Positions 1 to 64,000 of a stretch of 64,000 nucleotides of DNA are shown piece by piece (positions within the stretch are counted from its first letter, which is position 1; every line of letters begins with the position of its first letter). Source of the DNA: a virus (lineage: Duplodnaviria > Caudoviricetes). The stretch lies in IMG/VR virus record IMGVR_UViG_3300028591_000141, positions 1 through 64,000 of that record. One strand, given 5' to 3'. The notes below the pieces were generated by a model, which was not told where the DNA came from, did not search any database, and worked only from the letters and a program-made list of their open reading frames with translations. The position numbers and the translations under genes are program-made.

Positions 1-1098
1 CAGCACACCGGAAAGTCTTTCGGCAACACTGCTGAATATGCTTGCGTCTTTTGTCTGTTCTGAAATACCGCTGTCCTGGCTGCTAATTCCCCTTGCTTCC
101 TTAGCGACCTGAATAGCAGTTTTCATATTTCCGTAATTGAACTCTGCTTCTATTTTTCTGTTCGCTTCGTTTGCAAGTGCGGCTTCTTCTTTTTTTGCTT
201 CAAGAATAGCTTCAAACCTTTTCGCATATTCATCCGCTGCGTTTGTTGCATCTTTTGTCTTTGATGTTACCTGTCCAGTTTCTTCTATAATATCCTTGAT
301 GTCTTTCTTAATGCCTGTGTACGGGATAATGGCGTTTTTGCCTCCGGACATGGGGGTTGTGTTTCGTGCCATACCCTCCATCAGGTCATTTGTCTTTCCG
401 AGGTAGTCATTCAGGTTTCCAACTTCCGAACTCATGCCGGTCAGGTACTGGACCGGTTCGCCCAGTCTGGCATTCATCGTATCAACAGCGTCTGATACCG
501 TGCCTTCGACCTCAATGGCGCCTTCCTTCCATGCTGTCCATCCTTTTTCCACATCTGTGGAAACGCCCGTCTGGTCTCCGGCCGGCAGCGACATGGATGA
601 AATAATCCGGGAGTATGCTTCAAACATCTCCCTAAACTGCTCAATTCCTCCGCTCCACGCCTTGTTCTGCATCAGTGCCTGCGTATCGCGCAAAGAGGAA
701 TTCATCCCGTCGATGCCGCCTTTTGCTTCGAAAGTGCGGCTCTTAATGTCTTCGAAACCGGTATTGATTCCGGACATGTCCTGCATTGTTTCCCGCACAG
801 CGGACCGAATGCTTTCAATGCTTGTCCCGCCGCCGATGCGGATGTTCAGGTCACCCATGCCTTTCAGTTTGCTGAGTTCATCGGCAAGCTGTCCGAGCTT
901 TACAAGCGTGGAACCGCTCAGCTCGTTGTTGATGACGTCAGTCAGTTTTTTCAGGCTGGTGGCAACAGTGCCGAGTTTCAGTCCACCTGATACGGCATGT
1001 TTAATACGAACAAGCGCGTCATCGAGTCGTTCAAGGCCTGTTGCCGCACTTTCGGAATTATCCTTAATTGTTAATTGAAGTACTCCTACATCCGGCAT
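1..1098 (-). CDS. Tape measure protein, N-terminal part (runs off window)
   Basis: ATG at 1098 (MPDVGVLQLTIKDNSESAATGLERL...), directly downstream of tail chaperones; helical A/K/E-rich sequence. Confidence 0.8.
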   Translation of the reverse strand, partial: MPDVGVLQLTIKDNSESAATGLERLDDALVRIKHAVSGGLKLGTVATSLKKLTDVINNELSGSTLVKLGQLADELSKLKGMGDLNIRIGGGTSIESIRSAVRETMQDMSGINTGFEDIKSRTFEAKGGIDGMNSSLRDTQALMQNKAWSGGIEQFREMFEAYSRIISSMSLPAGDQTGVSTDVEKGWTAWKEGAIEVEGTVSDAVDTMNARLGEPVQYLTGMSSEVGNLNDYLGKTNDLMEGMARNTTPMSGGKNAIIPYTGIKKDIKDIIEETGQVTSKTKDATNAADEYAKRFEAILEAKKEEAALANEANRKIEAEFNYGNMKTAIQVAKEARGISSQDSGISEQTKDASIFSSVAERLSGVL

Positions 1099-1132
1099 AG
1101 TCTTTTCCTCCTCGATGACGCGCCCCGTATTT

Positions 1133-1615
1133 TTACTGCCCAGATCCCGCCTTTGCCTGCTGTTCCAGCCTGCGCTCGATGTTTTTGTTCATCTTCGCCG
1201 CCATTGCCTGGAACATTGCCATGGCCAGTTGGGACTGGTCTTCTTCGTGTTTCTTCCGAACCTCTTGCTCTTTCTCCGCTTCGTACTTCTCAAAGAACGG
1301 TTTGTCCGGATAATCCGGAAGTTCCGTTCCCTGTTTCACGTTCAGCCCGCCAACCAGAAGCGGTACGCATTGCAGCACTCTGATAATGTACTGGCCCATG
1401 TACCAGTTGTTCCGGTCAGCCATCCGCTGTTCGTTTTCCATCCGCATCCGGTATGCTTCGCGGTATGCCTTCTTCAGCCCGTATTCGCCGTCCCAGTATT
1501 GTTCCGGCGTCATGCCCATCAACAGATAGTGCGGAAAGAGCTGGTCAAATATATCTCCATACGGGGTAGAGCTCGCCTGCTTTGGCTTTTCGCCTTCCGT
1601 CAGACGGTCTCCCAC
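1133..1615 (-). CDS. Tail assembly chaperone, -1 frame (gpGT-like C-terminal part)
   Basis: Overlaps upstream chaperone in -1 frame; 'YLLMGMTPEQYWDG' motif; GGAAAAC slippery candidate at 1627-1633. Confidence 0.7.
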   Translation of the reverse strand: MGDRLTEGEKPKQASSTPYGDIFDQLFPHYLLMGMTPEQYWDGEYGLKKAYREAYRMRMENEQRMADRNNWYMGQYIIRVLQCVPLLVGGLNVKQGTELPDYPDKPFFEKYEAEKEQEVRKKHEEDQSQLAMAMFQAMAAKMNKNIERRLEQQAKAGSGQ

Positions 1616-2001
1616 GTAGGGTTCTCGTTTTCCTCTTCGCCTTCAGGTTCTGCCATCAGTTCCTCCAGCGGCTTCATGTACAGCTTGGTCAGAATGCCAA
1701 GCAGTTCGTCCTTCTTGGTCTGCTGTTTCCAGATTTCCTTGGCTTTGTCCGGGGACATGCCCTTGTGGTGCATCTGGAACGCGCCCAGGAACAGGTCTTC
1801 GATCATGGTATGAGGGAACTCGGTGTCCAGTTTGAATCCCCGGCGTTCCATGTTCTTGACAACGCGGGCGTTATACTCCAGCGTGTAGCTGTTGCCCTCT
1901 TTGTCCTTGATGATTACCTTGGAAAAATCTTTTTCAGTCGCAGCCATGGGCTTGCCTTCCTTTCTCGCCTGACTCGCAGGCACGCTTTTTTTGTTTGCCA
2001 T
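1600..2001 (-). CDS. Tail assembly chaperone (gpG-like)
   Basis: Position between tail tube and tape measure genes; 'YTLEYNARVVKNMERRGF'. Confidence 0.75.
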   Translation of the reverse strand: MANKKSVPASQARKEGKPMAATEKDFSKVIIKDKEGNSYTLEYNARVVKNMERRGFKLDTEFPHTMIEDLFLGAFQMHHKGMSPDKAKEIWKQQTKKDELLGILTKLYMKPLEELMAEPEGEEENENPTWETV

Positions 2002-2073
2002 GTGGGTTTCCTCCGTTGTTTTATAAGCAGGGGTTCGGGAGAGGGACCATTCCCTCTCCCTTCCCCGTACTCA

Positions 2074-2520
2074 TCAGGTGGAGCTGAACACAACGACCGT
2101 GCTGGGCGTTGCGTTGATGGTCATACCGACGGCCTCGTTCACGCCGCCGCCGCTGACGCCGGCAGAGAGTTCGCCGGTCCAGGTGAACTTACCCATGTGA
2201 CCGTCAGGAACCTCGTTGCCTGCGGTACCGCTGGCGCCAAACCAAACGGCGTACTCATACTGATGGCCTTCCAGCGCGACAATTGCCGCGTAGTTCTCCG
2301 GGGTGTAGTTTGCGCCGAACTGGAACTCGGACGTGTCGCCGATACCCTGGATGTAGACCCTCATGTAGTCAGACAGGCTCGTGATGTCGATCCGGTCCTT
2401 TGGGGGAATCAGGTCCGGGAAGGAAGTGATGTCGATGACCCTTGCAAAGGTTCCGCTCGTGGTGGAACGGTACATCAGGTAAGTCTGATACGTGGAAATA
2501 CCTTTCACTGCGCTGGGCAT
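2074..2520 (-). CDS. Major tail (tube) protein
   Basis: 'IDITSLSD...YIQGIGD' tube motif; synteny; downstream hairpin at ~2030-2066. Confidence 0.85.
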   Translation of the reverse strand: MPSAVKGISTYQTYLMYRSTTSGTFARVIDITSFPDLIPPKDRIDITSLSDYMRVYIQGIGDTSEFQFGANYTPENYAAIVALEGHQYEYAVWFGASGTAGNEVPDGHMGKFTWTGELSAGVSGGGVNEAVGMTINATPSTVVVFSST

Positions 2521-2552
2521 AATCTTGGTCTCCTTTCATATGGTTTTGAATG

Positions 2553-2602
2553 AAAAAACGCATGATGCGTGGGTAGAACCCAAACTCGCAATCATGCGTC
2601 TT
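2553..2602 (-). terminator. Intrinsic terminator/attenuator upstream of tail tube gene
   Basis: GACGCATGATTGCG...CGCATCATGCG followed by TTTTTT on minus strand. Confidence 0.7.
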
Positions 2603-2625
2603 TGCAGGTATTCAGTTCTTCGCCG

Positions 2626-3024
2626 TCAGGCTCTTCGGTAGATGTTCCCTTCCGGATCGATCTCCGCTTCATACCTGGCGGTATACCGGAACACTTTCGT
2701 GTTGTCGAAGTTGTTGATGTAATCTCCGCTGATCCGTGTGAAGTTCATCGCAATCATGGCGCCGTCCGCAGCGGCGTAAACCTCTTTGCACTTCGCCTTT
2801 GTCGTTGCGTACACGTCCAACTGGTACATAATCCTGGCCCTGTTTTCAACGGGCGTAGAACTTTGCGCCGCTTTCACGGTCGTATTACTCATCTCGACCA
2901 GGCTTGCCGCGGGAAACGCTGCAGGTGGATCCACAATGGCTGTGCTCACAAACTTTTTGTTTGCGCACAGGGAAGCGGCGGCATTGTATACCTGATTGAA
3001 GATTTTCACTTCAAAGTCAATCAT
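2626..3024 (-). CDS. Tail terminator / tail completion protein
   Basis: 'FPAASLVE...YQLDVYA...FRYTARY' pattern; synteny. Confidence 0.7.
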   Translation of the reverse strand: MIDFEVKIFNQVYNAAASLCANKKFVSTAIVDPPAAFPAASLVEMSNTTVKAAQSSTPVENRARIMYQLDVYATTKAKCKEVYAAADGAMIAMNFTRISGDYINNFDNTKVFRYTARYEAEIDPEGNIYRRA

Positions 3025-3593
3025 GCGCGCTCACCCCTTATATACTCAGCAATAATCCTTCCGCCTGACGCTTCCGCTTCCTCTTCAAGGTCACGAAGCG
3101 TATTGTACATGAAAGGCCTCGATGCCATTCCTTGTGTCCACGCAAGCTTTGTTCCGTCTTCTGCTTCTGTTGTTCCCCACGGTGCCGGGTACCACCATCC
3201 GTGCATACCATGTTTGTGAACATCGTATTTATATCCGGCTTTGTCAGCTTCAGGATGAGGGTGGTTTGCTCCGATGAATCCCGTACCATATTCTACGAAC
3301 ATGGCATAGCTTCCATATTCAGTAATCAACCCTTCTCCGGCCGTGATTTCGGCATAGTCGCCGATTTTCCTGTACAGAATAGAATTCTGTAAGTCTCCGG
3401 ACATATATGGCGGCCCGGGCATAAAAATCAGTTCAGCCTTCGCTACCTCAACGCCCTTTTCCGCAAGCCATGTGATCAGGCACTGCATTGCAGGCTGGAG
3501 CTTCTCCTTAAACCGGTTGACTTCTTGAATGGCTTTCCCAATAGATCGCTCGTCCAACGTCATCTCAATATTCTTAAGGATAAACTGGCCCAT
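3021..3593 (-). CDS. HK97 gp10-like neck/tail component
   Basis: 'SGDLQNSI...YAMFVEYGTG...GMASRPFM' motif. Confidence 0.8.
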   Translation of the reverse strand: MGQFILKNIEMTLDERSIGKAIQEVNRFKEKLQPAMQCLITWLAEKGVEVAKAELIFMPGPPYMSGDLQNSILYRKIGDYAEITAGEGLITEYGSYAMFVEYGTGFIGANHPHPEADKAGYKYDVHKHGMHGWWYPAPWGTTEAEDGTKLAWTQGMASRPFMYNTLRDLEEEAEASGGRIIAEYIRGERA

Positions 3594-3952
3594 CAGTCTC
3601 CACCTGCCGCATGATCTTTAGTCTGCTTTCGCAGTGCAATGCTCACTGCATTCAGGCTTGGGAGCACGGCACGGACTTCATACAGTTCACCTTTCCAGCG
3701 GATAAGTCCGTTTTCATGAATCCCAGGGTCCGGGTTATCCATCACCAGCACATGCGTATAGCGGATATCCTGTCCGTAAAAGGTTTGGTTTACCGTACCG
3801 CTTGGTGCGGAGATGTTCCCCTTCTTCTGCTCGGCGTTCCCGTATGAAGGCTGATACTGACCAGTATGCTCGTTATCTTCGGTCATTGCTTCGGTCATGC
3901 CTTCGTACGGCAGATACTCAAAGTCCGTCATGTTCCTTCTAAGGCACTTCAT
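3593..3952 (-). CDS. Head-closure (stopper) protein
   Basis: Size and synteny after connector gene. Confidence 0.6.
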   Translation of the reverse strand: MKCLRRNMTDFEYLPYEGMTEAMTEDNEHTGQYQPSYGNAEQKKGNISAPSGTVNQTFYGQDIRYTHVLVMDNPDPGIHENGLIRWKGELYEVRAVLPSLNAVSIALRKQTKDHAAGGD

Positions 3953-3964
3953 GGTTTCACCGCC

Positions 3965-4291
3965 TTACTGGATCACCTTGCAGTACGGAACGATTTCAGC
4001 AAGCATACCGTCCGGAATATCTGCCGAGCCGTAATTGCGGTGAATTCCGTTTTCGATGTGCTGGATCTGGCCTTCCGCGCCGATCTTGTTGATCATGTAA
4101 TTGGCAATTTTTAACTGAATAGCTACATACCTGTCCGGAACTTCCAGACCGTCGTAGTCATCCTTAAACGGATACATGCGGTTAAGTATCTTTTGTCCTG
4201 CAAGTTCAAGATAGACTTCAAGGATGCCGCGATCCGTTTCATCCTCACCCATCATGCGGCGAAGCATATCGACCTTTTTGTCAATGGTCAT
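3965..4291 (-). CDS. Head-tail connector (gp15/gp6-like)
   Basis: 'NKIGAEGQIQHIENGIHRNY' motif. Confidence 0.8.
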   Translation of the reverse strand: MTIDKKVDMLRRMMGEDETDRGILEVYLELAGQKILNRMYPFKDDYDGLEVPDRYVAIQLKIANYMINKIGAEGQIQHIENGIHRNYGSADIPDGMLAEIVPYCKVIQ

Positions 4292-4308
4292 CCTTTCCGT
4301 CCCCCTTC

Positions 4309-4539
4309 TTACTTGCTTGCCCTGCGCCGGGAGCTGCTTCTTGTGGGTACCGCTTTTGTTTCTGCCTTTGCTTCTCCCTTTTCAGGTTCATTCTCAGGCT
4401 TTTCATCAGCGGTTTTTTTCGCCGTCTCAAGCACGTCAACGGCTTCTCCAAGATCTGATTCGGTATCAAATACCTCGCCATGTTTGTGCCATCCGTTGCC
4501 GTCCTTCACATTCCACTTGGCTTTAACCAACATGGGCAT
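4309..4539 (-). CDS. Small head-associated hypothetical protein
   Basis: Follows capsid gene; acidic linker and basic C-terminus. Confidence 0.55.
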   Translation of the reverse strand: MPMLVKAKWNVKDGNGWHKHGEVFDTESDLGEAVDVLETAKKTADEKPENEPEKGEAKAETKAVPTRSSSRRRASK

Positions 4540-4598
4540 GTTCCCCTTTCAAAGGTCTTATTCCCGGCGGCAGTCAAACCGCCGCCGGGTAATCGGTC

Positions 4599-5672
4599 TT
4601 ACTTCACCTTAATCAGTGCGACCTGGTTCATCCGCTCATAGCTTGGCAGGACGATTTCGGATGCGAAGGTGTTCAGGTTGACCGGATGAGTATCCATAAT
4701 CTGGGTGATTGCAATGCCCTTGTTGACGATGGCCACGTCCGCCGCGTTGCTTCCCATCAGGTCAGCTTCCTCGGGCGTGGTGCCGCGCCAGGTCTTACCC
4801 AGCGTGCCGTTGGGCAGAACCGCAACGTAGTTGTCCGGCACGAATTTGTGCTCGACTCCGCTCTCATCAGCGTACAGCTTGTCGTAGACAACGATTCCGG
4901 CGAGGTTGAGGGAATCCTTCAGCACTGTGACGATCTGCGGGTCAGTCAGATATCCGACAGCCTGTCCGTTGAGGGTCAGGAACAGATCCTTGATCGCCTT
5001 GATGCTGCGGAACAGCTTGAACGTGGCGTTGTTCATGACGAGAATCTCGCCCTTTGCGCCCTGTTTTGTGATCGCGTCCTGCGCAGCGCGGATGTCAGTC
5101 AGAGGATCCGCTGCGTCGGGCTTGTCCCACGTATAATCGCTGGTAACCGGGAAGTAGTTCGCATTCTTCCAGGAACCATCCGGGTCATAGTTGTAGGTGT
5201 AGGAAACGCCGTTCGCCTCGATGGTGATGCCAACGTTGCCGTTTTCAGCGAACAGCAGCTGCATGATTTCGCGCTCCGCCACAACCAGGGCGCCCTCCAG
5301 CAGGTTGTTCGCGTCATCGAACACGCGGTTCAGCGCGTCGTTCATGTACGGATCGTTCTTTTCACGAATCCGCAGGATGCTCTGGCGGTCTTCTTCCTTG
5401 ATCTTGAAGCCTTCACGGAAGAAGGGCATCTGGGTCTCAAGCATTTTCATGCCGGGCCGGCTGCGGAAGGTTGCCTTCGCGTCGAAGGCGCTGGGCATCA
5501 GGGAAACAGGCAGGCCCTTGTTGCCCTTGATGAACTTCAGATCCAGGCCGGCCTTCTGGTCGGACGGGAAAAGGGTCTCGCCAAGATAGGGAATCTTGTT
5601 GCTCTGGGCTTCAGTCCAGTTGGCAGCGATAACCTTGGGGGTTACCTCCTTACGAAACTCAATCAGGTTCAT
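4599..5672 (-). CDS. Major capsid protein (lambda gpE-like family)
   Basis: 'YLGETLFP...KGNKGLPVSLMPSAFD...MPFFRE' motif; 357 aa; downstream hairpin 4563-4589. Confidence 0.9.
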   Translation of the reverse strand: MNLIEFRKEVTPKVIAANWTEAQSNKIPYLGETLFPSDQKAGLDLKFIKGNKGLPVSLMPSAFDAKATFRSRPGMKMLETQMPFFREGFKIKEEDRQSILRIREKNDPYMNDALNRVFDDANNLLEGALVVAEREIMQLLFAENGNVGITIEANGVSYTYNYDPDGSWKNANYFPVTSDYTWDKPDAADPLTDIRAAQDAITKQGAKGEILVMNNATFKLFRSIKAIKDLFLTLNGQAVGYLTDPQIVTVLKDSLNLAGIVVYDKLYADESGVEHKFVPDNYVAVLPNGTLGKTWRGTTPEEADLMGSNAADVAIVNKGIAITQIMDTHPVNLNTFASEIVLPSYERMNQVALIKVK

Positions 5673-5709
5673 AGGATTTTTCTCCTTTCATAGCTTTTGG
5701 TTTGTTGCG

Positions 5710-6354
5710 TCATACCGGCCACTGCACATGCCGGAGCAGGTGACCGCAGCCGACTCTCACGTCCCCGTAGATCGGTATGCCGGACGTCCGGCACAGGGCG
5801 CAGAAGTAGAGGTCTTCACTGAGCATCCCCCTGTTCGCGTCCCCATAGTTCACCCAGTCATACCAGGGGTATGAGAGCTTCCGGAATACTTCCGTCCGGA
5901 TAAGCGCGCATCCCATTCCGCCGCCGTGGATTTCAATCTTCCGTTCGCCGGCTTCCTGCATTTCGCGCATCTCTTCCGCCGTGTATTCCGATTCCAGCGG
6001 ATAGTGATAATACTCCTTGCCGTCCTTGTCCTTCAGCCTGCACAGGCACGTGCGCCCGTGATACAGGTTGTCGGATCCCCTGTGGGCGTAATACCCAAGG
6101 CAGACCTGTCTCGCGTCTTCAAGGAGCAACTTCAGTGCGTCCTTCGGCAGCGTGATGTCATTGTCCACCATCAGCACATAGTCCGTCTCAAGATCAATCG
6201 CTTTCTGGGCAATGTGGTTTCTCGCCGTCGCAACGTCATAGCCGCGGACCGACTCAAACAGCACCTCATGCCCGCACTTGTCCAGATCCCATATTGACTT
6301 ATATGTGTCCGGGTAAATCGTTTCAAAGGTAGGTACGGCAATGAGAATTCTCAT
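5710..6354 (-). CDS. GT-A fold (GT2-like) glycosyltransferase inside head operon
   Basis: 'ILIAVPT...ARN...DYVLMVDND...GMGCALI...SEDLYFC'. Confidence 0.8.
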   Translation of the reverse strand: MRILIAVPTFETIYPDTYKSIWDLDKCGHEVLFESVRGYDVATARNHIAQKAIDLETDYVLMVDNDITLPKDALKLLLEDARQVCLGYYAHRGSDNLYHGRTCLCRLKDKDGKEYYHYPLESEYTAEEMREMQEAGERKIEIHGGGMGCALIRTEVFRKLSYPWYDWVNYGDANRGMLSEDLYFCALCRTSGIPIYGDVRVGCGHLLRHVQWPV

Positions 6355-6368
6355 CTTCTATCCCCCGA

Positions 6369-6731
6369 TCAGGTTGCTCCGGTCGCGCCGGTAACACCCT
6401 GCACGCCGATGTTGGTCCGGAATACGATTCCGGGCAGCGCACTGTACAGCGCGGACACATAGGTCACTCCGCTGTGGGTCTGTGCCTTGGCAGCGTCGAT
6501 GATGCCCTGCACAACAGCCGCGCCGTTGGGATTCTCAGCAGTGTCCACGTCATACAGCAGAATGCCGATGGCGCCGGAACCAGTGGTGCTCTCTCCGCTG
6601 GCGTTCAGAGGCGTGCCCGCCTTCACGACCGTACCGCTTCCGGGGGTCGCAACCTTCACAGGAATGGCCTGGAAGTCCTTGCTGGCGAGGATCTCAACGC
6701 CGCCGCCAATCGTGGTCTCAGCATACTTCAT
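6369..6731 (-). CDS. Head decoration protein
   Basis: 'VVKAGTPL...AIGILLYDVD' motif; position between scaffold and capsid; Thr/Gly tail GVTGATGAT. Confidence 0.75.
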   Translation of the reverse strand: MKYAETTIGGGVEILASKDFQAIPVKVATPGSGTVVKAGTPLNASGESTTGSGAIGILLYDVDTAENPNGAAVVQGIIDAAKAQTHSGVTYVSALYSALPGIVFRTNIGVQGVTGATGAT

Positions 6732-6804
6732 GTCTTTTCTCTCCTTTCAAAAGAGTAAATATGTGTCCATCGGTTCAAGCCTTCAGGCTGAACCATCCAG
6801 CTTT

Positions 6805-7494
6805 TTACCGCATGTACCCCTTCAAACCGTCAACAACGGATTTCTCGCTTTCCGCGCGCCTTTTGCCCAGGTTCTTTGCGCGTTCAATTGCCGCTGCCTC
6901 TGCAGCGTCATCGCCGCCGTTCCCGCCGGATCCGGGTCCTGGAATCTTGCCAAACTCGATCCGCAGTGCCTTTTCTTTTGCAGTCCATGCCTGCTGGATC
7001 AGCAACAGCGCATTTTCGATGTTTTCACATCCGATCAGGCTTTCCGCAATCTTTCCGGCAGTATCCTCGTCCACGTTGAGTTTCCCCATCACAGACTTGG
7101 TGTTCTTGGCTTTCGCGACTTCCTTCCGGAGATCTTCCAGTTCCTTGGCCGCTTTTTCATCGGCTTCCTTCTTGTTGGCTGCGTCGATCTCTTCCTGGGT
7201 CATCTTTGCCTTCAGCTGCTTCTGCGCTTCGCCGAGCTGCCGCTTGTTGTCGGCCGCTTCGTGTGTGGCTTTGTCCAGCGCCGCTTTCATGCGGTCCATT
7301 TCAGCCTTCATCTGTTCCATCTGGGCGGCGGCGTTATCCCCGCCTTTATTCGGATCATCGCCACCGGCGCCGCCTTTGTTCGGATCGTCGCCGGCAGGAT
7401 CGTTTCCGCCTCCGGAAGGATTGTTTCCGTCTCCAGCAGGTTCAGCAAAAAACTGAAGTTTCATGGGTAAAATTCCGTTGCGCCATGTTTCCAT
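6805..7494 (-). CDS. Capsid scaffolding protein
   Basis: N-terminal 'KLQFFAE' Prp-type motif, G/D-rich linker, coiled coil; RBS AAAGGAGA. Confidence 0.85.
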   Translation of the reverse strand: METWRNGILPMKLQFFAEPAGDGNNPSGGGNDPAGDDPNKGGAGGDDPNKGGDNAAAQMEQMKAEMDRMKAALDKATHEAADNKRQLGEAQKQLKAKMTQEEIDAANKKEADEKAAKELEDLRKEVAKAKNTKSVMGKLNVDEDTAGKIAESLIGCENIENALLLIQQAWTAKEKALRIEFGKIPGPGSGGNGGDDAAEAAAIERAKNLGKRRAESEKSVVDGLKGYMR

Positions 7495-7520
7495 ATTTTG
7501 TTTCTCCTTTGCGTTTTATC

Positions 7521-7591
7521 GACTTCTCTGTCACTTCGTTTTGCGATTTACGTCTTCTCTGACGTTTTGCGATTTACGTCTTCTCTGACGT
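7521..7591 (-). repeat. 26-bp tandem repeat giving three AGAGAA-loop hairpins in scaffold leader
   Basis: TTTTGCGATTTACGTCTTCTCTGACG twice (7539-7590) plus a degenerate copy; stem ACGTC-AGAGAA-GACGT. Confidence 0.8.
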
Positions 7592-7657
7592 TTATTTCAA
7601 ACGGCATTCACCGTTTAAAACCTGATTCCGCGCTTTGGACGCATCAGCATCCATTTT

Positions 7658-8308
7658 TTAATCTTCCACGGATCGAAAGACCGGTCTCCAGAAGCATCTG
7701 CAATTCCAGTGCTTTGGCGGAATCTCATCGGTCCGGAAAATCTGCCCGTCATAGGCATGGCACTCTGTGCAAACTCTTTCGTCTCGCTGCGTGATCCACT
7801 CGATCATCTCTACCCCGGCATCCTCATATGCCTGCACCAGCGCGTAGTCCGTCATGTTAATTGCGTACTGTCCGAGTTGCCGGCTCCAATACCTCAGGGC
7901 TTTGTTAATTTCATAGTCCCTGTCCTGAGCCGCCTCCAGCGTTTCCGAAAGCCTGTAGGCCTTTCGCTCCGTCTCCGTGTCAAATCTGTACAGCGTTACA
8001 AAATCAGTTTCAGTAAGAACACGGTCGATCCAGTTATCGTCAATGGCCTTCCGTGCCTGTTTCTCTCCTTCCTCCCTGTCAAGCCCGCACAGGATCCATC
8101 CGTACATATATGCTTCGTACGCGACCTTTTTGTAACGTTTACGGGCGCGTTCAGCGCTCTTCCTGTAAACCGCCACAACAGTCCGGATGATGTTGACCTC
8201 GTCCCACTTTGCCATTTTCAGCCGACCAAACGCTTCCAGGTTCTCCCGGTTCATCGCTTTAATGGCTTTGTCGCACTCGGCGTAACAATTGACTGTCGTT
8301 TCCTCCAT
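7658..8308 (-). CDS. Minor head protein (SPP1 gp7 / Mu gpF-like)
   Basis: 'WITQRDERVCTECHAYDG...PPKHWNCRC'. Confidence 0.85.
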   Translation of the reverse strand: MEETTVNCYAECDKAIKAMNRENLEAFGRLKMAKWDEVNIIRTVVAVYRKSAERARKRYKKVAYEAYMYGWILCGLDREEGEKQARKAIDDNWIDRVLTETDFVTLYRFDTETERKAYRLSETLEAAQDRDYEINKALRYWSRQLGQYAINMTDYALVQAYEDAGVEMIEWITQRDERVCTECHAYDGQIFRTDEIPPKHWNCRCFWRPVFRSVED

Positions 8309-8311
8309 TTG

Positions 8312-10039
8312 TTACCCTCCGTACCTTGGAGTACTCCGCCTTCCCCGGTTCGCGCAGCTCAGGCTGTCATACACCTGGTTGGCTTCCTTCTTGATGAACT
8401 TCCGTCCGCACACCGGGCACTGCGCCCACTGGCCTTTCTTGCTCTCACGGGATGAACCGCCGGCGCCTTCATCGCCTTCTGCCTGCGCCTTAATTCCTTC
8501 AGCGCTCGTCGGGTCCGTTGTGTCGTCTTCCTTCAGCGGGATCCCGTCCTCGCCGACCCCGTTCATCCGGTCCAGCTCTTTCGCAAGCATCTCCTGGTAA
8601 TCGTCGTACATGATGGCGTCGCTTTCCGGATCACGGCTCAGATGGCTGAACTTAAACGCCTGTACAGCAGGCATTCCGGCACTGCGAAGCGTTGCAAAAC
8701 TCTGAGTCTTTACAAGCAGGTCCTCGTAACTCTGCCTCCAGAACCGCGGCTCAAGGTCGGAAATTTTCAGCCCTGTCAGTACGTTCTGCTGGTTACAGAT
8801 CTTCAGCACAACCTTCAGGAACTCTGTCTCTGCCTTCTTCCACATGTTCTGTGTCTGAAGCGCCCGGCCTTCTGCATGCCACCATCCGTTACGCATAATG
8901 ACAGCGCCGTTATTGCTGCTGTCTCCGTTGCTCGCGTCACCCTGCGAAGGCATGCCGACAATCTCCAGCACAGTCCTCTTCATATCGTTTACAAGGGTCT
9001 GTGTCTGGCTCTGGTCCAGTTGCTCGTTCAGGTAATACAGTTTCTTTCCGCCGTTTGTGCCGTTCTGCGTCGGAGGAAGCTGAATTGCGCCAAGATCTTT
9101 CAGCTTCAACAGGTCCTCACGGGTAATGTCCACGCCGTCGAAGACCATCAGCGCCTGAATAAACTGCTCAATACCGTCCAGCCGGTTGCTCTGCGTCAGG
9201 TTAATCGCGTCCAGAAGCGGAAGAACCACTTCAAACGCGCCCATATAGTCCGGGTTGCACGGATACTCAATCAGACTGACCATGCCAAAGTTGTGCGTGA
9301 CAGTCTTGCTTTTGTTAATCTGAAGTTTCCCGGCGATTTCCTCAATCGTGTACGTCACGTTTTTCGTATAAACCGTGTATTCCGGGTCGCTGTGCGGCAG
9401 CGTCTTGTACACATAAGTTACGCCGGCAACAACCGTCTTTTTCGCGTCGTTATGGCGGATTACAAACGTGTTTTCAACGTCCGGAACAGCAATCTCAAAC
9501 GGCGCCTCATCCAGGAATTCATCGTTATTCCCGATATCATGCCATACAAGCCTGTATGCAACGCCGCATGTAAACATCTTGTGAGCCAGCTCAAGGTCAA
9601 GCGTCTGCTTTCCCTCTGAAATCATCATGTCGTTGACCCTGGAAACCTTCTCTGGAATGTCACGTCTGCTGTCGTCCACACCCTTGTTCCCACGCCTGCT
9701 GACGTACTGGATCGGCTCTCCGGCAAACTCTGATTCCTTAAACGTGATAATCTCGTTCGCCAGGTTCTCAACAACCTTGTTGTTGATCTCATCGTTGTAC
9801 TTCTTTGTCCGCTCCAATACAGGCTGTATTCCACGTTCGTACTTCTGGAGATAAATAATCTCTGCGCGATTCTTGTTGTGGACGGTCAACGCTTTCTGCA
9901 ACACGTCAACCACATTGTCCATGGTAATTTCGCTCTCGCTCGTGAATATCTGCCTGCGTCCGTGCAGCCCAGTGGAGTAATCCGGATCAATCCGGCCGTC
10001 TGTCACCGTCGTGTCATAAGCCTCAAGACTTTTACGCAT
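8312..10039 (-). CDS. Portal protein, SPP1 gp6-like, with C-terminal extension
   Basis: 'NNKVVENLANEI...GEPIQY', 'FEVVLPLLDAINLTQSNRLD'; start taken at MRKSLE after GGAGGGAGG. Confidence 0.9.
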   Translation of the reverse strand: MRKSLEAYDTTVTDGRIDPDYSTGLHGRRQIFTSESEITMDNVVDVLQKALTVHNKNRAEIIYLQKYERGIQPVLERTKKYNDEINNKVVENLANEIITFKESEFAGEPIQYVSRRGNKGVDDSRRDIPEKVSRVNDMMISEGKQTLDLELAHKMFTCGVAYRLVWHDIGNNDEFLDEAPFEIAVPDVENTFVIRHNDAKKTVVAGVTYVYKTLPHSDPEYTVYTKNVTYTIEEIAGKLQINKSKTVTHNFGMVSLIEYPCNPDYMGAFEVVLPLLDAINLTQSNRLDGIEQFIQALMVFDGVDITREDLLKLKDLGAIQLPPTQNGTNGGKKLYYLNEQLDQSQTQTLVNDMKRTVLEIVGMPSQGDASNGDSSNNGAVIMRNGWWHAEGRALQTQNMWKKAETEFLKVVLKICNQQNVLTGLKISDLEPRFWRQSYEDLLVKTQSFATLRSAGMPAVQAFKFSHLSRDPESDAIMYDDYQEMLAKELDRMNGVGEDGIPLKEDDTTDPTSAEGIKAQAEGDEGAGGSSRESKKGQWAQCPVCGRKFIKKEANQVYDSLSCANRGRRSTPRYGG

Positions 10040-10069
10040 CCGGATCCTCCCTCCCTCACTTATGTACAG

Positions 10070-10113
10070 AAAAAGACGCTGAACCAACGAGTTTCCTCGC
10101 CATTCAGCGTCTT
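10070..10113 (-). terminator. Terminator/attenuator between late promoter and portal gene
   Basis: AAGACGCTGAA...TTCAGCGTC followed by TTTTT. Confidence 0.75.
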
Positions 10114-10185
10114 CCTGCTACCCTGCCACGTCACTAACCGACCTGATTGGTCAATTAATAAAGCAGAATAGTATCTTGCAGTTTG

Positions 10186-10214
10186 ATTATATCCAATATA
10201 TTGTGCCCTGTCAA
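10186..10214 (-). promoter_or_regulatory. Consensus SigA promoter upstream of portal
   Basis: TTGACA-17 bp-TATAAT on minus strand. Confidence 0.8.
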
Positions 10215-10262
10215 TACTTTTACGAATGTTTTCCCTATTATGTGTAGTATTCGTTCGGAAAA

Positions 10263-11897
10263 TTAAAATAACCGCTCAAATACGCGAACCTGCCCCTGTC
10301 CGAACGTCTGCACATAGTCCGCCAGCATCGCCAGACTATCCGGTCCGTCATCGTGCTTTGCCTTCCCGTTCATTGTCCAGCTGCATACATTGTTCAGGAA
10401 CGTCCTGTATTCCTTGTCTTTGACCACGCTCTGGTCCTTAAATAGGAAATGTTCCTTCACAAACGGGCTTGCCATAATGATCTTCGTCTCTTTTTGCTGC
10501 GTCGTGTACTTTGTAGTCAGTTTCGTCCGCCCGCCGCGCCGCTTTACTTCTTCCTGCACGCTCTGCGCAACCCTGCCGCCTGCACTGTTCGACTCAAACC
10601 GCCCCATATGCACGTTGTGCTGAAGCAGTTTCGTCACGATCTCCGCTTCCACGTTCTCCGGGTTCGCGTTATTGAACACCACGTCCTCAATGTAGTAATC
10701 CTGGCCGTACTGATACGCAATCGGCATGGAGCAGTAGTCGATGCCCCGGTCCTTCGTATCGCACACGCACAGGATCGCGTCCGGTTCCCGGTCCGGAAGC
10801 TCAAAGTACCTCCGCAGCTCATCCGGATGATACAGCAGGCCTTCCCGCTCAATCGGCTGGTTCATGTACAGCGCCCTCCAGTTCGCGTCATCCATAATCC
10901 CACGCTGCTCAATGTAGAACGCCGTGCTGAATCCCACCCCATACAGGTAGTCAAAGTTGCTCTCGTCATTTTCATTCAGCGCCGGAATCGCAATAAACTC
11001 CGCCCTGTCGCTTCCTTCGTACTGCCGCTCCAGTCTGCCCAGAATATCATTGACGCTCCACCGGGTGGCTATGTGCAGTTCCTTGCAGTGATCCCCGATC
11101 TTCCGCTGCCGCAGGTCCGTCGTATACATATCCCACAGTTTGTCAAGCTGTTCCTTGCTCAAAGCGACCTCCAGTCCCTTGATCAGGTCGTCGCAGTACA
11201 ACAGCTGCCCCGCCCGGTACAGACCGGCGTTACCGGATCCGATTGACGTAAACTCCAGCGTCTCAAACCTCTTCGGTTTCCCCAGGTCAATCCGCAGGCT
11301 CTTCGCGTTTGTGTTTGATACGACCGTTTCCGGAAACACGTCATGCCACAGATATTCCCCGTGACCGTCAAAGATCCGCAGGCACTCGTCATATACACCG
11401 CGCACAAACTCATTATTGTGGCTTCCGGTGAGGTTCGGCTCTTCCGGCCACCTTCCGGCTACCCACGTCAGCAAAAATATTGCCAGCGTACTCTTGCCAA
11501 CGCCAGGGGGAAGGCTGATGCCCAATATGTCCAGAAGGTTGTCCATCAGCTTCTGTATGCTGTTTACAACCCGAAGCAGCTGTCTCCTCCTTGGAAGGTA
11601 GAACCGTTTTCTCGGCGCGCGGTTTCGCTCAATGTACTGACAGTACGCGTCAAACATCACCCGCGAATCAATCAGCAGGCTCTTGTAATACGTGTCTTCC
11701 AGGCTCTCCGCAATCCTCACCGTCGCACAGCCGCGCATGGATTTTGCGATAACCTTTCGCATCTGTGCATTGATGTCATGCCAGCCGGTCTCCCCTGCCT
11801 GCGTATGATCGTAAATTATCGAAAGAGCATCCCTGAACACAACCGGGTCGTCCGGATGCGCGTCAATGTATCGCTGAATCTTCTCAATCTCCGTCAT
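10263..11897 (-). CDS. terL: Terminase large subunit
   Basis: Walker A 'SLPPGVGKS', 'LYCDDLIK', nuclease 'KHDDGPDSL'. Confidence 0.92.
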   Translation of the reverse strand: MTEIEKIQRYIDAHPDDPVVFRDALSIIYDHTQAGETGWHDINAQMRKVIAKSMRGCATVRIAESLEDTYYKSLLIDSRVMFDAYCQYIERNRAPRKRFYLPRRRQLLRVVNSIQKLMDNLLDILGISLPPGVGKSTLAIFLLTWVAGRWPEEPNLTGSHNNEFVRGVYDECLRIFDGHGEYLWHDVFPETVVSNTNAKSLRIDLGKPKRFETLEFTSIGSGNAGLYRAGQLLYCDDLIKGLEVALSKEQLDKLWDMYTTDLRQRKIGDHCKELHIATRWSVNDILGRLERQYEGSDRAEFIAIPALNENDESNFDYLYGVGFSTAFYIEQRGIMDDANWRALYMNQPIEREGLLYHPDELRRYFELPDREPDAILCVCDTKDRGIDYCSMPIAYQYGQDYYIEDVVFNNANPENVEAEIVTKLLQHNVHMGRFESNSAGGRVAQSVQEEVKRRGGRTKLTTKYTTQQKETKIIMASPFVKEHFLFKDQSVVKDKEYRTFLNNVCSWTMNGKAKHDDGPDSLAMLADYVQTFGQGQVRVFERLF

Positions 11898-12261
11898 CGT
11901 TCTCCTCCAGCATTTTCAGCATAACCCGCTCCGCTTCGGACGTGACCTTCGCAAGCCTCGGAAGCTGCCTCGCAACCCAGTCAACCATCGTCTCGTCATG
12001 CCCCATTTCAGGATGCCCCCAGTCGTCTCCAAGCCCGCACTCAAACAGCATCGCGTGTACAATCTCATGCCGCAGCACATGCGCCATAAACTCTTCCGGC
12101 CTTTTCAGGTTCCCTATCTTCCGCCCGTCATAAATGACAATGGAACGCTCCGTCCAGTCCGTAAACCCGCTGCACTCCGCAAGCCTCTTCTCGTCAGTCT
12201 CCTCCTGGATCCTTACTTCCCATTCCGCACCCATGATCTCAATGCTGAAATGCTTCATCAT
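11884..12261 (-). CDS. Phage HExxH metallopeptidase-like protein
   Basis: 'VLRHEIVHAMLFECG'. Confidence 0.6.
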   Translation of the reverse strand: MMKHFSIEIMGAEWEVRIQEETDEKRLAECSGFTDWTERSIVIYDGRKIGNLKRPEEFMAHVLRHEIVHAMLFECGLGDDWGHPEMGHDETMVDWVARQLPRLAKVTSEAERVMLKMLEENDDGD

Positions 12262-12273
12262 ATTCCTCCAAAT

Positions 12274-12320
12274 AAAAACGGGAACAAGCCTCTCGGCTCA
12301 TTCCCGCAATTCTGCGTCTT
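12274..12320 (-). terminator. Terminator/attenuator upstream of terL unit
   Basis: GCGGGAATGAGCC-GAGA-GGCTTGTTCCCGT followed by TTTT; preceded by AAGACGC motif. Confidence 0.7.
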
Positions 12321-12344
12321 ATCGTTTCTTATCCGTGTTTGTCC

Positions 12345-12842
12345 TTACGTCCCAAGCTTCGTCCGGTTTATCCGTCCGCACTTCGGGCAGCTGTACTCTA
12401 TTGCCGCGCCCATCTCCGTCTGCACCCTCCTCCCACGGGCATATACAAACCGCCCGCAGTAGTGGCACACCCTCGACGGTGCCTTGCTGATGGTAGCCTC
12501 ACCGCTCTCCAGCTCTTCCTTGAACCGCTCGCGCTTGCGACGGGCGTCCCGCAGGTCCCGGCTCTTCAGTTCCCGCTCCATCGAATACCGCCCCGGCCTC
12601 GGATTCATTCGCTCAAAGTTCCGCTTCCGTGCGTTCCGTTTCCACTCCGGTGAGTCCGGCCCGCCGTCCGCCCAGTAGTTCAGCCGGTTAATGTGCGCCA
12701 TGGAATCGTGCCGTTCACCGGCGCCCATCAGCAACAAAACAACACAGATCACCGCCGCCAGTCCGGCCGCGCCCCATTGCCCGTTGTCCGCGCACGCAGA
12801 TATCACGACAACAGCTATGATAATAATCATCACGGCAATCAT
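12345..12842 (-). CDS. Membrane protein with C-terminal zinc ribbon
   Basis: Two hydrophobic N-terminal segments; CHYC...CPKC. Confidence 0.6.
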   Translation of the reverse strand: MIAVMIIIIAVVVISACADNGQWGAAGLAAVICVVLLLMGAGERHDSMAHINRLNYWADGGPDSPEWKRNARKRNFERMNPRPGRYSMERELKSRDLRDARRKRERFKEELESGEATISKAPSRVCHYCGRFVYARGRRVQTEMGAAIEYSCPKCGRINRTKLGT

Positions 12843-12894
12843 ATATCATCTGTCACCGCCTTTTTTATTTTTCCGGGATTTTTGAAAACACCTT

Positions 12895-13158
12895 TTATTC
12901 CTTCACCGCGTTCTTCTTCGACCGGGGTGCCTTCCCAACAACAAACTTCATCGGTTCCCCTACACCCTCGTCCCGCATAATCACGCTGTACCCTGGCGCG
13001 TTCTTCGAGATGTTCCACTGCACTACGTTCCCTTCCAGCACTTCACACTGCGTATCGATCTCCTTCAGCGCGTCCTGCAACACACCAAGCACAACATCAA
13101 CCTTCAGACCGTCCTTGATCTCAATGAATACGTTCGGATTCTTCGCCATGATGCCCAC
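12895..13158 (-). CDS. Hypothetical protein
   Basis: ORF coupled to upstream HTH gene; RBS AAGGAG. Confidence 0.55.
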   Translation of the reverse strand: MGIMAKNPNVFIEIKDGLKVDVVLGVLQDALKEIDTQCEVLEGNVVQWNISKNAPGYSVIMRDEGVGEPMKFVVGKAPRSKKNAVKE

Positions 13159-13161
13159 TCC

Positions 13162-13428
13162 TTACTTCTCCTCAGTGTCTTCTTCGTCCCTGCTGTTTTC
13201 TACTTCATACCATCCGCTCCGAAGCGCTACATCCTTCGGAACCAGCATGATCTTGTACCCGAACACGCCGAGCATCTGATTCAACACGTTCGTGCTGAAG
13301 TTTCTCCTATTCAGTCTGCTCGCTAACGCGTTCGGCTGCAGTCCGAGCTTCTCTGCCAGCGCGTTAAACCGCACTCCGTTCTTACCCATCAGTTCCCTGA
13401 TAATCTCGTTCGTCTTCATCTCGTTCAT
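13162..13428 (-). CDS. Cro/XRE-like HTH repressor
   Basis: 'FNALAEKLGLQPNALASRL' HTH; own promoter at 13454-13482; start re-assigned from ORF track. Confidence 0.75.
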   Translation of the reverse strand: MNEMKTNEIIRELMGKNGVRFNALAEKLGLQPNALASRLNRRNFSTNVLNQMLGVFGYKIMLVPKDVALRSGWYEVENSRDEEDTEEK

Positions 13429-13453
13429 CTTCCTCTCGTGTCCTTTCATGATG

Positions 13454-13771
13454 ATGATATCACTTTTATGTGACCTTGTCAACACTTTTTTGTGACTATT
13501 TTGGCTTTTTTTATTTTTGGGATGCTGAGGAGGGTAAGGATGCCGGGGCGCCTGGGGCCGTATATCCCCGCGGGGCGGATCCGGTCCGCCGCGCCTGGCC
13601 AGGTTCCCGGCGGCATATAGCCAGGCGCCGGAACCATGCCGACGCGGAAACGGACGACCGTTTTTTTGTTTATATAATGGAAGAAAAAAATAATTCATAA
13701 AAAAGTGAGTAAAAAGTATTGACAATCATATTTTTGTGAGTTAATATTATCATGCAATCACAAATAAGTGA
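13454..13771. promoter_or_regulatory. Divergent SigA promoters with five palindromic operators TCAY-W6-GTGA
   Basis: Minus TTGACA-17-TATCAT (13482-13454); plus TTGACA-17-TAATAT (13719-13747); operators at 13460, 13482 (ACAC variant), 13695, 13726, 13758. Confidence 0.8.
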
Positions 13772-13800
13772 TTGACAATAAAAAATCGGAGGGCATGAAA

Positions 13801-14775
13801 ATGGAACTTATAACAAAAGACACACTGTCAACAATCAAGGCACTTGACGATGGATCCGCCGTATTGAAACTGTATAACAATGCCGCTTGCGTATTTGAAA
13901 AGACGTATAAATCTTTTCGCGGTGCAAAACAGGCGGAAAAATTCTATATTTCCCACGGTGCACCGGGAAACAATAAAATTGTTTGCAAGTGGTGTGGTTG
14001 GACGGGAACACGCGGCGAACTTGATTTTGACGAACACGACGCGCCGTCGTTTTGCCCGGTTTGCGGAAAAAACGAATTCAAAAAAAGCGACAAAAAAGGA
14101 TATGATATCAAAAAATTATTTGACGTCGTAGATAATGCAATTAATACGGACAGGGCCGTATTCCATGAGCCGCGCGACAATAGCAAGTTAAAAGGTATTC
14201 CATCGTTTAACCTTGCGCCGGGCCGGACCTGCAGCGCGGCGGCATGCGCGCATTGCTTAAAGGAAGGATGTTATGCAGTAAAAAACGCATGCTGTCACGG
14301 ATACGATATAGAAAACAATTATTGCCTTAAGGCCTGGACAGAAAACACGGCGCTTGCGATTAATCATCCGCGTGAACTGGAAAAGGCGCTTGACGCCTGG
14401 CTAACTAAAAACAGGCCCGCGCTTTTCCGTATTCATTCAAGTGGGGATATGTTTTCGGTAGAATACGCCCGCATGTGGCGCCGCATTGCAATGCGGCACG
14501 CGGAAACGCGTTTTCTGGCCTTTACGAAACAATTTGACGTTGTGCGGCACGTGCATTTTTACAAGCTCGCGAATTTTGAGCTTGTTTTGAGCGGCTGGAC
14601 GGGCGTACGCGTCCCGGACGACTTGCGGAAACATTATCGCGTTGCGTGGTGCAATGATGGACAGGAAAAGCGTATTCCGGCGGACGCGATACACTGTCCC
14701 GGCGATTGTAACAAGTGCCGCGCATGTTGGTACTTGTCCAGGCTGCAAAAAGACAGCTATTTTGACAAGCACTGA
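13801..14775 (+). CDS. GP88-like Cys-rich protein with N-terminal zinc ribbon
   Basis: 'SFNLAPGRTC...C..C...GCYA', 'FRIHSSGDMFSVEY', 'FTK', 'CPGDCNKCRACW'; CKWC/CPVC ribbon. Confidence 0.7.
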   Translation: MELITKDTLSTIKALDDGSAVLKLYNNAACVFEKTYKSFRGAKQAEKFYISHGAPGNNKIVCKWCGWTGTRGELDFDEHDAPSFCPVCGKNEFKKSDKKGYDIKKLFDVVDNAINTDRAVFHEPRDNSKLKGIPSFNLAPGRTCSAAACAHCLKEGCYAVKNACCHGYDIENNYCLKAWTENTALAINHPRELEKALDAWLTKNRPALFRIHSSGDMFSVEYARMWRRIAMRHAETRFLAFTKQFDVVRHVHFYKLANFELVLSGWTGVRVPDDLRKHYRVAWCNDGQEKRIPADAIHCPGDCNKCRACWYLSRLQKDSYFDKH

Positions 14776-14856
14776 GCCCGGACCCGGCCGGGCCCGCGTC
14801 CGGCCGGGTATATATACCACGTAAAAAAACGACTAAAAAAAGCGGAGGGAAAAACA

Positions 14857-15147
14857 ATGGATATTAATACAATTATTGCAAACTACCTGCAGGAAAAGGC
14901 CGCGGAGGCCGCCGCAAAAAAACGCGCGGAGGCAATGAAGGCACTTATACTTGACCATGCTAAAAACGCGGATAATTTTACGACAGACGTTTACACCGTT
15001 GTTATAAAAACGTCGTCAAGTGTACGCCTGGACACGGCGGCGCTTTACAGAGACTTTCCGGATATAAAAGACACGTACGGAAAAACAACGACGTCAAAAA
15101 CAGTTAACGCCGTTATAACGGCGGACGCGGAAAAGAAAAGCGCTTGA
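14857..15147 (+). CDS. Small coiled-coil protein of MGE type
   Basis: RBS GGAGG; 'RLDTAALYRDFPDI..TY.KTTTS' resembles C-terminal tail of YqaJ-like exonucleases. Confidence 0.65.
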   Translation: MDINTIIANYLQEKAAEAAAKKRAEAMKALILDHAKNADNFTTDVYTVVIKTSSSVRLDTAALYRDFPDIKDTYGKTTTSKTVNAVITADAEKKSA

Positions 15148-15202
15148 TTGTAACGGGCCCGGGCGGAGCGGATCCGCCCGGAGCCGCGGCGCTATATATG
15201 AA

Positions 15203-15646
15203 ATGGAGGTTTTGAAAATGTATTATACCGTTTACGACGTGCACGAAAACAGGAACACGAAAAGCTTTTTCGGGTATGAAATAGTTGTTGACGGCGAGCA
15301 CGGCCGCGATACTTTCCCGGGCAAGTGGGACCCGGCGGAGGCTAAACGCCATTATATGCAGGGCCTGCCGTGGTCCGAACCACTGAAAAACGCGCACACG
15401 TATATTATCTGTCTTTCCGGCAACTTTTACGCGCTCGCGGCGGACGCGTTTATGACTACAGTGTACGCAATTGGTCCGGACCGGCGCGGCCTGAATGACG
15501 CGGAATATTTCACGGGCTCCGTAAAGGAAAGAAACGCCGCCATCCGCTCGGTATGCGTTCCGCACGACTACAAAACCGCGCGCCGCATTGCAGAAGAGAA
15601 CGGCATTTATTCCGGACAGCTTTACGCATACGAAACGGAGGTGTAA
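15203..15646 (+). CDS. Hypothetical protein (island)
   Basis: RBS GGAGG (likely start at MYYTV); operon context. Confidence 0.65.
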   Translation: MEVLKMYYTVYDVHENRNTKSFFGYEIVVDGEHGRDTFPGKWDPAEAKRHYMQGLPWSEPLKNAHTYIICLSGNFYALAADAFMTTVYAIGPDRRGLNDAEYFTGSVKERNAAIRSVCVPHDYKTARRIAEENGIYSGQLYAYETEV

Positions 15647-15650
15647 ACAT

Positions 15651-15914
15651 ATGAAAATGTTATTGACGGCGGACCGGATCCGCACCGTTGTTGCGGACGC
15701 CCGGACCGAAAAAGATATAGAGCTGTCGCTCCGCTCGCACAAAATAAAGTTTTCCTACGATACAAGCGCCGGGTTTATGGCCTTCAGAATTCCGGCCCGC
15801 TCCGGTACGGTCCTGGTATATCGGACCTGTAACCGCTCCACCCCTTTTGCGGTCAGGTGCTCCGCTCCGGCCGTCTATCCGTACACACTGCCCCGTCTCG
15901 CCTGTGGTGATTGA
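15651..15914 (+). CDS. Hypothetical protein (island)
   Basis: RBS GGAGGTG before ATG 15651. Confidence 0.6.
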   Translation: MKMLLTADRIRTVVADARTEKDIELSLRSHKIKFSYDTSAGFMAFRIPARSGTVLVYRTCNRSTPFAVRCSAPAVYPYTLPRLACGD

Positions 15915-15931
15915 CAAGGGAGGTTCAGACC

Positions 15932-16183
15932 ATGGGAAGAAAGTACACTGGCCTTTTTGAGGATGAAGTGGCGGAGCTGCTCCGCTCCGCCGCTCCGGGT
16001 GCCGTGATTGTTTCCGGTCCGTTTTCCTGGAGCATGGCGCACACGCTCGCGGAGGACGGCATATATACAAGCGGTGCCGGTTATGTGACCGAATATATAA
16101 ACGGGATCCGCTCCGGTATCCGCTCCGCCGCTTCTCTTGTTTTCCGCCTTGCGCATACTGATTTTGAAATTATGGAGGTATAA
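15932..16183 (+). CDS. Hypothetical protein (island)
   Basis: RBS GGAGGT before ATG 15932. Confidence 0.6.
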   Translation: MGRKYTGLFEDEVAELLRSAAPGAVIVSGPFSWSMAHTLAEDGIYTSGAGYVTEYINGIRSGIRSAASLVFRLAHTDFEIMEV

Positions 16184-16187
16184 AGCA

Positions 16188-16934
16188 ATGTATAATTCCG
16201 CTCCGTATACCACGCCCGGCGGCCGCGTTTACCGCCTGTATACGCACCTTGCCGACCGTCCGCACCTGCTCATTGCAGGCGCCACCGGTTCCGGTAAAAG
16301 CGTGACTATAAACGGCATTATATACGCGCTACTGGCCACCCGTGCCCCGTCCGAATGCGGTTTTATCCTGCTGGACCCGAAAAAGGTGGAGCTTGTCCAG
16401 TACGCACGCCTGCCGCACGTCGTCCGCTATGCGTCGGAACCGTCCGACATGATCGACGCGCTAGAATATGCCGTCCTGGAAACGGAGCGCCGCTTTTCAG
16501 AAATGCAGCGCGCCGGCGTCCGGGAATATTCCGGCCCGGACCTGTACGTGATCGTCGACGAGCTCGCCGACCTCATGGTAACACAAAAGAACGTCGCCCT
16601 GCCTCCGCTCCAGCGCCTGGCACAGATCGGCCGCGCCGCTCATGTGCACGTGATCGCCTGCACGCAAAACGTTATGGCCGTAACAATCCCGACCGTCCTG
16701 AAATGCAATTTTCCGGCCGTTCTAGGCCTGCGTACGGCCACGGCGGCACAATCCCGCTACCTGATCGCTGCACCGGGCTGTGAGACCCTTCCAGACCCGA
16801 AAAAGACCGGTAAAGGCTGCGGGTACCTCCGCGACGGTGCTGACCTGGACCGTTATGAACTCTACATGTACCCTGAAGAAGAAATCACCCGCATGATTAA
16901 TTACTGGACCGCCGGCGCCCGCCGTGCCAGCTGA
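16188..16934 (+). CDS. Stand-alone FtsK/SpoIIIE-family ATPase domain
   Basis: 'HLLIAGATGSGKS', 'LLDPK', 'YVIVDELADL', 'QIGRAAHVHVIACTQ'; no TM or gamma domain. Confidence 0.88.
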   Translation: MYNSAPYTTPGGRVYRLYTHLADRPHLLIAGATGSGKSVTINGIIYALLATRAPSECGFILLDPKKVELVQYARLPHVVRYASEPSDMIDALEYAVLETERRFSEMQRAGVREYSGPDLYVIVDELADLMVTQKNVALPPLQRLAQIGRAAHVHVIACTQNVMAVTIPTVLKCNFPAVLGLRTATAAQSRYLIAAPGCETLPDPKKTGKGCGYLRDGADLDRYELYMYPEEEITRMINYWTAGARRAS

Positions 16935-16948
16935 TGGGAGGAATTAAC

Positions 16949-17149
16949 ATGACGCCTGAAATGCTGTATGAAGAAACGATTTCGTTCCTGGCTACCTGCC
17001 TGCTGGGCGAAGGTGACCCGGAACCGATGACCGCTGAGGATGCCGCCTATACTATGTCCAACTGGACCGCGGAAGGCATCGAATATCCGGAAGGTATGAC
17101 GCCGGATCTGATGTCCGCCGTATGGAATTGCATGATCGCTACCATGTGA
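16949..17149 (+). CDS. Small acidic hypothetical protein
   Basis: RBS GGAGGA; D/E-rich with no K or R; followed by hairpin plus T-tract at ~17163-17197. Confidence 0.6.
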   Translation: MTPEMLYEETISFLATCLLGEGDPEPMTAEDAAYTMSNWTAEGIEYPEGMTPDLMSAVWNCMIATM

Positions 17150-17362
17150 TACACCCGCTCCGCCACCGCTCCGGGATCCGTTCCCGGGGTGGTTTTTCTT
17201 TGTTCAAATACGCTCGTTTTTGGCTCTCGTCTGTTGTCCTGTTTTCCTACTTAAATCTTCCCTGTTTTGATCTGTTATTTTTGTCTTTACTTATGTCTAT
17301 TTCTACTTGCCACAATCCCCCGTTTATGGTATCATATTTCCATGAAGGGAGGTTTACGCCTT

Positions 17363-17923
17363 ATGAAAATCGGATATGCCCGCGTTTCCACTCAAGACCA
17401 GAACCTGGACCGCCAGCTGGACAACCTCCGCGCCGCCGGTTGCGAACGGATCTTCAATGAGAAGATGACCGGAACGAAATCAGACCGGCCGGAGCTCAAG
17501 ACCATGCTGCTTACGCTCCGCCCCGGTGACATCCTCGTCATCGATTCCTTCTCTCGTCTCAGCCGCTCCACAAAGGACCTGCTTGATCTCGTCGACCGGT
17601 TGACCGGGATGGGCGTCCACCTTGTCAGCCTGAAGGAAAACCTGGACACAACCACGGCCACGGGGAAACTGATGCTGACGATGCTTTCCGCTCTGTCTCA
17701 GTTTGAGCGTGACCTGATCGCTGAGCGCACGGTTGACGGTCTGAAGGCCGCCCGGGCCCGCGGTCGCTGCGGAGGCCGTCCCCGTGCCGGAACGGATAAG
17801 GACCGTCAGCAGGCGCTGGCCATGTACGACGCCAATGTGATGAGTAACGCGGAGATCGCCGCTCATTTCAACGTATCGCAATCGACGCTCAGCCGCTGGA
17901 TCCGCAGCAGGAAGCAGGGATAA
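17363..17923 (+). CDS. Small serine recombinase (resolvase/invertase)
   Basis: 'KIGYARVSTQDQNLDRQ...DRPEL...SRLSRS', C-terminal HTH; AT-rich upstream region 17200-17340 (possible res site). Confidence 0.93.
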   Translation: MKIGYARVSTQDQNLDRQLDNLRAAGCERIFNEKMTGTKSDRPELKTMLLTLRPGDILVIDSFSRLSRSTKDLLDLVDRLTGMGVHLVSLKENLDTTTATGKLMLTMLSALSQFERDLIAERTVDGLKAARARGRCGGRPRAGTDKDRQQALAMYDANVMSNAEIAAHFNVSQSTLSRWIRSRKQG

Positions 17924-17944
17924 TCCCCCTGCTTCTTTTTTTAT
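17911..17944 (+). terminator. Intrinsic terminator after resolvase
   Basis: GAAGCAGGG...CCCTGCTTC followed by TTTTTTT. Confidence 0.7.
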
Positions 17945-18025
17945 ACCCTGAAGCAACCTGTCACGTCGTAAGGTATATATATTATTATTTATTCGTATAA
18001 GTAGTATATATACCCATGCCCAGGC

Positions 18026-18580
18026 TCACTCGTCCTCGTCCGGGATCGCTTCCTCCAAACGCTTGCGTGCCTGTTCCGCATCCAGTCCCTGCATCGGATT
18101 GTTCGGTGTGACCACCACGTCCGTCTGGTCCTTGTAAGCATGGTTGTTTTTGAGCAAAAATATTGCCGCGACCGGATTGATTTTTCCGTCAGCCATAGTC
18201 TGAGTCAATAGCTGGTTCATTATGCTATAGGCTTTTTTTATAGCGTAACGAGACCGCTCTGGTATATTTCCACATTCCACATTGTTTGACCACCGCCACA
18301 ACTGCATTCTATTCGTATTAAAAGCAAGAGCCAACGACTCAACGGTAGGCTTCATATCGTGTTTAATCATATATTTAAGGGTCTTATTAATTCGTTCTTC
18401 AACAGCATCAGGATCGTTAATATCAACTGGCCCAAAGCTTGACAAACTCACAGCGTCCGTAATCATACGAGCCATATCTCCAGGTTCGTACTGTGGTAAG
18501 TATTCTTCGCTTCGTTTTGGCCGTTTGTGTTTCTGTTTTGACACGATATCAACAACTTTATTTTCCGTGTCCTTATCCAT
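18026..18580 (-). CDS. terS: Terminase small subunit (P22 gp3-like)
   Basis: 'PTVESLALAF..NRMQLWRW' HTH; 'AAIFLLKNNHAYKD'. Confidence 0.8.
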   Translation of the reverse strand: MDKDTENKVVDIVSKQKHKRPKRSEEYLPQYEPGDMARMITDAVSLSSFGPVDINDPDAVEERINKTLKYMIKHDMKPTVESLALAFNTNRMQLWRWSNNVECGNIPERSRYAIKKAYSIMNQLLTQTMADGKINPVAAIFLLKNNHAYKDQTDVVVTPNNPMQGLDAEQARKRLEEAIPDEDE

Positions 18581-19304
18581 TCCGGTTAGCCTCCTTCCAT
18601 GCCATATACTTTTTATATTCCTGCTCTGTGTACAGGTGTGTTGCGGGACAATGTGAGTCTACCCACAGTTCGAACCCGTGTACGGCAGCCCGAACGCAGA
18701 AGTGACGATCCTCTCCGTAGAGTGCTCGCTGAATGTTCGGGATGTGTGTGTAGTCAACGCCGGATTCGAGCACTTTGCGTTTAACGAGTGTGCATGCGCC
18801 GGTCATTCCGCACTGGTAGAGTCCCGGGTTATGCCATTCATTGAGCATACCGGATCCCTGGTCGAACATCCATGCGTTGCACCATGTGTGGATATCTTTT
18901 GATGTAGACCAGAATATTTCCGACACGATGTCCTTGTCTGCGTCGAGCAGGAAGCGGAGCGTGTCCTGGTGCAGCACGAGGTCAGTGTCCACGGAGAACC
19001 AGTAGTCATACCCGTGATCGAGTGCGTGCTGGATGGTCATGTTCCGGAGCGCTTCCATTGCGCGCATGTTTGAGTCGGACCAGATATGGTCGTTATGGGT
19101 TTTACTGTATGCTTCGCCCGTATTGTGAACGATATATTTGTCAGATTCGCGCAGGCATGGGATCAATTCAGGACAGTCATTGATGACGTAAAACGTGTCG
19201 AGTGTGAATCCATCCGGGACGATCAGTCTGTCAATTGAGTCACGGTATTCATTGAATATTTTTGGTTCCTGCCGTGCGGGAGCGGTAATAAGTATTTTTT
19301 TCAT
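18573..19304 (-). CDS. GT-A fold glycosyltransferase
   Basis: 'LRN...DYWFSVDTD...GACTLV...GEDRHFC'. Confidence 0.8.
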   Translation of the reverse strand: MKKILITAPARQEPKIFNEYRDSIDRLIVPDGFTLDTFYVINDCPELIPCLRESDKYIVHNTGEAYSKTHNDHIWSDSNMRAMEALRNMTIQHALDHGYDYWFSVDTDLVLHQDTLRFLLDADKDIVSEIFWSTSKDIHTWCNAWMFDQGSGMLNEWHNPGLYQCGMTGACTLVKRKVLESGVDYTHIPNIQRALYGEDRHFCVRAAVHGFELWVDSHCPATHLYTEQEYKKYMAWKEANRNG

Positions 19305-19921
19305 TAGATCTCACCTCGCTTGTGAAGGTCCGAGAGTGAACCTGGTCGCATGAAGTTATAGTAATACATTGGGAGTGCTGTCCAACTTCCTATAGGTTTA
19401 CGTTCAAGCAGTTTAGTTAGGAAGCGCACGTCTGAAGAATACTGACCGTCATCGAACCTGGTGTCTCCGATAAATTCCCTGCGCCAGGCATGTCCCGCGA
19501 CCATTTTAATATACGAGCCGGCGGGCTGAAATTTGTAACCGACAGTGCGCCATATGATTCCGAAAATAAGCGCGTCCGACTTACCGTCTTTCAGGCAGTC
19601 GAACATCAGCTGGAGCACGAACTCATGCAGCCACCAGTCATCATCGTCAAGGAACAGTATGTACCGTCCGCGTGCCGCATCGAGTCCTACGTTCCTTGCG
19701 ATTCCGTCTCGGTGAGCGCATGCCTCATACATCCGGATTCTGTCGTCACCATGTGCAATGCATTTAACAATGTCCTGCGTTTTGTCCGTGCAGCTGTCGC
19801 ATACAACAATGATTTCAAAGTCAGTGAAGGACTGGTACAGGCAGGAATCGATTGCTTTTCCGATCCGATCAGCGCCATTGTATGTAGGGATAATGATCGA
19901 GAAGAACGGAGCGTCACTCAT
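19304..19921 (-). CDS. GT2 family glycosyltransferase
   Basis: 'FSIIIPTYN...ARNVGLDAARGRYILFLDDDD'. Confidence 0.9.
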   Translation of the reverse strand: MSDAPFFSIIIPTYNGADRIGKAIDSCLYQSFTDFEIIVVCDSCTDKTQDIVKCIAHGDDRIRMYEACAHRDGIARNVGLDAARGRYILFLDDDDWWLHEFVLQLMFDCLKDGKSDALIFGIIWRTVGYKFQPAGSYIKMVAGHAWRREFIGDTRFDDGQYSSDVRFLTKLLERKPIGSWTALPMYYYNFMRPGSLSDLHKRGEI

Positions 19922-20258
19922 CTTTGTCACCGTCCTTCTTTTCCAGGAAACCGCATTCTTCCATGACTGTGCGGTTGGCACGGCGTATGACCATCCATAT
20001 AACCTTCGTTGGGATGTTATGCTTCAGTGAGTAGTCCTCGACAGCGTACTGATCGTCACCCCAGCGCGTAGTGAAGTACATTTGCAGGATGTCCTGATCA
20101 GACTTCACGAACGACTTCAGGAAAATGTGGTGGCACACGGCATAGATACGCCTGTCAGGCTGGGAGAGTTTATCCCAGTTGAACCCGTCGCGCTGCAGGG
20201 CGAAGTATGTACGCCACATGTGGTTTGCCACGCCGCGCCACCATTCAATGCTCTTCAT
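19914..20258 (-). CDS. Putative late transcription regulator
   Basis: Position before packaging genes; C-terminal HTH-like segment. Confidence 0.4.
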   Translation of the reverse strand: MKSIEWWRGVANHMWRTYFALQRDGFNWDKLSQPDRRIYAVCHHIFLKSFVKSDQDILQMYFTTRWGDDQYAVEDYSLKHNIPTKVIWMVIRRANRTVMEECGFLEKKDGDKDE

Positions 20259-20436
20259 TCACATCACCTCCGTTGTGAGATTTAAGGATATTTACTGCCT
20301 CGTCAAGTTCGCGGATACGTGCGGCCGCCTCACGCACTGTGCGGATACGGTCCTTTGAAAGCATACCGCCCGCTTCCGCCATGATGTCAAGGCGACGCAG
20401 GAGTTCAGGCGTCTTCATTGGCACGATGTTGTTCAT
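20245..20436 (-). CDS. Hypothetical protein
   Basis: Translationally coupled ORF; 'VREAAARIREL'. Confidence 0.55.
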   Translation of the reverse strand: MNNIVPMKTPELLRRLDIMAEAGGMLSKDRIRTVREAAARIRELDEAVNILKSHNGGDVNEEH

Positions 20437-21059
20437 TTTGCATCACTCTCCGGCAACAATGCTTCTGTGTATATAAACTGCCCGATGTGTCCGCATGATA
20501 CAGAACTGTCGCAGTAGATTTGATAACCGAGTTGGTTTACCCTGTAGCAGAAGGATATATCCTCGCTTGCCCACGGGTACGGGGTGAACGCCGGCCCGAA
20601 CTCGTCCCATACATGCTTCAGCAGTTTTGTGGACGTCAGCACGCATCCGAATCCGCATCCTGCGACCTGGAAGAAACTGTCGCGCGGATAGTTTATGTAC
20701 GCGCTGATGTTGGCAACGAGTTTCCCGTCCGCTCCACGTTCCGGTTCCTCCAGTTTGTCATACAGCACAGGCTCCACGGGTTCGTGACGCTTCACGTACA
20801 GTCCGGTTACCATGTCCATGCCGTACGATTCCAGCTTCGTGAGCGTGTTCGGCGGGAAGAGCATGTCCGAGTCGAGCCACAGCACGTCGTCGAAACCATT
20901 CTCGATTGCGTACAGGCTGATCAGGTTGCGGCTGTCGTACACCAGTGAGTTAGGTTTAAAGTATACTGTAGGGTTGTCACCCTTGTGCATGTACAGCAGC
21001 GACTGCACGAACCCGACGGGCAGCATGTCCATGCATGGGATTGCGATGAGTGTTTTCAT
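20433..21059 (-). CDS. GT-A fold glycosyltransferase (paralog of 5710-6354)
   Basis: 'TLIAIPC...SRN...VLWLDSD...GFGCVL...SEDISFC...CGH'. Confidence 0.8.
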   Translation of the reverse strand: MKTLIAIPCMDMLPVGFVQSLLYMHKGDNPTVYFKPNSLVYDSRNLISLYAIENGFDDVLWLDSDMLFPPNTLTKLESYGMDMVTGLYVKRHEPVEPVLYDKLEEPERGADGKLVANISAYINYPRDSFFQVAGCGFGCVLTSTKLLKHVWDEFGPAFTPYPWASEDISFCYRVNQLGYQIYCDSSVSCGHIGQFIYTEALLPESDAK

Positions 21060-21274
21060 AATTTCAACCACCCGTTTTCATTGTTTATTTTTATTATTTC
21101 GTCTACCTCTTCTTTATGATTTTCTAACCACTCTGTCACTGCTTCATGAACAAATTGTGATATAGATGCTTTTTTATCATTCATAAACATTCTCTTTACA
21201 AGTGCCATTACAGCAAGTTTATAATGAAGTTCATGTTCCATTGAAATTGTGAACGTGCTTCGTTTAGCGCTCAT
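21056..21274 (-). CDS. Ribbon-helix-helix-like small regulator
   Basis: 'RSTFTISMEHELHYKL...SISQFVHEAVTEWL'. Confidence 0.5.
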   Translation of the reverse strand: MSAKRSTFTISMEHELHYKLAVMALVKRMFMNDKKASISQFVHEAVTEWLENHKEEVDEIIKINNENGWLKL

Positions 21275-21298
21275 CTTCTTCGTCTCCGTTCTTTTTTT

Positions 21299-21592
21299 AT
21301 ACGGTGTCATACGGTGTGTTTTGAAATCCGTATAACTCTGCAAGCGTTGATTTATAATGGTTTTGAGTATGCTTTATACGGATTATACGGATTATACGGT
21401 GTTATTTTTATCTCATACGCGCGAGAGCGCGGGAAAACTTATATTTTTTCTTTTTTTCTTTGCAAAAAGCGGTATCTGTTCGAGAAAATCCGTATAATCC
21501 GTATAGGGTGTCCGGAGAGCAAGGAAATATAAGGATTTATCGACATACGGTGTGCCTCTCGACACCGTATAGACACCGTATATGCACCGTAT
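21299..21592. repeat. Iteron array ATACGG/CCGTAT (probable phage A origin)
   Basis: About 12 copies in direct and inverted groups around an AT-rich core, directly downstream of the DUF927 gene. Confidence 0.7.
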
Positions 21593-21596
21593 AAAA

Positions 21597-23498
21597 TCAG
21601 AACGGCATGGATTCTGACTCAACAGCAACATATCCTTTGTACTCCTCCTGTTCCGACTTCTCTTCCTCCGGCAGTTTGATCCAGTAGTGCGGCACCTGCT
21701 TGCCGTTGATCACAATGGACCTGGTTGGCCTGTTGTTCTTGCTTCCCGTGCCGTAGAAGGTATCCTTCAGCATGTTCTTCCGTCTTGCCCAGTCAATAAA
21801 TGCGCCGGCTGAGAACCCCTTGTTCTTCAGCAGGTCGTCAAACACACTCTTGTTAATGCATACATAACTGACGCCGTGGTCTTCCTTATACTGCCCCCAG
21901 CACTCGCCCAGGGCAGAGTCAGACGTATCAAACTTACGCGGGTTTGCGGCGCAGAATGCCACCAGCCACTGGTAGCACCGCAGGTTTACGTCTGTTTCTG
22001 TCCTGCTCACAAGGAAGCCCTTGATGTCCTCAACGGTCAGCGCGTGCTTGTCCTTGAAGATCGCCTTCGTGGCAAGCATGTCTGCCGCAAGCAGCACGGA
22101 CGCGGACAGCACCTGCTTGTCGTGTATGTCTTCCTGCATCAGTTCTGAATAGTACTTCCTCTGGAGCGCCCTTACAGCCTCCATAACGCCGTCTTTCCGG
22201 AGCATCTGTATGAACTTCGGACCGGCATGCCCGTAGTTCTCTTTCAGCGTGTTTGCGACAGTTCGCGCATCGTCGAAGAGCGGCAGCCCTCCGTAGTTTA
22301 CCTCGATGGTACGCGCCACTGCGCCGCCTCCGGAGTTGCTCTGCGTGATAGGCATCTCTCCTGTGGTAATGATGCATGAACTCCAGTGTTTCTGAACCTG
22401 GAGCCCGCCTTCCTTTGCGCCGCGTCCCTTGCTTGTTCCTTCGCACAGCATGTAGATCAGGTCGTCAAAGGTTTTCCGGTCTGACACGACCTGAAGTTCG
22501 TCAAACAGGATCGGCAGGTTGCAGCAGAACGACGCATATAACTCCATGCTGACCTTTGTCCCGGAGAACGTCTTGATGTACCTGCCCACGTCAGGATTGC
22601 CCCATACAGACGCGGCCAGCATCAGCCCGACCGTCTTGCCGCATCCGGCCTCTCCCCACAGATGGACAAAGAAAGGAAGCCCGCCCATCACCTGCACGAG
22701 CGGCGCTGCAAAAGCGGCAGCCAGCGCGATCCGTGCCGGCACGCTCTCCGCTTTCCTCACCTCTTTGGCAAGGCTCATCCATGTTTCCTCACTGCCTGTG
22801 GGTTTAAACTCTGTGTACATCCGCAGCAGCTCCGGGCTGTCCCCGTCATAGCTTACGTCCTTAACGTACGGCATGAACTGCCCGTCCTGGAGCCATCCCA
22901 TGTGGCTGACACTGTTCTGCCTGGGCAGCGCGTCATAGTTCAGGCTCTCAAGTTTGCTCATAAATTTAACAACCTCCTTGGCGTTCTCGCTATTCACGTC
23001 CACACCCTGCTTTGACAGTCCGATGATCTTCTGAGCGGAAGCAAGATGCTCACGGGAAACCGTCAGAAATTTCCACGGATCCTGTCCGCGCTGGTATGCG
23101 ATCTCAAGCTTTTCCTCGAACGTTTCAATATTGGTTACACGCTTCACCGGCATCAGCGGATGCGATATAACCTCAACCTCGGCGCCCATCTCATTCAGGC
23201 GTGACACGCCGTACTCATCCGCGACGTACTGTCCGCAGTCCAACTGGGTCGGCTGTTTCGGGAACATCGTCTGGTTGCTGCCAAGGATGGTTGCCTTCGG
23301 ACTTTTGCTTTCGACGTAGGCGTTCCACGTCTTCATGAATCCGGTGACCTTCAGTTCCTTTGCCTTTGCCTGCATCTTCTGCAGCAGGATCTGAAGGATG
23401 AACTTGTTGTCCTTCTGCTCGTACAGCCATTCATATGGCCGTTCGGAAAGAAAGTCTTCAAGCGTCCAGTTAGGGATCAATTGCGTTGCTTCTGACAC
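21597..23498 (-). CDS. DUF927-type replication helicase
   Basis: 'HMGW', 'FFVHLWGEAGCGKT', 'LFDELQ', 'IITTGE', 'ENYGHAG'. Confidence 0.85.
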   Translation of the reverse strand: MSEATQLIPNWTLEDFLSERPYEWLYEQKDNKFILQILLQKMQAKAKELKVTGFMKTWNAYVESKSPKATILGSNQTMFPKQPTQLDCGQYVADEYGVSRLNEMGAEVEVISHPLMPVKRVTNIETFEEKLEIAYQRGQDPWKFLTVSREHLASAQKIIGLSKQGVDVNSENAKEVVKFMSKLESLNYDALPRQNSVSHMGWLQDGQFMPYVKDVSYDGDSPELLRMYTEFKPTGSEETWMSLAKEVRKAESVPARIALAAAFAAPLVQVMGGLPFFVHLWGEAGCGKTVGLMLAASVWGNPDVGRYIKTFSGTKVSMELYASFCCNLPILFDELQVVSDRKTFDDLIYMLCEGTSKGRGAKEGGLQVQKHWSSCIITTGEMPITQSNSGGGAVARTIEVNYGGLPLFDDARTVANTLKENYGHAGPKFIQMLRKDGVMEAVRALQRKYYSELMQEDIHDKQVLSASVLLAADMLATKAIFKDKHALTVEDIKGFLVSRTETDVNLRCYQWLVAFCAANPRKFDTSDSALGECWGQYKEDHGVSYVCINKSVFDDLLKNKGFSAGAFIDWARRKNMLKDTFYGTGSKNNRPTRSIVINGKQVPHYWIKLPEEEKSEQEEYKGYVAVESESMPF

Positions 23499-23806
23499 AT
23501 TCTCTCACCTCCTTCCAATAATTCTTCTATTCCGATCTGTCCCGGCACGTTCTCCGGAACATACTCTCTTTGACCGCGTATCTGCTCAAATACCGGCTTC
23601 TCGTCAGGCAGTGGCAGATTCTTCAGCCCGCACGCGACCCACCTTAAACGCCAATCTGTGGCTTCTGAGTGGGTAAGACCGTACGCCTCGCATTTGTGCA
23701 GGATCCTGTCGTGGTATCTTCCGGAGATCAGGTGCGGGCAGTCCTTGCACGTCCCGTACGCCGTACCGAACCTGGCGTGCATGGCGTCAATCTTCTTGGC
23801 GGTCAT
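23477..23806 (-). CDS. Cys-rich hypothetical protein
   Basis: 'TCKDCPH...KCEAYG...DWR...ACG'. Confidence 0.6.
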   Translation of the reverse strand: MTAKKIDAMHARFGTAYGTCKDCPHLISGRYHDRILHKCEAYGLTHSEATDWRLRWVACGLKNLPLPDEKPVFEQIRGQREYVPENVPGQIGIEELLEGGERMCQKQRN

Positions 23807-24026
23807 GTATTTTCTCCTTCAGCGCAAGCCTTGCTCTTTTCAGCACGCCCTTGTATCCCCATCTCCATGCCCGGCTGTCAGGCTGAATATCAAGCTCCAT
23901 GATTTCCAGCATGATGATGTCCTGTTCAATCCGGGACATCTCCGGATGCAGGAAGAGCTGATCAATCAGTTTTCCTCTGCGGATGGTCGCTTTTTTCTGG
24001 TATTCTTTCCTCTGTTCCAAGTTCAT
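23787..24026 (-). CDS. Hypothetical protein
   Basis: RBS GAGG; overlapping operon arrangement. Confidence 0.5.
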   Translation of the reverse strand: MNLEQRKEYQKKATIRRGKLIDQLFLHPEMSRIEQDIIMLEIMELDIQPDSRAWRWGYKGVLKRARLALKEKIHDRQED

Positions 24027-24090
24027 ACTTTGTCCTCACTTGGCGGTTCCGGCATCGGCATCCAGTGCGTTACGTACTCCATCCTTTTCA

Positions 24091-24501
24091 TTAATCATTT
24101 GACAGTTTGACATCAAACCATCCGCTGACAATGTTCTCCGGATACAATTTGATTTCATATTTGTACTTGTTTACTTCTTTTGTTTCGATCTGCTCAACAA
24201 TGTATGTTGTATCCTTTGACAGGTGGGCATAATTCAGAATGTATTCCCCTGGAGACTTTTCTATCGTAATGTTCAGGTCTCCGTCACTGTCTGTCTTAAT
24301 GGACAGAAGTCCTGTGATCTGCATCATTGTCTTGTCTGTCCGGGTGTTCAGCACTGTGATTCTCCGGCGCACGTTGAAGTCATCTGCCTCACGCTGGAGA
24401 TTGTGCCGGACGTTGTCTGCCTGCCTGCATGAAGACAGGACAAATACCATCACAATCGTAATTAAAACCAGCATTAAAGTCTTCCATTTCTTCATGTTCA
24501 A
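24091..24501 (-). CDS. Phage lipoprotein
   Basis: Signal peptide with lipobox LSSC; 'EADDFNVRRRITVLNTRTD'. Confidence 0.75.
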   Translation of the reverse strand: MNMKKWKTLMLVLITIVMVFVLSSCRQADNVRHNLQREADDFNVRRRITVLNTRTDKTMMQITGLLSIKTDSDGDLNITIEKSPGEYILNYAHLSKDTTYIVEQIETKEVNKYKYEIKLYPENIVSGWFDVKLSND

Positions 24502-24961
24502 ACAGCTCCTTTCAGTGCGTTCACAATATCATTACCTCTGTAAATTACAATCATGCTCGGAAACGGTGCGTTCCATTTCGCGTTTCCGTATTTCAACCTG
24601 CCTCTGACAAACCTGATTTCCGCCTTCCCGTATACATACTCATGAAACCATTTCGTGTCTGTACGCGCTGGAATCAGCATGACCGCAGTACCCCCACTAT
24701 GGAATGTTCAAGGCACTTGCGGCACCATGCGTCCATGCCTTTCCCGTACGGAGGATTGCACCACACTGTCTCGCCGGTCCAGTCATGTAAAAGTCCGTCC
24801 TGTTCCTTCGTGAAGTACCGGCTACATTTCGCGTTCTCTGCCGTTGCGCACACATCCAGGGTGAACCTGAATTCATCGTTCAACCTGTCAAACAAATCCT
24901 TCGGCGTTTCCCATTCATCCGTAGAAGAGGAAAACATGCCGTCGTTCAGGTACTTACTCAA
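24498..24961 (-). CDS. Phage N6-adenine DNA methyltransferase, split by -1 frameshift at G5 (24691-24695)
   Basis: 'DEWETP...FTLDVCA...VWCNPPY' in ORF ending 24674, continued by 'GTAVMLIPARTDTKWFH...APFPS' in -1 frame. Confidence 0.8.
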
Positions 24962-26263
24962 ATCTGATAAAGTCCTTTCCGTATATCTGATTACAATCCT
25001 CAAACACTTTCCGCATTCCGAGCCCTTCCTTGCTCGGCACCCAGATCTTCTTCGGGTTCCAGTTTGTCCAGTCTCCGTCCATTTTCGAAGCTGCCGGATC
25101 GTAGTTCTTGTTATCCACCCACTGCCCGCCGTTCATGCAGTACTCGTACTGCCGCGGATGCGTCTTTGCCAGTCGCTGAAACCGTGTCTCTCCCTTTTCC
25201 AGGTGCGCGCCGAATCCGCAGAAAACGCATCCAGTCCGTTGGCATCCGGTGCACTTCAGTTTGCATTCAATACCCGGGAGCGGCTCGTAGTAGAATCCGT
25301 TTTCATCCACCGCCATGACGTCTCCGTATACGCTGCATATATCAATGTGGTACATCCGGATGTATCGGAGCACGTCCTGCTCAGTCCACAGGCTCAGCGG
25401 CTGGCTGACTTTCTTTCCCTCAAATGAGTTGCATCCATGCCGGACCCATGCCTGTGCTCTGATACGGCTCTCTTCCGCCATAGTACCGATGTATGGATAC
25501 CGTTTCGTTTTCCGCTGGTATTTACCCATCGGGCTTTTCTTCATCACGCTGCAACACTGGTGGCTGATCATGAACTGTGTTTCCTGGCACAGCGGAAGCC
25601 ATTTCAGTTTGTTGAACTGGCTCTTTGCCGAGGAGCTGACGCCTGAACCTGTTGATTCTTCTGAGCTCTCTGGTGCTGTACCACCCCCCCCATGAATTTT
25701 CCGGGACAGGCGTTTGCCCGTTGAGGTTTGCCCGCCGCCATCCGGTTCTGCCTCGCAGCGATTCTTTCCGTATCGTCCCGTTTCCCATGGAGTTCCGTCC
25801 GGCTTCGTTCGTAGTGGAGTGTAACTGCTCTGTCCGGACATCTCTTTCCGCTTGAAAGAAGGTCGCTGTACCCCCCCCCATATTGATTTTCAAGGCTTTG
25901 CGGGACGATACGTCTTGCGAAATGGATCGCTTCCGCGACTTCCTTGCTGATGATCGGATAGCCATATGTGCTGATCACCTCGCTGAAACTCATCTTCGGC
26001 CGGACGAATTCGGCACCCATGCTCCTGGCAAACGCCTGAATCTCCGGATACTCTAGCCCTGTGTTTGCGAACACCAACGGAACGTCCGGATACATACCGT
26101 GCACCAGGTCTGTCAGTACTGTGCTGTCCTTTCCTCCTGAAAAAGAAATGCACACGTTCCCGTCAAAGTGTTCGTACCATTCCCGGATCCGTTGCTCCGC
26201 CATCGTGATCTTTGCCTGCAGCGGGAGGCTCTGAAGCTGGCGAAGCAGTATCCTGTCTCTCAC
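24954..26263 (-). CDS. PAPS-reductase-family (PP-loop) protein, split by -1 frameshift between G9 and G8 tracts
   Basis: 'SFSGGKDS...FANTGLEYPE' in 25604-26263; 'CCSVMKK...IGTMAEES...W...DV...RTGCVFCGFG' in 24954-25841. Confidence 0.85.
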
Positions 26264-26532
26264 ATCATCATCACCTTTCCGATCACCGGATTGAACAGCA
26301 TTGCGATCCCGCCGGTTTCCATTGCTACTTTCCTGGCGTCTTCAGCGTTTCGGGTCCACCATGCGTCCCACGGGCTGGTACTCCATACAAGCCCGCCGTG
26401 CAGCGCGCTTTTGCCTTGCAGGAACTCACTGTTTTTCCTGATTATGATCCTGGTATACTGTCGAATATCAACACTCATAACTGTTGCTGCACTCGTTTCT
26501 GTAGTATATATACAGACAAAAAAATTAATCAC
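26260..26532 (-). CDS. Hypothetical protein (start uncertain)
   Basis: 'LVWSTSPWDAWWTR...AMLFNPV'; coupled to PAPS-reductase gene. Confidence 0.5.
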   Translation of the reverse strand: MINFFVCIYTTETSAATVMSVDIRQYTRIIIRKNSEFLQGKSALHGGLVWSTSPWDAWWTRNAEDARKVAMETGGIAMLFNPVIGKVMMM

Positions 26533-26776
26533 AGGATCTGCCGACGTTCAGATACGCGGCCTCATTGTCGAACCAAAGCCCGAACGTTCCGGCCCCGCAC
26601 ATCCACTGTGTTCCGAGACCGCCGTTCCTGTTGTCAAGCATGTCGAGCAGTGCTTCCTTAGCCTCATAATGCTCCATGCTCTTCAGTTCAGACAATTCAG
26701 CATCGGTAAATCCTGTGATTTTCATTGTGTCCAATGAGTTTGTACATTGTGTTCTCTCAATCGTCAACCTGGCCAT
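26525..26776 (-). CDS. Hypothetical protein
   Basis: RBS GGAGGT. Confidence 0.55.
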   Translation of the reverse strand: MARLTIERTQCTNSLDTMKITGFTDAELSELKSMEHYEAKEALLDMLDNRNGGLGTQWMCGAGTFGLWFDNEAAYLNVGRSCD

Positions 26777-26999
26777 TTTCGAACCTCCTCTTATATTCGT
26801 TTCCGAGATAGTTCATAATCGCTGTCAGCAGTTCAAGCACCAGCGGTGTTTCGCCGAACGCGACGGACGCAGCTGAACACTCCGTCGCAGTCTTAAGCCA
26901 CCACTCGTCTTCCTGTTGCGGAGGAAAGTGTTCGTTGAGAAAGTCATAAGCGCATCGGAAAGCCTTCTGATGCAGTTTTGCATATTCTTCCGGTGTCAT
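26757..26999 (-). CDS. Small helical phage protein (probable homolog of 31712-31966)
   Basis: Shared 'AF...F....W....PL..L' pattern. Confidence 0.55.
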   Translation of the reverse strand: MTPEEYAKLHQKAFRCAYDFLNEHFPPQQEDEWWLKTATECSAASVAFGETPLVLELLTAIMNYLGNEYKRRFENGQVDD

Positions 27000-27099
27000 C
27001 CTGTGTCACCTTCTTGTAATCTTGCCATAAGGCACCTCCTTTATTCGTCTGTGTTTTTATGTTACTACTATTTGTAGTATTTGTAAACTTAAAAAAATG

Positions 27100-27315
27100 T
27101 TACATTCCGGCCTGCATCATCTGCTGCTTGATAAATAGCACCGCGTTTTTACATCCATAGCACACTTTTGCCGGTCTGTTTCCGCTTAATACAGACATTG
27201 CTTCCCTGTCGTTCAGGCCGACAAATTCTCCGCAGATGATGCACGAAACAGACATGCCGGCACGGGTCTTTGCTGGATCCGCTATGATAGTTTCTTCAAT
27301 AATATTTTCGTTCAT
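27100..27315 (-). CDS. Small zinc-finger protein
   Basis: CIIC...CYGC; RBS AAGGAGG. Confidence 0.55.
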   Translation of the reverse strand: MNENIIEETIIADPAKTRAGMSVSCIICGEFVGLNDREAMSVLSGNRPAKVCYGCKNAVLFIKQQMMQAGM

Positions 27316-27325
27316 GCTTTCCTCC

Positions 27326-27520
27326 TTATTCTGCCGGTTCACAGTGTTCACCACGTACAAGCATTCGTTTTGTTTCAAGCTTGCGGGTCTCGTCAAGGCA
27401 CCTTGCGCAGATATAGTCAACCCATATCTGACCATCGTGGATTCCGGTACAGAAGTACAGCACCTGTTCATGGCGCTCACACCATGGGCACTTTCCGAAC
27501 TTTGTATCACTCGTCTTCAT
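27326..27520 (-). CDS. Small zinc-finger protein
   Basis: CPWC...CARC; RBS GGAGG. Confidence 0.55.
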   Translation of the reverse strand: MKTSDTKFGKCPWCERHEQVLYFCTGIHDGQIWVDYICARCLDETRKLETKRMLVRGEHCEPAE

Positions 27521-27755
27521 GTCTTTCCTCCGACAACCGCTCTAAGTATCTGTTGTTCTTGTCCAGCTTGCTTTGGTGAAACGAGTTCCGGACCAGCAAT
27601 TCTTCTAGGGCAACTGTATCACTCATAAGGCATTCGATACAACTGTAAAATCCTTCATGATTCAAATGATACGGGCATTCATTACAGTCCTCTGATGAAT
27701 GTGTAAGCGAAGTACATTTATCAGCCCACTCTATAACCTTCTTCCTGTCAGGCAT
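27507..27755 (-). CDS. Modular small protein (DREKVI family)
   Basis: 'MPDRKKVIE...CNECPY'. Confidence 0.6.
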   Translation of the reverse strand: MPDRKKVIEWADKCTSLTHSSEDCNECPYHLNHEGFYSCIECLMSDTVALEELLVRNSFHQSKLDKNNRYLERLSEERHEDE

Positions 27756-28098
27756 CGTCCGTTCTACTTTCCCCGTCTGCACAGAACCAATCCGGCGTAA
27801 CAACAATCCCGTTTCGTCCGCAGACATTTTCCTGTTCGGATGGTATCCTATTGTCTGCAAAATACCAGTGTTTGCAATCCTTGCAGCGGACAACCGGAAC
27901 AGCATCAATGGTTGGGGAAATGTCTTCATCGAGGAAATAATCAATCGTGTCCCCAATATCACAGGCACGGCACGGAGCTTCGCCTATTTCGTAGCAAAAG
28001 CGGATTTTCCCGTTCTTCATTCCCTTTCGTCTGTCACATTCTTTGCATCTAAACTCTCGCAAATATTTGATCGTTGCATCAGCATCAATCAACCTCAT
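27748..28098 (-). CDS. Modular small protein (MRLIDAD...VRCKDC...DWFCADG)
   Basis: Near-identical copy at 61291-61638. Confidence 0.7.
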   Translation of the reverse strand: MRLIDADATIKYLREFRCKECDRRKGMKNGKIRFCYEIGEAPCRACDIGDTIDYFLDEDISPTIDAVPVVRCKDCKHWYFADNRIPSEQENVCGRNGIVVTPDWFCADGESRTDDA

Positions 28099-28210
28099 TT
28101 CACTTCACCAACCTTTACTTTGTCCAGACTTGATGCCCTTGCACGTTCCTTTTGCAATATCAAGCGCAAGCCTTAATTGCCGTATTTCAGCTTCTTGCTC
28201 TTTCAGCATG
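27768..28210. repeat. 443-bp direct repeat, copy 1
   Basis: Matches 61308-61750 with two mismatches (27778, 27806); offset 33,540 bp. Confidence 0.95.
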
Positions 28211-28344
28211 GCAATGGCATCATCCGACCATTGTGCTATATCTTCTAAATGCTTCGGAGTGAAAAACTGCAAATCACGTTTACGGGCGAATGATGCCCAT
28301 GTATGAATTATCTGCAAATGAGTAATTACTGTTTCCCTGTCCAT
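28105..28344 (-). CDS. Modular small protein (MDRETVI...LKEQE...)
   Basis: C-terminal part identical to 61645-61872; N-terminal part different. Confidence 0.65.
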   Translation of the reverse strand: MDRETVITHLQIIHTWASFARKRDLQFFTPKHLEDIAQWSDDAIAMLKEQEAEIRQLRLALDIAKGTCKGIKSGQSKGW

Positions 28345-28377
28345 TTCATCACTTCCGTTTCTAACTTATAGTTGCCT

Positions 28378-28563
28378 TTAAATCACTAATCCCCAAACAT
28401 TTTTGACTCTTTCAAAATCTTCCAGTTTGTATTCTTGGTCGAGCCATAAAATGACCGCATCTCTTGTGCTTGTCCATTGCCTGCCCCACTTGTGTAGCAA
28501 CCAGTCGATCACTGTATAGCATTGGTCTGGTTCAAGTGTTGAAAGAAATTGTTGATTCGTCAT
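28378..28563 (-). CDS. Hypothetical protein
   Basis: RBS GGCGGTG; 'MTNQQFLSTL...WLDQEY'. Confidence 0.55.
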   Translation of the reverse strand: MTNQQFLSTLEPDQCYTVIDWLLHKWGRQWTSTRDAVILWLDQEYKLEDFERVKNVWGLVI

Positions 28564-28585
28564 TCAATCACCGCCTTTAAGTTAC

Positions 28586-28930
28586 TTAAATGTTTTCAGT
28601 TGCGCCAAGTTCAAGCGTCATACAATCAGAAAATTCATCATCAAGTATTCTTGTGTATTCCTCAACCAAAGCATCACAAGCTTTATGAAACGCTTCCCCA
28701 TGTTCCTTTATTGGGCCAACAATCACATGAGCCAACTCATGAATCAGCGTTTCTACAGCATCCGTCACGCTTTGTCTTGTAAGCACTTCAATCTCGATTG
28801 CTCCGTCATCGGCAAACCTGGTAACACCGGAAACTTCTTCTCCGTCAATCGGCTCAATATCATTTACCCATTGAATCTGAACTTTTTTATTGGGGCAAAT
28901 ATTCTGAAAAGCCTTGTAGAAATCTGTACC
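28586..28930 (-). CDS. SprT-like HExxH protein, start codon unclear (possibly 5'-damaged)
   Basis: 'TLIHELAHV...HGEAF'; frame open ~48 codons upstream of GTG 28786 with no ATG. Confidence 0.45.
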   Translation of the reverse strand, partial: GTDFYKAFQNICPNKKVQIQWVNDIEPIDGEEVSGVTRFADDGAIEIEVLTRQSVTDAVETLIHELAHVIVGPIKEHGEAFHKACDALVEEYTRILDDEFSDCMTLELGATENI

Positions 28931-29048
28931 TCATTCTTTAACTCATCATATGTGCCCGTCTTTCCGGGCCGCCACAGGTCTTTCCCCGTCGCCAGTCGTT
29001 TGCACCGTTCCTGATTCACGCGATCATCAGCTCGCGCTGGCTGAAATA

Positions 29049-29166
29049 TGCGCGGGGCCGGAATCGAACCGGCCGGCAGCTGCACGTTGTCCGGTCAGCC
29101 TGGGAAACAGAAGCGAACCTACCTCCTTATTGTCAGGCCTCCGGAACTGCCCCGGCTGGCCGCGCA
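29049..29166 (-). ncRNA. tRNA-like structured RNA (acceptor stem, T-arm, long internal helix)
   Basis: TGCGCGG/CCGCGCA closing stem; GGCCGG-TTCGATT-CCGGCC T-arm; nested helices GGCAGTT/AGCTGCC, TCCGG/CCGGA, GCCTG/CAGGC. Confidence 0.6.
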
Positions 29167-29223
29167 CGGTGCCCGGATGCTGATCTCTGTCATGCCTTCT
29201 GGCGCTTAATCCGGGCGAGGTGT

Positions 29224-29436
29224 TTATCTGTCTACCAGATCGACGCGTTGGTTGGCCGGAAGCCAGATTTTTTGATTGCTATCATACAACGATTCGCAGT
29301 CATAGCCGGCGGTCCGCTTTCCATCCTGGACAAGATATGTTTTGTCTCCGCCCTTCTTCCGCCAGATCTCACCGGAGTCCGGCAACGTGAAAAAGTCAGC
29401 CATTCCCAGGTTACAAACAAGTCGTGATTTTGCCAT
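29224..29436 (-). CDS. Hypothetical protein
   Basis: RBS AAGGAGG before MAKSRL. Confidence 0.55.
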   Translation of the reverse strand: MAKSRLVCNLGMADFFTLPDSGEIWRKKGGDKTYLVQDGKRTAGYDCESLYDSNQKIWLPANQRVDLVDR

Positions 29437-29446
29437 GTTGCCCTCC

Positions 29447-29668
29447 TTAACAAAAATCAAATTGCCATTCTTCTCTGATCTTTTCGCCGCAGAACGGGCA
29501 ATACTTTGGAGCAAGCGAAACACTGTACCCGTCTGATTTGTCCCGGATGTCAATAATCATCCCTTCAAACGAATCGTCTTCACATACGCACGGGAGCGCT
29601 GAGATACAATAATCGTCATTGTCCTCAAGTATGCTTCCAACCCTTTGTTTACAAAAGCATCCGTCCAT
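29447..29668 (-). CDS. Small zinc-binding protein
   Basis: GCFC...KYCPFCGEK; RBS AAAGGAG. Confidence 0.6.
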   Translation of the reverse strand: MDGCFCKQRVGSILEDNDDYCISALPCVCEDDSFEGMIIDIRDKSDGYSVSLAPKYCPFCGEKIREEWQFDFC

Positions 29669-29685
29669 TTTTATCTCCTTTCTGT

Positions 29686-29853
29686 GGAAACCAAGGAAAC
29701 CAAGAAACCGAGTTTTCTATATAATCTATTTAAAAATTATTTTTTTATATATTTTTGGTATCCATTGGTTTCCAAAGTGACTTAAAGCATTGAGTCATAA
29801 AGGATTGAGCCGGAAACCGACTCGGAAACCGATGGAAACCAACGGAAACCGAC
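29686..29853. repeat. GGAAACC iteron array (probable phage B origin)
   Basis: Two groups of (G)GAAACC direct repeats and inverted copies around an AT-rich core, downstream of VirE gene. Confidence 0.7.
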
Positions 29854-31152
29854 TCACTTCCAGAGGGCTGCAAAGTTGTCTTTTCTGAATGATTTCTGCT
29901 TCCCCCATTTGGTCGTGAGCGGAGCCGGACAGCTGACCCATCCAGGGATATTTGTTATGATCTGGGTGATCTCGATGCTGTCCTTCCGTGTCGGTTTACT
30001 CTCTTCCGGTTCGTTCAGTGCATTGTGCCATAACTCGATCACGCTCACGGTGGCGCCGCTATGTTTTTTCTGATCTTCCAAATACTGCTCAATCGCGCCA
30101 ATCCGCCAGTCGTCTTCCATGGCTGCCTCCTGGGCTGCCCTGATCTGGTCGAGCACTTCCTTCCGGGCGAACGCCTGCAGCTTTCCTTCCTTGTACAGGT
30201 GGACAGCCTCCGCCCAGGCCTGCCGGATGTACTCTTTGATTGCGGATTCGTTTTCGTACATCTTATAAGCGAAGCTCTGGACCTTCACCGGATAGAAGCG
30301 CCTGTTGCCGGTCTTGTCTGTCAAGAATTGAGGGTTGTTCGTGGTGCCCACAAACATACACCGGCGCGGAATCGTCTGAACGTGTTTCCCGTATGGCGGC
30401 CGGTAGCTGTCTTCCTGGCTGGTGATGTAGGCCTTCACGGCCTCCGCCTCTTTCACCCGTGTCATGGCCATCAGTTCGGCGACCTCGCCGATCCATACTC
30501 CGCGTATCGCTTCGATGCCTTCCTTGCCGTTGATAGTCTTGATCTCCCGGAAGAATTCGTCCTCCATGTTCAGCCAGCGCACGATGGTGCTCTTGCCGGC
30601 AGCCTGGCCGCCGATCAGCACGATCATGTCATCGAACTTGCAGCCGGGTTCATAGGCCCGATGGATCCCGCCAGCGAAGATCAGCCGGCTGCACTCGCGG
30701 ATATAATCGGAATCGTCAGCTTTCATCACGTCATGCAGGAATTGCTCTACCCGGGGCTTCCCGTCCCATTTCAGTTTCTCCAGAATCTGTATCAGCGGAT
30801 TAACTCTGTGGTCCTTGAAATAGATAAGCAGTGCGTCACTCAGCTTTGCCTGGCTATACATTCCATAATTGCCTTCAAAGTATGCCCGTGCCTCGCTTTC
30901 CTGGGCGTCGGTCCATTCCCGCCAGTGCTTCCGGTTATGATCATAGAATTCCGGCTTTCCGGTCATCTCGTTCAGGCGGAGGTTGTTTCCATAGTGGTTA
31001 GTAAGCAATCGGTAGAAATTGTCGATGGTGGCCTTGACCTGGACGCCGGCCGGATTACCAGCCAACAGGCTGACCTTGCTTTTGCCTTCAGGTCCGTCTG
31101 TTTCCTCGAAGTCCGGAGTGTTCATTCCGTTCTCCGGGCCTTTCTCCGCCAT
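29854..31152 (-). CDS. VirE/VapE-family helicase
   Basis: 'PGCKFDDMIVLIGGQAAGKST', 'YRPPYG', 'FVGTTN...FLTDKTGNRRF'. Confidence 0.9.
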   Translation of the reverse strand: MAEKGPENGMNTPDFEETDGPEGKSKVSLLAGNPAGVQVKATIDNFYRLLTNHYGNNLRLNEMTGKPEFYDHNRKHWREWTDAQESEARAYFEGNYGMYSQAKLSDALLIYFKDHRVNPLIQILEKLKWDGKPRVEQFLHDVMKADDSDYIRECSRLIFAGGIHRAYEPGCKFDDMIVLIGGQAAGKSTIVRWLNMEDEFFREIKTINGKEGIEAIRGVWIGEVAELMAMTRVKEAEAVKAYITSQEDSYRPPYGKHVQTIPRRCMFVGTTNNPQFLTDKTGNRRFYPVKVQSFAYKMYENESAIKEYIRQAWAEAVHLYKEGKLQAFARKEVLDQIRAAQEAAMEDDWRIGAIEQYLEDQKKHSGATVSVIELWHNALNEPEESKPTRKDSIEITQIITNIPGWVSCPAPLTTKWGKQKSFRKDNFAALWK

Positions 31153-31703
31153 GCCGCCACCTCCTCTTTGAATTCGTTAATCTTGTCGATCTGATAATCG
31201 ACATACTGTGATTCTTCCTTCCATGTCAGCAGAAATGTGTAATCATCCGCCGTCAGCTGCTCAGCATGGCCGTATTGGAGCTCTTCAAGCTGTTTCATTT
31301 TCTTATAGCTTTTGTCCTGGCCAAACTGAGCGACTTTGATCAGTGCATCGCAGTATGCGTAAACAGCTTCGACGAAATTGTCGAGCGTCTTCTGAACACG
31401 CTGCTGCCGTTTTGCATCCTCTGGATATTCAAAAGGATTCAACAGACCAAGGTGAAGCGCTCCGTCAATCGCTCTGACGGCCGTCGGGAAATTGCAGTTT
31501 TCATGTTCCATTACAAAGTCGATCACGGATCCTCCGCGCTCACACCCGTAACAATGCCAGCCGCCTGTATCCTTGTAGATCTTCAGTGAAGGTGCCTTCT
31601 CGCCATGGAACGGACAGCAGATAAATCCGTGCTTTGGCTTGTATCCGTACAGGCTCAGGATTTGTTCCATCGTCACGGTGTCGCGGATCGCCTGGGCGGC
31701 CAT
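31122..31703 (-). CDS. CHC2 zinc-finger (primase N-terminal) protein
   Basis: 'CCPFHGEKAPSL...WHCYGC..GGSVIDF'. Confidence 0.88.
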   Translation of the reverse strand: MAAQAIRDTVTMEQILSLYGYKPKHGFICCPFHGEKAPSLKIYKDTGGWHCYGCERGGSVIDFVMEHENCNFPTAVRAIDGALHLGLLNPFEYPEDAKRQQRVQKTLDNFVEAVYAYCDALIKVAQFGQDKSYKKMKQLEELQYGHAEQLTADDYTFLLTWKEESQYVDYQIDKINEFKEEVAAWRRKARRTE

Positions 31704-31711
31704 CTTAATGT

Positions 31712-31966
31712 TCAGATGTCATCCCTCCCGAAATAGCCGGCAGGGACTGGAACCTTTCCGCCCTGATAGAGATCGTTGAAGGTTTCCAGCGCAGCTTCCA
31801 TCAGATGCCAGCCAAGCGGGTTGTGATCAATGTCCAGATCGCGGCCCAGCTGCCCGACGTCCTCAGCGAACTGATCCCATTGGGCCTGTGTTTCAATCAT
31901 GATGTCACGCCATTTCGCGTAGAAACCAAAAACAAGCTTAAAGGCCAGATTTTCCTTATCGTTCAC
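31712..31966 (-). CDS. Small helical phage protein
   Basis: Coupled ORF; resembles 26757-26999. Confidence 0.55.
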   Translation of the reverse strand: MNDKENLAFKLVFGFYAKWRDIMIETQAQWDQFAEDVGQLGRDLDIDHNPLGWHLMEAALETFNDLYQGGKVPVPAGYFGRDDI

Positions 31967-32424
31967 TTTCTCACCCCCGTCAGGTATTCAATCAGCTGTT
32001 TCCCGGTGCTGTGCCAGTCGCAGAACCGGAATATCACGCCGTATTCCTTCTGCATGGTGATCAGTACCTTCCGCAGCGTCTCCGGGTTGAATTTGTGCAT
32101 AGGAAGCCCGTCCCAGCCTATGGGAGAGCGCCACCAGTCCAGGCGCCCTCCCGGCAGTTTCTCTTCCGTCAGTATGATCAGTTTGATTCCGCAGCGCTGG
32201 GCGCGTTCACACTCAGCGCGGAATCTGTCGTGTTCCTGGAAGCAGCACATCGCGAGCTCCGGCACGCCGTATTTCGTATCGACGCTGATATCGCCCTTGC
32301 CGGCGATCTGATAGTCGCCCACGTTCAGCGCCTGGCGGATGATCTCGATATCGTGCCGCTGGCAGTACTTCCGGATGTTCTCATGCTTATAGGCCTGCTG
32401 GCGGGTGTCTTCATACAGGACCAT
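31963..32424 (-). CDS. ERCC4-like nuclease
   Basis: 'EDTRQQ...LNVGDY...VDTK...RFRAECERA'. Confidence 0.8.
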   Translation of the reverse strand: MVLYEDTRQQAYKHENIRKYCQRHDIEIIRQALNVGDYQIAGKGDISVDTKYGVPELAMCCFQEHDRFRAECERAQRCGIKLIILTEEKLPGGRLDWWRSPIGWDGLPMHKFNPETLRKVLITMQKEYGVIFRFCDWHSTGKQLIEYLTGVRK

Positions 32425-33023
32425 CAGAACGGCAATTCATCGGTCTCAACAGGCGTGAACCCAGCGGGAGCAGCTGCAGCCGGCGCGGAGGCCGGTGCGT
32501 CACCCATGCGATCCTCCAAATCCCTCATCGGCGGGACGATGCCTTTACGAACGTCGTCAGCCACGCAGAACTGGCCGATCCTGGTGAACCCGCTGCCGTT
32601 GTAGGTTCCGTACTGCATATTGATGCCGACGGTCTTTCCCTTGAACTGGCCGATGTGGTCCGTATCGCCGTCCCACTTGAAGCCTGGGTTGCTGGTCTCG
32701 ATGGCCCACACCGTGTTGTTCAGCTTTTTCAGGTCCCATTCCGGATGCTGGCGCTTCGCATTGTCGGGATTCGGAATCTGAATCTTAAAGTCGCCCTTGT
32801 ACTTCACGTCATAATTCCCGCCGGCATCCTTGTCGTGGTTGTACCGTTTCGTGAAATAGCCGGTGTGCTCGCCTTCAACAATGTCCACGCGGAAAACGAT
32901 CTGCTGATCCGGTGCTTCGCCGTCCACCTTTACGTTGCTGATGCCGGCGACATACGCGCCCTTCGGGAGCATCGGGAAAGCCTTCGCGGGTGCCTCACTT
33001 TTGAATCCAGGAATCTTTGCCAT
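32424..33023 (-). CDS. Phage single-stranded DNA-binding protein
   Basis: 'LPKGAYVA...DIVEGE'; acidic tail 'DELPF'. Confidence 0.75.
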   Translation of the reverse strand: MAKIPGFKSEAPAKAFPMLPKGAYVAGISNVKVDGEAPDQQIVFRVDIVEGEHTGYFTKRYNHDKDAGGNYDVKYKGDFKIQIPNPDNAKRQHPEWDLKKLNNTVWAIETSNPGFKWDGDTDHIGQFKGKTVGINMQYGTYNGSGFTRIGQFCVADDVRKGIVPPMRDLEDRMGDAPASAPAAAAPAGFTPVETDELPF

Positions 33024-33025
33024 AA

Positions 33026-33697
33026 TTAGATAGCCTCCATTTCGTAATATTCTCTGATTGTTTTATCTACAAATGCCAGGTCGTTCGGGATCTTCGCCTC
33101 GAACATATCTTCCGGGCTCTTTGCCGTGTCTGTGCCGTCGCTCTGTGTGCTGAACCAGTGTTCCTGCCCATCAGTCCGGGCATGGAGCACGATATCGAAG
33201 CACCCTTCAAGCGTCAGCTTTTCGTCCAGCATCTTGCCGATCGTCTTTGCCTTCTGCTTGCCGGTGTTACCGTCCGTCTCCGGATGATGGAGGAAGTACA
33301 CGATCACATCGTCCGGCAGTTCATCGTTGACCAGGTGGACAAGGTTCCGGAAGTTCGCGCCAATGTCCACGTACTTGTCGTAGCCCTTCTCTGTCGCCCG
33401 GTCGAAATACTCGTTGGCCATGATGTACTGGCTGTCATCGATCACCAGGATCTTCTTCAGATCTTCCTTTTTTTTGCTCCGCAGCAGCCCCTGAATGACT
33501 GCGCTCTGCCGGTACACGGTGACCTTGCCTTCCTCTTCTTTCCGCATATTGCGGACCTTGTATGTCGGGAATGGCTTCCTGAAGGGAAGCCTGTTCTTCT
33601 CACACAGGAAGATCCCGACCTTCTCCGGATCCAGATTCTTAATGGCGTATGTCTTGCCGGAGCCCGACTCGCCGACGATCAATACAGGGATGCCCAT
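33026..33697 (-). CDS. AAA_24 / Sak4-like ATPase recombinase
   Basis: 'LIVGESGSGKT', 'LVIDDSQY', 'KTIGKMLD'. Confidence 0.85.
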   Translation of the reverse strand: MGIPVLIVGESGSGKTYAIKNLDPEKVGIFLCEKNRLPFRKPFPTYKVRNMRKEEEGKVTVYRQSAVIQGLLRSKKKEDLKKILVIDDSQYIMANEYFDRATEKGYDKYVDIGANFRNLVHLVNDELPDDVIVYFLHHPETDGNTGKQKAKTIGKMLDEKLTLEGCFDIVLHARTDGQEHWFSTQSDGTDTAKSPEDMFEAKIPNDLAFVDKTIREYYEMEAI

Positions 33698-34194
33698 TAT
33701 TTGATCACCACGCTTTCCGCCTCTTCCAGGACGGCGTATTCGATCTCTTTGCCGTCCTTCAGTGCCTTCTTGATCTCGTCTTTCCGCAGTTCCGGCTCTT
33801 TGTACCGGATAAACTCCCGCGGATCTTCCGTATTCCGCTCAAGCCATGCGATCAGGTCCTTCTCATCGCCGACAATGGCCACCCGTTGGTTGTGGGTCTG
33901 GTACACATTACACCGGGGCGTTTTCAGCTTTTCGCCGTCCAGGGCGAACAGCAGCCAGTTTTTCAGCCCTTCGATCTTGTTGTCCAGTGCCTTCTTCCGG
34001 GCTGTCAGCTTGTCGGCCTCTTCCTTCACGGCAGCAGCTTCGGCCTTCAGGTCCTTGACCCACAGGGCCACGCCTTCCAGTTTCGCTTCGCGTTCCATCT
34101 GCAGGGCGTCCAGCTTCTCGGTGTCCAGGATCTCACCGGTTTCCTGGTCAACAGCTGCCAATATCTCAGCATTGATTTCATACAAAGGTCTCAT
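33697..34194 (-). CDS. Siphovirus Gp157 family protein
   Basis: 'LYEIN...DQETGEI...IKKALKDG'. Confidence 0.85.
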   Translation of the reverse strand: MRPLYEINAEILAAVDQETGEILDTEKLDALQMEREAKLEGVALWVKDLKAEAAAVKEEADKLTARKKALDNKIEGLKNWLLFALDGEKLKTPRCNVYQTHNQRVAIVGDEKDLIAWLERNTEDPREFIRYKEPELRKDEIKKALKDGKEIEYAVLEEAESVVIK

Positions 34195-34197
34195 TTT

Positions 34198-34698
34198 TCA
34201 TGCTCCTTTCGTTGTCGTTTTGTTCCTGTTTTGCTCTGCTATAGTGGCCCATCTGCAATTATCCGGGCAGTAATCACCATCAACATTGATTCTGTCAATC
34301 GTGAGATCGTTCGCGAATCCATGGCTAAGGGCCCACGCTCTAAAACTCATGAAGTCTGAAAGCCATTCATCGCAAATCTTGATTCCTCTCGCGCCATAGT
34401 GTTTGTAATCCTTACACTTCTGGCTGTAGCACCTGGATTTCATGCTGTTCCATGTGTGGTATAGTTTGTCGTATCTTTTGTGAGAAGCGTACCCATGCTT
34501 CTTAGTAACGTATACGCCTGACTTTCTTGCGCACCCGCAACTCTTTACGCCTCTTCCGATGTTGCTTGCTGAAGCAATGGTCGTATTTCCACAATCGCAC
34601 CGGCAAAGAAAGAATTTGTGCAAATCCTTTGACCCTACTGGCCTTTGAACTTCTTTGATAACTGTCAGCATATCGATTTTCTTGCCAACGCTTATCAT
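34198..34698 (-). CDS. HNH-type homing-endonuclease-like protein
   Basis: 'CRCDCG...SCGC...YGARGIKIC.EW...TIDRINVDGDYCPDNCRW'. Confidence 0.8.
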   Translation of the reverse strand: MISVGKKIDMLTVIKEVQRPVGSKDLHKFFLCRCDCGNTTIASASNIGRGVKSCGCARKSGVYVTKKHGYASHKRYDKLYHTWNSMKSRCYSQKCKDYKHYGARGIKICDEWLSDFMSFRAWALSHGFANDLTIDRINVDGDYCPDNCRWATIAEQNRNKTTTKGA

Positions 34699-34967
34699 GC
34701 TTCTTCCTTCCTTTCGTATCCGGTCTTCATGTTCTTGATGTTTTCCATGGCTTTCTGAAACCCCGGCTGCGGTACCTCCGGCACGTACCGGATCACGCTG
34801 CCGTCGCTCATCGGCACCATCAGATACGGCACCGGATCGACGCCTGGATGGTCCCAATGGGCCTTGATGTTCGGGATGTCGGGAAGGATGCACTCAATCA
34901 TGCAGATCCGCCTCCCATTCCCCGCCATGCCGGTAACGGCAATCATCACAGGCGCCACGATGAGCAT
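34695..34967 (-). CDS. Hypothetical protein (start uncertain)
   Basis: Coupled ORF in early operon. Confidence 0.45.
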   Translation of the reverse strand: MLIVAPVMIAVTGMAGNGRRICMIECILPDIPNIKAHWDHPGVDPVPYLMVPMSDGSVIRYVPEVPQPGFQKAMENIKNMKTGYERKEEA

Positions 34968-35212
34968 ACTTGTAAGCTCTGCATCTATTACACAGTTCGT
35001 TCCGGCAATTCCTGAGCTCGCTCTGAAGGCGCCGGATCTTGTTTTTCATCTCCTGCTCGTTCACAGTTTCACCTCCAACTATTGGCGCGACTTCTCACCG
35101 ACGCCATTTCTGCCTCATATTTTCTTGCGAATTTCCTCAGCTGGTTAATCACCGCTTCAGGATCAGACAACATCATCAGCTTTTGACCATCGTACATAGT
35201 TAGGGAGCTTCA

Positions 35213-35764
35213 TCATTCTGGGCTCACCTCAAGATATTCGGCCTTGATGTAGCCCTGAGACGTGCAGGCCCAGCCGTCGGCAATATAGTAGACATAAACC
35301 TTGCTCAGGTTCGTCAGCCAGGGCGCCCCGCTGACCTGCGGTCCGTTCATCCACCGCCGGCACGCGACTCTTTTCGGAGCGCAGCAAACATAAGTTTTAT
35401 TGATGACTTCCGGCTCTTCCGTTACTACATAGCCGCAGTACACCCAGCCCTCGCCGTATTCTCCGATGTCATAGCAACGGATCCAACCGTCAGCTGATGT
35501 CCAATCAGTCATGAACCAGTCGCCGGCGTCAAGGTAGCCGACTTCCATGCCGTTCTTGCTGGGCGTCCTGCGGACGTGGACATAGTTGATTGTGTGGTCG
35601 TGGTTCTCCGGTTTGCACATCACCCAGCAGCGAACAAGGGCGTCTTCGCCTTTGCAGACGCTGACGGTGATCGCGACGACGACCGTGATGAGGACGGCGA
35701 TCAGCGCGATAAACGCCACTATCTTTTCGCGGTCAAATATGCTATACTTATTTCGATGATTCAT
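35213..35764 (-). CDS. Membrane-anchored protein with two SH3b-like repeats
   Basis: N-terminal TM helix; 'VHVRRTPS...GWVYCGYV' and 'VACRRW...GYIKAEYL'. Confidence 0.6.
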   Translation of the reverse strand: MNHRNKYSIFDREKIVAFIALIAVLITVVVAITVSVCKGEDALVRCWVMCKPENHDHTINYVHVRRTPSKNGMEVGYLDAGDWFMTDWTSADGWIRCYDIGEYGEGWVYCGYVVTEEPEVINKTYVCCAPKRVACRRWMNGPQVSGAPWLTNLSKVYVYYIADGWACTSQGYIKAEYLEVSPE

Positions 35765-35982
35765 TTCATCACCCCATCATTACCGTCAGCAGCTGGTCCC
35801 TGCTGGCGGCTCTTTTTTATCCAGTCTTGATACTCTGCTTCCAGATCCGGGTCGGTGAAGGTGCCGTCAGGATTCGTTATCTTTTTAATCATCCTTGCGA
35901 AGGCACTGGCCGCCGGCCTGAGGTTCGGCTCCTGTCCTGTGTACTCTGCTCTGATCTCAAAGTCAGACATCCGGATCATCAT
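35761..35982 (-). CDS. Hypothetical protein
   Basis: Coupled ORF in early operon. Confidence 0.45.
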   Translation of the reverse strand: MMIRMSDFEIRAEYTGQEPNLRPAASAFARMIKKITNPDGTFTDPDLEAEYQDWIKKSRQQGPAADGNDGVMK

Positions 35983-36202
35983 CCTTGGACAAGACCACGA
36001 TCAGCTGACGGGCCATCTCAGCGATACCGGCGTTATGGTTCGCGATCAGGCAGTTTTCATAGGACACTTCGGCCATTGTTTTCACGGTCTTGTCCGACTT
36101 GATACCGCCGATAATCGGATCTCCCATCAGATCCAGGGCTGTGTGCTCGATGAGTGGAATCAGATCTACCAACTGGAAAGTATGGTATGGACTCCTTGCC
36201 AT
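35963..36202 (-). CDS. Hypothetical protein
   Basis: RBS AAAGGAGGTG before MARSPY. Confidence 0.55.
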   Translation of the reverse strand: MARSPYHTFQLVDLIPLIEHTALDLMGDPIIGGIKSDKTVKTMAEVSYENCLIANHNAGIAEMARQLIVVLSKDDDPDV

Positions 36203-36219
36203 TGTTGTTTCACCTCCTT

Positions 36220-36575
36220 TCCGCTTAAAGCGGACGCTTACCGCAAAAAATAAAGCTGGCCGGGTACTGATACAGATCGCAGATTTCCATGAACTTGTCA
36301 TATCCTGGCACAGTATTTCCTTTTTCCCAGTTTCGGAGCGTTTCAGTTGTGACGTGAAGTTTCGCGGCAGCAACGTCCTGAAGGAATCCTGCATTGACAC
36401 GGGCAGCGGCAAGGGAAATCTTCGGCGGGTAGTTCATGCCCTCCATATTGTGGTTTACCTCCTTTCAAATTGTCTTGAACCACTACCCATTATATCCGCT
36501 TTAAGCGGATTGTCAAGCATTAAGCGGAAATATTTTTTGGTTATGCTTGTTTTTTCCGCTTTTATCGAATATACT
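36220..36575. promoter_or_regulatory. Lysis/lysogeny switch: operators TCCGCTTWAAGCGGA and divergent promoters
   Basis: Palindromes at 36220-36234 and 36495-36509, partial at ~36514-36528 and 36555-36569; minus TTGACA-16-TATAAT (36516-36489); plus TTGTTT-17-TATACT (36547-36575). Confidence 0.8.
36225..36446 (-). CDS. Cro-like HTH regulator
   Basis: 'LAAARVNAGFLQDVAAAKLHVTTETLRNWEKG'. Confidence 0.85.
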   Translation of the reverse strand: MEGMNYPPKISLAAARVNAGFLQDVAAAKLHVTTETLRNWEKGNTVPGYDKFMEICDLYQYPASFIFCGKRPL

Positions 36576-36598
36576 AATGTTCCAAGGAGGAATCAAAT

Positions 36599-36973
36599 AT
36601 GCCAGACAATGCCCGTGAAATCTTCGTAAGAAACCTTCGCTATCTGATGAATGTCAGAGGAATCAGCCAGGCAGATATCTGCCGGGAGCTCGGTGTGTCT
36701 TCAACAACAGTATCAGACTGGTGTGCCGGAAAGAAGTATCCGCGTGTGGACGCTATGCAACGCCTGGCCGATCTGCTGGGTGTACTGTTCTCAACATTGA
36801 CAACAGAAGGCGGTCTGCAGGACTTTGAAGATCAGCAGCGTATCGAAGATCTGCATGAGAATCCGACGCTCCGTTTACTGTTCGACAAGCAGCGCCGACT
36901 CGACGATGCAGATCTGAACGCTGTCCTGGCCGTCGTAAACGCTATTTCAAAGGAGCGTGATCCTGATGGATAA
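36599..36973 (+). CDS. CI-like XRE repressor
   Basis: 'SQADICRELGVSSTTVSDWCAGKKYPR'. Confidence 0.9.
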   Translation: MPDNAREIFVRNLRYLMNVRGISQADICRELGVSSTTVSDWCAGKKYPRVDAMQRLADLLGVLFSTLTTEGGLQDFEDQQRIEDLHENPTLRLLFDKQRRLDDADLNAVLAVVNAISKERDPDG

Positions 36974-37166
36974 TATACCGATTATTTTGAAAGACTTACC
37001 CGTGCACGTGCGCGGGTTTGTTTGCCTCGGCTCTGACTTCGAGCCCATCATTGTTATCAATGCACGTATGTCAAGAGAGCAGCAGCTGCGGACATACAAG
37101 CATGAGGTAAAGCATCTTCAGCGCGGTGAGATGTACAACGTTAACTATCACGAATACTGTATTTGA
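36966..37166 (+). CDS. Short ImmA/IrrE-like HExxH protein
   Basis: 'IIVINARMSREQQLRTYKHEVKH' directly after repressor. Confidence 0.65.
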   Translation: MDNIPIILKDLPVHVRGFVCLGSDFEPIIVINARMSREQQLRTYKHEVKHLQRGEMYNVNYHEYCI

Positions 37167-37179
37167 AGGAGGTACCATC

Positions 37180-37650
37180 ATGAAAAAACTACTCACTGTT
37201 ATCCTGATCCTGGCACTGGCCGTGCCGGCAGCTGCCTTTGCAGATCTGCCCGACATCTCAAACCTGTCCTATGATGAACTTGTCCAACTTAAAGACAGCA
37301 TCAACCTCGCCATGTGGAACAGTCAGGAATGGCAGGAAGTCACAGTCCCGCAAGGGGTTTGGATTGTTGGGAAAGATATCCCTGCCGGAACATGGACCGT
37401 TAAATGTGCGATTGACAATATTGCAGCTATTGTAATCGGTGACACCCTCAGCGAAACGGGCACAGACTTGAAACATTCACAATATTATCACTCGGAACTC
37501 TTAGTGTCTCCTGATTATAAACGTTTTGAGAAAGATAAGGATATTACAGAGTATACTTTCACTGTAAAAGACGGAGATTATATTCAGATAAAAAACGCAT
37601 CCGTTATCTTTACACCTAATACCGGAAAGCCTTCCCTGGGATTCAAATAA
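37180..37650 (+). CDS. Secreted protein of lysogeny module (possible superinfection exclusion)
   Basis: Signal peptide ending AFA; 'GVWIVGKDIPAGTW' motif. Confidence 0.65.
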   Translation: MKKLLTVILILALAVPAAAFADLPDISNLSYDELVQLKDSINLAMWNSQEWQEVTVPQGVWIVGKDIPAGTWTVKCAIDNIAAIVIGDTLSETGTDLKHSQYYHSELLVSPDYKRFEKDKDITEYTFTVKDGDYIQIKNASVIFTPNTGKPSLGFK

Positions 37651-37660
37651 GGAGGCCATC

Positions 37661-39244
37661 ATGTCCACCGCTAAGAAGAAGCTGACAACCTGTGAACCGA
37701 AGACGGCCGTGGCCTATGCCCGCTATTCGTCCGCCCAGCAGCGTGACGTATCCATTGAGCAGCAGCTGCGGGATATCAGGGCATACGCTGAGCGAGAAGG
37801 CTATAAGATCATATATGAATATGCCGATCACGCGAAGTCCGGATTCAAGAATGTCGAACGCCGGACCCAGTTCCAGGCCATGATACAGGCAGCTGCCTCC
37901 GGAGCTTTTGACACAGTCATCGCCTGGAAGGTTGATCGCTTTGGCCGGAATCGCAGGGAGTCAGCAACCTATAAAGGCCAGCTCGCAGACAACGGCGTTA
38001 AGGTCGTATATGCTATGGAACCGATCCCTGACGGGGCCGCCGGTGTTCTTACTGAAGGGATGCTGGAATCCCTGGCAGAATGGTACAGCCGGAACATATC
38101 GGAGAATACAAAACGCGGTCAGCTGGATAACGCCGTCAAAGGATTGTATAACGGCCACGTCGCGTATGGATACCGCCGGAGCGCTGATAACCGCTTCGAG
38201 ATCTATGAGCCGGAGGCTGCAGTCGTTCGCCGGATCTTCGATCTGTACGCTCAAGGACACTCTTTTGCGGATATTGTCAGAGAATTAAATGATGATGGCA
38301 TCCTGACCAAATACGGGAATCCGTACCAGAAAGCATCCGTCTTGTATATCCTTACTAATGACAACTATATCGGAACTTATCATTTTGCAGACGTCAGGAT
38401 CCCGAACAGCCTGCCACCGATCATTGATATGGACTTATGGGAACGTGCCCAGGAGCAGCGTCGGAAGACATACAAAAAGCACGGTTGGGCGCCGGAAGAT
38501 TACTTTCTCTCTGGCCGCTGCACCTGCGGCCTCTGTGGTTCTCCGATCTATGGAGCGTATGGATCCGGACGCGGAGGGAAAAGGTATCAGTATTATCACT
38601 GCAAAGGAATTAAAACAAAACCAAGAATCTGTACATCGCACTATATGCACAAGGAAGACATCGAAAAGCCGATCTTTGACTTCCTGTTTAACAAGATCCT
38701 AAAAGGATCGCTTCTGGACGATTATATCGGCATGGTCTCCGATGTGCTGAAGGCCCGTCAGGCGACGTCGCCGAAGCGGCAGCTGGAAGCTGAACTCAGC
38801 GACACCACACGCCGGATCGACAACATCACCCGCGCCATCAGCGAGGGCATCTGGTCAAAGCAGACCGCCGCCATGCTCGAAGATCTGAATAAACGGGCGG
38901 AAGAACTGGAAAAGAAGATCGCTTACCACAAAATGACCGACGAAAAGATCATCGCGGACAGCCGAATCAGGTTTATCATGGAAAAGGTAGCAGATGGAAA
39001 ACGTGACGATCCGGAATACCTGAAAACAGTGATCAATGTCCTGGTCAATCATGTCAGAATCTTTGATCACTGGCTGGAAGTCGCCATCAACGCAACGGGA
39101 GCCATTGAACAGATACCGCCGGAAATCCTTCCGCCGCTTGACGTTCTGCCTGACGGGAACCGGTTCGAGTTTTGTAAAGTCAACGCCCCTTCACTTTACG
39201 TTCTCGAACCATATCCAGTGATCGTCTTCAAGATTGCAATTTGA
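37661..39244 (+). CDS. int: Large serine integrase
   Basis: 'AYARYSS...SIEQQ...DRFGRN', recombinase domain, zinc ribbon 'CGLCG...YYHC'. Confidence 0.95.
   Translation: MSTAKKKLTTCEPKTAVAYARYSSAQQRDVSIEQQLRDIRAYAEREGYKIIYEYADHAKSGFKNVERRTQFQAMIQAAASGAFDTVIAWKVDRFGRNRRESATYKGQLADNGVKVVYAMEPIPDGAAGVLTEGMLESLAEWYSRNISENTKRGQLDNAVKGLYNGHVAYGYRRSADNRFEIYEPEAAVVRRIFDLYAQGHSFADIVRELNDDGILTKYGNPYQKASVLYILTNDNYIGTYHFADVRIPNSLPPIIDMDLWERAQEQRRKTYKKHGWAPEDYFLSGRCTCGLCGSPIYGAYGSGRGGKRYQYYHCKGIKTKPRICTSHYMHKEDIEKPIFDFLFNKILKGSLLDDYIGMVSDVLKARQATSPKRQLEAELSDTTRRIDNITRAISEGIWSKQTAAMLEDLNKRAEELEKKIAYHKMTDEKIIADSRIRFIMEKVADGKRDDPEYLKTVINVLVNHVRIFDHWLEVAINATGAIEQIPPEILPPLDVLPDGNRFEFCKVNAPSLYVLEPYPVIVFKIAI
39162..39210. 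other. Probable attP (imperfect 49-bp inverted repeat) inside 3' end of integrase
   Basis: GGTTCGAG-N4-GTAAAGT-N12-ACTTTAC-N3-CTCGAACC. Confidence 0.6.
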
Positions 39245-39297
39245 GTGCAAAATCACTGCAAAATCACGACAAAGACATGGAAGTCTGTACAAAGTAC

Positions 39298-39332
39298 AAA
39301 AAAAGCGCCCCGGGAGAATTCCCAGGGCGTTA
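39298..39332 (-). terminator. Terminator between convergent integrase and holin
   Basis: A-run then GCGCCC-C-GGGA...TCCC-A-GGGCGT. Confidence 0.6.
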
Positions 39333-39346
39333 CTTATAGTCAACAG

Positions 39347-39586
39347 TTATTCTTCTTCATCGGGCGGTACTTCTTCTTCCGGAATCTCTACAATTCCGGC
39401 ATTCGCTGCATCGATCAGGCCTTCACCGATGATATAGGCGACAACAGCCGCCCCGGCCATGATCAGCGCTGTCACCTGAACAGCTGTTTCCTGTTTGCCT
39501 CCAAAGGCAAGGATCAGCATAGTAACGAATTCAGCGATAGCCGCCCAGAATTTCCTGCTTGTCAGTTTCCTTTTCCAATCGATCAT
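39347..39586 (-). CDS. Holin
   Basis: 'MIDWKRKLTSRKFW'; two TM helices; 'AYIIGEG'. Confidence 0.85.
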   Translation of the reverse strand: MIDWKRKLTSRKFWAAIAEFVTMLILAFGGKQETAVQVTALIMAGAAVVAYIIGEGLIDAANAGIVEIPEEEVPPDEEE

Positions 39587-40011
39587 TCGTTTGTACCTCC
39601 ATTTATAATATTTTCATGCTCAGCGGTGTATGCCGCTGCCTTTGTGGTCCGTTCGGTCATATACTCTGTCAGAGCTGTTATCTGGTCCTTTAATTTGTCG
39701 TGATCGTTTCCTGAATAAAAGTGCATCATCAGCGCCATCTGAGTATTTAACATATGCCCCATGTCGTCAGATTGCAGCTCGAACCTTTTATCGCCCAAGC
39801 TGAGCCGCGCCTCCACTTTCTTCATCCTCCCTTCCAACGCAGCACACCTGTCAGCAATCGCTTGTACTTTGTCACGGACGGATATTTTACGGTAGGCTTC
39901 CCAGCCTTTGACCAGGGCAACCAGGACGCCGGCGACGGCCACGACCAACGCGACCACATACAGGATCGAATCGAACGTGATCCCTGCCTCCGGCAGTTTT
40001 ACTTCAGGCAT
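39583..40011 (-). CDS. Lysis-module membrane protein (TM plus coiled coil)
   Basis: Start MPEVKL; one TM helix; position between endolysin and holin. Confidence 0.6.
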   Translation of the reverse strand: MPEVKLPEAGITFDSILYVVALVVAVAGVLVALVKGWEAYRKISVRDKVQAIADRCAALEGRMKKVEARLSLGDKRFELQSDDMGHMLNTQMALMMHFYSGNDHDKLKDQITALTEYMTERTTKAAAYTAEHENIINGGTNE

Positions 40012-40889
40012 CAGACAACACTCCCTTTCTTTATTACCGCGCCATGGTAGTTTCCGGCGATTGCCTGGGCCTGTGTCAGGTCCAGACCGGATATGATCAC
40101 ACTGTAAACCGTGACAGGATCCGGCTGTGGTTTCAGACCGTCCACAGCAGCCTGCAGCTCCGCCCATGTACGCGGACCGCAGATCCCGTCAATGCCGAGC
40201 TTGTGGTCCTGCTGGAACTCCTTGACGGCTTTCTCGGTGGCCGTGCCGAAGTCTCCGTCAACGCCGCAGATTCCGAGATTGTACCCGAGCTTGTCGAGCA
40301 TGGTCTGCAGCTGCTTGACGTAGGTGTTCCGGTTGCCTCTCCGGATCGTCGGCAGCTTTGCCGGCTGCGGTTCGGGCGCGGGTGCCGGCACGGGCTCCAC
40401 ACCGTCAAAAGAGACGTCTTTCAGCTCGCCCCAGTGCGTCCAGCGAGCCTCCGTCACCTTGGAGGTGATCACGCCCTTCTGGGTGCCATAGGCTTCGATT
40501 ACGGTGCCGTTCCCGATAAACAAGCCGACATGGCCGTACTTTTTGTCCTTCTCCTTCCAGGTGAATACCGCCGTGCCGGGCTTCAGTTCCTGCCCGTCAG
40601 AGCGCTGGCCTTTGGACAACGTACCATTTGCCACGCACCATTTTCTGTACATAGTGTCAGATCCGTGGTACATGGTAGACCCGAGCTGCTTGAACGCCCA
40701 GGTGAACATACCGGAGCAATCGGCGACATTGTGGCCCACCCACTTCTGGCCGTATTTCACGGTTTGCTCCCGCGTGGCACGGTCCTGCTGGGCCTGCGTC
40801 CACTTCCCGCCGACAGCGCCCCATATATAGCCCCATTTATTTGATAAAGCGAATTGGAACTTACTGATCAGGTCGTTTGCCGTGATCAT
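40011..40889 (-). CDS. Endolysin (NlpC/P60-like peptidase plus peptidoglycan-binding domain)
   Basis: 'GYIWGA...ADCSG...HVGL'; 'VKQLQ...VDGDFG..T..AV..FQ...DGICG..TW'. Confidence 0.9.
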   Translation of the reverse strand: MITANDLISKFQFALSNKWGYIWGAVGGKWTQAQQDRATREQTVKYGQKWVGHNVADCSGMFTWAFKQLGSTMYHGSDTMYRKWCVANGTLSKGQRSDGQELKPGTAVFTWKEKDKKYGHVGLFIGNGTVIEAYGTQKGVITSKVTEARWTHWGELKDVSFDGVEPVPAPAPEPQPAKLPTIRRGNRNTYVKQLQTMLDKLGYNLGICGVDGDFGTATEKAVKEFQQDHKLGIDGICGPRTWAELQAAVDGLKPQPDPVTVYSVIISGLDLTQAQAIAGNYHGAVIKKGSVV

Positions 40890-40995
40890 CGTGCTTTCCT
40901 CCCTTCCACCTTCTCGGATCTGCGCCCATGACGATTATCCAGTCGACCACCACGAGAACGACCGCGATCGCGGCCACATAGACCCACCAGTGCAT
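40861..40995 (-). CDS. 44-aa single-TM peptide upstream of endolysin (not in ORF track)
   Basis: RBS GGAGGTG; MHWWVYVAAIAVVLVVVDWIIVMGADPRRWKGG... Confidence 0.55.
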   Translation of the reverse strand: MHWWVYVAAIAVVLVVVDWIIVMGADPRRWKGGKHDDHGKRPDQ

Positions 40996-41187
40996 ACGGC
41001 ACCTCCAAAAATATGTTTGTTCCCCTTGTCTCGCAAAGGGAACTATGAGAAAATAAGCATAGAAAAAGAGCGCTGCGGGTTAGGCCCCCGCGAACGCTCT
41101 CACAGGTGGAGAATGTGGTGCGAGCACACCCTCCAAGATGAGTTTATCACATCCCTCCACCATTACGCAAGGAAGGATGTGTTTTTT

Positions 41188-42186
41188 GTGTCCGATAATT
41201 CTGAACTGTTCCGAAACGAACTGATCGCGAAGCTCGAATCAATGCTCCCGCCGGAGCAGCTGAGGGCCGTCCTGGCTGCCTTTGACACGACCTCGGCGTC
41301 CTATCAGATCAGCCGGCAGCAGCTGGACCTGATCGCGACTGATGGCTTCCCGGAGCCCGTCAAATGGTATCTGGCATCGAAGGCCGTCGCCAACCGGAGC
41401 CCCGGCACCGTCAAGCAGTACCGTTATAAACTGCTACACTTCTTTGACACTGTCAAAAAGCCGTTCCAGGACATCCGGCCCAACGACATCCGCGTCTACC
41501 TCTTCCAGTTCAAGAAGGAGCGGAACGCGTCCGACTGTTACCTGGAGAGTGTCCGGATCACGCTCAACGGCTTTTTTGGGTGGTTGGTAGCCAACGAATA
41601 CCTCATGCGGAACCCGTGCGCGAACGTGGAGAAGATCCATTTCAACGCGAAGCGCCGGGAACCGCTCAGCATGGAACAGCTGGAGACGCTGCGGTGGAAC
41701 GTCCAGGGCGTCCGGGAAAAGGCGCTGATTGACTTCCTGTTCTCCACCGGCTGCCGCGTCTCTGAGTGCGCTGACGTCCGCCTGTCGGACATCGGCTGGA
41801 AGGACCGTTCCGTTCTGATCCGCCACGGCAAGGGCGATAAGGAACGCATTGTTTATTTCAACGCAGAGGCGCTTGTCTCCATGCGGAAATACATCGACAC
41901 CCGCCAGGACGACACAGACGCGCTGTTTGTCAGCGTCAAGGCGCCACACGCCGCGATCGGCGCCCATGCGCTGGAGAATATCATCAGCAAGGTCGCCGGC
42001 AGGACAGATCTGCACGTTTTCCCGCACAAGCTCCGGCATACCTTCGCCACGGCCGGGATGAACAGCGGGATGCCGCTGCACGTCCTCCAGCAGCTGATGG
42101 GCCATGCCAAACCGGAGACCACCATGATCTACGCGAAGCAGATGCAGGAAGGCCTCCGGGCCGAACATCAGCGGGTGTACGCTTAA
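41188..42186 (+). CDS. XerD-like tyrosine recombinase next to tail-tip gene
   Basis: 'STGCRVSE', 'GKGDKER', 'PHKLRHTFAT', 'LMGH...TTMIY'; GTG start 41188 assumed. Confidence 0.92.
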   Translation: MSDNSELFRNELIAKLESMLPPEQLRAVLAAFDTTSASYQISRQQLDLIATDGFPEPVKWYLASKAVANRSPGTVKQYRYKLLHFFDTVKKPFQDIRPNDIRVYLFQFKKERNASDCYLESVRITLNGFFGWLVANEYLMRNPCANVEKIHFNAKRREPLSMEQLETLRWNVQGVREKALIDFLFSTGCRVSECADVRLSDIGWKDRSVLIRHGKGDKERIVYFNAEALVSMRKYIDTRQDDTDALFVSVKAPHAAIGAHALENIISKVAGRTDLHVFPHKLRHTFATAGMNSGMPLHVLQQLMGHAKPETTMIYAKQMQEGLRAEHQRVYA

Positions 42187-42259
42187 TAAGTTTCCGGCAG
42201 GAGGTGCTTCCCCCTGCCGGTTATTATTTTGACTGTCGGTGCTGCGTTAAATCAGTCAT

Positions 42260-42709
42260 TTATAACTTTGTATATAATGCCCTAACTTTAATTGTCCTGT
42301 TTGCTCCAACCTGTGCAAATGATTTATTCATGCCAAGCAACTGAACATACTGTACCGTTCCGTCTACAATACTCAAATTCGGATAAATACCATCTGTTGT
42401 TGTCAAATAATAAAGATCATCATTCTGAACAAACGTTGCCCCAATCAGAATATACCCTGCTATTGTTGCCGATGCTGAAACCGTTCTGCCAGAACTTGAA
42501 GTTAATTCAATATTATAATCATAATAATGAACTTTTTTGACATTACTATTTAACGAATCAATCTGATCCTGGACAGATGTGTTCCCGACAGCGCCGAGTT
42601 TCGTGTCGAGAAGGTTGGAATTATAGTTGATATCGTCCACGCTGGCCGGGTCTGTTCCCTGGGGGATCCTCAGTCCGATGTTCGGGGTCGGGGTTCCTGT
42701 TGCTGCCAT
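42260..42709 (-). CDS. Tail-tip / receptor-binding-like protein with AT-rich variable C-terminus
   Basis: 'TPNIGLRIP...DINYNSNLLD' N-terminus; GC content drops abruptly after 'SLNSN'. Confidence 0.65.
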   Translation of the reverse strand: MAATGTPTPNIGLRIPQGTDPASVDDINYNSNLLDTKLGAVGNTSVQDQIDSLNSNVKKVHYYDYNIELTSSSGRTVSASATIAGYILIGATFVQNDDLYYLTTTDGIYPNLSIVDGTVQYVQLLGMNKSFAQVGANRTIKVRALYTKL

Positions 42710-42711
42710 AA

Positions 42712-43089
42712 TTAATTACCACCTTTCTGATTAGTTGTGAATTGGACAAAACAATCAAGGGCGTCAACGTCATCCATGGACAGCGTCAGCCCGGGAATAG
42801 AGATCGGAATCTGAACCGGTTTGACCTTCAGATCCACATCAATGTCACTGAGTTCTTTCAACCTCTGCCGGAACGCAGCAGCTGCTTCCTGACTCTCGAA
42901 CGTGATGGATCCATCAGCATTGACTTTTGCGCTGTCGGTCATCTTTTTTTCTTCATCGAGTTGGAAGTCCCACTGAGGCTGCAGCGCCTGCTTGATCTTG
43001 AACAGATCAAAGGCCAGCTTGATCGGAAGATCTTGCTGGCCAAGTTTTGTTAATGCTTTGTATGCTTTTATTACCTTGAATTGTTTCAT
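42712..43089 (-). CDS. Hypothetical tail-module protein
   Basis: RBS AAGGAGG; 'LPIKLAFDL'. Confidence 0.6.
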   Translation of the reverse strand: MKQFKVIKAYKALTKLGQQDLPIKLAFDLFKIKQALQPQWDFQLDEEKKMTDSAKVNADGSITFESQEAAAAFRQRLKELSDIDVDLKVKPVQIPISIPGLTLSMDDVDALDCFVQFTTNQKGGN

Positions 43090-43098
43090 GCGTCCTCC

Positions 43099-43395
43099 TT
43101 ATTCACCGAGTACATCTATCGGGACGGTCAGCGCGATACGAAGATTCCCGCTTTCCGCAAGCACAATAGCCTCGATCAGGTCGGTATATCCGCGGTATTC
43201 CTTACTCACTTCACCGCCAATCAAGCCCTGGATAAAGTTGGTTTCGTCAGTGTTGGAAAAGACCGGAATAATCTCCATCATGCTCTTTCCGACAAATTCG
43301 ATATAAAGAACTGATGTCACACCGATCACCGTCGCGCCCATGAACCGGATAGGAAACTCTTTCCCGGTTGCTGTTCTGACAGACAATTCGTCCAC
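43099..43395 (-). CDS. Hypothetical tail-module protein
   Basis: RBS AAAGGAGG. Confidence 0.55.
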   Translation of the reverse strand: MDELSVRTATGKEFPIRFMGATVIGVTSVLYIEFVGKSMMEIIPVFSNTDETNFIQGLIGGEVSKEYRGYTDLIEAIVLAESGNLRIALTVPIDVLGE

Positions 43396-43409
43396 GGTAT
43401 CCCTCCTTT

Positions 43410-46400
43410 TTAAGAATGTCCAAGATAGTCAGCGATCGACTTCGTTGTCGTTTGTTTGTTTGTGAAGTCGACAGCCGTCACGACGTTGAATCCGTTTTTC
43501 CAGTTTGCGCTCTGATAACCATAGAAGCCGTTGCCGACATAGAGATTGGTGCCGTACAGGTAATTAGCCTTCAAGTAGCTTGCTGTCACAGATCCGGCGG
43601 TCAGGCTGTCAATGGTCGCCTTCGCAGAGTCACCGTTGTCAAGCGATGTCTTAACACCGGAGCTACCCTTTCCATACGTCACCGAACCGTTAGCAATCTT
43701 TGCCGTCCCGATCGAGCCGTCAGTCAGGTTCGTGGCGTTCATTGTCACGCCGCTGCTGAAGGTGATCGAGTCGACCGTGATGTTGCCTTTGATTGTCGCC
43801 GCCGTGGCCGTCAACCGACCGGAATAGTCGACAAAGAACGGATATGTCCACGCGCCATAGCTGGACCCGTTCCAATACCTGGAACCGATCGCGAACGCCA
43901 TTGTTCCGGCGGTGATGGAGTTCGGCGAGCTCATCCAGGCACCATACTGCGTTGTTGCGCTGCCAGGGTACACCGTACTCAGTCGCTGGATGTTGTTGCT
44001 GGTTATCTCCCATCCGGCTATCTCGCCCTTGGTAGAAACCATGGCGCCATCATATCGGACGAAAAACGGATACTGTTCCGGATTGCTACCCTGCTTTGTT
44101 CTTATCGCAAAGGCGGCATCGGTTGTGCTGACTGAACTCGGCGCCTGAATCATAACCTTGTATTCAGTACCGCCGGATGTGCTTGTTTTCGACAGCATAT
44201 TGCTGCCGATATCCCATCCGCCGATCTTGCCGGATGTAGCAGTGATCTTTCCGTCAGTGGCAACGGTAAAATATGTCGATGTCAGTGAGAATGTGCCGCC
44301 GGACGCGATTTGTATCGCTGTCGGAGTGATATAAATGCCGCTTCCGGAAGACCCGAGGCTGTTAAACTTCAGGGAACTGAGCTCGATCTTATTGTCGCTG
44401 ATCGTGACATACGATTTCGCGATATAGTTCGATCTGATCGCGCTCTCAGCGTTTGAGGCCCTCGTTACTTCCGCTGTTATGCTATTTGCGGTTTGTGTAA
44501 TTCTTGTGCCAAGGGCCCCCTCGGCATTTGTTGCCCTTGTGACCTCAGCCGTAATACTGTTCGCGTTCTGCGTGATCCGGCTGGAAAGCTGAGTTTCACC
44601 GTTCCTGCGCTGTGAAACTTCGCTTGCGATCTGATTTGCCTGGATTGTCAGCTGAGCGGTGTTTTCGACCAGCTGATCGTTCATTGTTGCCTGAGCCTGG
44701 GCCATCAGCGTGATCTCTTTGTCATTCTCGATGATCGCTGTGGTATGTCTGACCTCAGCGCCGTGATCAGAAACAAGGACCCAGTTGTAGCCGTCCCATG
44801 CGTACTCTTTCGGGCCCTCCATGCTGTTCCAGTCGTAGGTGGCGGCCAGCGTGTTCCAGGACATGGTCGCGGCCTTGTTCCACGTTACGACACTATATCC
44901 AGGCTCGGCCTTGATCCAGTGATCGCCCATATTGACGATGACACTTGAATCGTTCCGCGGATCCGTCAGTCGGATATACGTCACGCCCTTCGTGGCGACG
45001 GAGGCCACAGCCATGTCGATCTCCTGCTCGGCGACTGTCAGCCGTGTTTCAAAACTGGTGAAGGATTCGCCGTCGTAGATCTTCTGCCAGCTGCCGCCGT
45101 TCCATGTGTACATATTCGGCTCTGTAGCACCGCCCAGCTGCTGCCATGTGTGCTGCGCCGCCCATGACCAGGTGTGCTCGGCAACTTCATCCCACGCATA
45201 GCGCCGTTCAGACTCAACCCAGACATCGCCGGTATTGAATGTGTCCAGCCCATAATCAGCCGGGTCCGGAGGTGTCAGTGAGATATAAGTCTTGCTGAAT
45301 CCTGTCGCCTGGACATTCAGGCCCTGGAAGTCCATGGCCGTCTGCCAGGTCAGTCCGCCGTCCCTGGTGAAGCCGATACCGTACCTGGTGCCGTCATACT
45401 GGCCGATGCGGATCTGCTGGCCACTGTCCTGCGGGTTGATGATGTAGATGTTTCCGGCGTCCCAGTAGAAATTTGTCGTGCCCAGGATCCGGATCAGGTT
45501 TGCCTGCAGCACGCCGGAGGTGATGTAGTCAGCTACAAACTGCCCGTCAATGCTCCAGGCAGTGCCATATGTGCCGTGGTATCCGTCCTGACTGAAAGCG
45601 ATGCCGCCGTTGTTCATGCGGATGATATTGACGGCGTCTTCGATGTCCGGCGCGTCCATGATCAGGATCTCGTCCGGCTCGCCGTCGTTGTCGGTATCGT
45701 TCATGACGACATAACCGCCCAGCTGGCCGGTGACGCGCTCCGACACCGTCCGCGCCGTATCCGCCAGGGTGGATGTCGCGGTGTACGCCTGGTCAGCCGT
45801 CTTTTTGATGCCTGTGATCGTGCCGGCGATCGACACCCGGATGGATCCGAGCTCGATCTTGCTATACTGCTCCGTCAGGACATTCCATCGGGTCCGCACG
45901 CACTTTGCGGAGGCATTGACACCCAGCGCGTCAAAGTAGACGTGCACGGTGTCGCACAGATCCACGCGTTCTTTGATTTCCTCAAGCTGCACATAGCTCA
46001 GCTGAAGATTGACCACCGGAACGCCGATGTCATTGCTGTCAATGTACGCCTGAGCGGCCGTCCGCAGCTGGCTCTCGGTCGGTTCTTCCTCGAACCGGTC
46101 TGTCAGATCCACCGGGCAGATTTTTGTGAAGCTGAACGTGCCGGGCGCGTTGATGGTCTTTTCCGGCAGCGTGACAACGTATTTGGTTTCCGGATTGCAC
46201 CAGTACGGATAGATCCCGGTGTATACGTTGGCGTTGTTCTCTTCCTGCTTGATGCTTGTGAGGTTCTTCCCGTAGCGAATCGTAACGCCGCGGTCTGTGC
46301 CCCTGTTTGCATTAAAGATGCAGGAATAGCCGTTGTAAGCCCATTCACCGTGCCAGTGATCGAGCAGAGAGCCGGAGGTCCCGCCCATCAGCGCCCGGAT

Positions 46401-46841
46401 CGATGTCGGCTTAATGACCGTCAGCGTGCCGGTGGCCTCGCTCATATCAGACGCGAACGTGAACGGGCACGGGGACGGCGTGCAGTTGGCCGTCAGAGCG
46501 ATCAGCGCGGACTGCACACCGACCGCCGAGAAGGCGCCGTCGACATAGCCGCTCAGGTCATAACACAGGTGCTGGGCGTTGACGGTCACAATGCCGTTCA
46601 GCGGTTTCGATATGTTGTAGATCCGGAAGGGCTGCGGGTTGTCGTTAAAGTTCGGCTTGGCAAGGATGATCATCCGAAGCGCCAGATCTGAATAATGCTG
46701 GCCGCTGATCGGATACGTCATTTCAAGTTCATACTGTCCGTTGCGTTCTTCCTGCACTTCACAGGTGATCGCATCAGACAGTGCTCCAAGGCCGAACGAT
46801 CCCCAGCTGGTGGAGTCAGCCGGGTGCAATACAGGGATCAT
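43410..46841 (-). CDS. Tail-associated hub/spike (Tal-like) protein
   Basis: 'EERNGQYELEMTYP...QPFRIY', 'IRYGKNL'; tandem Trp-rich repeats; 'ITQ.ANSITAEVTRA' repeats. Confidence 0.85.
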   Translation of the reverse strand: MIPVLHPADSTSWGSFGLGALSDAITCEVQEERNGQYELEMTYPISGQHYSDLALRMIILAKPNFNDNPQPFRIYNISKPLNGIVTVNAQHLCYDLSGYVDGAFSAVGVQSALIALTANCTPSPCPFTFASDMSEATGTLTVIKPTSIRALMGGTSGSLLDHWHGEWAYNGYSCIFNANRGTDRGVTIRYGKNLTSIKQEENNANVYTGIYPYWCNPETKYVVTLPEKTINAPGTFSFTKICPVDLTDRFEEEPTESQLRTAAQAYIDSNDIGVPVVNLQLSYVQLEEIKERVDLCDTVHVYFDALGVNASAKCVRTRWNVLTEQYSKIELGSIRVSIAGTITGIKKTADQAYTATSTLADTARTVSERVTGQLGGYVVMNDTDNDGEPDEILIMDAPDIEDAVNIIRMNNGGIAFSQDGYHGTYGTAWSIDGQFVADYITSGVLQANLIRILGTTNFYWDAGNIYIINPQDSGQQIRIGQYDGTRYGIGFTRDGGLTWQTAMDFQGLNVQATGFSKTYISLTPPDPADYGLDTFNTGDVWVESERRYAWDEVAEHTWSWAAQHTWQQLGGATEPNMYTWNGGSWQKIYDGESFTSFETRLTVAEQEIDMAVASVATKGVTYIRLTDPRNDSSVIVNMGDHWIKAEPGYSVVTWNKAATMSWNTLAATYDWNSMEGPKEYAWDGYNWVLVSDHGAEVRHTTAIIENDKEITLMAQAQATMNDQLVENTAQLTIQANQIASEVSQRRNGETQLSSRITQNANSITAEVTRATNAEGALGTRITQTANSITAEVTRASNAESAIRSNYIAKSYVTISDNKIELSSLKFNSLGSSGSGIYITPTAIQIASGGTFSLTSTYFTVATDGKITATSGKIGGWDIGSNMLSKTSTSGGTEYKVMIQAPSSVSTTDAAFAIRTKQGSNPEQYPFFVRYDGAMVSTKGEIAGWEITSNNIQRLSTVYPGSATTQYGAWMSSPNSITAGTMAFAIGSRYWNGSSYGAWTYPFFVDYSGRLTATAATIKGNITVDSITFSSGVTMNATNLTDGSIGTAKIANGSVTYGKGSSGVKTSLDNGDSAKATIDSLTAGSVTASYLKANYLYGTNLYVGNGFYGYQSANWKNGFNVVTAVDFTNKQTTTKSIADYLGHS

Positions 46842-46853
46842 CGCTCCACCTCC

Positions 46854-47573
46854 TTAGATTTCCCACCACCTGGGCGTGATTGCAACAGTGCTGACCGCTC
46901 CGCTGAACCCGATCGAATTGGATCCGGGCGCCAGCGTGGCGAATTCGCTTGTGCTGCTTGAAACAATCGCGTTTTTGTTGTTCCCGCTGCCGTCGTAACA
47001 GTTCATTGTTTCGCAGTCGATATAAACCGGAACGGTCGTGTCGCTGATGGTGAACACCGTGCCGTTGACCGTTACCGTGCCCTCAACGCCTCCGCCGGTA
47101 ACAAGCAGCAACGGTCTGGAAGCGAACGCGGTCGGGTTTGTGATCGTGCCAGGGATGATAAACGTCTCCGATGTTTCTCCGCTTTTCAGAAACCGCTGCG
47201 GTTTGCAGTTGAAAGTGATCTTTGCCCGCCCGACGCGGGTCATGATGTTGTCGATGTCAACTGGTCCGACAAAGTGCGCCAGCCGGAAGTGATCCGGGTC
47301 GAAATCATCCTCCAGGCGCCGGTATCCTGTCGGTCCGTAGAGCCATGCCGCTACACTTGAAAAAGCGCCGGGGACGGCGTGCTCTGATCCGTCACCGGCG
47401 AATATTTCATAATCCTGATCGACATTGTCCCATGCGTCCTGCGGGCGGATGATATCCCCGCTCCGGCCTGGCACCGAGTAGACGTCAACCTTTCTTTTCG
47501 GTTTTACGTAGAAGGGAGCGGCCTCGACATAGATCCCGAGGCTGTCCGATGTGACATTGTTCCATGTGATCAT
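46854..47573 (-). CDS. Distal tail protein (Dit)
   Basis: 'SVPGRSGD...FNCKPQRF...LAPGSNSI...TPRWWEI'. Confidence 0.85.
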   Translation of the reverse strand: MITWNNVTSDSLGIYVEAAPFYVKPKRKVDVYSVPGRSGDIIRPQDAWDNVDQDYEIFAGDGSEHAVPGAFSSVAAWLYGPTGYRRLEDDFDPDHFRLAHFVGPVDIDNIMTRVGRAKITFNCKPQRFLKSGETSETFIIPGTITNPTAFASRPLLLVTGGGVEGTVTVNGTVFTISDTTVPVYIDCETMNCYDGSGNNKNAIVSSSTSEFATLAPGSNSIGFSGAVSTVAITPRWWEI

Positions 47574-50338
47574 GCGAATACCGCCTCCCGTCTGTCAATA
47601 CTGTGCTGGATCCGTTCCATCACGATGTCGGCCAGCGTCCGGACATCCTGGCCCTCAGCGCCGTATACGTTGATCGTCACGTCATGCGGGCCGGCTTCCT
47701 GGCGTACAATGTCGCGGAGGTCATCCAGGGCGCCGACGAACTCAGGCCGCTTTTCAGCGATACCGATCACGGTGGGCTGTGTGAAGACACCGCCCTTGTC
47801 GTACCAGCTGACGTTCAGCGACGGCGCGCTCATGTAGCCATCAGAGCCATCCATGTCCCACACACCGGACCAGTAGAAATGCGGCGTGCTGATGTGCGGA
47901 ATTGTCCAGCGAACATTCGCAAACAAATTTTCAATGCTGCTTAGTGCATAGCTGATGCTTGTGACAAACGGGTTCAGATTCAGGAGATTGATGTTATCAA
48001 TGGCATCCTTCATGTAATACTTGAAGTTGTAATTCTTGCCACTGAAAGTCTTTTCCATGTCTGACAAAGTAGTCTCAATGGAAGTCTTGAAGGATGAGAA
48101 ATCCGCCTTCCCATTCTCGACGAATGTATTCAGTTCCGAACCTGTTTCAAACGCCTGGTCACCGATACCGTCGATTGCTGTCGTGATGCGGTCAATATTC
48201 TGCGGAATGTTCTGCTCGCGCTTGGTTTCATCATTAAGTTCCTTAATGGAACCCGCCAGGCTGCTGATGTTCTTCGAGGCAGTATTAAGGCCCTTTGCCC
48301 CGGAAGATACTGTCTCAAGCGCCGGGCCGAGCGTTTCAAGTTTCTCGGCGATCTTCTTATTGGCCATGTCGTTGGCCTTGTTCGTGATGTCGCCGATGCC
48401 CTTCGCGATACCGCCCAGGGTCGCGACCAGGTCAAATACGCTTGTCTGATTGGCCAGCCGGATCGCAGCGTCCGCAACCGTGCTGAAGCCTTGGCCTGCC
48501 TTGACCGCCGCTTCGCCGATGCTGTCAAACACACCGGCCAGCTTCTCGAGGATGTTCGCGATACTGTCATTAATGCTGACGACACCGTCAGAGATTGAAG
48601 TGATGATGCCGCTGATGGCGTCTCCGATCGCCGTGATCGGATCTGCCAGCGACTCATTGAACCCGCTGAACGCGTCAACGATCAGCCCAAGATTCGTTCC
48701 GATGCTGTCAACAATACTGACAACCGTTTCGCCGATCTGTTTAATGAGACCGCTGATGCTGTCAATAATCGGGCTGATCTGTGAAACGATACCGTTAAAG
48801 GAATCAATAATTTCCGGCAGCTTCTCAGCCACGGTCTTGACCATGTCCTGGATCGCCGGGATAAACGGCTCGAATCCGGAAATGATGGTCTTGATCGCCT
48901 CAGCGATCCCGGGCGCGTGTTCGTCAAGTGCCGCGATGATTTCCCCGCCAAAGTCTACGAACGCCTTCAGGATGTTCGGCAGGCCGCTCTCTTCGTTGCC
49001 GATGGCGTTGACCAGCTGGCCGATGATTTCCCCGCCCTTTTCAAACACCTGGGGCAGGATCTCGCCGAGCTTGCCGACGATTTTCTGCAGGGCATCGCCG
49101 ATGGTCGTGAACAGGGAGGATCCATCTTCCGTCTGGCCGGAAATGCCTTCGACCAGTTTGGTGATCATTTCCCCGCCCTTTGTGATGATGGTCGGGAACA
49201 GGTCCGCGATCCCTTCCGTCAGGGCTCCGACTGCCTTAATGGCGCCCTCCGCCAGTTCCGGGGCGTGCTCAATAATGCTGCCGACCAGGCTGACAATGAT
49301 ATCCGCGCCGGCAGTGATCAGCGTCGGAAGCGCCTCAACAATCGCACCGCCCAGAGTGGTCAGGATATCAGTCGCAAGCGGGACAATCGTCGGCAGGTTC
49401 TCCGAGATCGCACCCAGGATGGCCTTCAGTATCTCACCGCCGGTTTCGATCAGCGTCGGCAGCACTTCCTTGATCTTTTCGGATATGCTGGCAATGCCTT
49501 CCTTAATCAGGGCGATACCTTTCGAGGAATCACCGGCAAAAATTTGCGTTAAGCCGTCCATGACCGTTGTGATCCCGGGCAGGAAGTCAGCGATCATCCG
49601 GTTCTTCAGCCCGTCAAACGACTGTGTCATGTTCTGCAGGCTGTCCTGGAACGCAGCTGACGCCTTCACATCTTCCTCGGACATGACAATTCCGAGATCA
49701 TGGGCCTGCTGACGCATGGCCTCAATATCGGCAGCTGACGTGTTCAGCAGAGCGCCCATTTCGGTCGCACCCTTGCCGAAAAGTTCCTGGGCGATCCGGG
49801 CGCGTTCCGTTTCATCTTCGACGCTTGTCAGCGCCATGACGGTCTTGTTCCAGAGCTCTTCCCGGCTCATGCTCTGCGCGTCTTCCGCAGATATGCCCAG
49901 CTTCTGGAACGCGTCAGATCCATTCGCCGCTGCCGTGGACAGCTTGACCATGGAAGTTTTCAGAGACTCCATGCTGGTCCCGCTGTGCTGCGCTATGAAA
50001 TCCCATTCCTGATAGGCATCCGTAGACAGCCCGATCTTCTGGGACATCTTGTCGATATTGTCGCCATAGGCGGCTGTGGCGGACGCTGCATCGTAAATGC
50101 CCTTGACCAGGGCACCCGTGCCGGCAACCGCCGCGGTGACCGCTGTGGCCATGACTTTTGCGCCCTTTTTGACGGCGCTGCCGAAGCCCCCGGTGAATTT
50201 ACTACCGGACTGCTTGCCGGCCTTCTCGCCGGCTTCTTCGCCCGCGGAGGTGAGCTGATTCGTCATCTCGCGCTGCGAGCCCTCCATAGACGGAACGATT
50301 GTAACTATCGCCCGTGCTACTTCAATGCCTTCAGCCAT
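47570..50338 (-). CDS. Tape measure protein
   Basis: 922 aa helical repeats; 'SWYDKGGVFTQPT...AE..PE'. Confidence 0.9.
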   Translation of the reverse strand: MAEGIEVARAIVTIVPSMEGSQREMTNQLTSAGEEAGEKAGKQSGSKFTGGFGSAVKKGAKVMATAVTAAVAGTGALVKGIYDAASATAAYGDNIDKMSQKIGLSTDAYQEWDFIAQHSGTSMESLKTSMVKLSTAAANGSDAFQKLGISAEDAQSMSREELWNKTVMALTSVEDETERARIAQELFGKGATEMGALLNTSAADIEAMRQQAHDLGIVMSEEDVKASAAFQDSLQNMTQSFDGLKNRMIADFLPGITTVMDGLTQIFAGDSSKGIALIKEGIASISEKIKEVLPTLIETGGEILKAILGAISENLPTIVPLATDILTTLGGAIVEALPTLITAGADIIVSLVGSIIEHAPELAEGAIKAVGALTEGIADLFPTIITKGGEMITKLVEGISGQTEDGSSLFTTIGDALQKIVGKLGEILPQVFEKGGEIIGQLVNAIGNEESGLPNILKAFVDFGGEIIAALDEHAPGIAEAIKTIISGFEPFIPAIQDMVKTVAEKLPEIIDSFNGIVSQISPIIDSISGLIKQIGETVVSIVDSIGTNLGLIVDAFSGFNESLADPITAIGDAISGIITSISDGVVSINDSIANILEKLAGVFDSIGEAAVKAGQGFSTVADAAIRLANQTSVFDLVATLGGIAKGIGDITNKANDMANKKIAEKLETLGPALETVSSGAKGLNTASKNISSLAGSIKELNDETKREQNIPQNIDRITTAIDGIGDQAFETGSELNTFVENGKADFSSFKTSIETTLSDMEKTFSGKNYNFKYYMKDAIDNINLLNLNPFVTSISYALSSIENLFANVRWTIPHISTPHFYWSGVWDMDGSDGYMSAPSLNVSWYDKGGVFTQPTVIGIAEKRPEFVGALDDLRDIVRQEAGPHDVTINVYGAEGQDVRTLADIVMERIQHSIDRREAVFA

Positions 50339-50753
50339 GTCTCTCCCTCCGTTTCTCTATCCATTTCCGCATCTCATCCGGCGGCATTGCGGATGCCTTT
50401 CCGCCGAACGTTTTCGACTTCCGTTTCGTGTCGCCGGGACGCGGGTACGGCGTCGGCTTCTTCGGCCGTCCGCCGTGCGCCTTTATAAGGATTGCCTGCA
50501 GACTCGCCAGATAGTCGATGACGTCCGCAAGCATTAAGTTCGTTTTGTAGGTTGTCGCCCATGCGGAGATCTCCGGATCTATTTCCCGCACGGTCGCCGA
50601 AGCTGGATCCATATACCTCAAAAAAGAGCCGAGCGCACTCCACGAAAGAGTGCGCCCGACTGATTCAAGGCCGCGGCCTGTTGTCATTAACAAGTCACGT
50701 TCAACCGCCTCGCGGTGTTCGCTTACGAATCCGCTGAGGCCGAGGATTCCCCC
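50331..50753 (-). CDS. Tail assembly chaperone -1 frame (gpGT-like)
   Basis: Slippery G GGG GAA at 50753-50747; -1 frame open into ORF 50331-50693. Confidence 0.75.
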   Translation of the reverse strand, partial: GGILGLSGFVSEHREAVERDLLMTTGRGLESVGRTLSWSALGSFLRYMDPASATVREIDPEISAWATTYKTNLMLADVIDYLASLQAILIKAHGGRPKKPTPYPRPGDTKRKSKTFGGKASAMPPDEMRKWIEKRRERHG

Positions 50754-51031
50754 AGCTTCGCTTTCCCTTCGCTCAGGGCGTAGGAGTTGAAAATGGAGAA
50801 GAACTCCATATCACCGATGTCGGCTTCCTTCAGGTCCGGCGCGTACTTCAGGACGAAATCCTTGATCAGTTTACCGCGCTTTTCCAGATCATCAGCCTGG
50901 TCGATCTTCCGCATCATTTCCGCCTCAGCAAAAGACAGCTGAGACAGAGCCGGCAGGGTATAGACCTTATCGGTGCTGCCTTCCAGCGCAAACGTAAAGC
51001 CGCGCTGCTTTCTGACGATATAGTCAGCCAT
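50723..51031 (-). CDS. Tail assembly chaperone (gpG-like)
   Basis: Position after tail tube; ends 'KLGESSASADS'. Confidence 0.75.
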   Translation of the reverse strand: MADYIVRKQRGFTFALEGSTDKVYTLPALSQLSFAEAEMMRKIDQADDLEKRGKLIKDFVLKYAPDLKEADIGDMEFFSIFNSYALSEGKAKLGESSASADS

Positions 51032-51053
51032 TGGGAAATCCTCCTTTAATTAA

Positions 51054-51608
51054 TCAGCCGCTGGTCTTCTGGCCGTCATCCTTGACGAACTTCCAGTCTC
51101 CCTCGATGGTGGGGTTCCAGGTGATCGCCCCTGTAGGATTGAAGGCCACGTCGCCGACTTCCGTCACGGTGCAGTCAGCGCTGCAGAGCATGAATTCGTC
51201 GTCGCCATCCTTGCCCAGGAAGACGAAAGCATAATGGTTGCTGGTCGGTCCCTGGCTCATGTCCACGTTAAGCAGCTTGCCATGGGTGGTGGTCGCGGCG
51301 GTTTCCGTCACGCGATCGCCGAAAATTGCGGTCAAGCTGGCCTTTGTGGTGGAGATCAGGGAGACATTCACGGTGCCCTTCTCGGTCATGACCTGGCGCC
51401 GGGCCGTGCGGCTCCAGTCGCGGATCACGTCCACGCTGCCGAAGGGAGTCAGGGTCGGGCCATCCTCAGAGATGTAGCCGCCCTCAACAAAGGCAGCGTC
51501 CAGCGTGTCACCGGGGAAAGTGGGCATCACCAGCTCATCATCGACCGGCGCGTAATAGAACATGCCGGACACATTGCCGAGACCGATATTGACGTCATTG
51601 GTCGCCAT
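51054..51608 (-). CDS. Major tail (tube) protein
   Basis: 'GYISEDGPTL...IRDW...VTEVGDV'. Confidence 0.85.
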   Translation of the reverse strand: MATNDVNIGLGNVSGMFYYAPVDDELVMPTFPGDTLDAAFVEGGYISEDGPTLTPFGSVDVIRDWSRTARRQVMTEKGTVNVSLISTTKASLTAIFGDRVTETAATTTHGKLLNVDMSQGPTSNHYAFVFLGKDGDDEFMLCSADCTVTEVGDVAFNPTGAITWNPTIEGDWKFVKDDGQKTSG

Positions 51609-51625
51609 AGTGTTTTACCTCCGTA

Positions 51626-52009
51626 TCAAATAGTTGTGTTTTCCAGATGCGCCGTCACGCTTAAACGCGCCGAGCACATCGCGATATCCGGCCGCACAGG
51701 GTCAACGCCCCAGCTGCCGGACGATGTAACCTGAATATGCCTGACCGGCGTCGTGCTCTCCCTGGCGATCTTCCGCAGGATGCCGACCGCCTTGTTAAGC
51801 AGGTCGACCGCCTGGGGCTCACGCAGGGCGCGGCTGTCCAGGACAATTTCAGTGCTGTCGATGGTGTCACGGTCAGAACCTCCGACCTTGGTCACCAGGA
51901 TGCAGGGCATTGTAAAGTCAGCCGGCAGCGGACGGCAGTACGCAGTCATATACGTGTCCAGGATCTTCTGGACTTCATACTCGATATCAACCGATGTCTG
52001 AATCTGCAT
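51626..52009 (-). CDS. Tail terminator
   Basis: 'LVTKVGG'; synteny. Confidence 0.65.
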   Translation of the reverse strand: MQIQTSVDIEYEVQKILDTYMTAYCRPLPADFTMPCILVTKVGGSDRDTIDSTEIVLDSRALREPQAVDLLNKAVGILRKIARESTTPVRHIQVTSSGSWGVDPVRPDIAMCSARLSVTAHLENTTI

Positions 52010-52293
52010 TACATCACCGCCCCGCTTAGTGCTTTGTCCTCTGACTCAGCTATCATGCTCGCCCTGTCGGTCGTTCCCACGAATCCGACATAACGATTGC
52101 TTCGATATGCGTGAGTCAGCTTTACGTTAGACTGGAATCCTTCTCCGCCGCGCGCGTTCGCCGCGTTCGCCCTTGAACAGATTGTCTCTGTTTCGGACAG
52201 AATCACGTCATGAACGCCGGCACCGGTCAGGATCTGCTCAAACCCTGCTGAAATGAATTCGATTTCAACCCGCTTCGCCATCAGCCGTCCCAC
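52009..52293 (-). CDS. Neck/tail completion protein
   Basis: Synteny and size. Confidence 0.55.
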   Translation of the reverse strand: MGRLMAKRVEIEFISAGFEQILTGAGVHDVILSETETICSRANAANARGGEGFQSNVKLTHAYRSNRYVGFVGTTDRASMIAESEDKALSGAVM

Positions 52294-52622
52294 CTCTCGA
52301 GGTTGAGAACAATGCTCGACACAAGCCCGGTCGGAGAATCCCAGACCCGGGGCTCGCCGTTGATGGTATAGGTGTTTCCGTTGTACCTGATCCGGTCGCC
52401 GGCGAGAACATCCGACCCGGGCGGCATATAACAGGTGTATCCGTCAGTGATGCCCTGGATCCTGCCGTCCTGAGACAGAGAAGTCCCGGCGGGCTGCATG
52501 GAGCAGCCGCTTATATCCAGTTCGTCCGGATTGTCCCAATCAGGGTAAACCGTGCCACGTTCGACGATCGTGCCGGCTCGGATCCGCGTCACTGTGTCGT
52601 TCACCCAGGAAGGAAGCGCCAT
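52281..52622 (-). CDS. Head-closure protein
   Basis: 'PDW...GCSMQP...DVLAGDRI...YTINGEP'. Confidence 0.7.
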   Translation of the reverse strand: MALPSWVNDTVTRIRAGTIVERGTVYPDWDNPDELDISGCSMQPAGTSLSQDGRIQGITDGYTCYMPPGSDVLAGDRIRYNGNTYTINGEPRVWDSPTGLVSSIVLNLERWDG

Positions 52623-53248
52623 CAGAACACCCCCCTCACCTTGTAGGGTTCGAGGGTCTCAAGGTCAGTAGACTGCAGCGCACCAGCTCCGCCTCCATTC
52701 GCCCAGCTTGCACTGTAAGAGATGGAAACACCGCCCGCGCTTTCGCTTGCCACGCCGTTCGGCGACACAAGCGCCCTGGTGGCCCGTCCGGAGATGATTT
52801 CCTTAATGGATCCCATCATCGTGTCCGGGACGCCTGCCGTATAAGCGACAGTGATCTCCGTTTTCCGGGAAACCGGCGCGACATCGAACAGATGGACGAT
52901 TCCGTTCTGCTCAAACGTGAAATCCGTCCAGGCTTCGCCGTCAATCGTTACGGTCGAAACGCCTGTGATAAACGCCGCCGGCAGCTGCACCAGGAAGTCG
53001 TTATTAACCCGCTTGATCCTTCCGTTCCCGTAGAGCAGGCGCTCAGAGAACTCGCAGGCCTGCGGAGGAGATACATGCCAGCCGCAATGATTACGTACGC
53101 CCATGGAGGCCGCTGAGATGCTGGCGGGAATCCGAACGTCACCGGCGAACTTATTCGCGGTCATCGTGTTGAAATCCGCCTGGGACAGCATATCCGCCAG
53201 GGCATCCGCATCCGTGATGGTGTACCCCCAGTTCGTTACAAGGCTCAT
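52622..53248 (-). CDS. Head-tail connector
   Basis: 'VRNHCGWH...YTAG...SESAGGVSISY...LEPYK'. Confidence 0.75.
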   Translation of the reverse strand: MSLVTNWGYTITDADALADMLSQADFNTMTANKFAGDVRIPASISAASMGVRNHCGWHVSPPQACEFSERLLYGNGRIKRVNNDFLVQLPAAFITGVSTVTIDGEAWTDFTFEQNGIVHLFDVAPVSRKTEITVAYTAGVPDTMMGSIKEIISGRATRALVSPNGVASESAGGVSISYSASWANGGGAGALQSTDLETLEPYKVRGVF

Positions 53249-53430
53249 TTTGTCGCCGCCTTCCTGGATTTGTTCGCAGGCTTAACAGCCTTTACAGCAG
53301 GATTTTCGACCTTCGCCTTGGGCGGTTCCACCGCCTTCGCCGCGGGCCGCTTAAACTCGACAGCGCCTGCCGGCTGCTGGCCTTCTTCGTACTCGAGCTT
53401 CATGCCGTTGTACAGGTAAGTCTTCAGCAT
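53245..53430 (-). CDS. Small basic head-associated protein
   Basis: Follows capsid gene; 'PANKSRK' tail. Confidence 0.55.
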   Translation of the reverse strand: MLKTYLYNGMKLEYEEGQQPAGAVEFKRPAAKAVEPPKAKVENPAVKAVKPANKSRKAATK

Positions 53431-53496
53431 CTGGTTTCACCGCCCTTTCATGGTAAGATGGGGAGCCGCCCAGACTGGACGGCCCCCGGTTATTCA

Positions 53497-54675
53497 TCAG
53501 GCAGAAACGGCAGCGGACAGGACGCAGATACCGGCCGGGTACTTCGGCACGAACGCCATGCGCTCTTCAGCGATGACGGTCACGCGGTTGTACAGAGCGT
53601 CGTCTTCGTTCTGCTCGTAGACCTTAACGGTCGTGCCGCCCTTGCGAGCGATCTGGATGGACTGCTTGCCGGCGCCGACAATGACCTTGCCCTGGGTGAC
53701 ATTCGCGTTCTCGTAGATCGGGAGGCCCCAGATGCGGGCGGGCTGAGAATACTCGCCGTTGCCATAGGCATTCTGGAAGTAGCCGCCGCCGAGATACTGC
53801 TGATTGTTATCCTTGGCAGTCAGCAGCGCGTACAGATCCGCGGGGTTCATCAGGACGAAGTCAGCCGCGAAGGGCGTATTCTGCTTGATCAGCCTGGCAG
53901 CGTACAGGATACCTTCGGCCAGGTTCGCAGCGTCGCCGGTGTTGCCGCCGTCAGTGTAGTCGGCTGTCTGCTTGCCGGACAGGCTCAGCAGGGAGGACAC
54001 GATGCTCGCATTTTCCACGGCGTCCAGTTCGTAGAGAAGGTCATTCTCAACGACGGAGGTCAGGAAGGGAGCATCCTGCAGGATCTCATCGGATTCCTTC
54101 ACAAAGCCGGCGATCTTGCCCAGAGCCACAGTGTGAGGGGTGAAACCGGTGGACAGCTGCGGCTTCTTGGCGTTTTCACTCACAGCCGCGGGAGCGCCGG
54201 CGTCGGGCTTAACCCACGCGTCACGCGTGAAGTAGGTCAGGGCGTTGCCGGAAATGTTCAGGGCGCCGAACAGGTCAGCGATTTTCGGCCGGCGGGCCAT
54301 CTTGACGGGGTTCTTGTCGATATCAGCCAGCTGCACGCCGGTGATGGTGTCGGTATAGACGCGATCCTTGAAATTGATCTCAGCGGACGCGCTCCAGCCT
54401 TTGCTGTTCTTGTCAATGGCCTTGGCCTGCTCGATCAGGCTCTGCATGGGATCATTCATGTGTTTTTCCTCACTTTCTTCGGATTTGGATCCGATCCTTC
54501 CGAGAAGCTCGTTCGCTTTCTCGGCTTTTTCGATAGCGCCGGTCAGCTCATCGATGGCCGTCGCAAGTTCTTCGCCGGACTTGATGTCTTCCTCATTCCC
54601 GGCTTCGATACCGTCCTTCAGGGCGGCCAGGGCGGCTTTTTTCTCCGCCAGCTGCTCTTTAAGGCTCATAGTCAT
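53497..54675 (-). CDS. Major capsid protein, HK97 family
   Basis: Coiled-coil delta domain; 'VSENAKKP', 'SDEILQD', 'MNPAD', 'IWGLPI', 'AEER'. Confidence 0.93.
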   Translation of the reverse strand: MTMSLKEQLAEKKAALAALKDGIEAGNEEDIKSGEELATAIDELTGAIEKAEKANELLGRIGSKSEESEEKHMNDPMQSLIEQAKAIDKNSKGWSASAEINFKDRVYTDTITGVQLADIDKNPVKMARRPKIADLFGALNISGNALTYFTRDAWVKPDAGAPAAVSENAKKPQLSTGFTPHTVALGKIAGFVKESDEILQDAPFLTSVVENDLLYELDAVENASIVSSLLSLSGKQTADYTDGGNTGDAANLAEGILYAARLIKQNTPFAADFVLMNPADLYALLTAKDNNQQYLGGGYFQNAYGNGEYSQPARIWGLPIYENANVTQGKVIVGAGKQSIQIARKGGTTVKVYEQNEDDALYNRVTVIAEERMAFVPKYPAGICVLSAAVSA

Positions 54676-55364
54676 ACCTCCATAGTCTTGATCCGTTCCA
54701 GGAGCGCATCCTTCCGGGAATTGAGCACCTCGGGCTCCTCCGGGACTGCCGCCTCGTTGGCCTTTGACGCTTCCTCTTCCGTTTCGGACTCTTCCGGTTC
54801 GGGTTCTGTATCGTCAAGCTGACCAAGAACATCCCTGATCAGCGTGATCGCCTGCTCCAGCTTCTCAGCGTCAGCCTTGCTGTTCCGCCTGCCGGACTTG
54901 ATCTCAGTGACTTCCGCGCGGGGATTCGCCGGAATCGGCACGATGGAAACCTCGAACAGTTCCAGTTCGCGCAGCTCGTTCGCCTTTGTTCCGTCCTCCA
55001 GCTCCACCTGGGCGGCCTTTTTGACCTCATAGGCGAAGCTGAACTGGTAAACACACCCGGACAGGACCAGCGCCCGCTTTTCCTGGGCGAGAGGCGTATC
55101 AAAAAAGCTCGCTGTCATCAGCGGGCCTTTTTCGGTATCCTCAATGTTGTCCACTGTCCCGATGATCTGATCGAGATCGTGGTTCCAGCAGAGCGGGAAC
55201 GGGTGACCGGATTCCTTCCGAGCCTTCAGCGTTTCAGTAAACGCCCCTGGCGCGATCACATCGCCGTAACTGTCCGGGATCCTGTCGTATGTGCTGAAAT
55301 ATCCGGAGATCGTGCCGGCGTCCCCTGCTTTGACTTCTCCGTAACTCTTGAAAAGTCTGTCCAT
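54672..55364 (-). CDS. HK97-family prohead protease
   Basis: 'DSYGDVIAPGAF...CWNHD...FSFAY...FEVSIVPIPANP'. Confidence 0.92.
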   Translation of the reverse strand: MDRLFKSYGEVKAGDAGTISGYFSTYDRIPDSYGDVIAPGAFTETLKARKESGHPFPLCWNHDLDQIIGTVDNIEDTEKGPLMTASFFDTPLAQEKRALVLSGCVYQFSFAYEVKKAAQVELEDGTKANELRELELFEVSIVPIPANPRAEVTEIKSGRRNSKADAEKLEQAITLIRDVLGQLDDTEPEPEESETEEEASKANEAAVPEEPEVLNSRKDALLERIKTMEV

Positions 55365-55365
55365 G

Positions 55366-57327
55366 TTATCCCTCCTGTATTACAATTTCGGTCGAACAGT
55401 TGCAGTTGCAGGTCCCATCAGGCCCGAGGATGTCATCCCCCGGCCAGTCAGCGCCGTTTGAGAATCTGTCATCAATTCCGACCATCTCGCCGTCCATCAT
55501 CGCGTGCTCCGGGCGCGGATTGTCGCCGGTTACCCAAACCTTAGAAATTGTTTTCCTGAAGCCCTGGCGCTCAGACTGATGGCAAGCCTCCTGCGTGGCC
55601 CAGCTGGCCACCGCCGTCGCGACGGAGCGCCCGAGCATACTGGACTCCGTTTCTTCGCGTTTCTTCATGGCATCCGCCGGAGACTCACTGTCCTCATCAT
55701 CCGGATCGTAATTGTCCTGGACTTCCTGCAGCTTCTTTTTCGTCTTGTTGTTTGTCGCCTTTGCCCGTCCTTCAGCCATCGCCCGGATGAAAGCCACCGT
55801 GGCGTCCATATAGTAGTTGACGCCCAGGATGCCGGCAGTCTCTTCACCGTGCGCTCTGTTCACCACGTTCATGACCGGCTCAAGGTCATCCGCCAGTTCT
55901 TTGTTCCAGCGTTTTTCGTCGAACCAGTCCGGGTTGCCGGCGCCCAGTTTCGGCAGGATGCTGTTCCCCTGGCGCTTGAAAAACTTTTTCAGCACGTCAG
56001 CGATCAGTTCGTCTTCTTCCTTTGTGGAGCGTCCTTTGACACGGATCTCATAAGATTTGCACTCAGGGCACCCGCAAGCGGCAGAACGAATCGGCACCGG
56101 TTCTTCCGGGGTGGATTCCGTTGCCATTTCGTTTCCCGTGCTAAGGTTCAGCGGAACGATGATGTCGTCACCGCCATCGATCGGAGGCAGATTGTTGTCC
56201 GCTCTGGCCTCGTTCCGCGTCATCCACGGCCCCCCAACGGCTGCCTGCAGGATCGCGGCGCGTTCCTCGAAGGATCCCTTCAGTTTTTCCGTCAGGTCAA
56301 ACTCGACATACAGATCAGGATCCGCGCCGATCATCGGCAGCAAGAAAGAGTTAATCCGCTGCTGGATCATCTGCAGATCCGGCCCGAGGCACTCCGCATA
56401 CAGCGCGCGGCTGTTATCCTTGGCGCTCGCGTAGGTCTGTGTGTCCGTATGCCACACAAGGGAAGGATTGATCCTGTATGCAGCTGCCACGGCCTCCCTG
56501 GACAGCTTGATCGATTCAGCCCACTGCTGCTCTTTGAACGACGTTGAGAACGGTTTGATCTCCATGCCGTCCTCGAGCAGCGGAATTGATCCGGCTTTGC
56601 TTCCACCGGCGCCCCAGGCTTCACGGAACGCGGTTATCCAGCGCTTTTTCGTTTCCTCATCCCACGGCTGCACATCTTTCGGCCTGATAATCTGTGCATT
56701 CAGCCGCCCGGATGATTTCCACAGTTCCTTCCGGAACCGCCCAGCCTGGATCTGTTCTTCCAGCGTCTGCCGGAGTGCGGAAACCGGACTGACATACCCG
56801 CCCGGATTGCCAGGAGAATACGTGTTAAACCGCACGAACTCACTCGACGGGATCTCGATCTGGTTCCCGGACTGCGTCCGCACGGTGATGCTCTCGGGGC
56901 CGTATGCGTTTACCTTGTTCGTCTGTGTGACCCATTCCGTCGGAACGATCCGCAGCTGATACCCTGAGTCGCTTTCAGCGTCCGGAAGGACCCACACATA
57001 CACGCAACCAAACACGAAGTACTCCGTCGCGATCGCCCGGATGAATTCATACTCCGTCTGATCGCTGTTCGGGCGCCATAGTAAAAGCGCGGCCGTGCTT
57101 GTCCGGTCGCGCTCCCTGTCAGTTTCACCTTTTCGCCTGTAGACCTTCAGCGGCAGCTGAGCGATACTGTTCGCCAGGAAATTGACAACCGCTGACAGGT
57201 TGTCCTGGCTGTTGTAAAGCTGCCGCGCCGTATAATTCAAGACATTCGACGGCGCGTCAGGCCCCAGATATACCTGGTAGACATTCGGCTTAAACAATGT
57301 CCGCCAGCGTTCCACAATTCCAGGCAT
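55366..57327 (-). CDS. HK97-family portal fused to gpF/gp7-like minor head domain
   Basis: 'IAQLPLKVY...WMTRNEARA..NLPPIDGGD' followed by 'KVWVT...RPEH...FSNG..WPGD...NCNC'. Confidence 0.88.
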   Translation of the reverse strand: MPGIVERWRTLFKPNVYQVYLGPDAPSNVLNYTARQLYNSQDNLSAVVNFLANSIAQLPLKVYRRKGETDRERDRTSTAALLLWRPNSDQTEYEFIRAIATEYFVFGCVYVWVLPDAESDSGYQLRIVPTEWVTQTNKVNAYGPESITVRTQSGNQIEIPSSEFVRFNTYSPGNPGGYVSPVSALRQTLEEQIQAGRFRKELWKSSGRLNAQIIRPKDVQPWDEETKKRWITAFREAWGAGGSKAGSIPLLEDGMEIKPFSTSFKEQQWAESIKLSREAVAAAYRINPSLVWHTDTQTYASAKDNSRALYAECLGPDLQMIQQRINSFLLPMIGADPDLYVEFDLTEKLKGSFEERAAILQAAVGGPWMTRNEARADNNLPPIDGGDDIIVPLNLSTGNEMATESTPEEPVPIRSAACGCPECKSYEIRVKGRSTKEEDELIADVLKKFFKRQGNSILPKLGAGNPDWFDEKRWNKELADDLEPVMNVVNRAHGEETAGILGVNYYMDATVAFIRAMAEGRAKATNNKTKKKLQEVQDNYDPDDEDSESPADAMKKREETESSMLGRSVATAVASWATQEACHQSERQGFRKTISKVWVTGDNPRPEHAMMDGEMVGIDDRFSNGADWPGDDILGPDGTCNCNCSTEIVIQEG

Positions 57328-58409
57328 TATCTCGCCTCCACTTCCTCGACCAGCTCGGCCAGCCTGTAACCCGTCGGGTTATCTCCAAGCAGCTGCTGCA
57401 GCCGTTCATAGTTTACAATCCACTCTTCGCCCTCCGGAATAATCCGGTGCAGTTTCGCATCATAAATATGATGCTTGGCATAATTTTCAGTCGCGCGGAC
57501 ACGGTATCGCTTTCTCATGTGTTCCGCGTAATCTGATTTATCATCTGTCAGCAGTTTCGCCCACTTCGTCGGCCTTGGCGTCATTCGGAAGTTGAACGTG
57601 CCGGCCTTCTCGTAGATCTCGCGGACAGGGACGTTTTTCATGTCCAGCGGCAGCACAAAACCAACAGGATCCTGATCCCGCATTGACGGTATATCTGTCA
57701 CGATAACCGGCACTCCCAGACAAAGCGCTTCATAAACCGTGTATGCATACCCCTCATAGTCTGACAGCTGGACAAGGTAATCAGCATCCGCGATGAAGTC
57801 TGTGATATCATAGCGCGGTTCACGTTTAATAACGTTCGGGTTTTTGAACGGTATCGGCTGATTACTGAACACATCCCACCGGAACGGGATTCCCTCATCA
57901 TCCAGCATTCGAGCGAGCTTTTCCATCCGGCCCGCGCCCTTTTCCGGCGCTAACCGCGTTGCGCTGATCAGGCGGAGGACTCTCCTGGGTTCCTCAACAA
58001 TGATCGGATTATACAAAACATCCGTATGATGCCCGGTCAGTTTCTCAAACTTCGCCGCCGCCGACGGGCTGACAGCATAGTAATGTGTGCCTTCAGGCAT
58101 ATGCGGATCATCCAGCTTTGCCAGGTCATAATCCTGGTGGACAATGTAGTAATATTCATCCGCGTGAAAATACTCCGGGACCCCTGGGCACCAATTCATG
58201 AAAGCCCGCCTGCACTTGACTTCCTGATGATCCCATTTCACACACCGGACAAATTGTTTCAACCTCTCCAGCTGATGCTCGTCCGCTTCCCGGTACACAA
58301 TGACGAAATCCCTGGCAGAAAACATCCTGGCCAACGTATAAGCAAACGTTTCCACGCCGCCGATCCTGGTCAGGTGCCAGCAGAACATCGCATTACTGCA
58401 CTCGATCAT
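57327..58409 (-). CDS. GT-B fold (GT4-like) glycosyltransferase between terL and portal
   Basis: 'IGGVET', 'RL.PEKG', 'ADYLVQLSDYEGYAYTVYEALCLGVPVIVTD'. Confidence 0.85.
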   Translation of the reverse strand: MIECSNAMFCWHLTRIGGVETFAYTLARMFSARDFVIVYREADEHQLERLKQFVRCVKWDHQEVKCRRAFMNWCPGVPEYFHADEYYYIVHQDYDLAKLDDPHMPEGTHYYAVSPSAAAKFEKLTGHHTDVLYNPIIVEEPRRVLRLISATRLAPEKGAGRMEKLARMLDDEGIPFRWDVFSNQPIPFKNPNVIKREPRYDITDFIADADYLVQLSDYEGYAYTVYEALCLGVPVIVTDIPSMRDQDPVGFVLPLDMKNVPVREIYEKAGTFNFRMTPRPTKWAKLLTDDKSDYAEHMRKRYRVRATENYAKHHIYDAKLHRIIPEGEEWIVNYERLQQLLGDNPTGYRLAELVEEVEAR

Positions 58410-59917
58410 ACAAAAATAACCTCCGCGCCTCTTGCATAAACGCTTTCGTATAGTTTCTTCTGCGGGGCTTCAGCCTGTTTTGTCAGTCCTGAGAACGCCA
58501 TGATGCAGGCGAACAGAGGAGCGATATCGTCCGGGCTTTTCAGCCGGTCCGGCAGCTGGACGCCTCCGCCCATCTGCTTCAGCTGCATCGTGTGCCCGGG
58601 CGTATCCATCACCGGCTGCGGCAGGTGATAGATCCGTTTCCCGTCACGATCCGGAAGGCAGGCACAAACACCGTCATAAAAGCGGCCCCATCCGTTCGAC
58701 AGGTCCGTCCCTTCAATAGCGATCCGCTCCACGCCCGTGATCGTGCAGATCTGTTCGGCCAGTCCGCCGACCGGTGCGCCGCGGGACTGGAAAGCCAGCT
58801 TCATTTTCCCCTTCAGCGCACGCTGCCGGAACCAGTCAATCGCCCACTCCGTGCCGATCCTCCGGGCTACAAGCTCGACGTGCCAGTTGCCATCCTCGCG
58901 GAGGCCGCAAGCGCCGATCGACGTCCAGCGCCGGTCCTGTGACAGGTCGATTCCGTAGAAAACCGGCTCTTCCGGCGGGATGAATGACTCCGGATCCATG
59001 CCGGCATCCCACGCGCCATCTGGAAACGGCGGCGGAAGGATTGTTTCGACCATCTGACACATACATTCGGACCGGAATTTCGCTTCCGGAAAGGTCGCAC
59101 GGTTGGCAAGCAGCGCCCGCTCCGTCAGCAGGCCATACCCCATGGCGGGATTCGCCTGGGCCAGCGCGTTCAGGTCGTCCGTCGCAGCGCCTTCCGGCGC
59201 GGACCACTCAAACAGGCCGAGCGTGTTCGTGTCGACGTCGCCGCCGAGGTTCGCCTGCTGGCCGAGCGCCTGGGACCGCAGCTGCCGGAGGACGATGCTG
59301 TCCGGATCGCCAGCATTGCTGAAGCAGACCACAAGGCCATTCGGCTTCGCATTCGTGGACGCCGCCGCTGCGGACCATGTTTCCCAGTCACGGTGCTCGC
59401 GGATCTCGTCCAGCATGACAAAGTCGTTACTGTCACCGCGGCCGGCCCGGCGGGTGGGTGCGCCGACTTTATAGCGCCGGTTCTCCGTCAGCTCCAGGCT
59501 CTTCTTTCCGTTCGTCCGGCTGATCCGCGTGATGTCAGCAGACAACCCCGGGCACTCCTCCTGGTCGCGGATCACGGCCTCCCAGACTTCCTCAGCCTTT
59601 TCGAGGGAGAGGGACGTCCCGAAGATGTTCTCGACCATCATGACGTTAAGGAAGAAAGACGCCAGCACTTCAGAAAGCACTGTCTTACCGTTCTGCCGGG
59701 AGATCAGGAACATGATCGTCCGGAAGCGGAACTTCCAGTCAGCGCCCAGGGTGCCGGTGATCTCCAGCGCGTGGATCAGCGCCCACTCCTGCCACGGGTA
59801 CAAGGTCTTTTTCAGAACCGTCTTCGCGTACTCAATGCAGGCAAACCCGAGCGACGTTTCTTCCGTCAGCTCGCGGAGGGGCTTTGTGTATAATCGCGGC
59901 TCTGTCTTCCCATTCAT
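58406..59917 (-). CDS. terL: Terminase large subunit
   Basis: 'LYPWQ', 'ISRQNGKT', 'VMLDEIRE', 'SNAG', 'ANPAMG'. Confidence 0.92.
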   Translation of the reverse strand: MNGKTEPRLYTKPLRELTEETSLGFACIEYAKTVLKKTLYPWQEWALIHALEITGTLGADWKFRFRTIMFLISRQNGKTVLSEVLASFFLNVMMVENIFGTSLSLEKAEEVWEAVIRDQEECPGLSADITRISRTNGKKSLELTENRRYKVGAPTRRAGRGDSNDFVMLDEIREHRDWETWSAAAASTNAKPNGLVVCFSNAGDPDSIVLRQLRSQALGQQANLGGDVDTNTLGLFEWSAPEGAATDDLNALAQANPAMGYGLLTERALLANRATFPEAKFRSECMCQMVETILPPPFPDGAWDAGMDPESFIPPEEPVFYGIDLSQDRRWTSIGACGLREDGNWHVELVARRIGTEWAIDWFRQRALKGKMKLAFQSRGAPVGGLAEQICTITGVERIAIEGTDLSNGWGRFYDGVCACLPDRDGKRIYHLPQPVMDTPGHTMQLKQMGGGVQLPDRLKSPDDIAPLFACIMAFSGLTKQAEAPQKKLYESVYARGAEVIFV

Positions 59918-60192
59918 CTTGCTACCTTGAACCTCGCCCTCAGATCGCTGAGGTTCGTGACCTCTGTGTCCTCGGCGCCCGTCATGCTCTTCAGGGCAGC
60001 CAGCGTCTTCGTGTAGCAGGTCATCAGCTTCTCATAAGCCGGGAAGAACGGGTTCTCTCTGATTCCGCTCTGGCCTCCGCCGTGATCGTACTCGACTGTC
60101 ATCGGCTCGTCAGCCAGGCGCTCGCCCTCTGTCAGGATCTTGGCAGCCATAAGCTCCAGTTGATCCCGCAACAGCTTTTTCTCCTTTTCCAT
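59914..60192 (-). CDS. terS: Terminase small subunit (P27-like)
   Basis: 'YDHGGGQSGIRENP...YEKL...Y'. Confidence 0.8.
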   Translation of the reverse strand: MEKEKKLLRDQLELMAAKILTEGERLADEPMTVEYDHGGGQSGIRENPFFPAYEKLMTCYTKTLAALKSMTGAEDTEVTNLSDLRARFKVAR

Positions 60193-60282
60193 GGTTTACA
60201 CTCCTTTTGAGGGCCCGGAGGGGGAAAAGACTGCCGTCGGTTGGTCTCTTCCGTCAACAAAAGCGCCAAGATTTCTTGGCCC

Positions 60283-60570
60283 CTACCATATCCGACTACG
60301 CATTCCTATGGCGTTTTCGCCATTCGTCCCGTCCCCGCGAGCCCGGTTGCACTTCATGTGCGATGCTAAAATGTTGTTCAGATCCAGTTCCAGTTCAGGC
60401 GCTTTTGCTACCGGTACCAGGTGATCAGGCTCCCAGGAATCCGGAGCTGAAGATGGATCCAGGTGATAATTGATTTCCTGCCCGCAGATATGACAAACAG
60501 CCCGGGCCTTCCGATCACGGTCCCAAGCAAGCCGCCGAACCTGTGGCCACCTTCCTGATCTGCTACTCAA
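60283..60570 (-). CDS. HNH endonuclease (packaging-associated)
   Basis: 'CHICG...DHLVP...NILASHMKCN'; TTG start assumed. Confidence 0.85.
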   Translation of the reverse strand: MSSRSGRWPQVRRLAWDRDRKARAVCHICGQEINYHLDPSSAPDSWEPDHLVPVAKAPELELDLNNILASHMKCNRARGDGTNGENAIGMRSRIW

Positions 60571-60684
60571 TAGCGCCGCCCTCCCGCGCACGTTGTGGCG
60601 CTGTGCGCCCCTCTGCCGGAAGGAGCGAAACCGGCAGCACATCCAAGGAAACATGAATAAACATGAAGAAACATGAAGATACGA

Positions 60685-60759
60685 AAAAGCAGCCGGTTGT
60701 CTTCGGCTGCTTTTCCACGCTACTATTATACTGATAAGTTTACTGAAATTCACTGAAAT
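60685..60759 (-). promoter_or_regulatory. Late promoter with activator repeats, followed by terminator
   Basis: ATTTCAGT twice (60742-60759) upstream of TATAAT (60725-60730); hairpin AAAAGCAGCCG...CGGCTGCTTTT at 60685-60714. Confidence 0.6.
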
Positions 60760-60763
60760 AAAG

Positions 60764-61177
60764 TTATTTACGCACCTTTTCCGGATACTTCCTCGCCAGC
60801 TGATCCTCCGCCCTGCTCAGGTAGTAATAGACAGATCTGTCCGTCCGGCAGATTGCCTCTGCGATGTCTTCCGGGCTGTAGCACTCAATATAGCGGAGCC
60901 GCATCACCGCCCGGTCGTCCGGGTTGTCCAGGTTGTCGATCAGCGGATCCAGCTCTCGCTGCATTTGTTCCAGTTCTCCCAACGTTTCCCGGTACGCCGC
61001 TTTGACTTCATCGATCTTGATAGCGCCTTCTGCGACCTGATCATGCCCGGTTCCACCGTGCGGCATCCCTGTCAGCACCGACGTGATCTTCGTCGCCCTG
61101 GCCATTTCCTTTTCGACCTTCCACCGCGCCTTGATCGTGTAGCGCATCAGCTGGCGCATCCGGTAAAGGTTTACCAT
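60764..61177 (-). CDS. Late transcriptional activator (ArpU/RinA-like)
   Basis: 'LTGMPHG...RAVMRLRYI...EDIAEAI' sigma-r4-like HTH. Confidence 0.8.
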   Translation of the reverse strand: MVNLYRMRQLMRYTIKARWKVEKEMARATKITSVLTGMPHGGTGHDQVAEGAIKIDEVKAAYRETLGELEQMQRELDPLIDNLDNPDDRAVMRLRYIECYSPEDIAEAICRTDRSVYYYLSRAEDQLARKYPEKVRK

Positions 61178-61290
61178 GTAATCACCTCCGATTCATCCAA
61201 TAGCGTATAGCATACTCAAGCAAAATGTCAGGAAAGCGGCTATTCCAACCGCGATCCAGAAAAAATCGTCCTCCTCAGGCCATAGGCGTT

Positions 61291-61638
61291 TCATTCCTTC
61301 ACCTTCTTTTCCCCGTCAGCACAGAACCAATCCGGCGTAACAACAGTCCCGTTTCGTCCGCAGACATTTTCCTGTTCGGATGGTATCCTATTGTCTGCAA
61401 AATACCAGTGTTTGCAATCCTTGCAGCGGACAACCGGAACAGCATCAATGGTTGGGGAAATGTCTTCATCGAGGAAATAATCAATCGTGTCCCCAATATC
61501 ACAGGCACGGCACGGAGCTTCGCCTATTTCGTAGCAAAAGCGGATTTTCCCGTTCTTCATTCCCTTTCGTCTGTCACATTCTTTGCATCTAAACTCTCGC
61601 AAATATTTGATCGTTGCATCAGCATCAATCAACCTCAT
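61291..61638 (-). CDS. Modular small protein (MRLIDAD...DWFCADG), copy 2
   Basis: Near identical to 27748-28098. Confidence 0.7.
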   Translation of the reverse strand: MRLIDADATIKYLREFRCKECDRRKGMKNGKIRFCYEIGEAPCRACDIGDTIDYFLDEDISPTIDAVPVVRCKDCKHWYFADNRIPSEQENVCGRNGTVVTPDWFCADGEKKVKE

Positions 61639-61750
61639 TTCACTTCACCAACCTTTACTTTGTCCAGACTTGATGCCCTTGCACGTTCCTTTTGCAATAT
61701 CAAGCGCAAGCCTTAATTGCCGTATTTCAGCTTCTTGCTCTTTCAGCATG
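61308..61750. repeat. 443-bp direct repeat, copy 2
   Basis: Matches 27768-28210. Confidence 0.95.
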
Positions 61751-61872
61751 TCAAGGGCATCAGCATGAAGCAGAAAAATACACTTTGAAGAGTTGATGTC
61801 ATATTGGCATCCATCGCATGAACCACCTTCTTTACAATTCTCCAACCCTTTGATAACCTTCTCCCTGTCCAT
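61645..61872 (-). CDS. Modular small protein (MDREKVIKGL...LKEQE)
   Basis: Shared motifs with neighbours. Confidence 0.65.
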   Translation of the reverse strand: MDREKVIKGLENCKEGGSCDGCQYDINSSKCIFLLHADALDMLKEQEAEIRQLRLALDIAKGTCKGIKSGQSKGW

Positions 61873-61890
61873 TCACTTCACCGCCACTTC

Positions 61891-62046
61891 TCAATTCCAA
61901 TCGTCACAACTGTCATTGTCTTCCACAATATCCCCGTTTCGTAAAACACAACAAAGGTATGTATCGTGATATTGGTCTTCATCGACAAACGCATTTGCAC
62001 AGGTAAGGCAACAATGTTCTACATCGTTATGATTTGTTATCTTCAT
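61891..62046 (-). CDS. 51-aa Cys-rich protein (not in ORF track)
   Basis: MKITNHNDVEHCCLTC...SCDDWN. Confidence 0.45.
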   Translation of the reverse strand: MKITNHNDVEHCCLTCANAFVDEDQYHDTYLCCVLRNGDIVEDNDSCDDWN

Positions 62047-62093
62047 ACCCAAAAATACTCTCCTATTTTTTCGTTATTCGCTCCTTTATCGAA

Positions 62094-62237
62094 CTATCTT
62101 GTATTCTCAACAAGCGTTTTTTTTCCGCATTTACGGCACACCATAATTCCCCTTGAAAAACTGCCATAAAGTAGCGGACTTGCAGGAACATAATCATGCA
62201 AACATATAAATCGTCTGAAAATCGTTCGTAAATCCAT
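62094..62237 (-). CDS. 47-aa zinc-binding protein (not in ORF track)
   Basis: RBS AAGGAG; 'FICLHDY...CRKCGK'. Confidence 0.45.
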   Translation of the reverse strand: MDLRTIFRRFICLHDYVPASPLLYGSFSRGIMVCRKCGKKTLVENTR

Positions 62238-62261
62238 GTCACAATCCACTCCTTTTCTGAA

Positions 62262-62552
62262 TCAATCCCACTTCACAGGTCTGCCACAATCATCACAAAA
62301 CTTTTGCTTGTAATACAATTCTGTTTTGCACTCACACAGATAATTATCGAAACTCGCTCGTTCGCTGTGGTTCATGCGTTTCGGTTTTACAGGTTCCTGC
62401 TCTTTCAGCATGGCAAGGGCATCACGACACATTTTTCTCAAGCAATCAAACCCAAATTTATCTTCTATATACGGGCATTCTCCGCATATAAAAAAATCTT
62501 CGTCCTTTTCGCAACACTCCAACCCTTTGATAACCTTCTCCCTGTCAATCAT
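62262..62552 (-). CDS. Modular small protein (DREKVIKGL...LKEQE...FCxxCG)
   Basis: Shared motifs. Confidence 0.65.
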   Translation of the reverse strand: MIDREKVIKGLECCEKDEDFFICGECPYIEDKFGFDCLRKMCRDALAMLKEQEPVKPKRMNHSERASFDNYLCECKTELYYKQKFCDDCGRPVKWD

Positions 62553-62781
62553 CGTCCGTTCTCCTTTTCCCGTCTGCGCAGAACCAATCAGCATTTGGTT
62601 TGAATTTCAAGCAATGTTTTTCTCTCATGCTTTCGCAATAACCATCGTCCATGAAACCATAATGGTCAATCAAATACTTGCATTCCTTGCACCGGACTAA
62701 TTCTTTTGTTTCAAACGTTTTCGGACTACCATCCCATGCACGTTCTCCCGGTTCGTCAATGTTGACGATCATCGTTTTCAT
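62545..62781 (-). CDS. Modular small protein (...VRCKECK...DWFCADG)
   Basis: Shared motifs; start MKTMIV after GGTGAAGT. Confidence 0.65.
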   Translation of the reverse strand: MKTMIVNIDEPGERAWDGSPKTFETKELVRCKECKYLIDHYGFMDDGYCESMREKHCLKFKPNADWFCADGKRRTDDD

Positions 62782-62788
62782 TTTAACT

Positions 62789-63112
62789 TCACCGACCTTC
62801 CCATAGAACAGGCTTTCCGCATTGCCTACAAAACTTTGCATATTCTTTTGCTTTGTCTATTCCATCATAAATGTGATACATATATGCTCCACACGAACCG
62901 CAACACCAAACAAAAATACCTTTTTCATCTTGCTTGAATGATGGCTCAACCGCTTCTTGCTCTTTCAGCAGAGCAAAGATTTCTTCTGCTTTTGTTAGGC
63001 TTATAATCACTTCACTGAAAGATTCAGAGATTACTCTATTCCGCATACACGTTTCAAGATATTCAGCAAGGTTTTCAGCAACCTTTCTCTTCTCTGGAGC
63101 ATAATCATACAT
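62789..63112 (-). CDS. Modular small protein (...LKEQE...FCRQCG)
   Basis: Shared motifs. Confidence 0.65.
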   Translation of the reverse strand: MYDYAPEKRKVAENLAEYLETCMRNRVISESFSEVIISLTKAEEIFALLKEQEAVEPSFKQDEKGIFVWCCGSCGAYMYHIYDGIDKAKEYAKFCRQCGKPVLWEGR

Positions 63113-63127
63113 CCTACTTCACCTACC

Positions 63128-63361
63128 TTACGTATTGCATGGACAATCGTTCGTCCTAAAAGAACACTGCCCATTACATAAAGTGTTATACAACTTGCAA
63201 TACGGAACCGTTGCGCCCATATTCTGTTCCCATTCGACCATGGGACAATTCTTTTGAAGCTCTATTACTTTATTGCGAAACGCTAATGTTTCTGGATTAA
63301 ATGCATTGACTATTGCAGAATTTTGTCCATACAATACAGATAAAATGTCGTTGTTATTCAT
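63128..63361 (-). CDS. Cys-rich hypothetical protein
   Basis: GGTGAAGT leader. Confidence 0.55.
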   Translation of the reverse strand: MNNNDILSVLYGQNSAIVNAFNPETLAFRNKVIELQKNCPMVEWEQNMGATVPYCKLYNTLCNGQCSFRTNDCPCNT

Positions 63362-63376
63362 CCCACTTCACCGCCT

Positions 63377-63769
63377 TTAAGTTTCTTCACATGGTTCAAG
63401 TTTTGCACCGCAATGCGGACAATACTGATAGAAAATTCCTGCATCGTTGTACCTTGTTGGTTCTCCGCATACAGAACACCACCAGAATAAATCCGCATAT
63501 ACTCCCGGTCTTGAATAATGCCGTTCCCATTTCCCCTGTTTCGCTTCCTGCTCTTTCAGCAGTTTCTCAATCTGTTCATTCTTTTTGCGAATTAACTCAA
63601 CAGCATTCGTCAGTTCTGTTCCAAGATCGTCCTGCTCTTTCAGCAGGGCAAGGGCATCGTTAATCGTCTGCAGGAAATTCCGTGCCTGTTCAAATCCTAC
63701 ACGCCCCGCAATGAAACCGCCAATGTCATTCAGACCTTTGATAACCTTCTCCCTGTCTGGCATGTTCAA
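63377..63769 (-). CDS. Modular small protein (DREKVIKGL...LKEQ twice...YCPHCGAK)
   Basis: Shared motifs. Confidence 0.65.
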   Translation of the reverse strand: MNMPDREKVIKGLNDIGGFIAGRVGFEQARNFLQTINDALALLKEQDDLGTELTNAVELIRKKNEQIEKLLKEQEAKQGKWERHYSRPGVYADLFWWCSVCGEPTRYNDAGIFYQYCPHCGAKLEPCEET

Positions 63770-63981
63770 TCATTCCTTTCCACCGCAAGATGCGACTCAA
63801 AGTAGTTCAGCACCCGTCGCATCAGTTCCCCGCTTGGCTGGACATCTCCGTACACATACCGCCTGATCGTGCGCTCACACATACCAAGTTCTTCCGCAAG
63901 CATTTTCTGCGAGATACCGTATTCTTTCATGACTGACCGCAGCCACTCACCGAATTCGTTTGCTCCATATTTACAATGCAT
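63766..63981 (-). CDS. XRE-family HTH protein
   Basis: 'ISQKMLAEELGMCERTIRRY..G...PS'. Confidence 0.8.
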   Translation of the reverse strand: MHCKYGANEFGEWLRSVMKEYGISQKMLAEELGMCERTIRRYVYGDVQPSGELMRRVLNYFESHLAVERND

Positions 63982-64000
63982 CTTTTACCTCCGTACTACC

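Follow-up and report, generated by a model that had tools for sequence, protein, structure and literature searches.

A strand-polar array of CCGYTCC words between the terminase genes of a rumen Clostridia phage family, a possible Chi-like signal

Introduction

Chi is AGCGG in Bacillus subtilis and GAAGCGG in Staphylococcus aureus. Short asymmetric words that recur many times in one orientation are also a feature of mycobacteriophages, where they occur as the SAS of Cluster K, located at a fixed distance from start codons, and as the stoperators of Cluster A, bound by a known repressor. The clt locus is organised as a local cluster of repeats beside a translocase gene. Chi itself occurs in clustered, one-orientation form in Escherichia coli phage LLS and Pseudomonas phage MD8, two lambdoid phages of the "no Rec module" kind (Genome Res 2025, PMC12315714).

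We analysed a stretch of 64,000 nucleotides, referred to here as the window, which comprises positions 1 to 64,000 of the IMG/VR record IMGVR_UViG_3300028591_000141, a member of the Caudoviricetes. The initial annotation described a one-strand cluster of AGCGG sites in this DNA and proposed that it serves as phage-borne Chi for AddAB entering from about 13.6 kb, an idea for which LLS and MD8 now provide precedents, or else as a KOPS-like motif for the encoded FtsK. Here we define the repeated word, follow it through the relatives of the phage and weigh the enzymes and proteins that could read it.

Results

The array lies in an island of small early genes between terS and terL, beside the DNA-packaging genes (Table 1). 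The 248-residue ATPase encoded in the island consists of the PF01580 motor only, with no membrane, alpha, gamma or wHTH domain detected, and its closest match is the FtsK motor domain (2IUU, 5e-29). Next to it, the g15651 family is a small orphan group with 52 representatives. Its predicted fold (pLDDT 77) has two helices and four strands and gave no PDB match and no match to a DNA-binding fold. Two of the three motif copies in this gene are at positions conserved across homologues, where they are read as C-CGY-TCC (Arg-Ser). The serine recombinase is an optional module found in about 10 of 25 relatives, and 23 of the 25 keep the terS family on the right-hand side of the island. A PHROGs scan of about 35 larger ORFs revealed no recombinase or exonuclease module except the 96-residue protein resembling the tail of RecE.

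Table 1. Coordinates of the array and of the surrounding features in the window.
Feature	Position	Strand	Remarks
Terminase large subunit (terL)	10263..11897	-	left of the island
HTH (Cro/CI-like) regulator	13162..13449	-	transcribed away from the island; start at about 13449 deduced from the translation
Promoter of the HTH gene	13482-13454	-	diverges from the island-operon promoter
Sigma-70-like promoter of the island operon, TTGACA-17-TAATAT	13719..13747	+	consensus match only
GP88-family protein (PF17338), first island gene	13768..14775	+	6e-15
96-aa protein like the C-terminal part of RecE-like exonucleases (phrog_434)	14857..15147	+	5e-8
CCGCTCCG	15165..15172	-	in the intergenic gap of two island genes; contributes one arm to a GC-rich hairpin at 15159-15181
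Island gene, 147 aa, no family assigned	15203..15646	+	
g15651 family, small conserved orphan, 87 aa	15651..15914	+	three motif copies
Island gene, 83 aa	15932..16183	+	four motif copies, two codon phases
Motor-only FtsK/SpoIIIE-type ATPase, 248 aa	16188..16934	+	PF01580
Acidic protein, 66 aa, last operon gene	16949..17149	+	
Intrinsic-terminator-like hairpin	17165..17193	+	made of the last motif copies, then a T run
Small serine recombinase (resolvase/invertase)	17267..17923	+	
Probable terminase small subunit (terS)	18026..18580	-	weak GP3_package and phrog_606 matches
Core array	15797..17184	+	11 CCGCTCC, of which 8 are CCGCTCCG, plus one CCGTTCC, all on the plus strand
CCGCTCC copies	15797, 15833, 15862, 15982, 15990, 16108, 16120, 16198, 16605, 17155, 17166	+	
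CCGTTCC copy	17178	+	
Span of the initial annotation	15544..17172	+	19 CCGCT, 1 AGCGG

We re-checked every position of the initial annotation. All 19 plus-strand CCGCT (15544 to 17166) and the lone AGCGG (16070) are where they had been placed, and the count of 11 extended CCGCTCC copies is likewise correct; the only minus-strand CCGCTCCG of the contig, at 15165, had escaped that list. Across this span, 2000 dinucleotide-preserving shuffles gave 3.57±1.85 CCGCT with a maximum of 10, 0.28±0.54 CCGCTCC and 0.10 CCGCTCCG, as compared to 19, 11 and 8 observed, and none of the shuffles reached any of the observed values. That the enrichment might vanish under codon-preserving shuffles had been named as the outcome that would speak against a signal. 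In the genes between 15203 and 17149, it persists: per-gene synonymous-codon shuffles yielded 7.2±2.0 CCGCT and 1.6±1.1 CCGCTCC against 17 and 9 observed (0/2000 reaching either value), and shuffles of codon order yielded 5.3 and 0.5. An artefact of codon usage is thereby ruled out. The span is the richest 1.6-kb segment of the 98.8-kb contig, and outside the island the word occurs close to the expectation from composition, with no genome-wide skew beyond it. The contig-wide ratio of CCGCT to AGCGG (200:91) was discarded as a signal, since base composition predicts this excess. CCGCT lacking the CC tail is not enriched (8 observed, about 5.7 expected). The selected unit is the 7-8-mer CCGCTCC(G) with its variant CCGTTCC, and the 5-mer CCGCT is not the unit. 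Thus, the plus-strand array proposed initially is real, but its minus-strand equivalent is not AGCGG as such: the unit is CCGYTCC(G) on the plus strand of the window and reads 5'-(C)GGARCGG-3' on the strand encoding terS and terL, and the complement of the variant, GGAACGG, breaks the AGCGG core.

To see how the array behaves in evolution, we examined relatives of the locus, which were retrieved via their FtsK gene, so that the presence of FtsK beside the array is not independent evidence. Arrays are present down to 61% FtsK identity: about 19 of the 25 non-redundant relatives have 8 to 27 CCGCTCC or CCGTTCC words in the same island and on the same strand. In all relatives the G-rich strand is the coding strand of terS and terL. 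The remaining 6 of the 25 retain the FtsK gene with a weak array or none. Copy number is maintained while individual sites come and go. CCGTTCC is the prevailing form in some arrays, and others combine it with CCGCTCC. The FtsK tree does not separate C-type, T-type and array-poor loci, which alternate along it, as exemplified by the C-type locus L011, which is sister to the T-type locus L022. Some arrays are pure intergenic (CCGTTC)n tandems; perfect blocks of 15 to 20 hexamer units also occur, in loci L013 and L015, where ORFs run through the blocks as VPVP, RSRS or SAP tails. In locus L018 the copies are found in paralogous intercistronic units that precede ribosome-binding sites. Enrichment of the word, pooled over 22 loci, amounts to 16.7x within the 2.5 kb that precede FtsK and 10.6x between FtsK and terS; in terS itself and the adjacent minus-strand genes, to which the word is antisense, it is still 6.7x, and it drops to 2.5x and then 1.4x further out. 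Across the 25 relatives no island protein family co-varies with array strength, and a comparison of the PHROG content of array-poor and array-rich islands revealed no recombination or anti-nuclease gene that sets them apart and no function that replaces the array.

The perfect blocks with ORFs reading through them in L013 and L015 might suggest a decayed microsatellite, in which the CCGYTC hexamer expands by replication slippage and its remnants drift without function. We consider this highly improbable, as exact 7-8-mers stand 30 to 120 bp apart with unrelated conserved coding sequence between them, copies fall at homologous codons in homologues of 38 to 80% identity, copy number is kept despite turnover, and the gene contexts of the arrays differ among relatives. 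What emerges is a genuine strand-polar DNA signal, under selection at the level of DNA and shared by a family of uncultured phages of rumen Clostridia. As the initial annotation had noted for several genes and intergenic DNA, copies occur in two codon phases as well as between genes; among the relatives they additionally form pure tandems and lie antisense in terS, and the array is independent of the local direction of transcription. No helical phasing was detected (10.5-bp periodicity 0.06) and no fixed spacing, nor do the copies share a hairpin, being base-paired no more often than control positions. Taken together, two codon phases, intergenic, antisense and tandem copies and the lack of phasing and of a hairpin give the array the appearance of a polar DNA signal that an enzyme reads while moving along. 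Outside the family, the three-motif clusters among the IMG/VR matches listed are for the most part tandem repeats within coding sequence, spaced by multiples of 3, in unrelated phages, and are uninformative here.

A signal in the RNA of the island operon, or one coupled to its transcription, would take the form of CCGYUCC in the mRNA and could correspond to C-rich tracts resembling Rho-utilisation sites, to antitermination boxes or to intercistronic sites of processing or translation control. All copies within the island are indeed on the sense strand, the intercistronic units of L018 lie ahead of ribosome-binding sites, the operon terminator is made of the last copies, and (CCGUUC)n is C-rich and G-poor. 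Yet the 6.7x enrichment extends into terS and the minus-strand neighbours, where the word is antisense, many copies sit inside translated codons, and there is neither a shared secondary structure nor an Rfam match (none reaching E<0.29), which makes an RNA-level role very unlikely. A hairpin or structured RNA was rejected on the same pairing and Rfam results. Iterons of a replication origin were also rejected, because the array is unphased and a better candidate is available in a cluster of direct and inverted iterons at 21299-21593, beside the primase-helicase gene.

Alternatively, the copies could form a field of independent sites for a sequence-specific DNA-binding protein of the phage or the host, which could act as a silencer, insulator, regulator of the early island or accessory to packaging or partition. 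Cooperative binding would be in keeping with the degeneracy of the core, which has Y at position 4, and with the perfect blocks of 15 to 20 hexamers; sites are conserved inside g15651, and the island has its own regulator and promoter. Against such a protein stand the strict one-strand polarity, which symmetric binders do not need, the absence of phasing or fixed spacing over 1.4 to 3 kb of coding DNA, and the fact that no candidate binder co-varies with the array. We therefore rate this alternative as rather unlikely.

Given the ATPase gene in the island, the polar 8-mer could instead be read by the motor-only FtsK-like protein, with or without a small island adaptor, so that phage DNA is moved one way. 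The array always lies 0 to 4.6 kb upstream of the FtsK-like gene, or within it, on the same strand, and it forms a local cluster beside the translocase gene, as clt does. The word has 7-8 bp, is G-rich on one strand, polar and unphased, as are KOPS, SRS and TRS, and the 248-residue ATPase is nearest to the FtsK motor domain. Nevertheless, the protein is an FtsK_SpoIIIE motor alone, lacking the gamma/wHTH domain; g15651 has no match to a DNA-binding fold and no adjacent protein has a recognisable one; no island protein family follows array strength; in six relatives that have FtsK the array is weak or missing; and the two array types, C and T, are intermixed on the FtsK tree. The retrieval of the loci through FtsK also deprives the co-occurrence of independent weight. 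Consequently, the KOPS-like alternative of the initial annotation is weak, and a translocase array appears unlikely to us. The more specific proposal that the array is the KOPS- or clt-like cis partner of this ATPase through a recognition module of a new kind, distinct from the gamma domain, is distinctly unlikely; such a system might serve to take up or pass on the phage genome, starting at its packaging-proximal end.

As the leading reading we tentatively favour a Chi-like bank for the AddAB helicase-nuclease of the host. In this scheme some 10 to 25 Chi-like sites would be placed in the first kilobases adjoining the start of packaging. AddAB would enter a free or terminally redundant end of the phage DNA, travel against the packaging direction and meet the G-rich word from its 3' side, upon which it would halt degradation and load RecA. 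The genome would thus be protected, and recombination-dependent circularisation or replication would be favoured in a phage without a recombinase of its own. AddAB as the reader, the locations of the DNA ends and the benefit to the phage are inferred in this scheme. The strand geometry proposed initially is correct, in that the minus-strand G-rich word is met 3'-first by an enzyme moving towards higher coordinates. The complement of the C-type word, CGGAGCGG, ends in AGCGG, and GGAGCGG is one base away from GAAGCGG. AGCGG is absent from GGAACGG, the T-type complement, so the reader must tolerate R at this position, which counts against Chi, as do the near-expected frequency of the word elsewhere in the contig and the six relatives whose arrays are weak or missing.

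The array clusters adjoining terS, and the G-rich word reads from terS to terL, that is, in the direction of packaging. This matches the orientation in which Chi is "active" relative to packaging in lambda and LLS (PMC12315714). Because terS is on the other side of the array, a pac site linked to terS is at least as likely as a DNA end at about 13.6 kb. A cos site upstream of terS, if present, would put the array at the wrong end for the geometry of LLS. Logan contigs from public runs, which carry no read starts, break at 13681, around 16261-16266 and 17951-17974, and at 18121; these breaks are mosaic boundaries of co-occurring strains and not virion ends. Unitig depth is about 1.7x higher over 13.9-18.57 kb, which fits a mixture of strains and terminal redundancy alike. 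Clostridium phage Maintenon, the nearest named phage in terms of TerL, likewise has a gap between terS and terL; it lacks the FtsK island and is of no help in inferring the packaging mode.

For Chi, the initial annotation had suggested checking whether GGAGCGG is over-represented and replichore-skewed in the host chromosome. We examined this in two candidate-host MAGs, G002 and G001, which are tied to the phage by binning only, as they hold related phage contigs, and which were sampled in part (about 450 kb and 170 kb, with 452 kb for G002). In G002, GGAGCGG occurs 86 times on the G-rich strand and 31 times on the other, where Markov models predict 75 and 26. Among 42 words of the same composition it comes 28th by skew, with a composition-corrected z of 0.5. 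G001, equally linked through binning, gave a similar result. Thus, the word is neither over-represented nor additionally skewed in these binning-linked genomes, which lends the Chi reading no support. With a GC content of 44%, compared to 55% in the phage, G001 is a poor fit as a host. Both MAGs encode AddB-like ORFs (E 1e-79 in G001 and 1e-50 in G002, below the family cut-off) that align with B. subtilis AddB. The G002 protein retains T44 and E48 and is altered at the equivalents of R70 and W73, so that a pocket of the AGCGG type is not implied. A search with the FtsK protein across 400 genomes of the order of G002 matched only G002 itself.

Discussion

Should the word prove to be Chi in an uncultured lineage of rumen Clostridia, the array would reveal a host recombination signal that otherwise goes unrecognised. 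It would then carry over to AddAB hosts the "Chi-rich phage" strategy, which was described in 2025 from hosts with RecBCD, and provide a simple sequence marker that links such phages to their hosts. Banks of Chi by the entering or packaging end would limit both AddAB-dependent degradation and the capture of CRISPR spacers. With a phage protein as the reader instead, the array would represent a directional cis-element that is new and linked to the FtsK-like ATPases, which are widespread in phages and of unexplained function. Either way, the family lends itself to direct tests of the question through its natural variants, which comprise C-type, T-type, tandem and array-free loci.

Among described systems, LLS and MD8 resemble the array in having a dozen or more short G-rich words, nearly all on one strand, which occupy a few kilobases adjoining the packaging region, fall in genes as well as between them and read in the packaging direction, in phages without a recognisable recombination module. 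LLS and MD8 infect hosts with RecBCD, for which the word is the proven Chi, whereas here the host is a putative AddAB host and the word a candidate Chi. In LLS the cluster lies upstream of cos, at the last-packaged end, while the array described here is downstream of terS, between terS and terL; it is also tighter than those of LLS and MD8 and includes pure tandem hexamers and two variants.

In Staphylococcus phage K (KF766114, Kayvirus), 20 GAAGCGG fall within the 8.5-kb terminal repeat, and the 41.5 kb that follow contain none. The likeness consists in a word that differs by one base and is confined to small early genes, which in phage K lie at the genome terminus, and in a Firmicute host of the AddAB type, putative in the case of the array. 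In phage K, however, both orientations occur (13 plus, 7 minus), as suits a repeat present at both ends, and the terminal repeat is mapped, in contrast to the single orientation of the array.

KOPS, SRS and the TRS of clt, associated with FtsK, SpoIIIE and Streptomyces TraB, respectively, are polar 8-bp G-rich words of FtsK-family motors, and the TRS copies cluster beside the translocase gene, much as the array lies beside the gene of the FtsK-like ATPase. Those motors carry a gamma or wHTH reader domain that the phage ATPase lacks, and KOPS and SRS are distributed genome-wide and skewed towards dif, while the array is local. Finally, the SAS and stoperators of mycobacteriophages share with the array the many copies of a short asymmetric word in one orientation; unlike SAS, the array keeps no fixed register to genes.

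A polar word is enriched between terS and terL

Positions 15544-17172 carry on the plus strand a dense array of the word CCGYTCC(G), of which CCGCTCC is the C-type and CCGTTCC the T-type. The initial annotation had listed 19 plus-strand CCGCT sites here against a lone AGCGG at 16070; all 19 positions and the single opposing site were verified, 11 of the former being CCGCTCC, and the copies do fall into several genes (codon phases 1 and 2) as well as into intergenic DNA. In 2000 dinucleotide-preserving shuffles of this stretch the observed counts were never reached (CCGCT 19 versus 3.6±1.9, CCGCTCC 11 versus 0.28). The enrichment also survives the codon-preserving shuffles that had been named as a test able to refute it: with synonymous codons exchanged within each gene, 17 CCGCT compare with 7.2±2.0, and 9 CCGCTCC with 1.6±1.1 (0 of 2000 shuffles). 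While the array is thus enriched as claimed, AGCGG/CCGCT is not its unit; CCGCT without the CC tail occurs at expectation, and the true unit is a 7-8-mer. CCGCTCCG is present 16 times on the plus and once on the minus strand of the whole contig, with nine plus copies within 15797-17166, and in the rest of the contig, beyond the island described below, the word shows no marked excess and stays near composition expectation. The contig-wide excess of CCGCT (200:91) arises because the plus strand is C- and T-rich.

Genomic context of the array

The array lies in an island, a plus-strand operon of early genes that is flanked by the probable terS and terL and whose transcription leads away from the gene of an HTH regulator. 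The operon encodes a GP88-family protein, a 96-aa RecE-tail-like protein, the products of three small orphan genes, an FtsK/SpoIIIE ATPase and a 66-aa acidic protein. A contig from another sheep-gut sample fuses 17195 to 17951 and so is without the serine recombinase; recurrent mosaic breaks are seen at 13681, 16261-16266, 17951-17974 and 18121. In the probable source run, exact-match unitig depth is 24-31 over the island and terS (13900-18570) and 16-17 in the flanks (11.5-12.8 kb and 18.55-19.3 kb), the raised depth reflecting either a mixture of strains sharing the island or terminal redundancy.

Features of the window and of the contig it belongs to
Feature	Position	Strand	Remarks
terL	10263-11897	minus	
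GC-rich block	13520-13660		
g15651	15651-15914	plus	small conserved orphan gene of the island, 87 aa
FtsK/SpoIIIE ATPase		plus	island operon; 248 aa, motor-only
Operon terminator	3' end of operon		built from the last motif copies
Small serine recombinase	17267-17923		optional, after the operon; PF00239, 2e-45
Probable terS	18026-18580	minus	weak GP3_package match
Iteron cluster	21299-21593		
Primase-helicase gene	21597-23498	minus	
Recombination directionality factor	24091-24501		
Two adjacent ORFs	24674-25841	minus	ParB-like or methyltransferase-N-terminal domain (phrog_111) and PAPS-reductase-like domain; pair similar to IbrB/IbrA
455-bp direct repeat	27768-28222 and 61308-61762		99% identity
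~10-bp repeats	29686-29852		
Helicase gene	29854-31152	minus	
Tyrosine integrase	77157-78314 (contig)		

The window represents the first 64 kb of one 98,779-bp virus record from sheep gut or rumen metagenomes, a contig in which two phage units are present. Between the two copies of the 455-bp direct repeat lies a 33.5-kb unit that encodes a terminase, portal, tape measure and serine integrase of its own; the other ~64 kb, referred to as phage A, carries the array and agrees in size with complete relatives of 57-79 kb. The record is either a two-phage co-integrate or a chimeric assembly via shared segments. Its ends (1-873 and 97907-98779) agree at only 87%.

The array is unlikely to be a replication origin: a classical iteron cluster with the direct and inverted repeats TTATACGGA, GACACCGTATA and AATCCGTAT occupies the gap directly 3' of the primase-helicase gene and is the likely site at which replication of phage A starts. 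The equivalent place in two relatives, L020 and L028, has related TACGG-type repeats. The ~10-bp repeats GGAAACCAA and GGAAACCGAT, which adjoin the helicase gene, are the probable origin of the second unit.

The array is conserved among related phages

Using the FtsK-like protein as a query, we retrieved 31 IMG/VR loci; two Clostridiales MAGs yielded the same contigs. The gene order terL ... HTH, island with FtsK, terS is kept among these relatives, and CCGCTCC or its transition variant CCGTTCC is the top over-represented 7-mer in most of them, down to 61% FtsK identity. Their arrays comprise 8-27 copies in 1.5 kb, nearly all on the FtsK strand, with the consensus (T/C)CCGYTCC(G)(G), and are weak or absent in six relatives (L016, L020, L023, L025, L032 and L033). 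One locus (L013) carries a pure intergenic tandem, (CCGTTC) x ~20, and in another (L018) the copies are located in paralogous intercistronic units. Two sites in g15651 are retained at homologous codons as C-CGY-TCC (Arg-Ser), a frame in which the Y position is therefore synonymous; the remaining sites are gained and lost, with copy number maintained. Neutral microsatellite decay, which would leave both the exact words at homologous codons and the kept copy number unexplained, is a highly improbable source of this pattern. We conclude that this is a real, conserved and selected array of a polar DNA word.

At the island's left edge, from the HTH/terL side to the first island gene, relatives carry long purine-rich tandem arrays (L018 2123-2428; L005 3386-3599 and 4548-4762; L013 1-330), for example (GCAGGAGGAA)x30 or 49-bp units of CAGGAT, where the window has the GC-rich block alone. 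A cargo-accepting gap between terS and terL appears characteristic of this terminase lineage; in Clostridium phage Maintenon (L077, 5480-10518), the nearest named phage by TerL, the two genes stand ~2.6 kb apart, with small genes and two tRNAs in between.

The word has the properties of a signal for a translocating enzyme

Regional enrichment was assessed for the plus-strand word against same-composition words, pooled over 22 loci. It amounts to 16.7x upstream of FtsK, 5.6x within FtsK and 10.6x from FtsK to terS; in terS and the adjoining minus-strand genes the word is antisense and yet enriched 6.7x, and farther out the value drops to 2.5x and then 1.4x. The polarity is strongest in the kilobases adjoining terS, and the antisense enrichment makes it a property of the DNA and not of the mRNA. 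This weakens an RNA-level role, and we consider an RNA-level or transcription-coupled signal very unlikely; in 367 folded motif-centred windows the motifs paired as control positions did, and Rfam returned zero matches for the array. No helical periodicity was found in the spacing (phase coherence 0.06 at 10.5 bp). A word that lacks phasing, is strictly polar and is selected for density is of the type read by a translocating enzyme, whereas a static binder would need none of these properties; that a putative DNA-binding protein reads the array is unlikely.

The translocating enzyme could be the phage's own FtsK-like motor, with the array as a KOPS-like signal, as had also been proposed. The ATPase is a genuine FtsK-type motor (2IUU, 5e-29), but a gamma or wHTH domain was not found in it, C-type, T-type and array-poor loci are intermixed in the FtsK tree, and no island protein tracks array strength among the relatives compared. 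That array and gene occur together is inherent to the sampling, the loci having been retrieved via FtsK. We regard a signal for this motor as unlikely, slightly more so than a DNA-binding protein. The g15651 product belongs to a small orphan family, and its predicted fold (moderate confidence) has no PDB match.

A tentative Chi-like reading and its comparison with known phages

Chi, at which AddAB stops and RecA is loaded, is AGCGG in B. subtilis and GAAGCGG in S. aureus. The complement of the word, CGGAGCGG, has AGCGG at its end, and GGAGCGG differs from GAAGCGG by a single base. AddB-like genes are present in both candidate-host MAGs, and a PHROGs search of phage A's larger ORFs revealed no recombination module. 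The missing AGCGG core of the T-type variant and the only partly conserved Chi-pocket residues of AddB count against this reading. The suggestion that GGAGCGG is the host Chi was not borne out. In the candidate-host MAGs G002 (452 kb covered) and G001 (172 kb), which are linked to the phage by binning only and of which G001 has a mismatched GC, the word is neither over-represented nor extra-skewed versus same-composition words. A Chi-like signal for AddAB is the most plausible reading of the array, which we hold with somewhat less than even confidence.

The G-rich word reads from terS to terL. If packaging started at a terS-linked pac and ran towards terL, the array would lie within the terminal redundancy of the first headfuls and would face the last-packaged end; a DNA end at ~13.6 kb, as originally proposed, would, alternatively, give the same geometry as in the Chi-rich phage LLS. 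In Staphylococcus phage K (L200, KF766114), the annotated 8,486-bp long terminal repeat (1-8486) contains 20 GAAGCGG (13 plus, 7 minus) and the 41.5 kb following it none, a clustering from which we infer that Firmicute phages accumulate the Chi of their host in early-gene blocks at the genome terminus. In lambda and LLS, the same orientation is the active one relative to packaging (PMC12315714), and as in these two phages the G-rich word here is oriented along the putative packaging direction.

Follow-up and report, generated by a model that had tools for sequence, protein, structure and literature searches.

Paired poly-G tracts around a cassette open in three frames: a probable slipped-strand contingency locus in a phage PAPS-reductase-fold gene

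The window analysed here is a stretch of 64,000 nucleotides from a 98,779-nt phage contig. It contains a gene of the PAPS-reductase fold that is split into two reading frames as assembled and carries two poly-G tracts around the split. Is this gene broken, is the assembly wrong, or is the split one state of a switch? The initial annotation, made from the letters of the window alone, had proposed that slippage at the tracts may switch the gene ON and OFF and also among three variants of a probable DNA-modification enzyme. We therefore followed the locus from its reading frames in the window to its relatives in viral, genome and metagenome collections. The coordinates of all features are collected in Table 1.

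Table 1. Features of the PAPS-reductase-fold locus and its neighbour, given as positions of the window.
Feature	Position	Strand	Details
Whole PAPS-reductase-fold gene (phrog_424 type)	24954..26263	-	GTG start at 26263; split into two frames as assembled
N half up to tract 1	25880..26263	-	PP-loop SGGKDS; PAPS_reduct profile positions 2-50
Tract 1	25871..25879	-	G9, then TACAGC; GGGY in N frame
Cassette between tracts	25692..25870	-	179 nt, stop-free in all three frames; low-confidence loop
C-frame weak motif copy SFKRKEMSGQS	25827..25859	-	7.0 bits vs shuffle threshold 6.8
N-frame linker motif copy ERSRTELHGKR	25778..25810	-	family consensus RKRxELxGxR; PSSM 29.7 bits
Third-frame peptide GRTGWRRANLNGQTP	25708..25752	-	conserved in 8 loci, differences mostly synonymous in third-frame phase only
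Tract 2	25684..25691	-	G8, then TGG TACAGC
C half, -1 frame	24954..25683	-	remainder of PAPS-reductase fold, profile positions 80-172; Cys-rich CTGCQRTGCVFCGFG segment
Stop codon closing N-frame product (219 aa)	25604..25606	-	allele as assembled
Dam (N6-adenine methylase) gene, downstream	24498..24937	-	frameshifted at G5 (24691-24695), then TACTGC

The N half comprises the first 128 codons of the gene and the C half the last ~240 codons. The N half lies in an ORF of 219 aa (26263-25604) and the C half in the frame of the ORF 25841-24954, so that the offset of -1 between the halves noted initially is borne out by the ORF frames. Both poly-G tracts were also found on the coding strand as annotated, and they are the sole G/C runs longer than 6 in the whole contig. 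Each tract is held in a direct repeat of the form ATG-G(8-9)-(TGG)-TACAGC, tract 2 being interrupted as G8-T-GG. A direct count of TAA, TAG and TGA in the cassette between them gave zero in every frame, in agreement with the initial description. Such a triple-open segment is not expected from composition: its probability was 0.0002 in mononucleotide and 0.0023 in dinucleotide shuffles, and 0.009-0.019 when the protein of one frame was fixed and the codons were resampled. The surrounding interval 25605-25891 (287 nt) is the longest stop-free stretch on the minus strand of the contig. In the assembled allele the cassette is read in the N frame, reading is still in the N frame past tract 2 and it ends after 219 aa, which is an OFF state. 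One G added at either tract, or one G removed at both, would turn this allele ON; these are the three routes to a full-length protein that had been listed as -1 at tract 1, -1 at tract 2 or +1 at both, and all three were confirmed. With one more G at tract 2 the N-frame reading runs on into the C half, which is what the relatives P0002 and P0003 show.

We then assigned the gene to a family. Both halves match PF01507 above the cut-off. The closest full-length relative, P0002 (436 aa, 94% identical in the C half), matches phrog_424 with E = 2.9e-49 and is likewise found in Pfam PF01507. By this profile match across both halves the gene is placed in the phage PAPS-reductase-like family (PHROG 424, PF01507). 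A search of GenBank phages returned a single weak match of 137 nt. Membership in the assimilatory PAPS/APS reductases (CysH) was rejected: the best NCBIfam score was 44.7 bits against a cut-off of 154, P0002 lacks the catalytic C-terminal ECG[LI]H motif, and the fold alone is held in common. P0002 is far under the curated cut-offs for CysD as well as for CysH. DndC and SspD were rejected too, with PADLOC scores of 13.7 bits for DndC and 25 bits for SspD that come from the PP-loop region only, and so was BrxP, whose likeness to P0002 is confined to the same region. No Dnd or Ssp partner genes were found beside the gene, its neighbours being Dam and small ORFs of unknown function. The link to DndC suggested in the initial annotation thus finds nothing in its support beyond the common PP-loop. 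Judged from the neighbouring methylase genes, the product probably works alongside the adjacent Dam in modifying DNA or countering restriction.

An AlphaFold2 model of P0002, built on 61 homologs, was confident outside residues 121-216 and showed a fold like that of CysH/APS reductases (Foldseek TM-score 0.55-0.61, normalised to target). Residues 121-216, the linker holding the cassette, had block-mean pLDDT values of only 29-56. Low values here next to a confident remainder suggest that the tracts sit in a long loop inserted in the fold, and in the model this loop is probably disordered.

To place the window among its relatives, we gathered 170 loci from viral, genome and metagenome collections, of which 120 were unique and contained both halves. 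They lie on contigs binned to Ruminococcus, Oscillospiraceae and similar taxa. Simple sequence repeats (SSRs) were present in the linker of 90 of the 120 loci, at a density of 4.9 per kb of linker versus 0.087 per kb in the flanks. The repeats are of different types: poly-G of 7-11 nt (usually followed by TAC, giving the peptide GGGY), (GA)n, (CA)n, (CAGA)n and poly-C. At the very site of the window's tract the relatives carry either G7-11 or (GA)5-15. The linker itself is 96-425 nt long, and tandem linker modules, each starting with GGGY, occur in 1-3 copies. Whether the two halves are in frame depends on the tracts. The 30 linkers without a tract are nearly all in frame (28/1/1 loci in frame 0/+1/+2), whereas linkers with one tract (47 loci; 17/15/15), two tracts (35 loci; 12/13/10) and three tracts (8 loci; 3/4/1) are spread over the frames, which adds up to 32/32/26 for all repeat-bearing loci. 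ON alleles are therefore not enriched but make up about one third, and this even spread also fits weak selection on the gene. In all 60 of the 60 out-of-frame loci both halves are nevertheless intact open frames.

Tract length also varies between very close relatives. Loci at least 95% identical to one another differ in their tracts: in a cluster of 21 near-identical members (GA)n spans 11-27 nt, in L029, L030, L032 and L170 both the (AG) tract and G9 versus G8 vary, and L138 and L140 carry (AG)26 with G10 and (AG)24 with G11, respectively. Intact halves together with tract variation among near-identical loci argue for real and recent changes in tract length rather than for decay or an error in one assembly. 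The family thus displays the features of an SSR contingency locus, namely an intragenic repeat of hypermutable length, near-identical genomes that vary in the tract, and frame shifts with the gene intact. The changes in length are probably reversible. A further recurrent poly-G (G7-10) was seen inside the C half at an invariant GGQW, at about position 3471-3474 in L003, L004, L006 and L016-L018 and at position 1263 in L042, where the C half switches frame at this tract. L012 and L034 contain tandem PAPS-reductase-like paralogs, both halves being matched twice about 1.1-1.4 kb apart.

In the window's own lineage, too, both tracts vary. Their states were deduced from the protein sequences of P0002, P0003 and P0123-P0132, whose N domains are nearly identical to that of the window; whole-fragment BLAST identities range from 69 to 100%, lowered because the cassettes are read in other frames. 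With the cassette in the N frame, reading continues after tract 2 in the C frame and gives full length in P0002 and P0003, in the N frame as in the window in P0122 and P0123, and in the third frame in P0124, P0125 and P0126, the last two groups being truncated. With the cassette in the third frame, P0127 and P0130 pass into the N frame and are truncated, whereas the more distant P0007, P0012 and P0019 pass into the C frame and are full length. P0131 and P0132 read the cassette in the C frame, continue in the third frame and are truncated. Six of the nine possible tract states were hence found in independent assemblies, from which it follows that both tracts vary in nature. The window's own state is among them more than once, since P0122 (2 member sequences, on a 3.6-kb contig) is identical to the truncated 219-aa protein and P0123, a relative of 90% identity, shares its tract state. 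As to the proposed switch among three variants, all three cassette readings do occur in lineage proteins, but intact full-length ORFs are on record for two of the three (N frame and third frame), the C-frame cassette appearing in this lineage in OFF combinations only.

If the cassette is to be read in more than one frame, its openness should be a property of the family. We scored openness strictly between two tracts in 46 unique inter-tract segments with a median length of 99 nt. All three frames were open in 26 of them (57%), two frames in 15 and a single frame in 5. The expectation was 0.9% from composition-matched shuffles and 6% from coding pieces of the same length taken from the same genes. 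After clustering, 19 of 34 cassettes were triple-open (binomial P = 5e-15 versus the 6% null); since the cassettes are related by descent these statistics are partly dependent, which clustering reduces without removing it. The first 99 nt past the last tract were triple-open in 13 of 64 cases, versus 17 of 24 for cassettes of that length. The check set out initially, whether homologs retain the tracts and the triple-open frames, thus turned out in favour of the proposal on both counts, by the repeat-bearing loci and the triple-open cassettes counted above. A cassette open in one frame only between two tracts would leave 1/9 of the states ON, a triple-open one 1/3; among multi-tract alleles 12 of 43 were ON. 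At least seven full-length multi-tract alleles (L007, L010, L029, L042, L097, L141 and L165) read the cassette in a frame without the family linker motif, and L001 and L102 in the motif frame. Full-length alleles with the cassette in a motif-less frame show that compensating double shifts occur.

We also asked whether the alternative frames carry conserved peptides. The consensus of tract-less homologs contains two linker motifs, RKRxELxGxR and WxxxRRxxLxG. A PSSM was built for the first and copies were counted at 12 bits or more. Copies in two or more frames were found in 26 of 88 SSR linkers, in 1 of 30 tract-less linkers and in 0 of 118 shuffles. The pattern of one motif copy per frame fits about 30% of the repeat-bearing linkers and, weakly, the window, whose C-frame copy barely passes the shuffle threshold (Table 1) and whose third-frame copy is weak as well (9.7 bits versus 6.8); P0131 has a better C-frame copy, FKRIEMLGQR, at the site of the window's SFKRKEMSGQS. 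The third-frame peptide GRTGWRRANLNGQTP gave a second line of evidence. Between the window and L092 its differences are 7 synonymous to 1 non-synonymous in its own phase and 1 to 7 in each of the other phases; for the other six loci we counted 5-8 synonymous differences in its own phase versus 0-2 in the other phases, with 3-5 non-synonymous ones. Most assembled alleles have the N domain in another frame than this peptide, and since it was kept all the same, it must be translated often enough. As far as sequence comparison goes, both findings, the motif copies in several frames and the mostly synonymous changes in an alternative frame, show that selection has not been limited to a single frame.

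An extreme case is L135. After its (AG)8 tract a 46-nt unit occurs three times in tandem, in copies that look perfect, and each copy has a different frame for YRKRTELLGQRTKAN. Every reading frame there gives the same three peptides in rotated order. In the tract-less, in-frame locus L092 one unit of about 30 nt occurs twice and is read as ARQNRMAESE and then as HGRTGWRRAN in one ORF, so that two phases of one sequence are found in one protein. Because each frame has a copy of the conserved motif, the three versions of the enzyme look functionally redundant rather than clearly diversified, on the evidence of these peptides.

Taken together, we consider it likely that this phage PAPS-reductase-fold gene behaves as a slipped-strand contingency locus, and that the frame-tolerant cassette within it provides alternative loops in addition to ON/OFF switching. 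The enzyme would have a large, poorly ordered loop inserted in its fold that carries two hypermutable poly-G tracts, and slipped-strand mispairing in DNA replication would add or remove a G at either tract. The summed shifts of both tracts then decide whether the C half is translated or not. With 179 nt apparently kept stop-free in three frames and conserved linker motifs spread over different frames, a shift introduced at one tract can be offset by the other, and the full-length enzyme made after such a compensated slip would contain any one of three alternative loops. We infer that length changes are frequent and reversible within a population and that all three isoforms would be active. A stronger form of this reading, which we hold tentatively and a little short of even confidence, is an evolved three-register cassette with out-of-phase copies of an essential motif, which would combine an OFF toggle with three functional full-length isoforms, recur in many phages of gut and rumen Clostridia and extend to methylases. 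The likely benefit would be bet-hedging, with a modification enzyme that may be useful against some host defences and harmful against others; such a role for a modification or anti-defence enzyme is suggested by analogy with T2 agt and with the phage PAPS reductase that is reported to counter Dnd.

Other explanations of the split gene have to be weighed against slippage in the DNA. Since long runs of G are prone to error and a G run is also where the adjacent Dam gene is broken, a homopolymer miscall in this assembly could conceal an intact phage gene (e.g. with G9 at tract 2), whether or not the tracts of the family vary. The same truncated protein and the same tract state recur in P0122 and P0123, however, relatives show other states too, and the Dam break falls where L013 has G9 and is itself out of frame. 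Three candidate pairs of overlapping ORFs in the window were checked crudely and gave no PHROG sign of a split gene, and contig-wide split-gene screens for homopolymers at frame switches and for overlapping same-strand ORFs returned mostly ordinary gene junctions. We regard a miscall as unlikely. Recoding, either by RNA-polymerase slippage or by -1 ribosomal frameshifting on G GGG GGG, would let every DNA allele give some full-length protein, making the DNA frame of little consequence. At tract 2 a slip of -1 would re-pair perfectly and give the same product as a G9 allele, and the random spread of frames among relatives would be tolerable if expression were independent of frame. Yet the direction of the offset is not conserved, frames 0, +1 and +2 being about equally common, unlike in programmed frameshifts; many relatives have (GA)n or (CA)n tracts, where slippage is not expected; and polymerase slippage is best known on A/T runs. 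RNA structure after tract 2 was not significant (z = -1.14), the cassette was unstructured (z = 0.09) and there was no Rfam match. A programmed -1 ribosomal frameshift was rejected for want of a conserved direction and of a downstream stimulatory structure, and recoding in general appears very unlikely.

The loop could also be dispensable and its content neutral, with accidental repeats, dead out-of-frame alleles and an openness that merely results from T-poor composition. Its low model confidence, its very variable length, a T content of 14% and the missing enrichment of ON alleles would all suit this explanation. Composition-matched shuffles are triple-open in about 1% of cases against the 57% observed, though, and neither the intact halves of every out-of-frame locus, nor the motif copies and synonymous signature in alternative frames, nor the recurrence of different repeat types at the same site are accounted for, which makes neutrality highly improbable. 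Finally, the 188-nt unit between the ATG-G(n)-TACAGC repeats might be an insert, be it an intron, a small mobile element or a bypassed gap, whose removal restores the frame; it has direct repeats on both sides, and as 188 = 2 mod 3 its exact removal would join the halves in frame. The closest full-length relatives translate through this unit, it has neither an Rfam match nor excess RNA structure, and the direct repeats are explained by the tandem GGGY linker modules of the family. An intron, mobile insert or bypass was consequently rejected, and we give this explanation hardly any credence.

Slippage at DNA repeats may concern the neighbourhood of the gene as well. One G added at the G5 run of the Dam gene restores VGGTAVMLIPARTDTKWFH. 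In L013 the Dam gene has G9 followed by TACTGC at the same codon and is out of frame too, while L034 has no tract at that codon and is in frame. In related phages poly-G tracts were found in neighbouring C5, N6/N4 and Dam methylase genes. Beside the PAPS-reductase gene, C5-cytosine methylase genes with five (L027:1178-1926) and four (L034:4526-5254) G8-G9 tracts appear in the assemblies as a succession of short ORFs. In contrast to the cassettes of the PAPS-reductase gene, the segments between their tracts do have off-frame stops, and multi-tract switching may affect the target-recognition regions of these methylases. In other neighbouring genes (L001:3818, L017:4112 and L031:3702) a G run is directly followed by TAA or TAG, so that one tract register terminates right there. 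Apart from this, nearly the same sequence of about 30 nt around a T7 run, with few mismatches, is present towards both ends of the 98.8-kb contig (190-196 and 98096-98102), which may be a terminal repeat that has diverged, or else a duplicated gene.

In bacteria, phase-variable methylases are a classic case, and to our knowledge repeat-driven switches of phages have been shown in few cultured systems only. In the Helicobacter pylori fucosyltransferase genes futA and futB a poly-C tract is combined with a downstream -1 frameshift cassette. As in our locus, the frame is set by a tract and can be regained at another site further downstream, so that more than two protein outcomes are possible. In futA/futB, however, this other site is a translational slippery heptamer, whereas our locus has another mutable DNA tract in that role and keeps the intervening stretch open in all frames. 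Phasevarions are formed by phase-variable mod and hsd methyltransferase genes of Haemophilus, Neisseria and Helicobacter (PMC7383803, PMC11868660). They share with the phages studied here repeats in DNA-modification genes, the Dam, C5 and N6/N4 methylase genes of related phages carrying poly-G too, but are bacterial chromosomal regulators with one tract instead of a viral gene cluster with two tracts in a PAPS-reductase-fold enzyme.

Contingency loci of phages are already known. As summarised in PMC12823448, which cites Sorensen et al. 2021 (Cell Rep 35:109214), Campylobacter phages have hypermutable intragenic poly-G tracts whose length varies and switches the frame, giving rise to subpopulations. 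A long intragenic poly-G of variable length that switches the frame of a phage gene is found here too. According to that summary the tracts lie in receptor-binding genes and the host itself uses poly-G switches, whereas here a DNA-modification-type enzyme in phages of gut and rumen Clostridia is concerned, and poly-G is interchangeable with (GA)n or (CA)n and paired around a cassette open in three frames. T2 agt and T4 rIIA are further examples (Gomez, Barrick and Waters, bioRxiv 10.1101/2025.10.21.683753). T2 agt resembles our locus as a phage DNA-modification gene with polymerase slippage at a short repeat and bet-hedging versus host defence; both T2 agt and T4 rIIA, however, have single short homopolymers of 6 or more bases with simple ON/OFF switching, and are without the compensating second tract, frame-tolerant cassette and multi-frame motif copies present here. 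A phage PAPS-reductase-like protein is reported to help a Vibrio phage to evade host Dnd (Piel et al. 2022, as cited in PMC13551039). Going by its description there, it is comparable to the window's protein in family, by the phrog_424 profile, and in the location of its gene in a variable accessory region of the phage. The account in PMC13551039 mentions no repeat switch, and an anti-Dnd role of the window's protein would follow by analogy only. Our literature search found neither a PAPS-reductase-fold gene with repeats in its loop in many phages of gut and rumen Clostridia, nor free exchange of poly-G and dinucleotide repeats at one site, nor a paired-tract cassette open in three frames with out-of-phase motif copies.

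Repeat switches occur in DNA-modification genes throughout a family of uncultured phages from gut and rumen. What distinguishes them are the paired tracts, the three-frame-open cassette and the multi-frame motifs, with selection acting, by the comparisons above, on several frames of one DNA stretch. The frequent calling of the PAPS-reductase gene as two fragments in metagenomes is thereby explained, and caution is advised against taking such gene splits as pseudogenes or sequencing errors. If the three-register reading is true, the locus would be a viral counterpart of a phasevarion. The switch predicts mixed epigenetic states in phage populations, which could shape host range.

Follow-up and report, generated by a model that had tools for sequence, protein, structure and literature searches.

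Proteins of small-gene arrays in ruminant-gut Clostridia phages are probably built from modules exchanged at DNA-conserved joints

We propose that the small proteins encoded in an array of an uncultured temperate phage are module-built, and that their modules have been swapped between phages by crossover at joints conserved at the DNA level, a reading to which we assign a probability of about 70%. The array is located near one end of the window, i.e., the whole stretch of 64,000 nucleotides of IMG/VR record IMGVR_UViG_3300028591_000141 that was analyzed. The complete 98.8-kb record carries two neighbouring prophages (units A and B) of a sheep-gut bacterium, each with a small-gene array. The host of the array phage is a ruminant-gut Clostridia bacterium and the phage is temperate. 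The nine or ten very small genes of the unit B array (61291-63763) form an operon-like row entirely on the minus strand, with early/replication genes on one side and a late-gene activator on the other. A promoter/terminator scan of 60200-64000 gave nothing above shuffle expectation, which is consistent with a single transcription unit. The genes of both arrays and the neighbours of the unit B array are as follows.

63766-63981, minus strand: HTH (Cro/CI-type) regulator gene directly upstream of the array (PF01381 HTH_3, E 4.7e-09, 36.6 bits)
63377-63763, minus strand: A9, 128 aa; Cys-free N module (MPDREKVIKG...DALALLKEQ), helical insert ending in a second LLKEQ, predicted zinc ribbon
63128-63361, minus strand: A8, 77 aa; Cys-rich, without joint motif and without family
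62789-63112, minus strand: A7, 107 aa; unrelated helical N part, LLKEQ joint, predicted zinc ribbon ending VLWEGR-stop
62545-62781, minus strand: A6, 78 aa; K module VRCKECK...DWFCADG, tail KRRTDDD-stop overlapping the A5 start
62262-62552, minus strand: A5, 96 aa; N module (MIDREKVIKGLECC..CPY..DALAMLKEQ), linker EPVKP, predicted zinc ribbon ..CGRPVKWD-stop
62094-62249, minus strand: A4, possible gene, 51 aa; uncertain, from the ORF list only, motif-free, alternative frame 62063-62242
61891-62052, minus strand: A3, 53 aa; Cys-rich, without family
61645-61872, minus strand: A2, 75 aa; N module (MDREKVIKGLENC..DALDMLKEQ) and helical tail
61291-61638, minus strand: A1, 115 aa; RLIDADA module, K module (VRCKDCK...DWFCADG), variable tail EKKVKE-stop
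60764-61177, minus strand: gene resembling late-gene activators (sigma-70 region 4 / DUF1492), next to the array on its downstream side
27507-28344, minus strand: unit A array of three genes, which follow
27507-27758, minus strand: Cys-rich gene beginning MPDRKKVIEW
27748-28098, minus strand: twin of A1
28105-28344, minus strand: Cys-free N module with a tail as in A2

The array proteins are assembled from a few module families, here termed N, Z, K and R. The N module is a helical hairpin, often with a Cys loop, that begins xDREKVIKG and closes DALxLLKEQ. Z, at the C terminus, is predicted to be a zinc ribbon, the Cys4 module K spans VRCKDCK to DWFCADG, and R (RLIDADA) is positioned ahead of K. 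Depending on the phage, one and the same N module is followed by Z, by K or by other C parts. In the AlphaFold2 model of A5 (pLDDT 85.6), helix 4-16, a Cys loop and helix 37-50 are followed by the ribbon, modelled as a short beta ribbon with four Cys, and the joints match structural borders, namely the first helix, the end of helix 2 and the module ends; the A1 model is poor (pLDDT 56.9), below the quality needed for a structure search. The earlier note had spoken of Zn-finger modules. Zinc ribbons are predicted (A9 matches PF09297 Zn_ribbon_NUD at 27.1 bits, above the cut-off of 24.8; A5 and A7 reach 15-16 bits, below the family cut-off), but the N modules of 63377-63763 and 28105-28344 contain no cysteine. 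Likewise, the sequence between the motifs is indeed unrelated as DNA, but as protein it falls into the same few module families. Free shuffling does not describe A1, which belongs to a family of >2,200 members without a Pfam family and has best matches 63-97% identical (mostly 70-77%) across 97% of its length. A6 is 35% identical to A1, and A5 has 67 homologues and matches phrog_10714, whose function is not assigned.

Four joints were delimited in the arrays, the last of them new relative to the earlier note.

Joint 1, DREKVIK codons at the gene start, minus strand: 61849-61869, 62526-62546, 63737-63757; degenerate at 27729-27749 and 28321-28341
Joint 2, DAxx(L/M)LKEQ codons at the end of helix 2, minus strand: 61735-61761; other LLKEQ copies at 62397-62411, 62957-62971, 63548-63562, 63632-63646 and 28195-28209
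Joint 3, DWFCADG codons at the K module end, minus strand: 61312-61332, 62569-62589, 27772-27792
Joint 4, VRCKDCK codons at the K module start, minus strand: 61411-61431, 62677-62697, 27871-27891

Three of the four lie inside coding sequence at protein-module borders, as in-frame peptides, and the LLKEQ-block DNA of joint 2 is GATGCCCTTGCCCTGCTGAAAGAGCAGGAA. The motif copies reported previously were all recovered. The LKEQ sequence TGCTCTTTCAGCA occurs exactly six times (28196, 61736, 62398, 62958, 63549 and 63633; 0.11 in shuffles) and the DREKVIKG 23-mer CCTTTGATAACCTTCTCCCTGTC three times (61847, 62524 and 63735; 0 in shuffles), a degenerate DREKVIKG copy placed at ~27733 was found at 27727-27773 (81% identical, repeat family D3), and the DWFCADG codons are those of joint 3. 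The sequence ACTTCACC was also present at all six of its reported places, yet it is an ordinary ribosome-binding site and not a special leader. It is the reverse complement of the Shine-Dalgarno sequence GGTGAAGT (minus strand, 61642-61649, 61875-61882, 62786-62793, 63116-63123, 63365-63372 and 28102-28109), which stands 3-5 nt ahead of each ATG and runs into the preceding gene, sharing bases with its stop (xGG TGA AGT) or with its VKW codons; the final codons of A7 form the ribosome-binding site of the following gene. Copies at 4601 and 43208 bring the count of ACTTCACC to 8, compared to 1.46 expected.

Exchange at these joints is apparent in 219 related viral loci, which were picked because they bear the motifs and which are short-read metagenome assemblies, with some viral-contig ids that may be isolate genomes. 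The earlier note's proposal that mosaic breakpoints cluster at the motifs is borne out. Among 345 unique internal ends of matches (at least 100 nt, at least 90% identity), 90 fall within 12 nt of the three motifs noted earlier, as compared to 22.4 +/- 4.4 under a local-shift null that corrects for position, with some selection effect possibly remaining because the loci were picked as motif-bearing. By motif, observed and null counts are 46 vs 9.8 for LLKEQ, 25 vs 6.3 for FCADG and 19 vs 6.3 for DREKVI; with VRCKDC (18 vs 4.6), 108 ends (31%) are at the four joints. The enrichment is 3-5-fold at joints and 1.9-fold at motif-free gene borders (72 ends vs 37.5). Matches on the 5' side end at +12 to +23 of LLKEQ in 23 of 30 cases, those on the 3' side begin at -6 to +5 in 18 of 26, and the overlap of the two classes is exactly the LLKEQ motif. 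Thirteen pairs have near-identical N bodies; their C parts are unrelated in seven and the same in only three. Two triads show recombinants explicitly (L014 = L013 + L004, L059 = L019 + L051), with the parent switching inside GATGCC..CTGCTGAAAGAGCAGGAAGC without an indel and identity dropping from >90% to the random level over a few bases.

Conserved blocks that enclose hypervariable segments would also be expected if a diversity-generating retroelement diversified these segments by targeted hypermutation. The variable parts, however, differ in length and fold class and not only at particular bases, and a reverse transcriptase (PF00078) is absent from the whole 98.8-kb record, which makes this origin exceedingly improbable.

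Synonymous positions within the motifs are conserved across the 219 loci beyond what the protein needs, as had been claimed from the single sequence. With the remaining codons of the same genes as reference, joint codons deviate with p from 6e-04 to 2e-42. In LLKEQ, the last Leu is CTG in 89/105 copies (85% vs 22%, p=2e-42), Lys is AAA in 100/105 (vs 58%) and Glu is GAG in 83/101 (vs 30%). The corresponding figures are 69% vs 26% for ATC and 60% vs 18% for GGG in DREKVIKG, 88% vs 37% for TTC in DWFCADGE, and 54% vs 15% for GTC in VRCKDC. Global codon bias is no explanation, as the Leu codon depends on position: CTT or CTC encodes the Leu of DAL in 54/59 copies, and CTG the following two Leu. 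Codon choice at conserved residues immediately flanking the joints (L9, E10, CPY and all Cys) is at or near background, with mild deviation at E10 (p=0.01) and the Tyr of CPY (p=0.001). DNA conservation across the phage population covers 15-30 nt at either end of each module and, likewise, gene borders of 45-60 nt made up of upstream tail, ribosome-binding site, ATG and DREKVIKG. Breakpoints are therefore not random relative to the motifs and conservation is not confined to the protein level, the two outcomes that the earlier note had named as speaking against it; this follows from the synonymous conservation, the breakpoint clustering and the explicit recombinants taken together.

Some of the synonymous conservation is due to other constraints: the ribosome-binding site of the following gene is embedded in the DWFCADG-E/K-R codons, and DREKVIKG falls within the translation-initiation region. 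In addition, the LLKEQ DNA CTGCTGAAAGAGCAG contains a 5-bp palindrome or stem with a 5-nt loop, and this palindrome may have an RNA or DNA role. Covariation in the putative hairpin is weak (TTG with CAA, and T4 with A12 slightly above expectation) and confounded by base composition. These features could be accommodated by random illegitimate recombination, the usual account of phage mosaicism (PMC3029335), if selection retained only products whose joins fall at domain borders and the joint DNA were conserved for unrelated causes, i.e., ribosome-binding sites, initiation and the LLKEQ hairpin. The coincidence of joints with structural borders, the overlap of the FCADG-tail codons with the next ribosome-binding site, the position of DREKVIKG behind the ATG and the weakly covarying stem-loop are all in keeping with that account. 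We nevertheless regard it as unlikely. Crossovers are in register and indel-free, and they lie inside identical stretches of 15-25 nt and not in the variable linker beyond; LLKEQ is mid-gene, far from ribosome-binding sites; and the loop positions of the putative hairpin are synonymously conserved as well, with Lys encoded by AAA in 95%.

Exchange has also taken place within the record itself. The earlier note had described a repeat of 443 nt that begins and ends at two joint motifs. We find this repeat at 27768-28210 = 61308-61750 (2 mismatches), reaching 28222/61762 (455 nt, 4 mismatches, 99% identical), beyond which identity falls to background. It ends in the DWFCADG codons on one side and the DA(I/L)xMLKEQ codons on the other, and the proteins of A2 and 28105-28344 share an identical tail half. 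A further cassette of the arrays spans a gene border.

27768-28222, minus strand: repeat copy 1, unit A
61308-61762, minus strand: repeat copy 2, unit B; A1 up to DWFCADG and the A2 tail half from MLKEQ
62530-62589, minus strand: 60-nt gene-border cassette (DWFCADG-x-RTDD-stop, ribosome-binding site, ATG, xDRxKVI), 90% identical to 27733-27792 (family D7)

The repeat shows one recent exchange between the two co-resident prophage units. A contig of run X1 departs at 61762 with the continuation seen past 28222, and in an independent assembly of the source run the 455-nt repeat occurs in both of its contexts. The data come entirely from metagenome assemblies, and Logan unitigs branch exactly at the motifs. 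The mosaics might accordingly be assembly artefacts of mixed phage populations that share k-mers, or mark the ends of purifying selection, without real exchange; the A1 family is strongly conserved, and for some FCADG ends the match may stop where constraint does. Short-read assemblies may also contain rare chimeric joins where k-mers are shared. We consider this account as a whole quite improbable, given that the joints (15-30 nt) are shorter than reads, the triad members are drawn from different metagenome records, the abrupt loss of identity at the switches is unlike relaxed constraint, the differing domain architectures are complete open reading frames, and both repeat contexts recur in the independent assembly. 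Larger assembler k values exceed the joint length.

In four sheep or goat gut runs, Logan contigs break or branch at the joints, where summed depth is 3-4 times higher, and loose contig ends lie at 61411 and 62697 (joint 4); of the runs with small word shares (X4-X19), none beyond these four entered the inference of habitat. No reliable deletion or inversion joints were found in the Logan contigs placed on the array, which cannot show rare forms. Apparent skips between motif copies were rejected as in-situ rearrangements, as their sides measure 20-32 nt and they derive from other genes with two motifs. LLKEQ copies of one locus resemble each other no more closely than those of different loci and thus give no sign of local gene conversion; DWFCADG copies are slightly more alike within a locus (2.0 vs 2.8 mismatches).

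A dedicated site-specific or nuclease-targeted system, be it integron-, shufflon- or homing-endonuclease-like, could in principle move cassettes at the motifs. The repeated short motifs share one orientation, a GIY-YIG homing-endonuclease-like gene (65178-65834) lies 1.4 kb upstream and an HNH gene 0.5 kb downstream, and PMC10055350 places nuclease genes at exchange borders in other phages. However, neither array has a recombinase gene next to it (the unit B array is flanked by the HTH gene and the sigma-like gene), the integrases (37661-39244, 40882-42186 and 77157-78314) are at the prophage ends, and the HNH gene, located beside the terminase genes, is a usual packaging partner. The motifs lack an inverted core or spacer architecture, and the LLKEQ core 12-mer CTGAAAGAGCAG is in frame as LKEQ in 132 of 136 copies and so is not a frame-independent site. 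Together with the lack of reliable deletion or inversion joints in the Logan contigs on the array (sides <30 nt), this renders such a system very improbable.

Under the preferred reading of module exchange at the joints, host RecA or phage annealing proteins would pair the short joint stretches of otherwise unrelated genes, and crossovers within the joints would exchange whole modules in frame. The exchange would be a form of homologous recombination, and joint conservation would be kept up by or for it. Candidate recombination genes are present in both units.

33026-33697, minus strand: Sak4-like RecA-fold ATPase gene of unit A, candidate recombinase (PF13479 AAA_24, 42.5 bits, E 3.1e-12, cut-off 27; Walker A GESGSGKT)

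The Sak4-like gene, which the earlier note had suggested as a possible recombinase for the joints, sits in a different prophage unit from the 61291-63769 array, and we found no tie between the joints and any particular recombinase. The AAA_24 search matched generic ATPases in 14/14 control genomes as well. Unit B encodes an exonuclease VIII-like protein, an SSB and a Holliday-junction resolvase; an annealing protein was not recognised in this unit, whose proteins at 69275-69904 and 69918-70592 had no Pfam match. The evidence fits passive homologous recombination as well as a purpose-built system. It is tempting, if doubtful, to propose that the joints are kept as recombination signals, such that drifted lineages leave the exchange pool and selection for exchangeability fixes synonymous sites. 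The arrays would then constitute a population-wide combinatorial library of small host-targeting (e.g., anti-defence) proteins, possibly with a recombinase or nuclease preferring the CTGCTGAAAGAGCAG core, in parallel to antigenic-variation cassette systems.

The modular theory of lambdoid phages reportedly goes back to Susskind and Botstein, and comparisons of HK620 and HK97 by Clark and Juhala are said to have brought up short boundary (linker) sequences. Our joints resemble lambdoid boundary sequences as DNA-conserved border stretches between unrelated neighbours, and the 62530-62589 / 27733-27792 cassettes are of that type; they differ in that most are in-frame peptides within genes, conserved at synonymous positions, and in that the phages are uncultured ones of ruminant-gut Clostridia. 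The concept of boundary sequences at module borders as substrates of homologous recombination is set out in PMC3029335, according to which they are not findable at most mosaic borders, whereas 31% of ends are at joints here. In the tail-fibre adhesins of T-even phages, intragenic conserved motifs also part variable segments that are swapped by crossovers in the motifs. Such crossovers within small conserved motifs were obtained experimentally for gp38 (Trojet et al. 2011, PMC3157838), and PMC3157838 cites Tetart et al. 1998 for the glycine-rich adhesin motifs and the His boxes of gp37. Those adhesins are virion host-range proteins of known function with experimentally shown exchange; in contrast, the array genes are tiny, non-structural and Cys-rich, and whole folded modules are swapped instead of loops, also between separate genes (fusion/fission). 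Phage annealing proteins tolerate divergence (PMC3945230, PMC2327257, PMC5928155), and relaxed homologous recombination by Rad52-like, Red-beta and Sak4 proteins is documented (PMC3945230, PMC2327257, PMC5928155, PMC5499656). The likeness consists in exchange between a temperate phage and a co-resident prophage via short, partly diverged homologies, with candidate genes in the record; the published cases, however, are gene-scale mosaics of E. coli and S. aureus phages. Integron cassettes and shufflons are likewise arrays of small units bounded by repeated short sequences, but our array has no adjacent recombinase, and its sites are coding, frame-bound and without inverted-repeat architecture. 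The principle of exchange at conserved motifs is thus known from other phages; here it acts below the gene level and unusually cleanly, the genes belonging to an uncharacterised family in phages of the ruminant gut. This family offers natural replicates by the hundred, with joints that are short, defined and intragenic and whose synonymous sites are conserved, unlike those of neighbouring conserved residues, and so the role of boundary sequences in mosaicism becomes testable.

A scan of genome_contigs gave 42 matches, of which ~13 are expected by chance and the remainder are ruminant-gut Clostridia MAGs, with no cultured isolate among them; tblastn of A1 and A5 against 50,697 GenBank phage records gave no match. 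In Pfam, PHROGs, NCBIfam and PADLOC, the array proteins matched nothing beyond weak zinc-ribbon hits and PHROGs without an assigned function. Foldseek with the A5 model turned up no PDB structure below E 0.5, and the ESM Atlas gave only viral hypothetical clusters. As these searches yielded no function for any protein of the array, the combinatorial effector library of the earlier note is a conjecture. Matches to Lar_restr_allev and Tad8 (ESM Atlas, 0.79) were under the trust level and were dismissed. The analysis defines large unannotated protein-module families of ruminant-gut phages, the A1 family alone exceeding 2,200 members. The array proteins may be accessory host-interaction factors, and their mix-and-match pattern suggests a function in an arms race.

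The earlier note's proposal that the minus-strand array of small genes at 61291-63769 is shuffled at short conserved motifs (joints) is supported on two counts: mosaic breakpoints cluster at the motifs, and the motifs are conserved at the DNA level. The array consists of 9 or 10 closely packed or overlapping genes of 51-128 codons each, and a scan of its region (60200-64000) found no promoter or terminator signals above shuffle expectation. The window covers positions 1 to 64,000 of an IMG/VR record of sheep gut origin that is 98,779 nt long and in which three phage-like units are arranged consecutively.

Units of the record and flanks of the array
~1-39.2 kb: unit A; major head, portal and large terminase genes, primase/helicase, serine integrase (37661-39244)
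27.5-28.4 kb: smaller array of like type, in unit A
~40.9-78.3 kb: unit B; tyrosine integrases (40882-42186, 77157-78314), structural genes (42260-60753)
60764-61177: sigma-like late activator gene on one flank of the array; an HNH gene comes after
61291-63769, minus strand: the array, part of unit B
63766-63981: HTH regulator gene on the other flank
from ~80.5 kb: unit C; tail genes

Each unit (1-39244, 40882-64000 of the window, and 80551-98779 of the full record, G000) has its own structural or integrase genes. The record may represent prophages in tandem or co-resident phages that were joined during assembly.

All previously listed motif positions proved correct on recount. The LLKEQ 13-mer occurs in six copies (0.11 expected), the DREKVIKG 23-mer in three (0 expected) and ACTTCACC in eight (1.46 expected); DWFCADG is encoded at 27772, 61312 and 62569. 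The 443-nt repeat (27768-28210 and 61308-61750, 2 mismatches), described earlier as bounded by two motifs, indeed has both ends within motifs. It can be extended to 455 nt with 4 mismatches, beyond which identity falls sharply to background, and comprises all of gene 61291-61638 as far as the DWFCADG codons, together with the tail half of 61645-61872, starting at MLKEQ. One copy belongs to each of two distinct prophage units, so the repeat reflects recent exchange of DNA between co-resident prophages. A second mosaic piece (27733-27792 versus 62530-62589, 90% identical) crosses it; its 60-nt gene border at 62530-62589 reads DWFCADG-x-RTDD-stop, ribosome-binding site, ATG, xDRxKVI. On the coding strand ACTTCACC is GGTGAAGT, 3-5 nt ahead of each ATG, and it overlaps the upstream gene's stop (xGG TGA AGT) or, in relatives, VKW codons. 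This position and overlap identify the supposed leader motif as a Shine-Dalgarno sequence.

Translation and alignment of the array and related proteins revealed a limited set of modules: N (opening with xDREKVIKGLE and closing with DALxLLKEQ, and between them a variable loop in which CPY and four Cys are often present), Z (a zinc ribbon at the C terminus, with CG(R/K)xVxW(E/D) as its end), K (VRCKDCK ... C ... DWFCADG) and R (MRLIDADA..., preceding K). In an AlphaFold2 model of the 62262-62552 product (pLDDT 85.6), DREKVIKGLE forms helix 1 and DALAMLKEQ the end of helix 2, followed by a linker and a small ribbon, a placement that puts the joints at the predicted structural borders of the modules. 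Across 105 distinct N modules of related phages, LLKEQ is followed by a zinc ribbon in 46, an in-frame fused K module in 13, a short tail (<=20 residues) in six, a ..RRxNNGAFD tail in three and something else in 36; one runs off its locus. In gene 63377-63763, two LLKEQ copies enclose a helical insert, as an out-of-register crossover at this joint would produce. Searches of Pfam, PHROGs, NCBIfam, PADLOC and the ESM Atlas, and Foldseek with the 62262-62552 model, assigned no function to the array proteins, and to call the array an "effector library" is a guess.

Breakpoints were taken from an all-against-all blastn of the record and 219 related viral loci, all short-read metagenome assemblies or MAGs and picked for carrying a motif. 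From matches at least 100 nt long and at least 90% identical, each unique internal end was counted (n=345), and the counts were set against those for the same ends after shifts of 40-600 nt; the cut-offs for identity, length and distance were our own choice. Clustering at the motifs, as the earlier note had expected, was evident, with BLAST extension into conserved motifs inflating the counts by an estimated ~15% at most.

Match ends at joints and gene borders (of 345), observed and expected
Three motifs of the earlier note together, <=12 nt: 90; 22.4 +/- 4.4
LLKEQ: 46; 9.8
FCADG: 25; 6.3
DREKVI: 19; 6.3
VRCKDC, a fourth joint: 18; 4.6
Motif-free gene borders: 72; 37.5

The observed/expected ratios were maintained under stricter cut-offs. 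Matches on the 5' side of LLKEQ stop at +12 to +23 and those on the 3' side begin at -6 to +5; since both classes include the motif, the parent switch lies inside it. Near-identical N bodies (13 of 5,460 pairs) had unrelated C parts after LLKEQ in seven pairs and shared ones in only three. Two recombinant triads were found, locus L014 combining L013 (N part) with L004 (C part), and L059 combining L019 with L051; in both, the parent changes within GATGCC..CTGCTGAAAGAGCAGGAAGC without an indel.

Independent Logan assemblies of the source run and of three further runs from sheep or goat gut gave the same picture in all four, as contig ends or branches coincided with joints (61309-61335, 61411, 61603-61620, 61721-61762, 61854-61885, 62383-62416, 62527-62556, 62697, 63543-63568, 63630, 63728-63757). 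Branch points had multiple distinct continuations and a summed depth 3-4 times higher, and one continuation past 61762 was the unit-A sequence after 28222. A site-specific cassette system was rejected, as the arrays have no recombinase gene next to them, the sites are tied to the reading frame and the Logan contigs contain no reliable rearrangement joints.

Conservation at synonymous sites, likewise claimed earlier, was assessed by scanning IMG/VR for any DNA coding the motifs, irrespective of codons (DREKVIKG, 83 stretches; DWFCADGE, 100; DALALLKEQ, 60). Synonymous variants exist, the exact DREKVIKG 23-mer accounting for 24 of 84 unique copies. The claim held, in that each joint position strongly favours one codon, often one rare elsewhere in these small genes, while conserved residues next to the joints are at or near background.

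Codon use at the joint versus the rest of the genes that carry it
LLKEQ last Leu, CTG: 85% versus 22%
LLKEQ Lys, AAA: 95% versus 58%
LLKEQ Glu, GAG: 82% versus 30%
DREKVIKG Ile, ATC: 69% versus 26%
DREKVIKG Gly, GGG: 60% versus 18%
DREKVIKG Arg, AGG: 57% versus 20%
DWFCADGE Phe, TTC: 88% versus 37%
DWFCADGE Ala, GCT: 66% versus 21%
VRCKDC Val, GTC: 54% versus 15%
VRCKDC Arg, CGG: 59% versus 20%

Global codon bias is ruled out because the preference differs by position: in DAL, Leu is CTT or CTC in 54 of 59 copies and the next two Leu are CTG, and of the two Lys in DREKVIKG the first is AAG (79%), the second AAA (76%). Outside the joints, L9 is CTT 28, TTG 25, TTA 14 and CTG 13; E10 is GAA 36 and GAG 30 (a mild GAG excess, p=0.01); and the CPY residues are Cys TGT 30, TGC 27; Pro CCA 27, CCG 17, CCT 13; and Tyr TAT 46, TAC 11 (a mild excess, p=0.001 against our estimated background of 0.6). 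As only 28 of the 5,460 N-body pairs exceed even a low similarity threshold, the result is not due to close relatives. Local gene conversion was rejected as well, LLKEQ copies within a locus being no more alike than copies between loci.

There are 136 copies of the core 12-mer CTGAAAGAGCAG in 2.18 Mb (~0.3 expected by our estimate), of which 132 are in frame as LKEQ; the 12-mer is therefore tied to its coding context and is no free DNA site. The synonymous conservation is in part due to ordinary causes, namely ribosome-binding sites and the vicinity of start codons: the codons after DWFCADG contain the next gene's ribosome-binding site, and DREKVIKG comes after the start codon. LLKEQ and VRCKDC are mid-gene, and their conservation therefore needs another cause. 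Possibly only lineages with intact joints go on exchanging; another possibility is some nucleic-acid function. The LLKEQ core CTGCTGAAAGAGCAG forms a perfect 5-bp inverted repeat around GAAAG (e.g., 61735-61749), with weak covariation (TTG with CAA, and T4 with A12, slightly over expectation) that is confounded by base composition.

That conserved short boundary sequences serve as exchange sites is an old idea, summarised in PMC3029335, according to which such sequences usually cannot be found at mosaic borders. Exchange at small conserved motifs of T-even gp38 has been demonstrated experimentally (PMC3157838), and there is good documentation of phage annealing proteins able to work with short, diverged homology (PMC3945230, PMC2327257, PMC5928155, PMC5499656). 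Exchange in the array is a sub-genic variant of this known mechanism. Unit A encodes a Sak4-like ATPase (33026-33697) and unit B an exonuclease VIII-like protein, an SSB and a Holliday-junction resolvase, any of which we infer to be a candidate for the enzyme acting at the joints. Between the SSB gene and a SpoU-like methylase/exonuclease VIII-like pair are two genes, of 209 and 224 codons (G000 69275-70592); neither has a Pfam match, and one of their products could be an unrecognised annealing protein. A diversity-generating retroelement was rejected, the record being without a reverse transcriptase.

The setting of this sub-genic exchange is a very large, unstudied gene family of ruminant-gut phages. 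The 115-aa product of 61291-61638 (twin, 27748-28098), with RLIDADA and VRCKDCK..DWFCADG, belongs to a large uncharacterised phage family of >2,200 database members, almost exclusively viral, for which Pfam, NCBIfam and PHROGs give no assignment. Its best matches share 63-97% (mostly 70-77%) identity over 97% of the length, and the family varies only in the tail after DWFCADG; shuffling is not universal. A tblastn search of 50,697 GenBank phage records found no match to 61291-61638 or 62262-62552 among cultured phages. Just past the window end, 1.4 kb upstream of the array, is a GIY-YIG homing-endonuclease-like gene (G000 65178-65834); the early region that contains it also has a Lar-like restriction-alleviation gene (G000 67982-68332). 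Denser arrays of these modules occur on other viral contigs, with four DWFCADGE copies on L091 and three on L130, and L016, L050 and L077 carry two DREKVIKG copies apiece.
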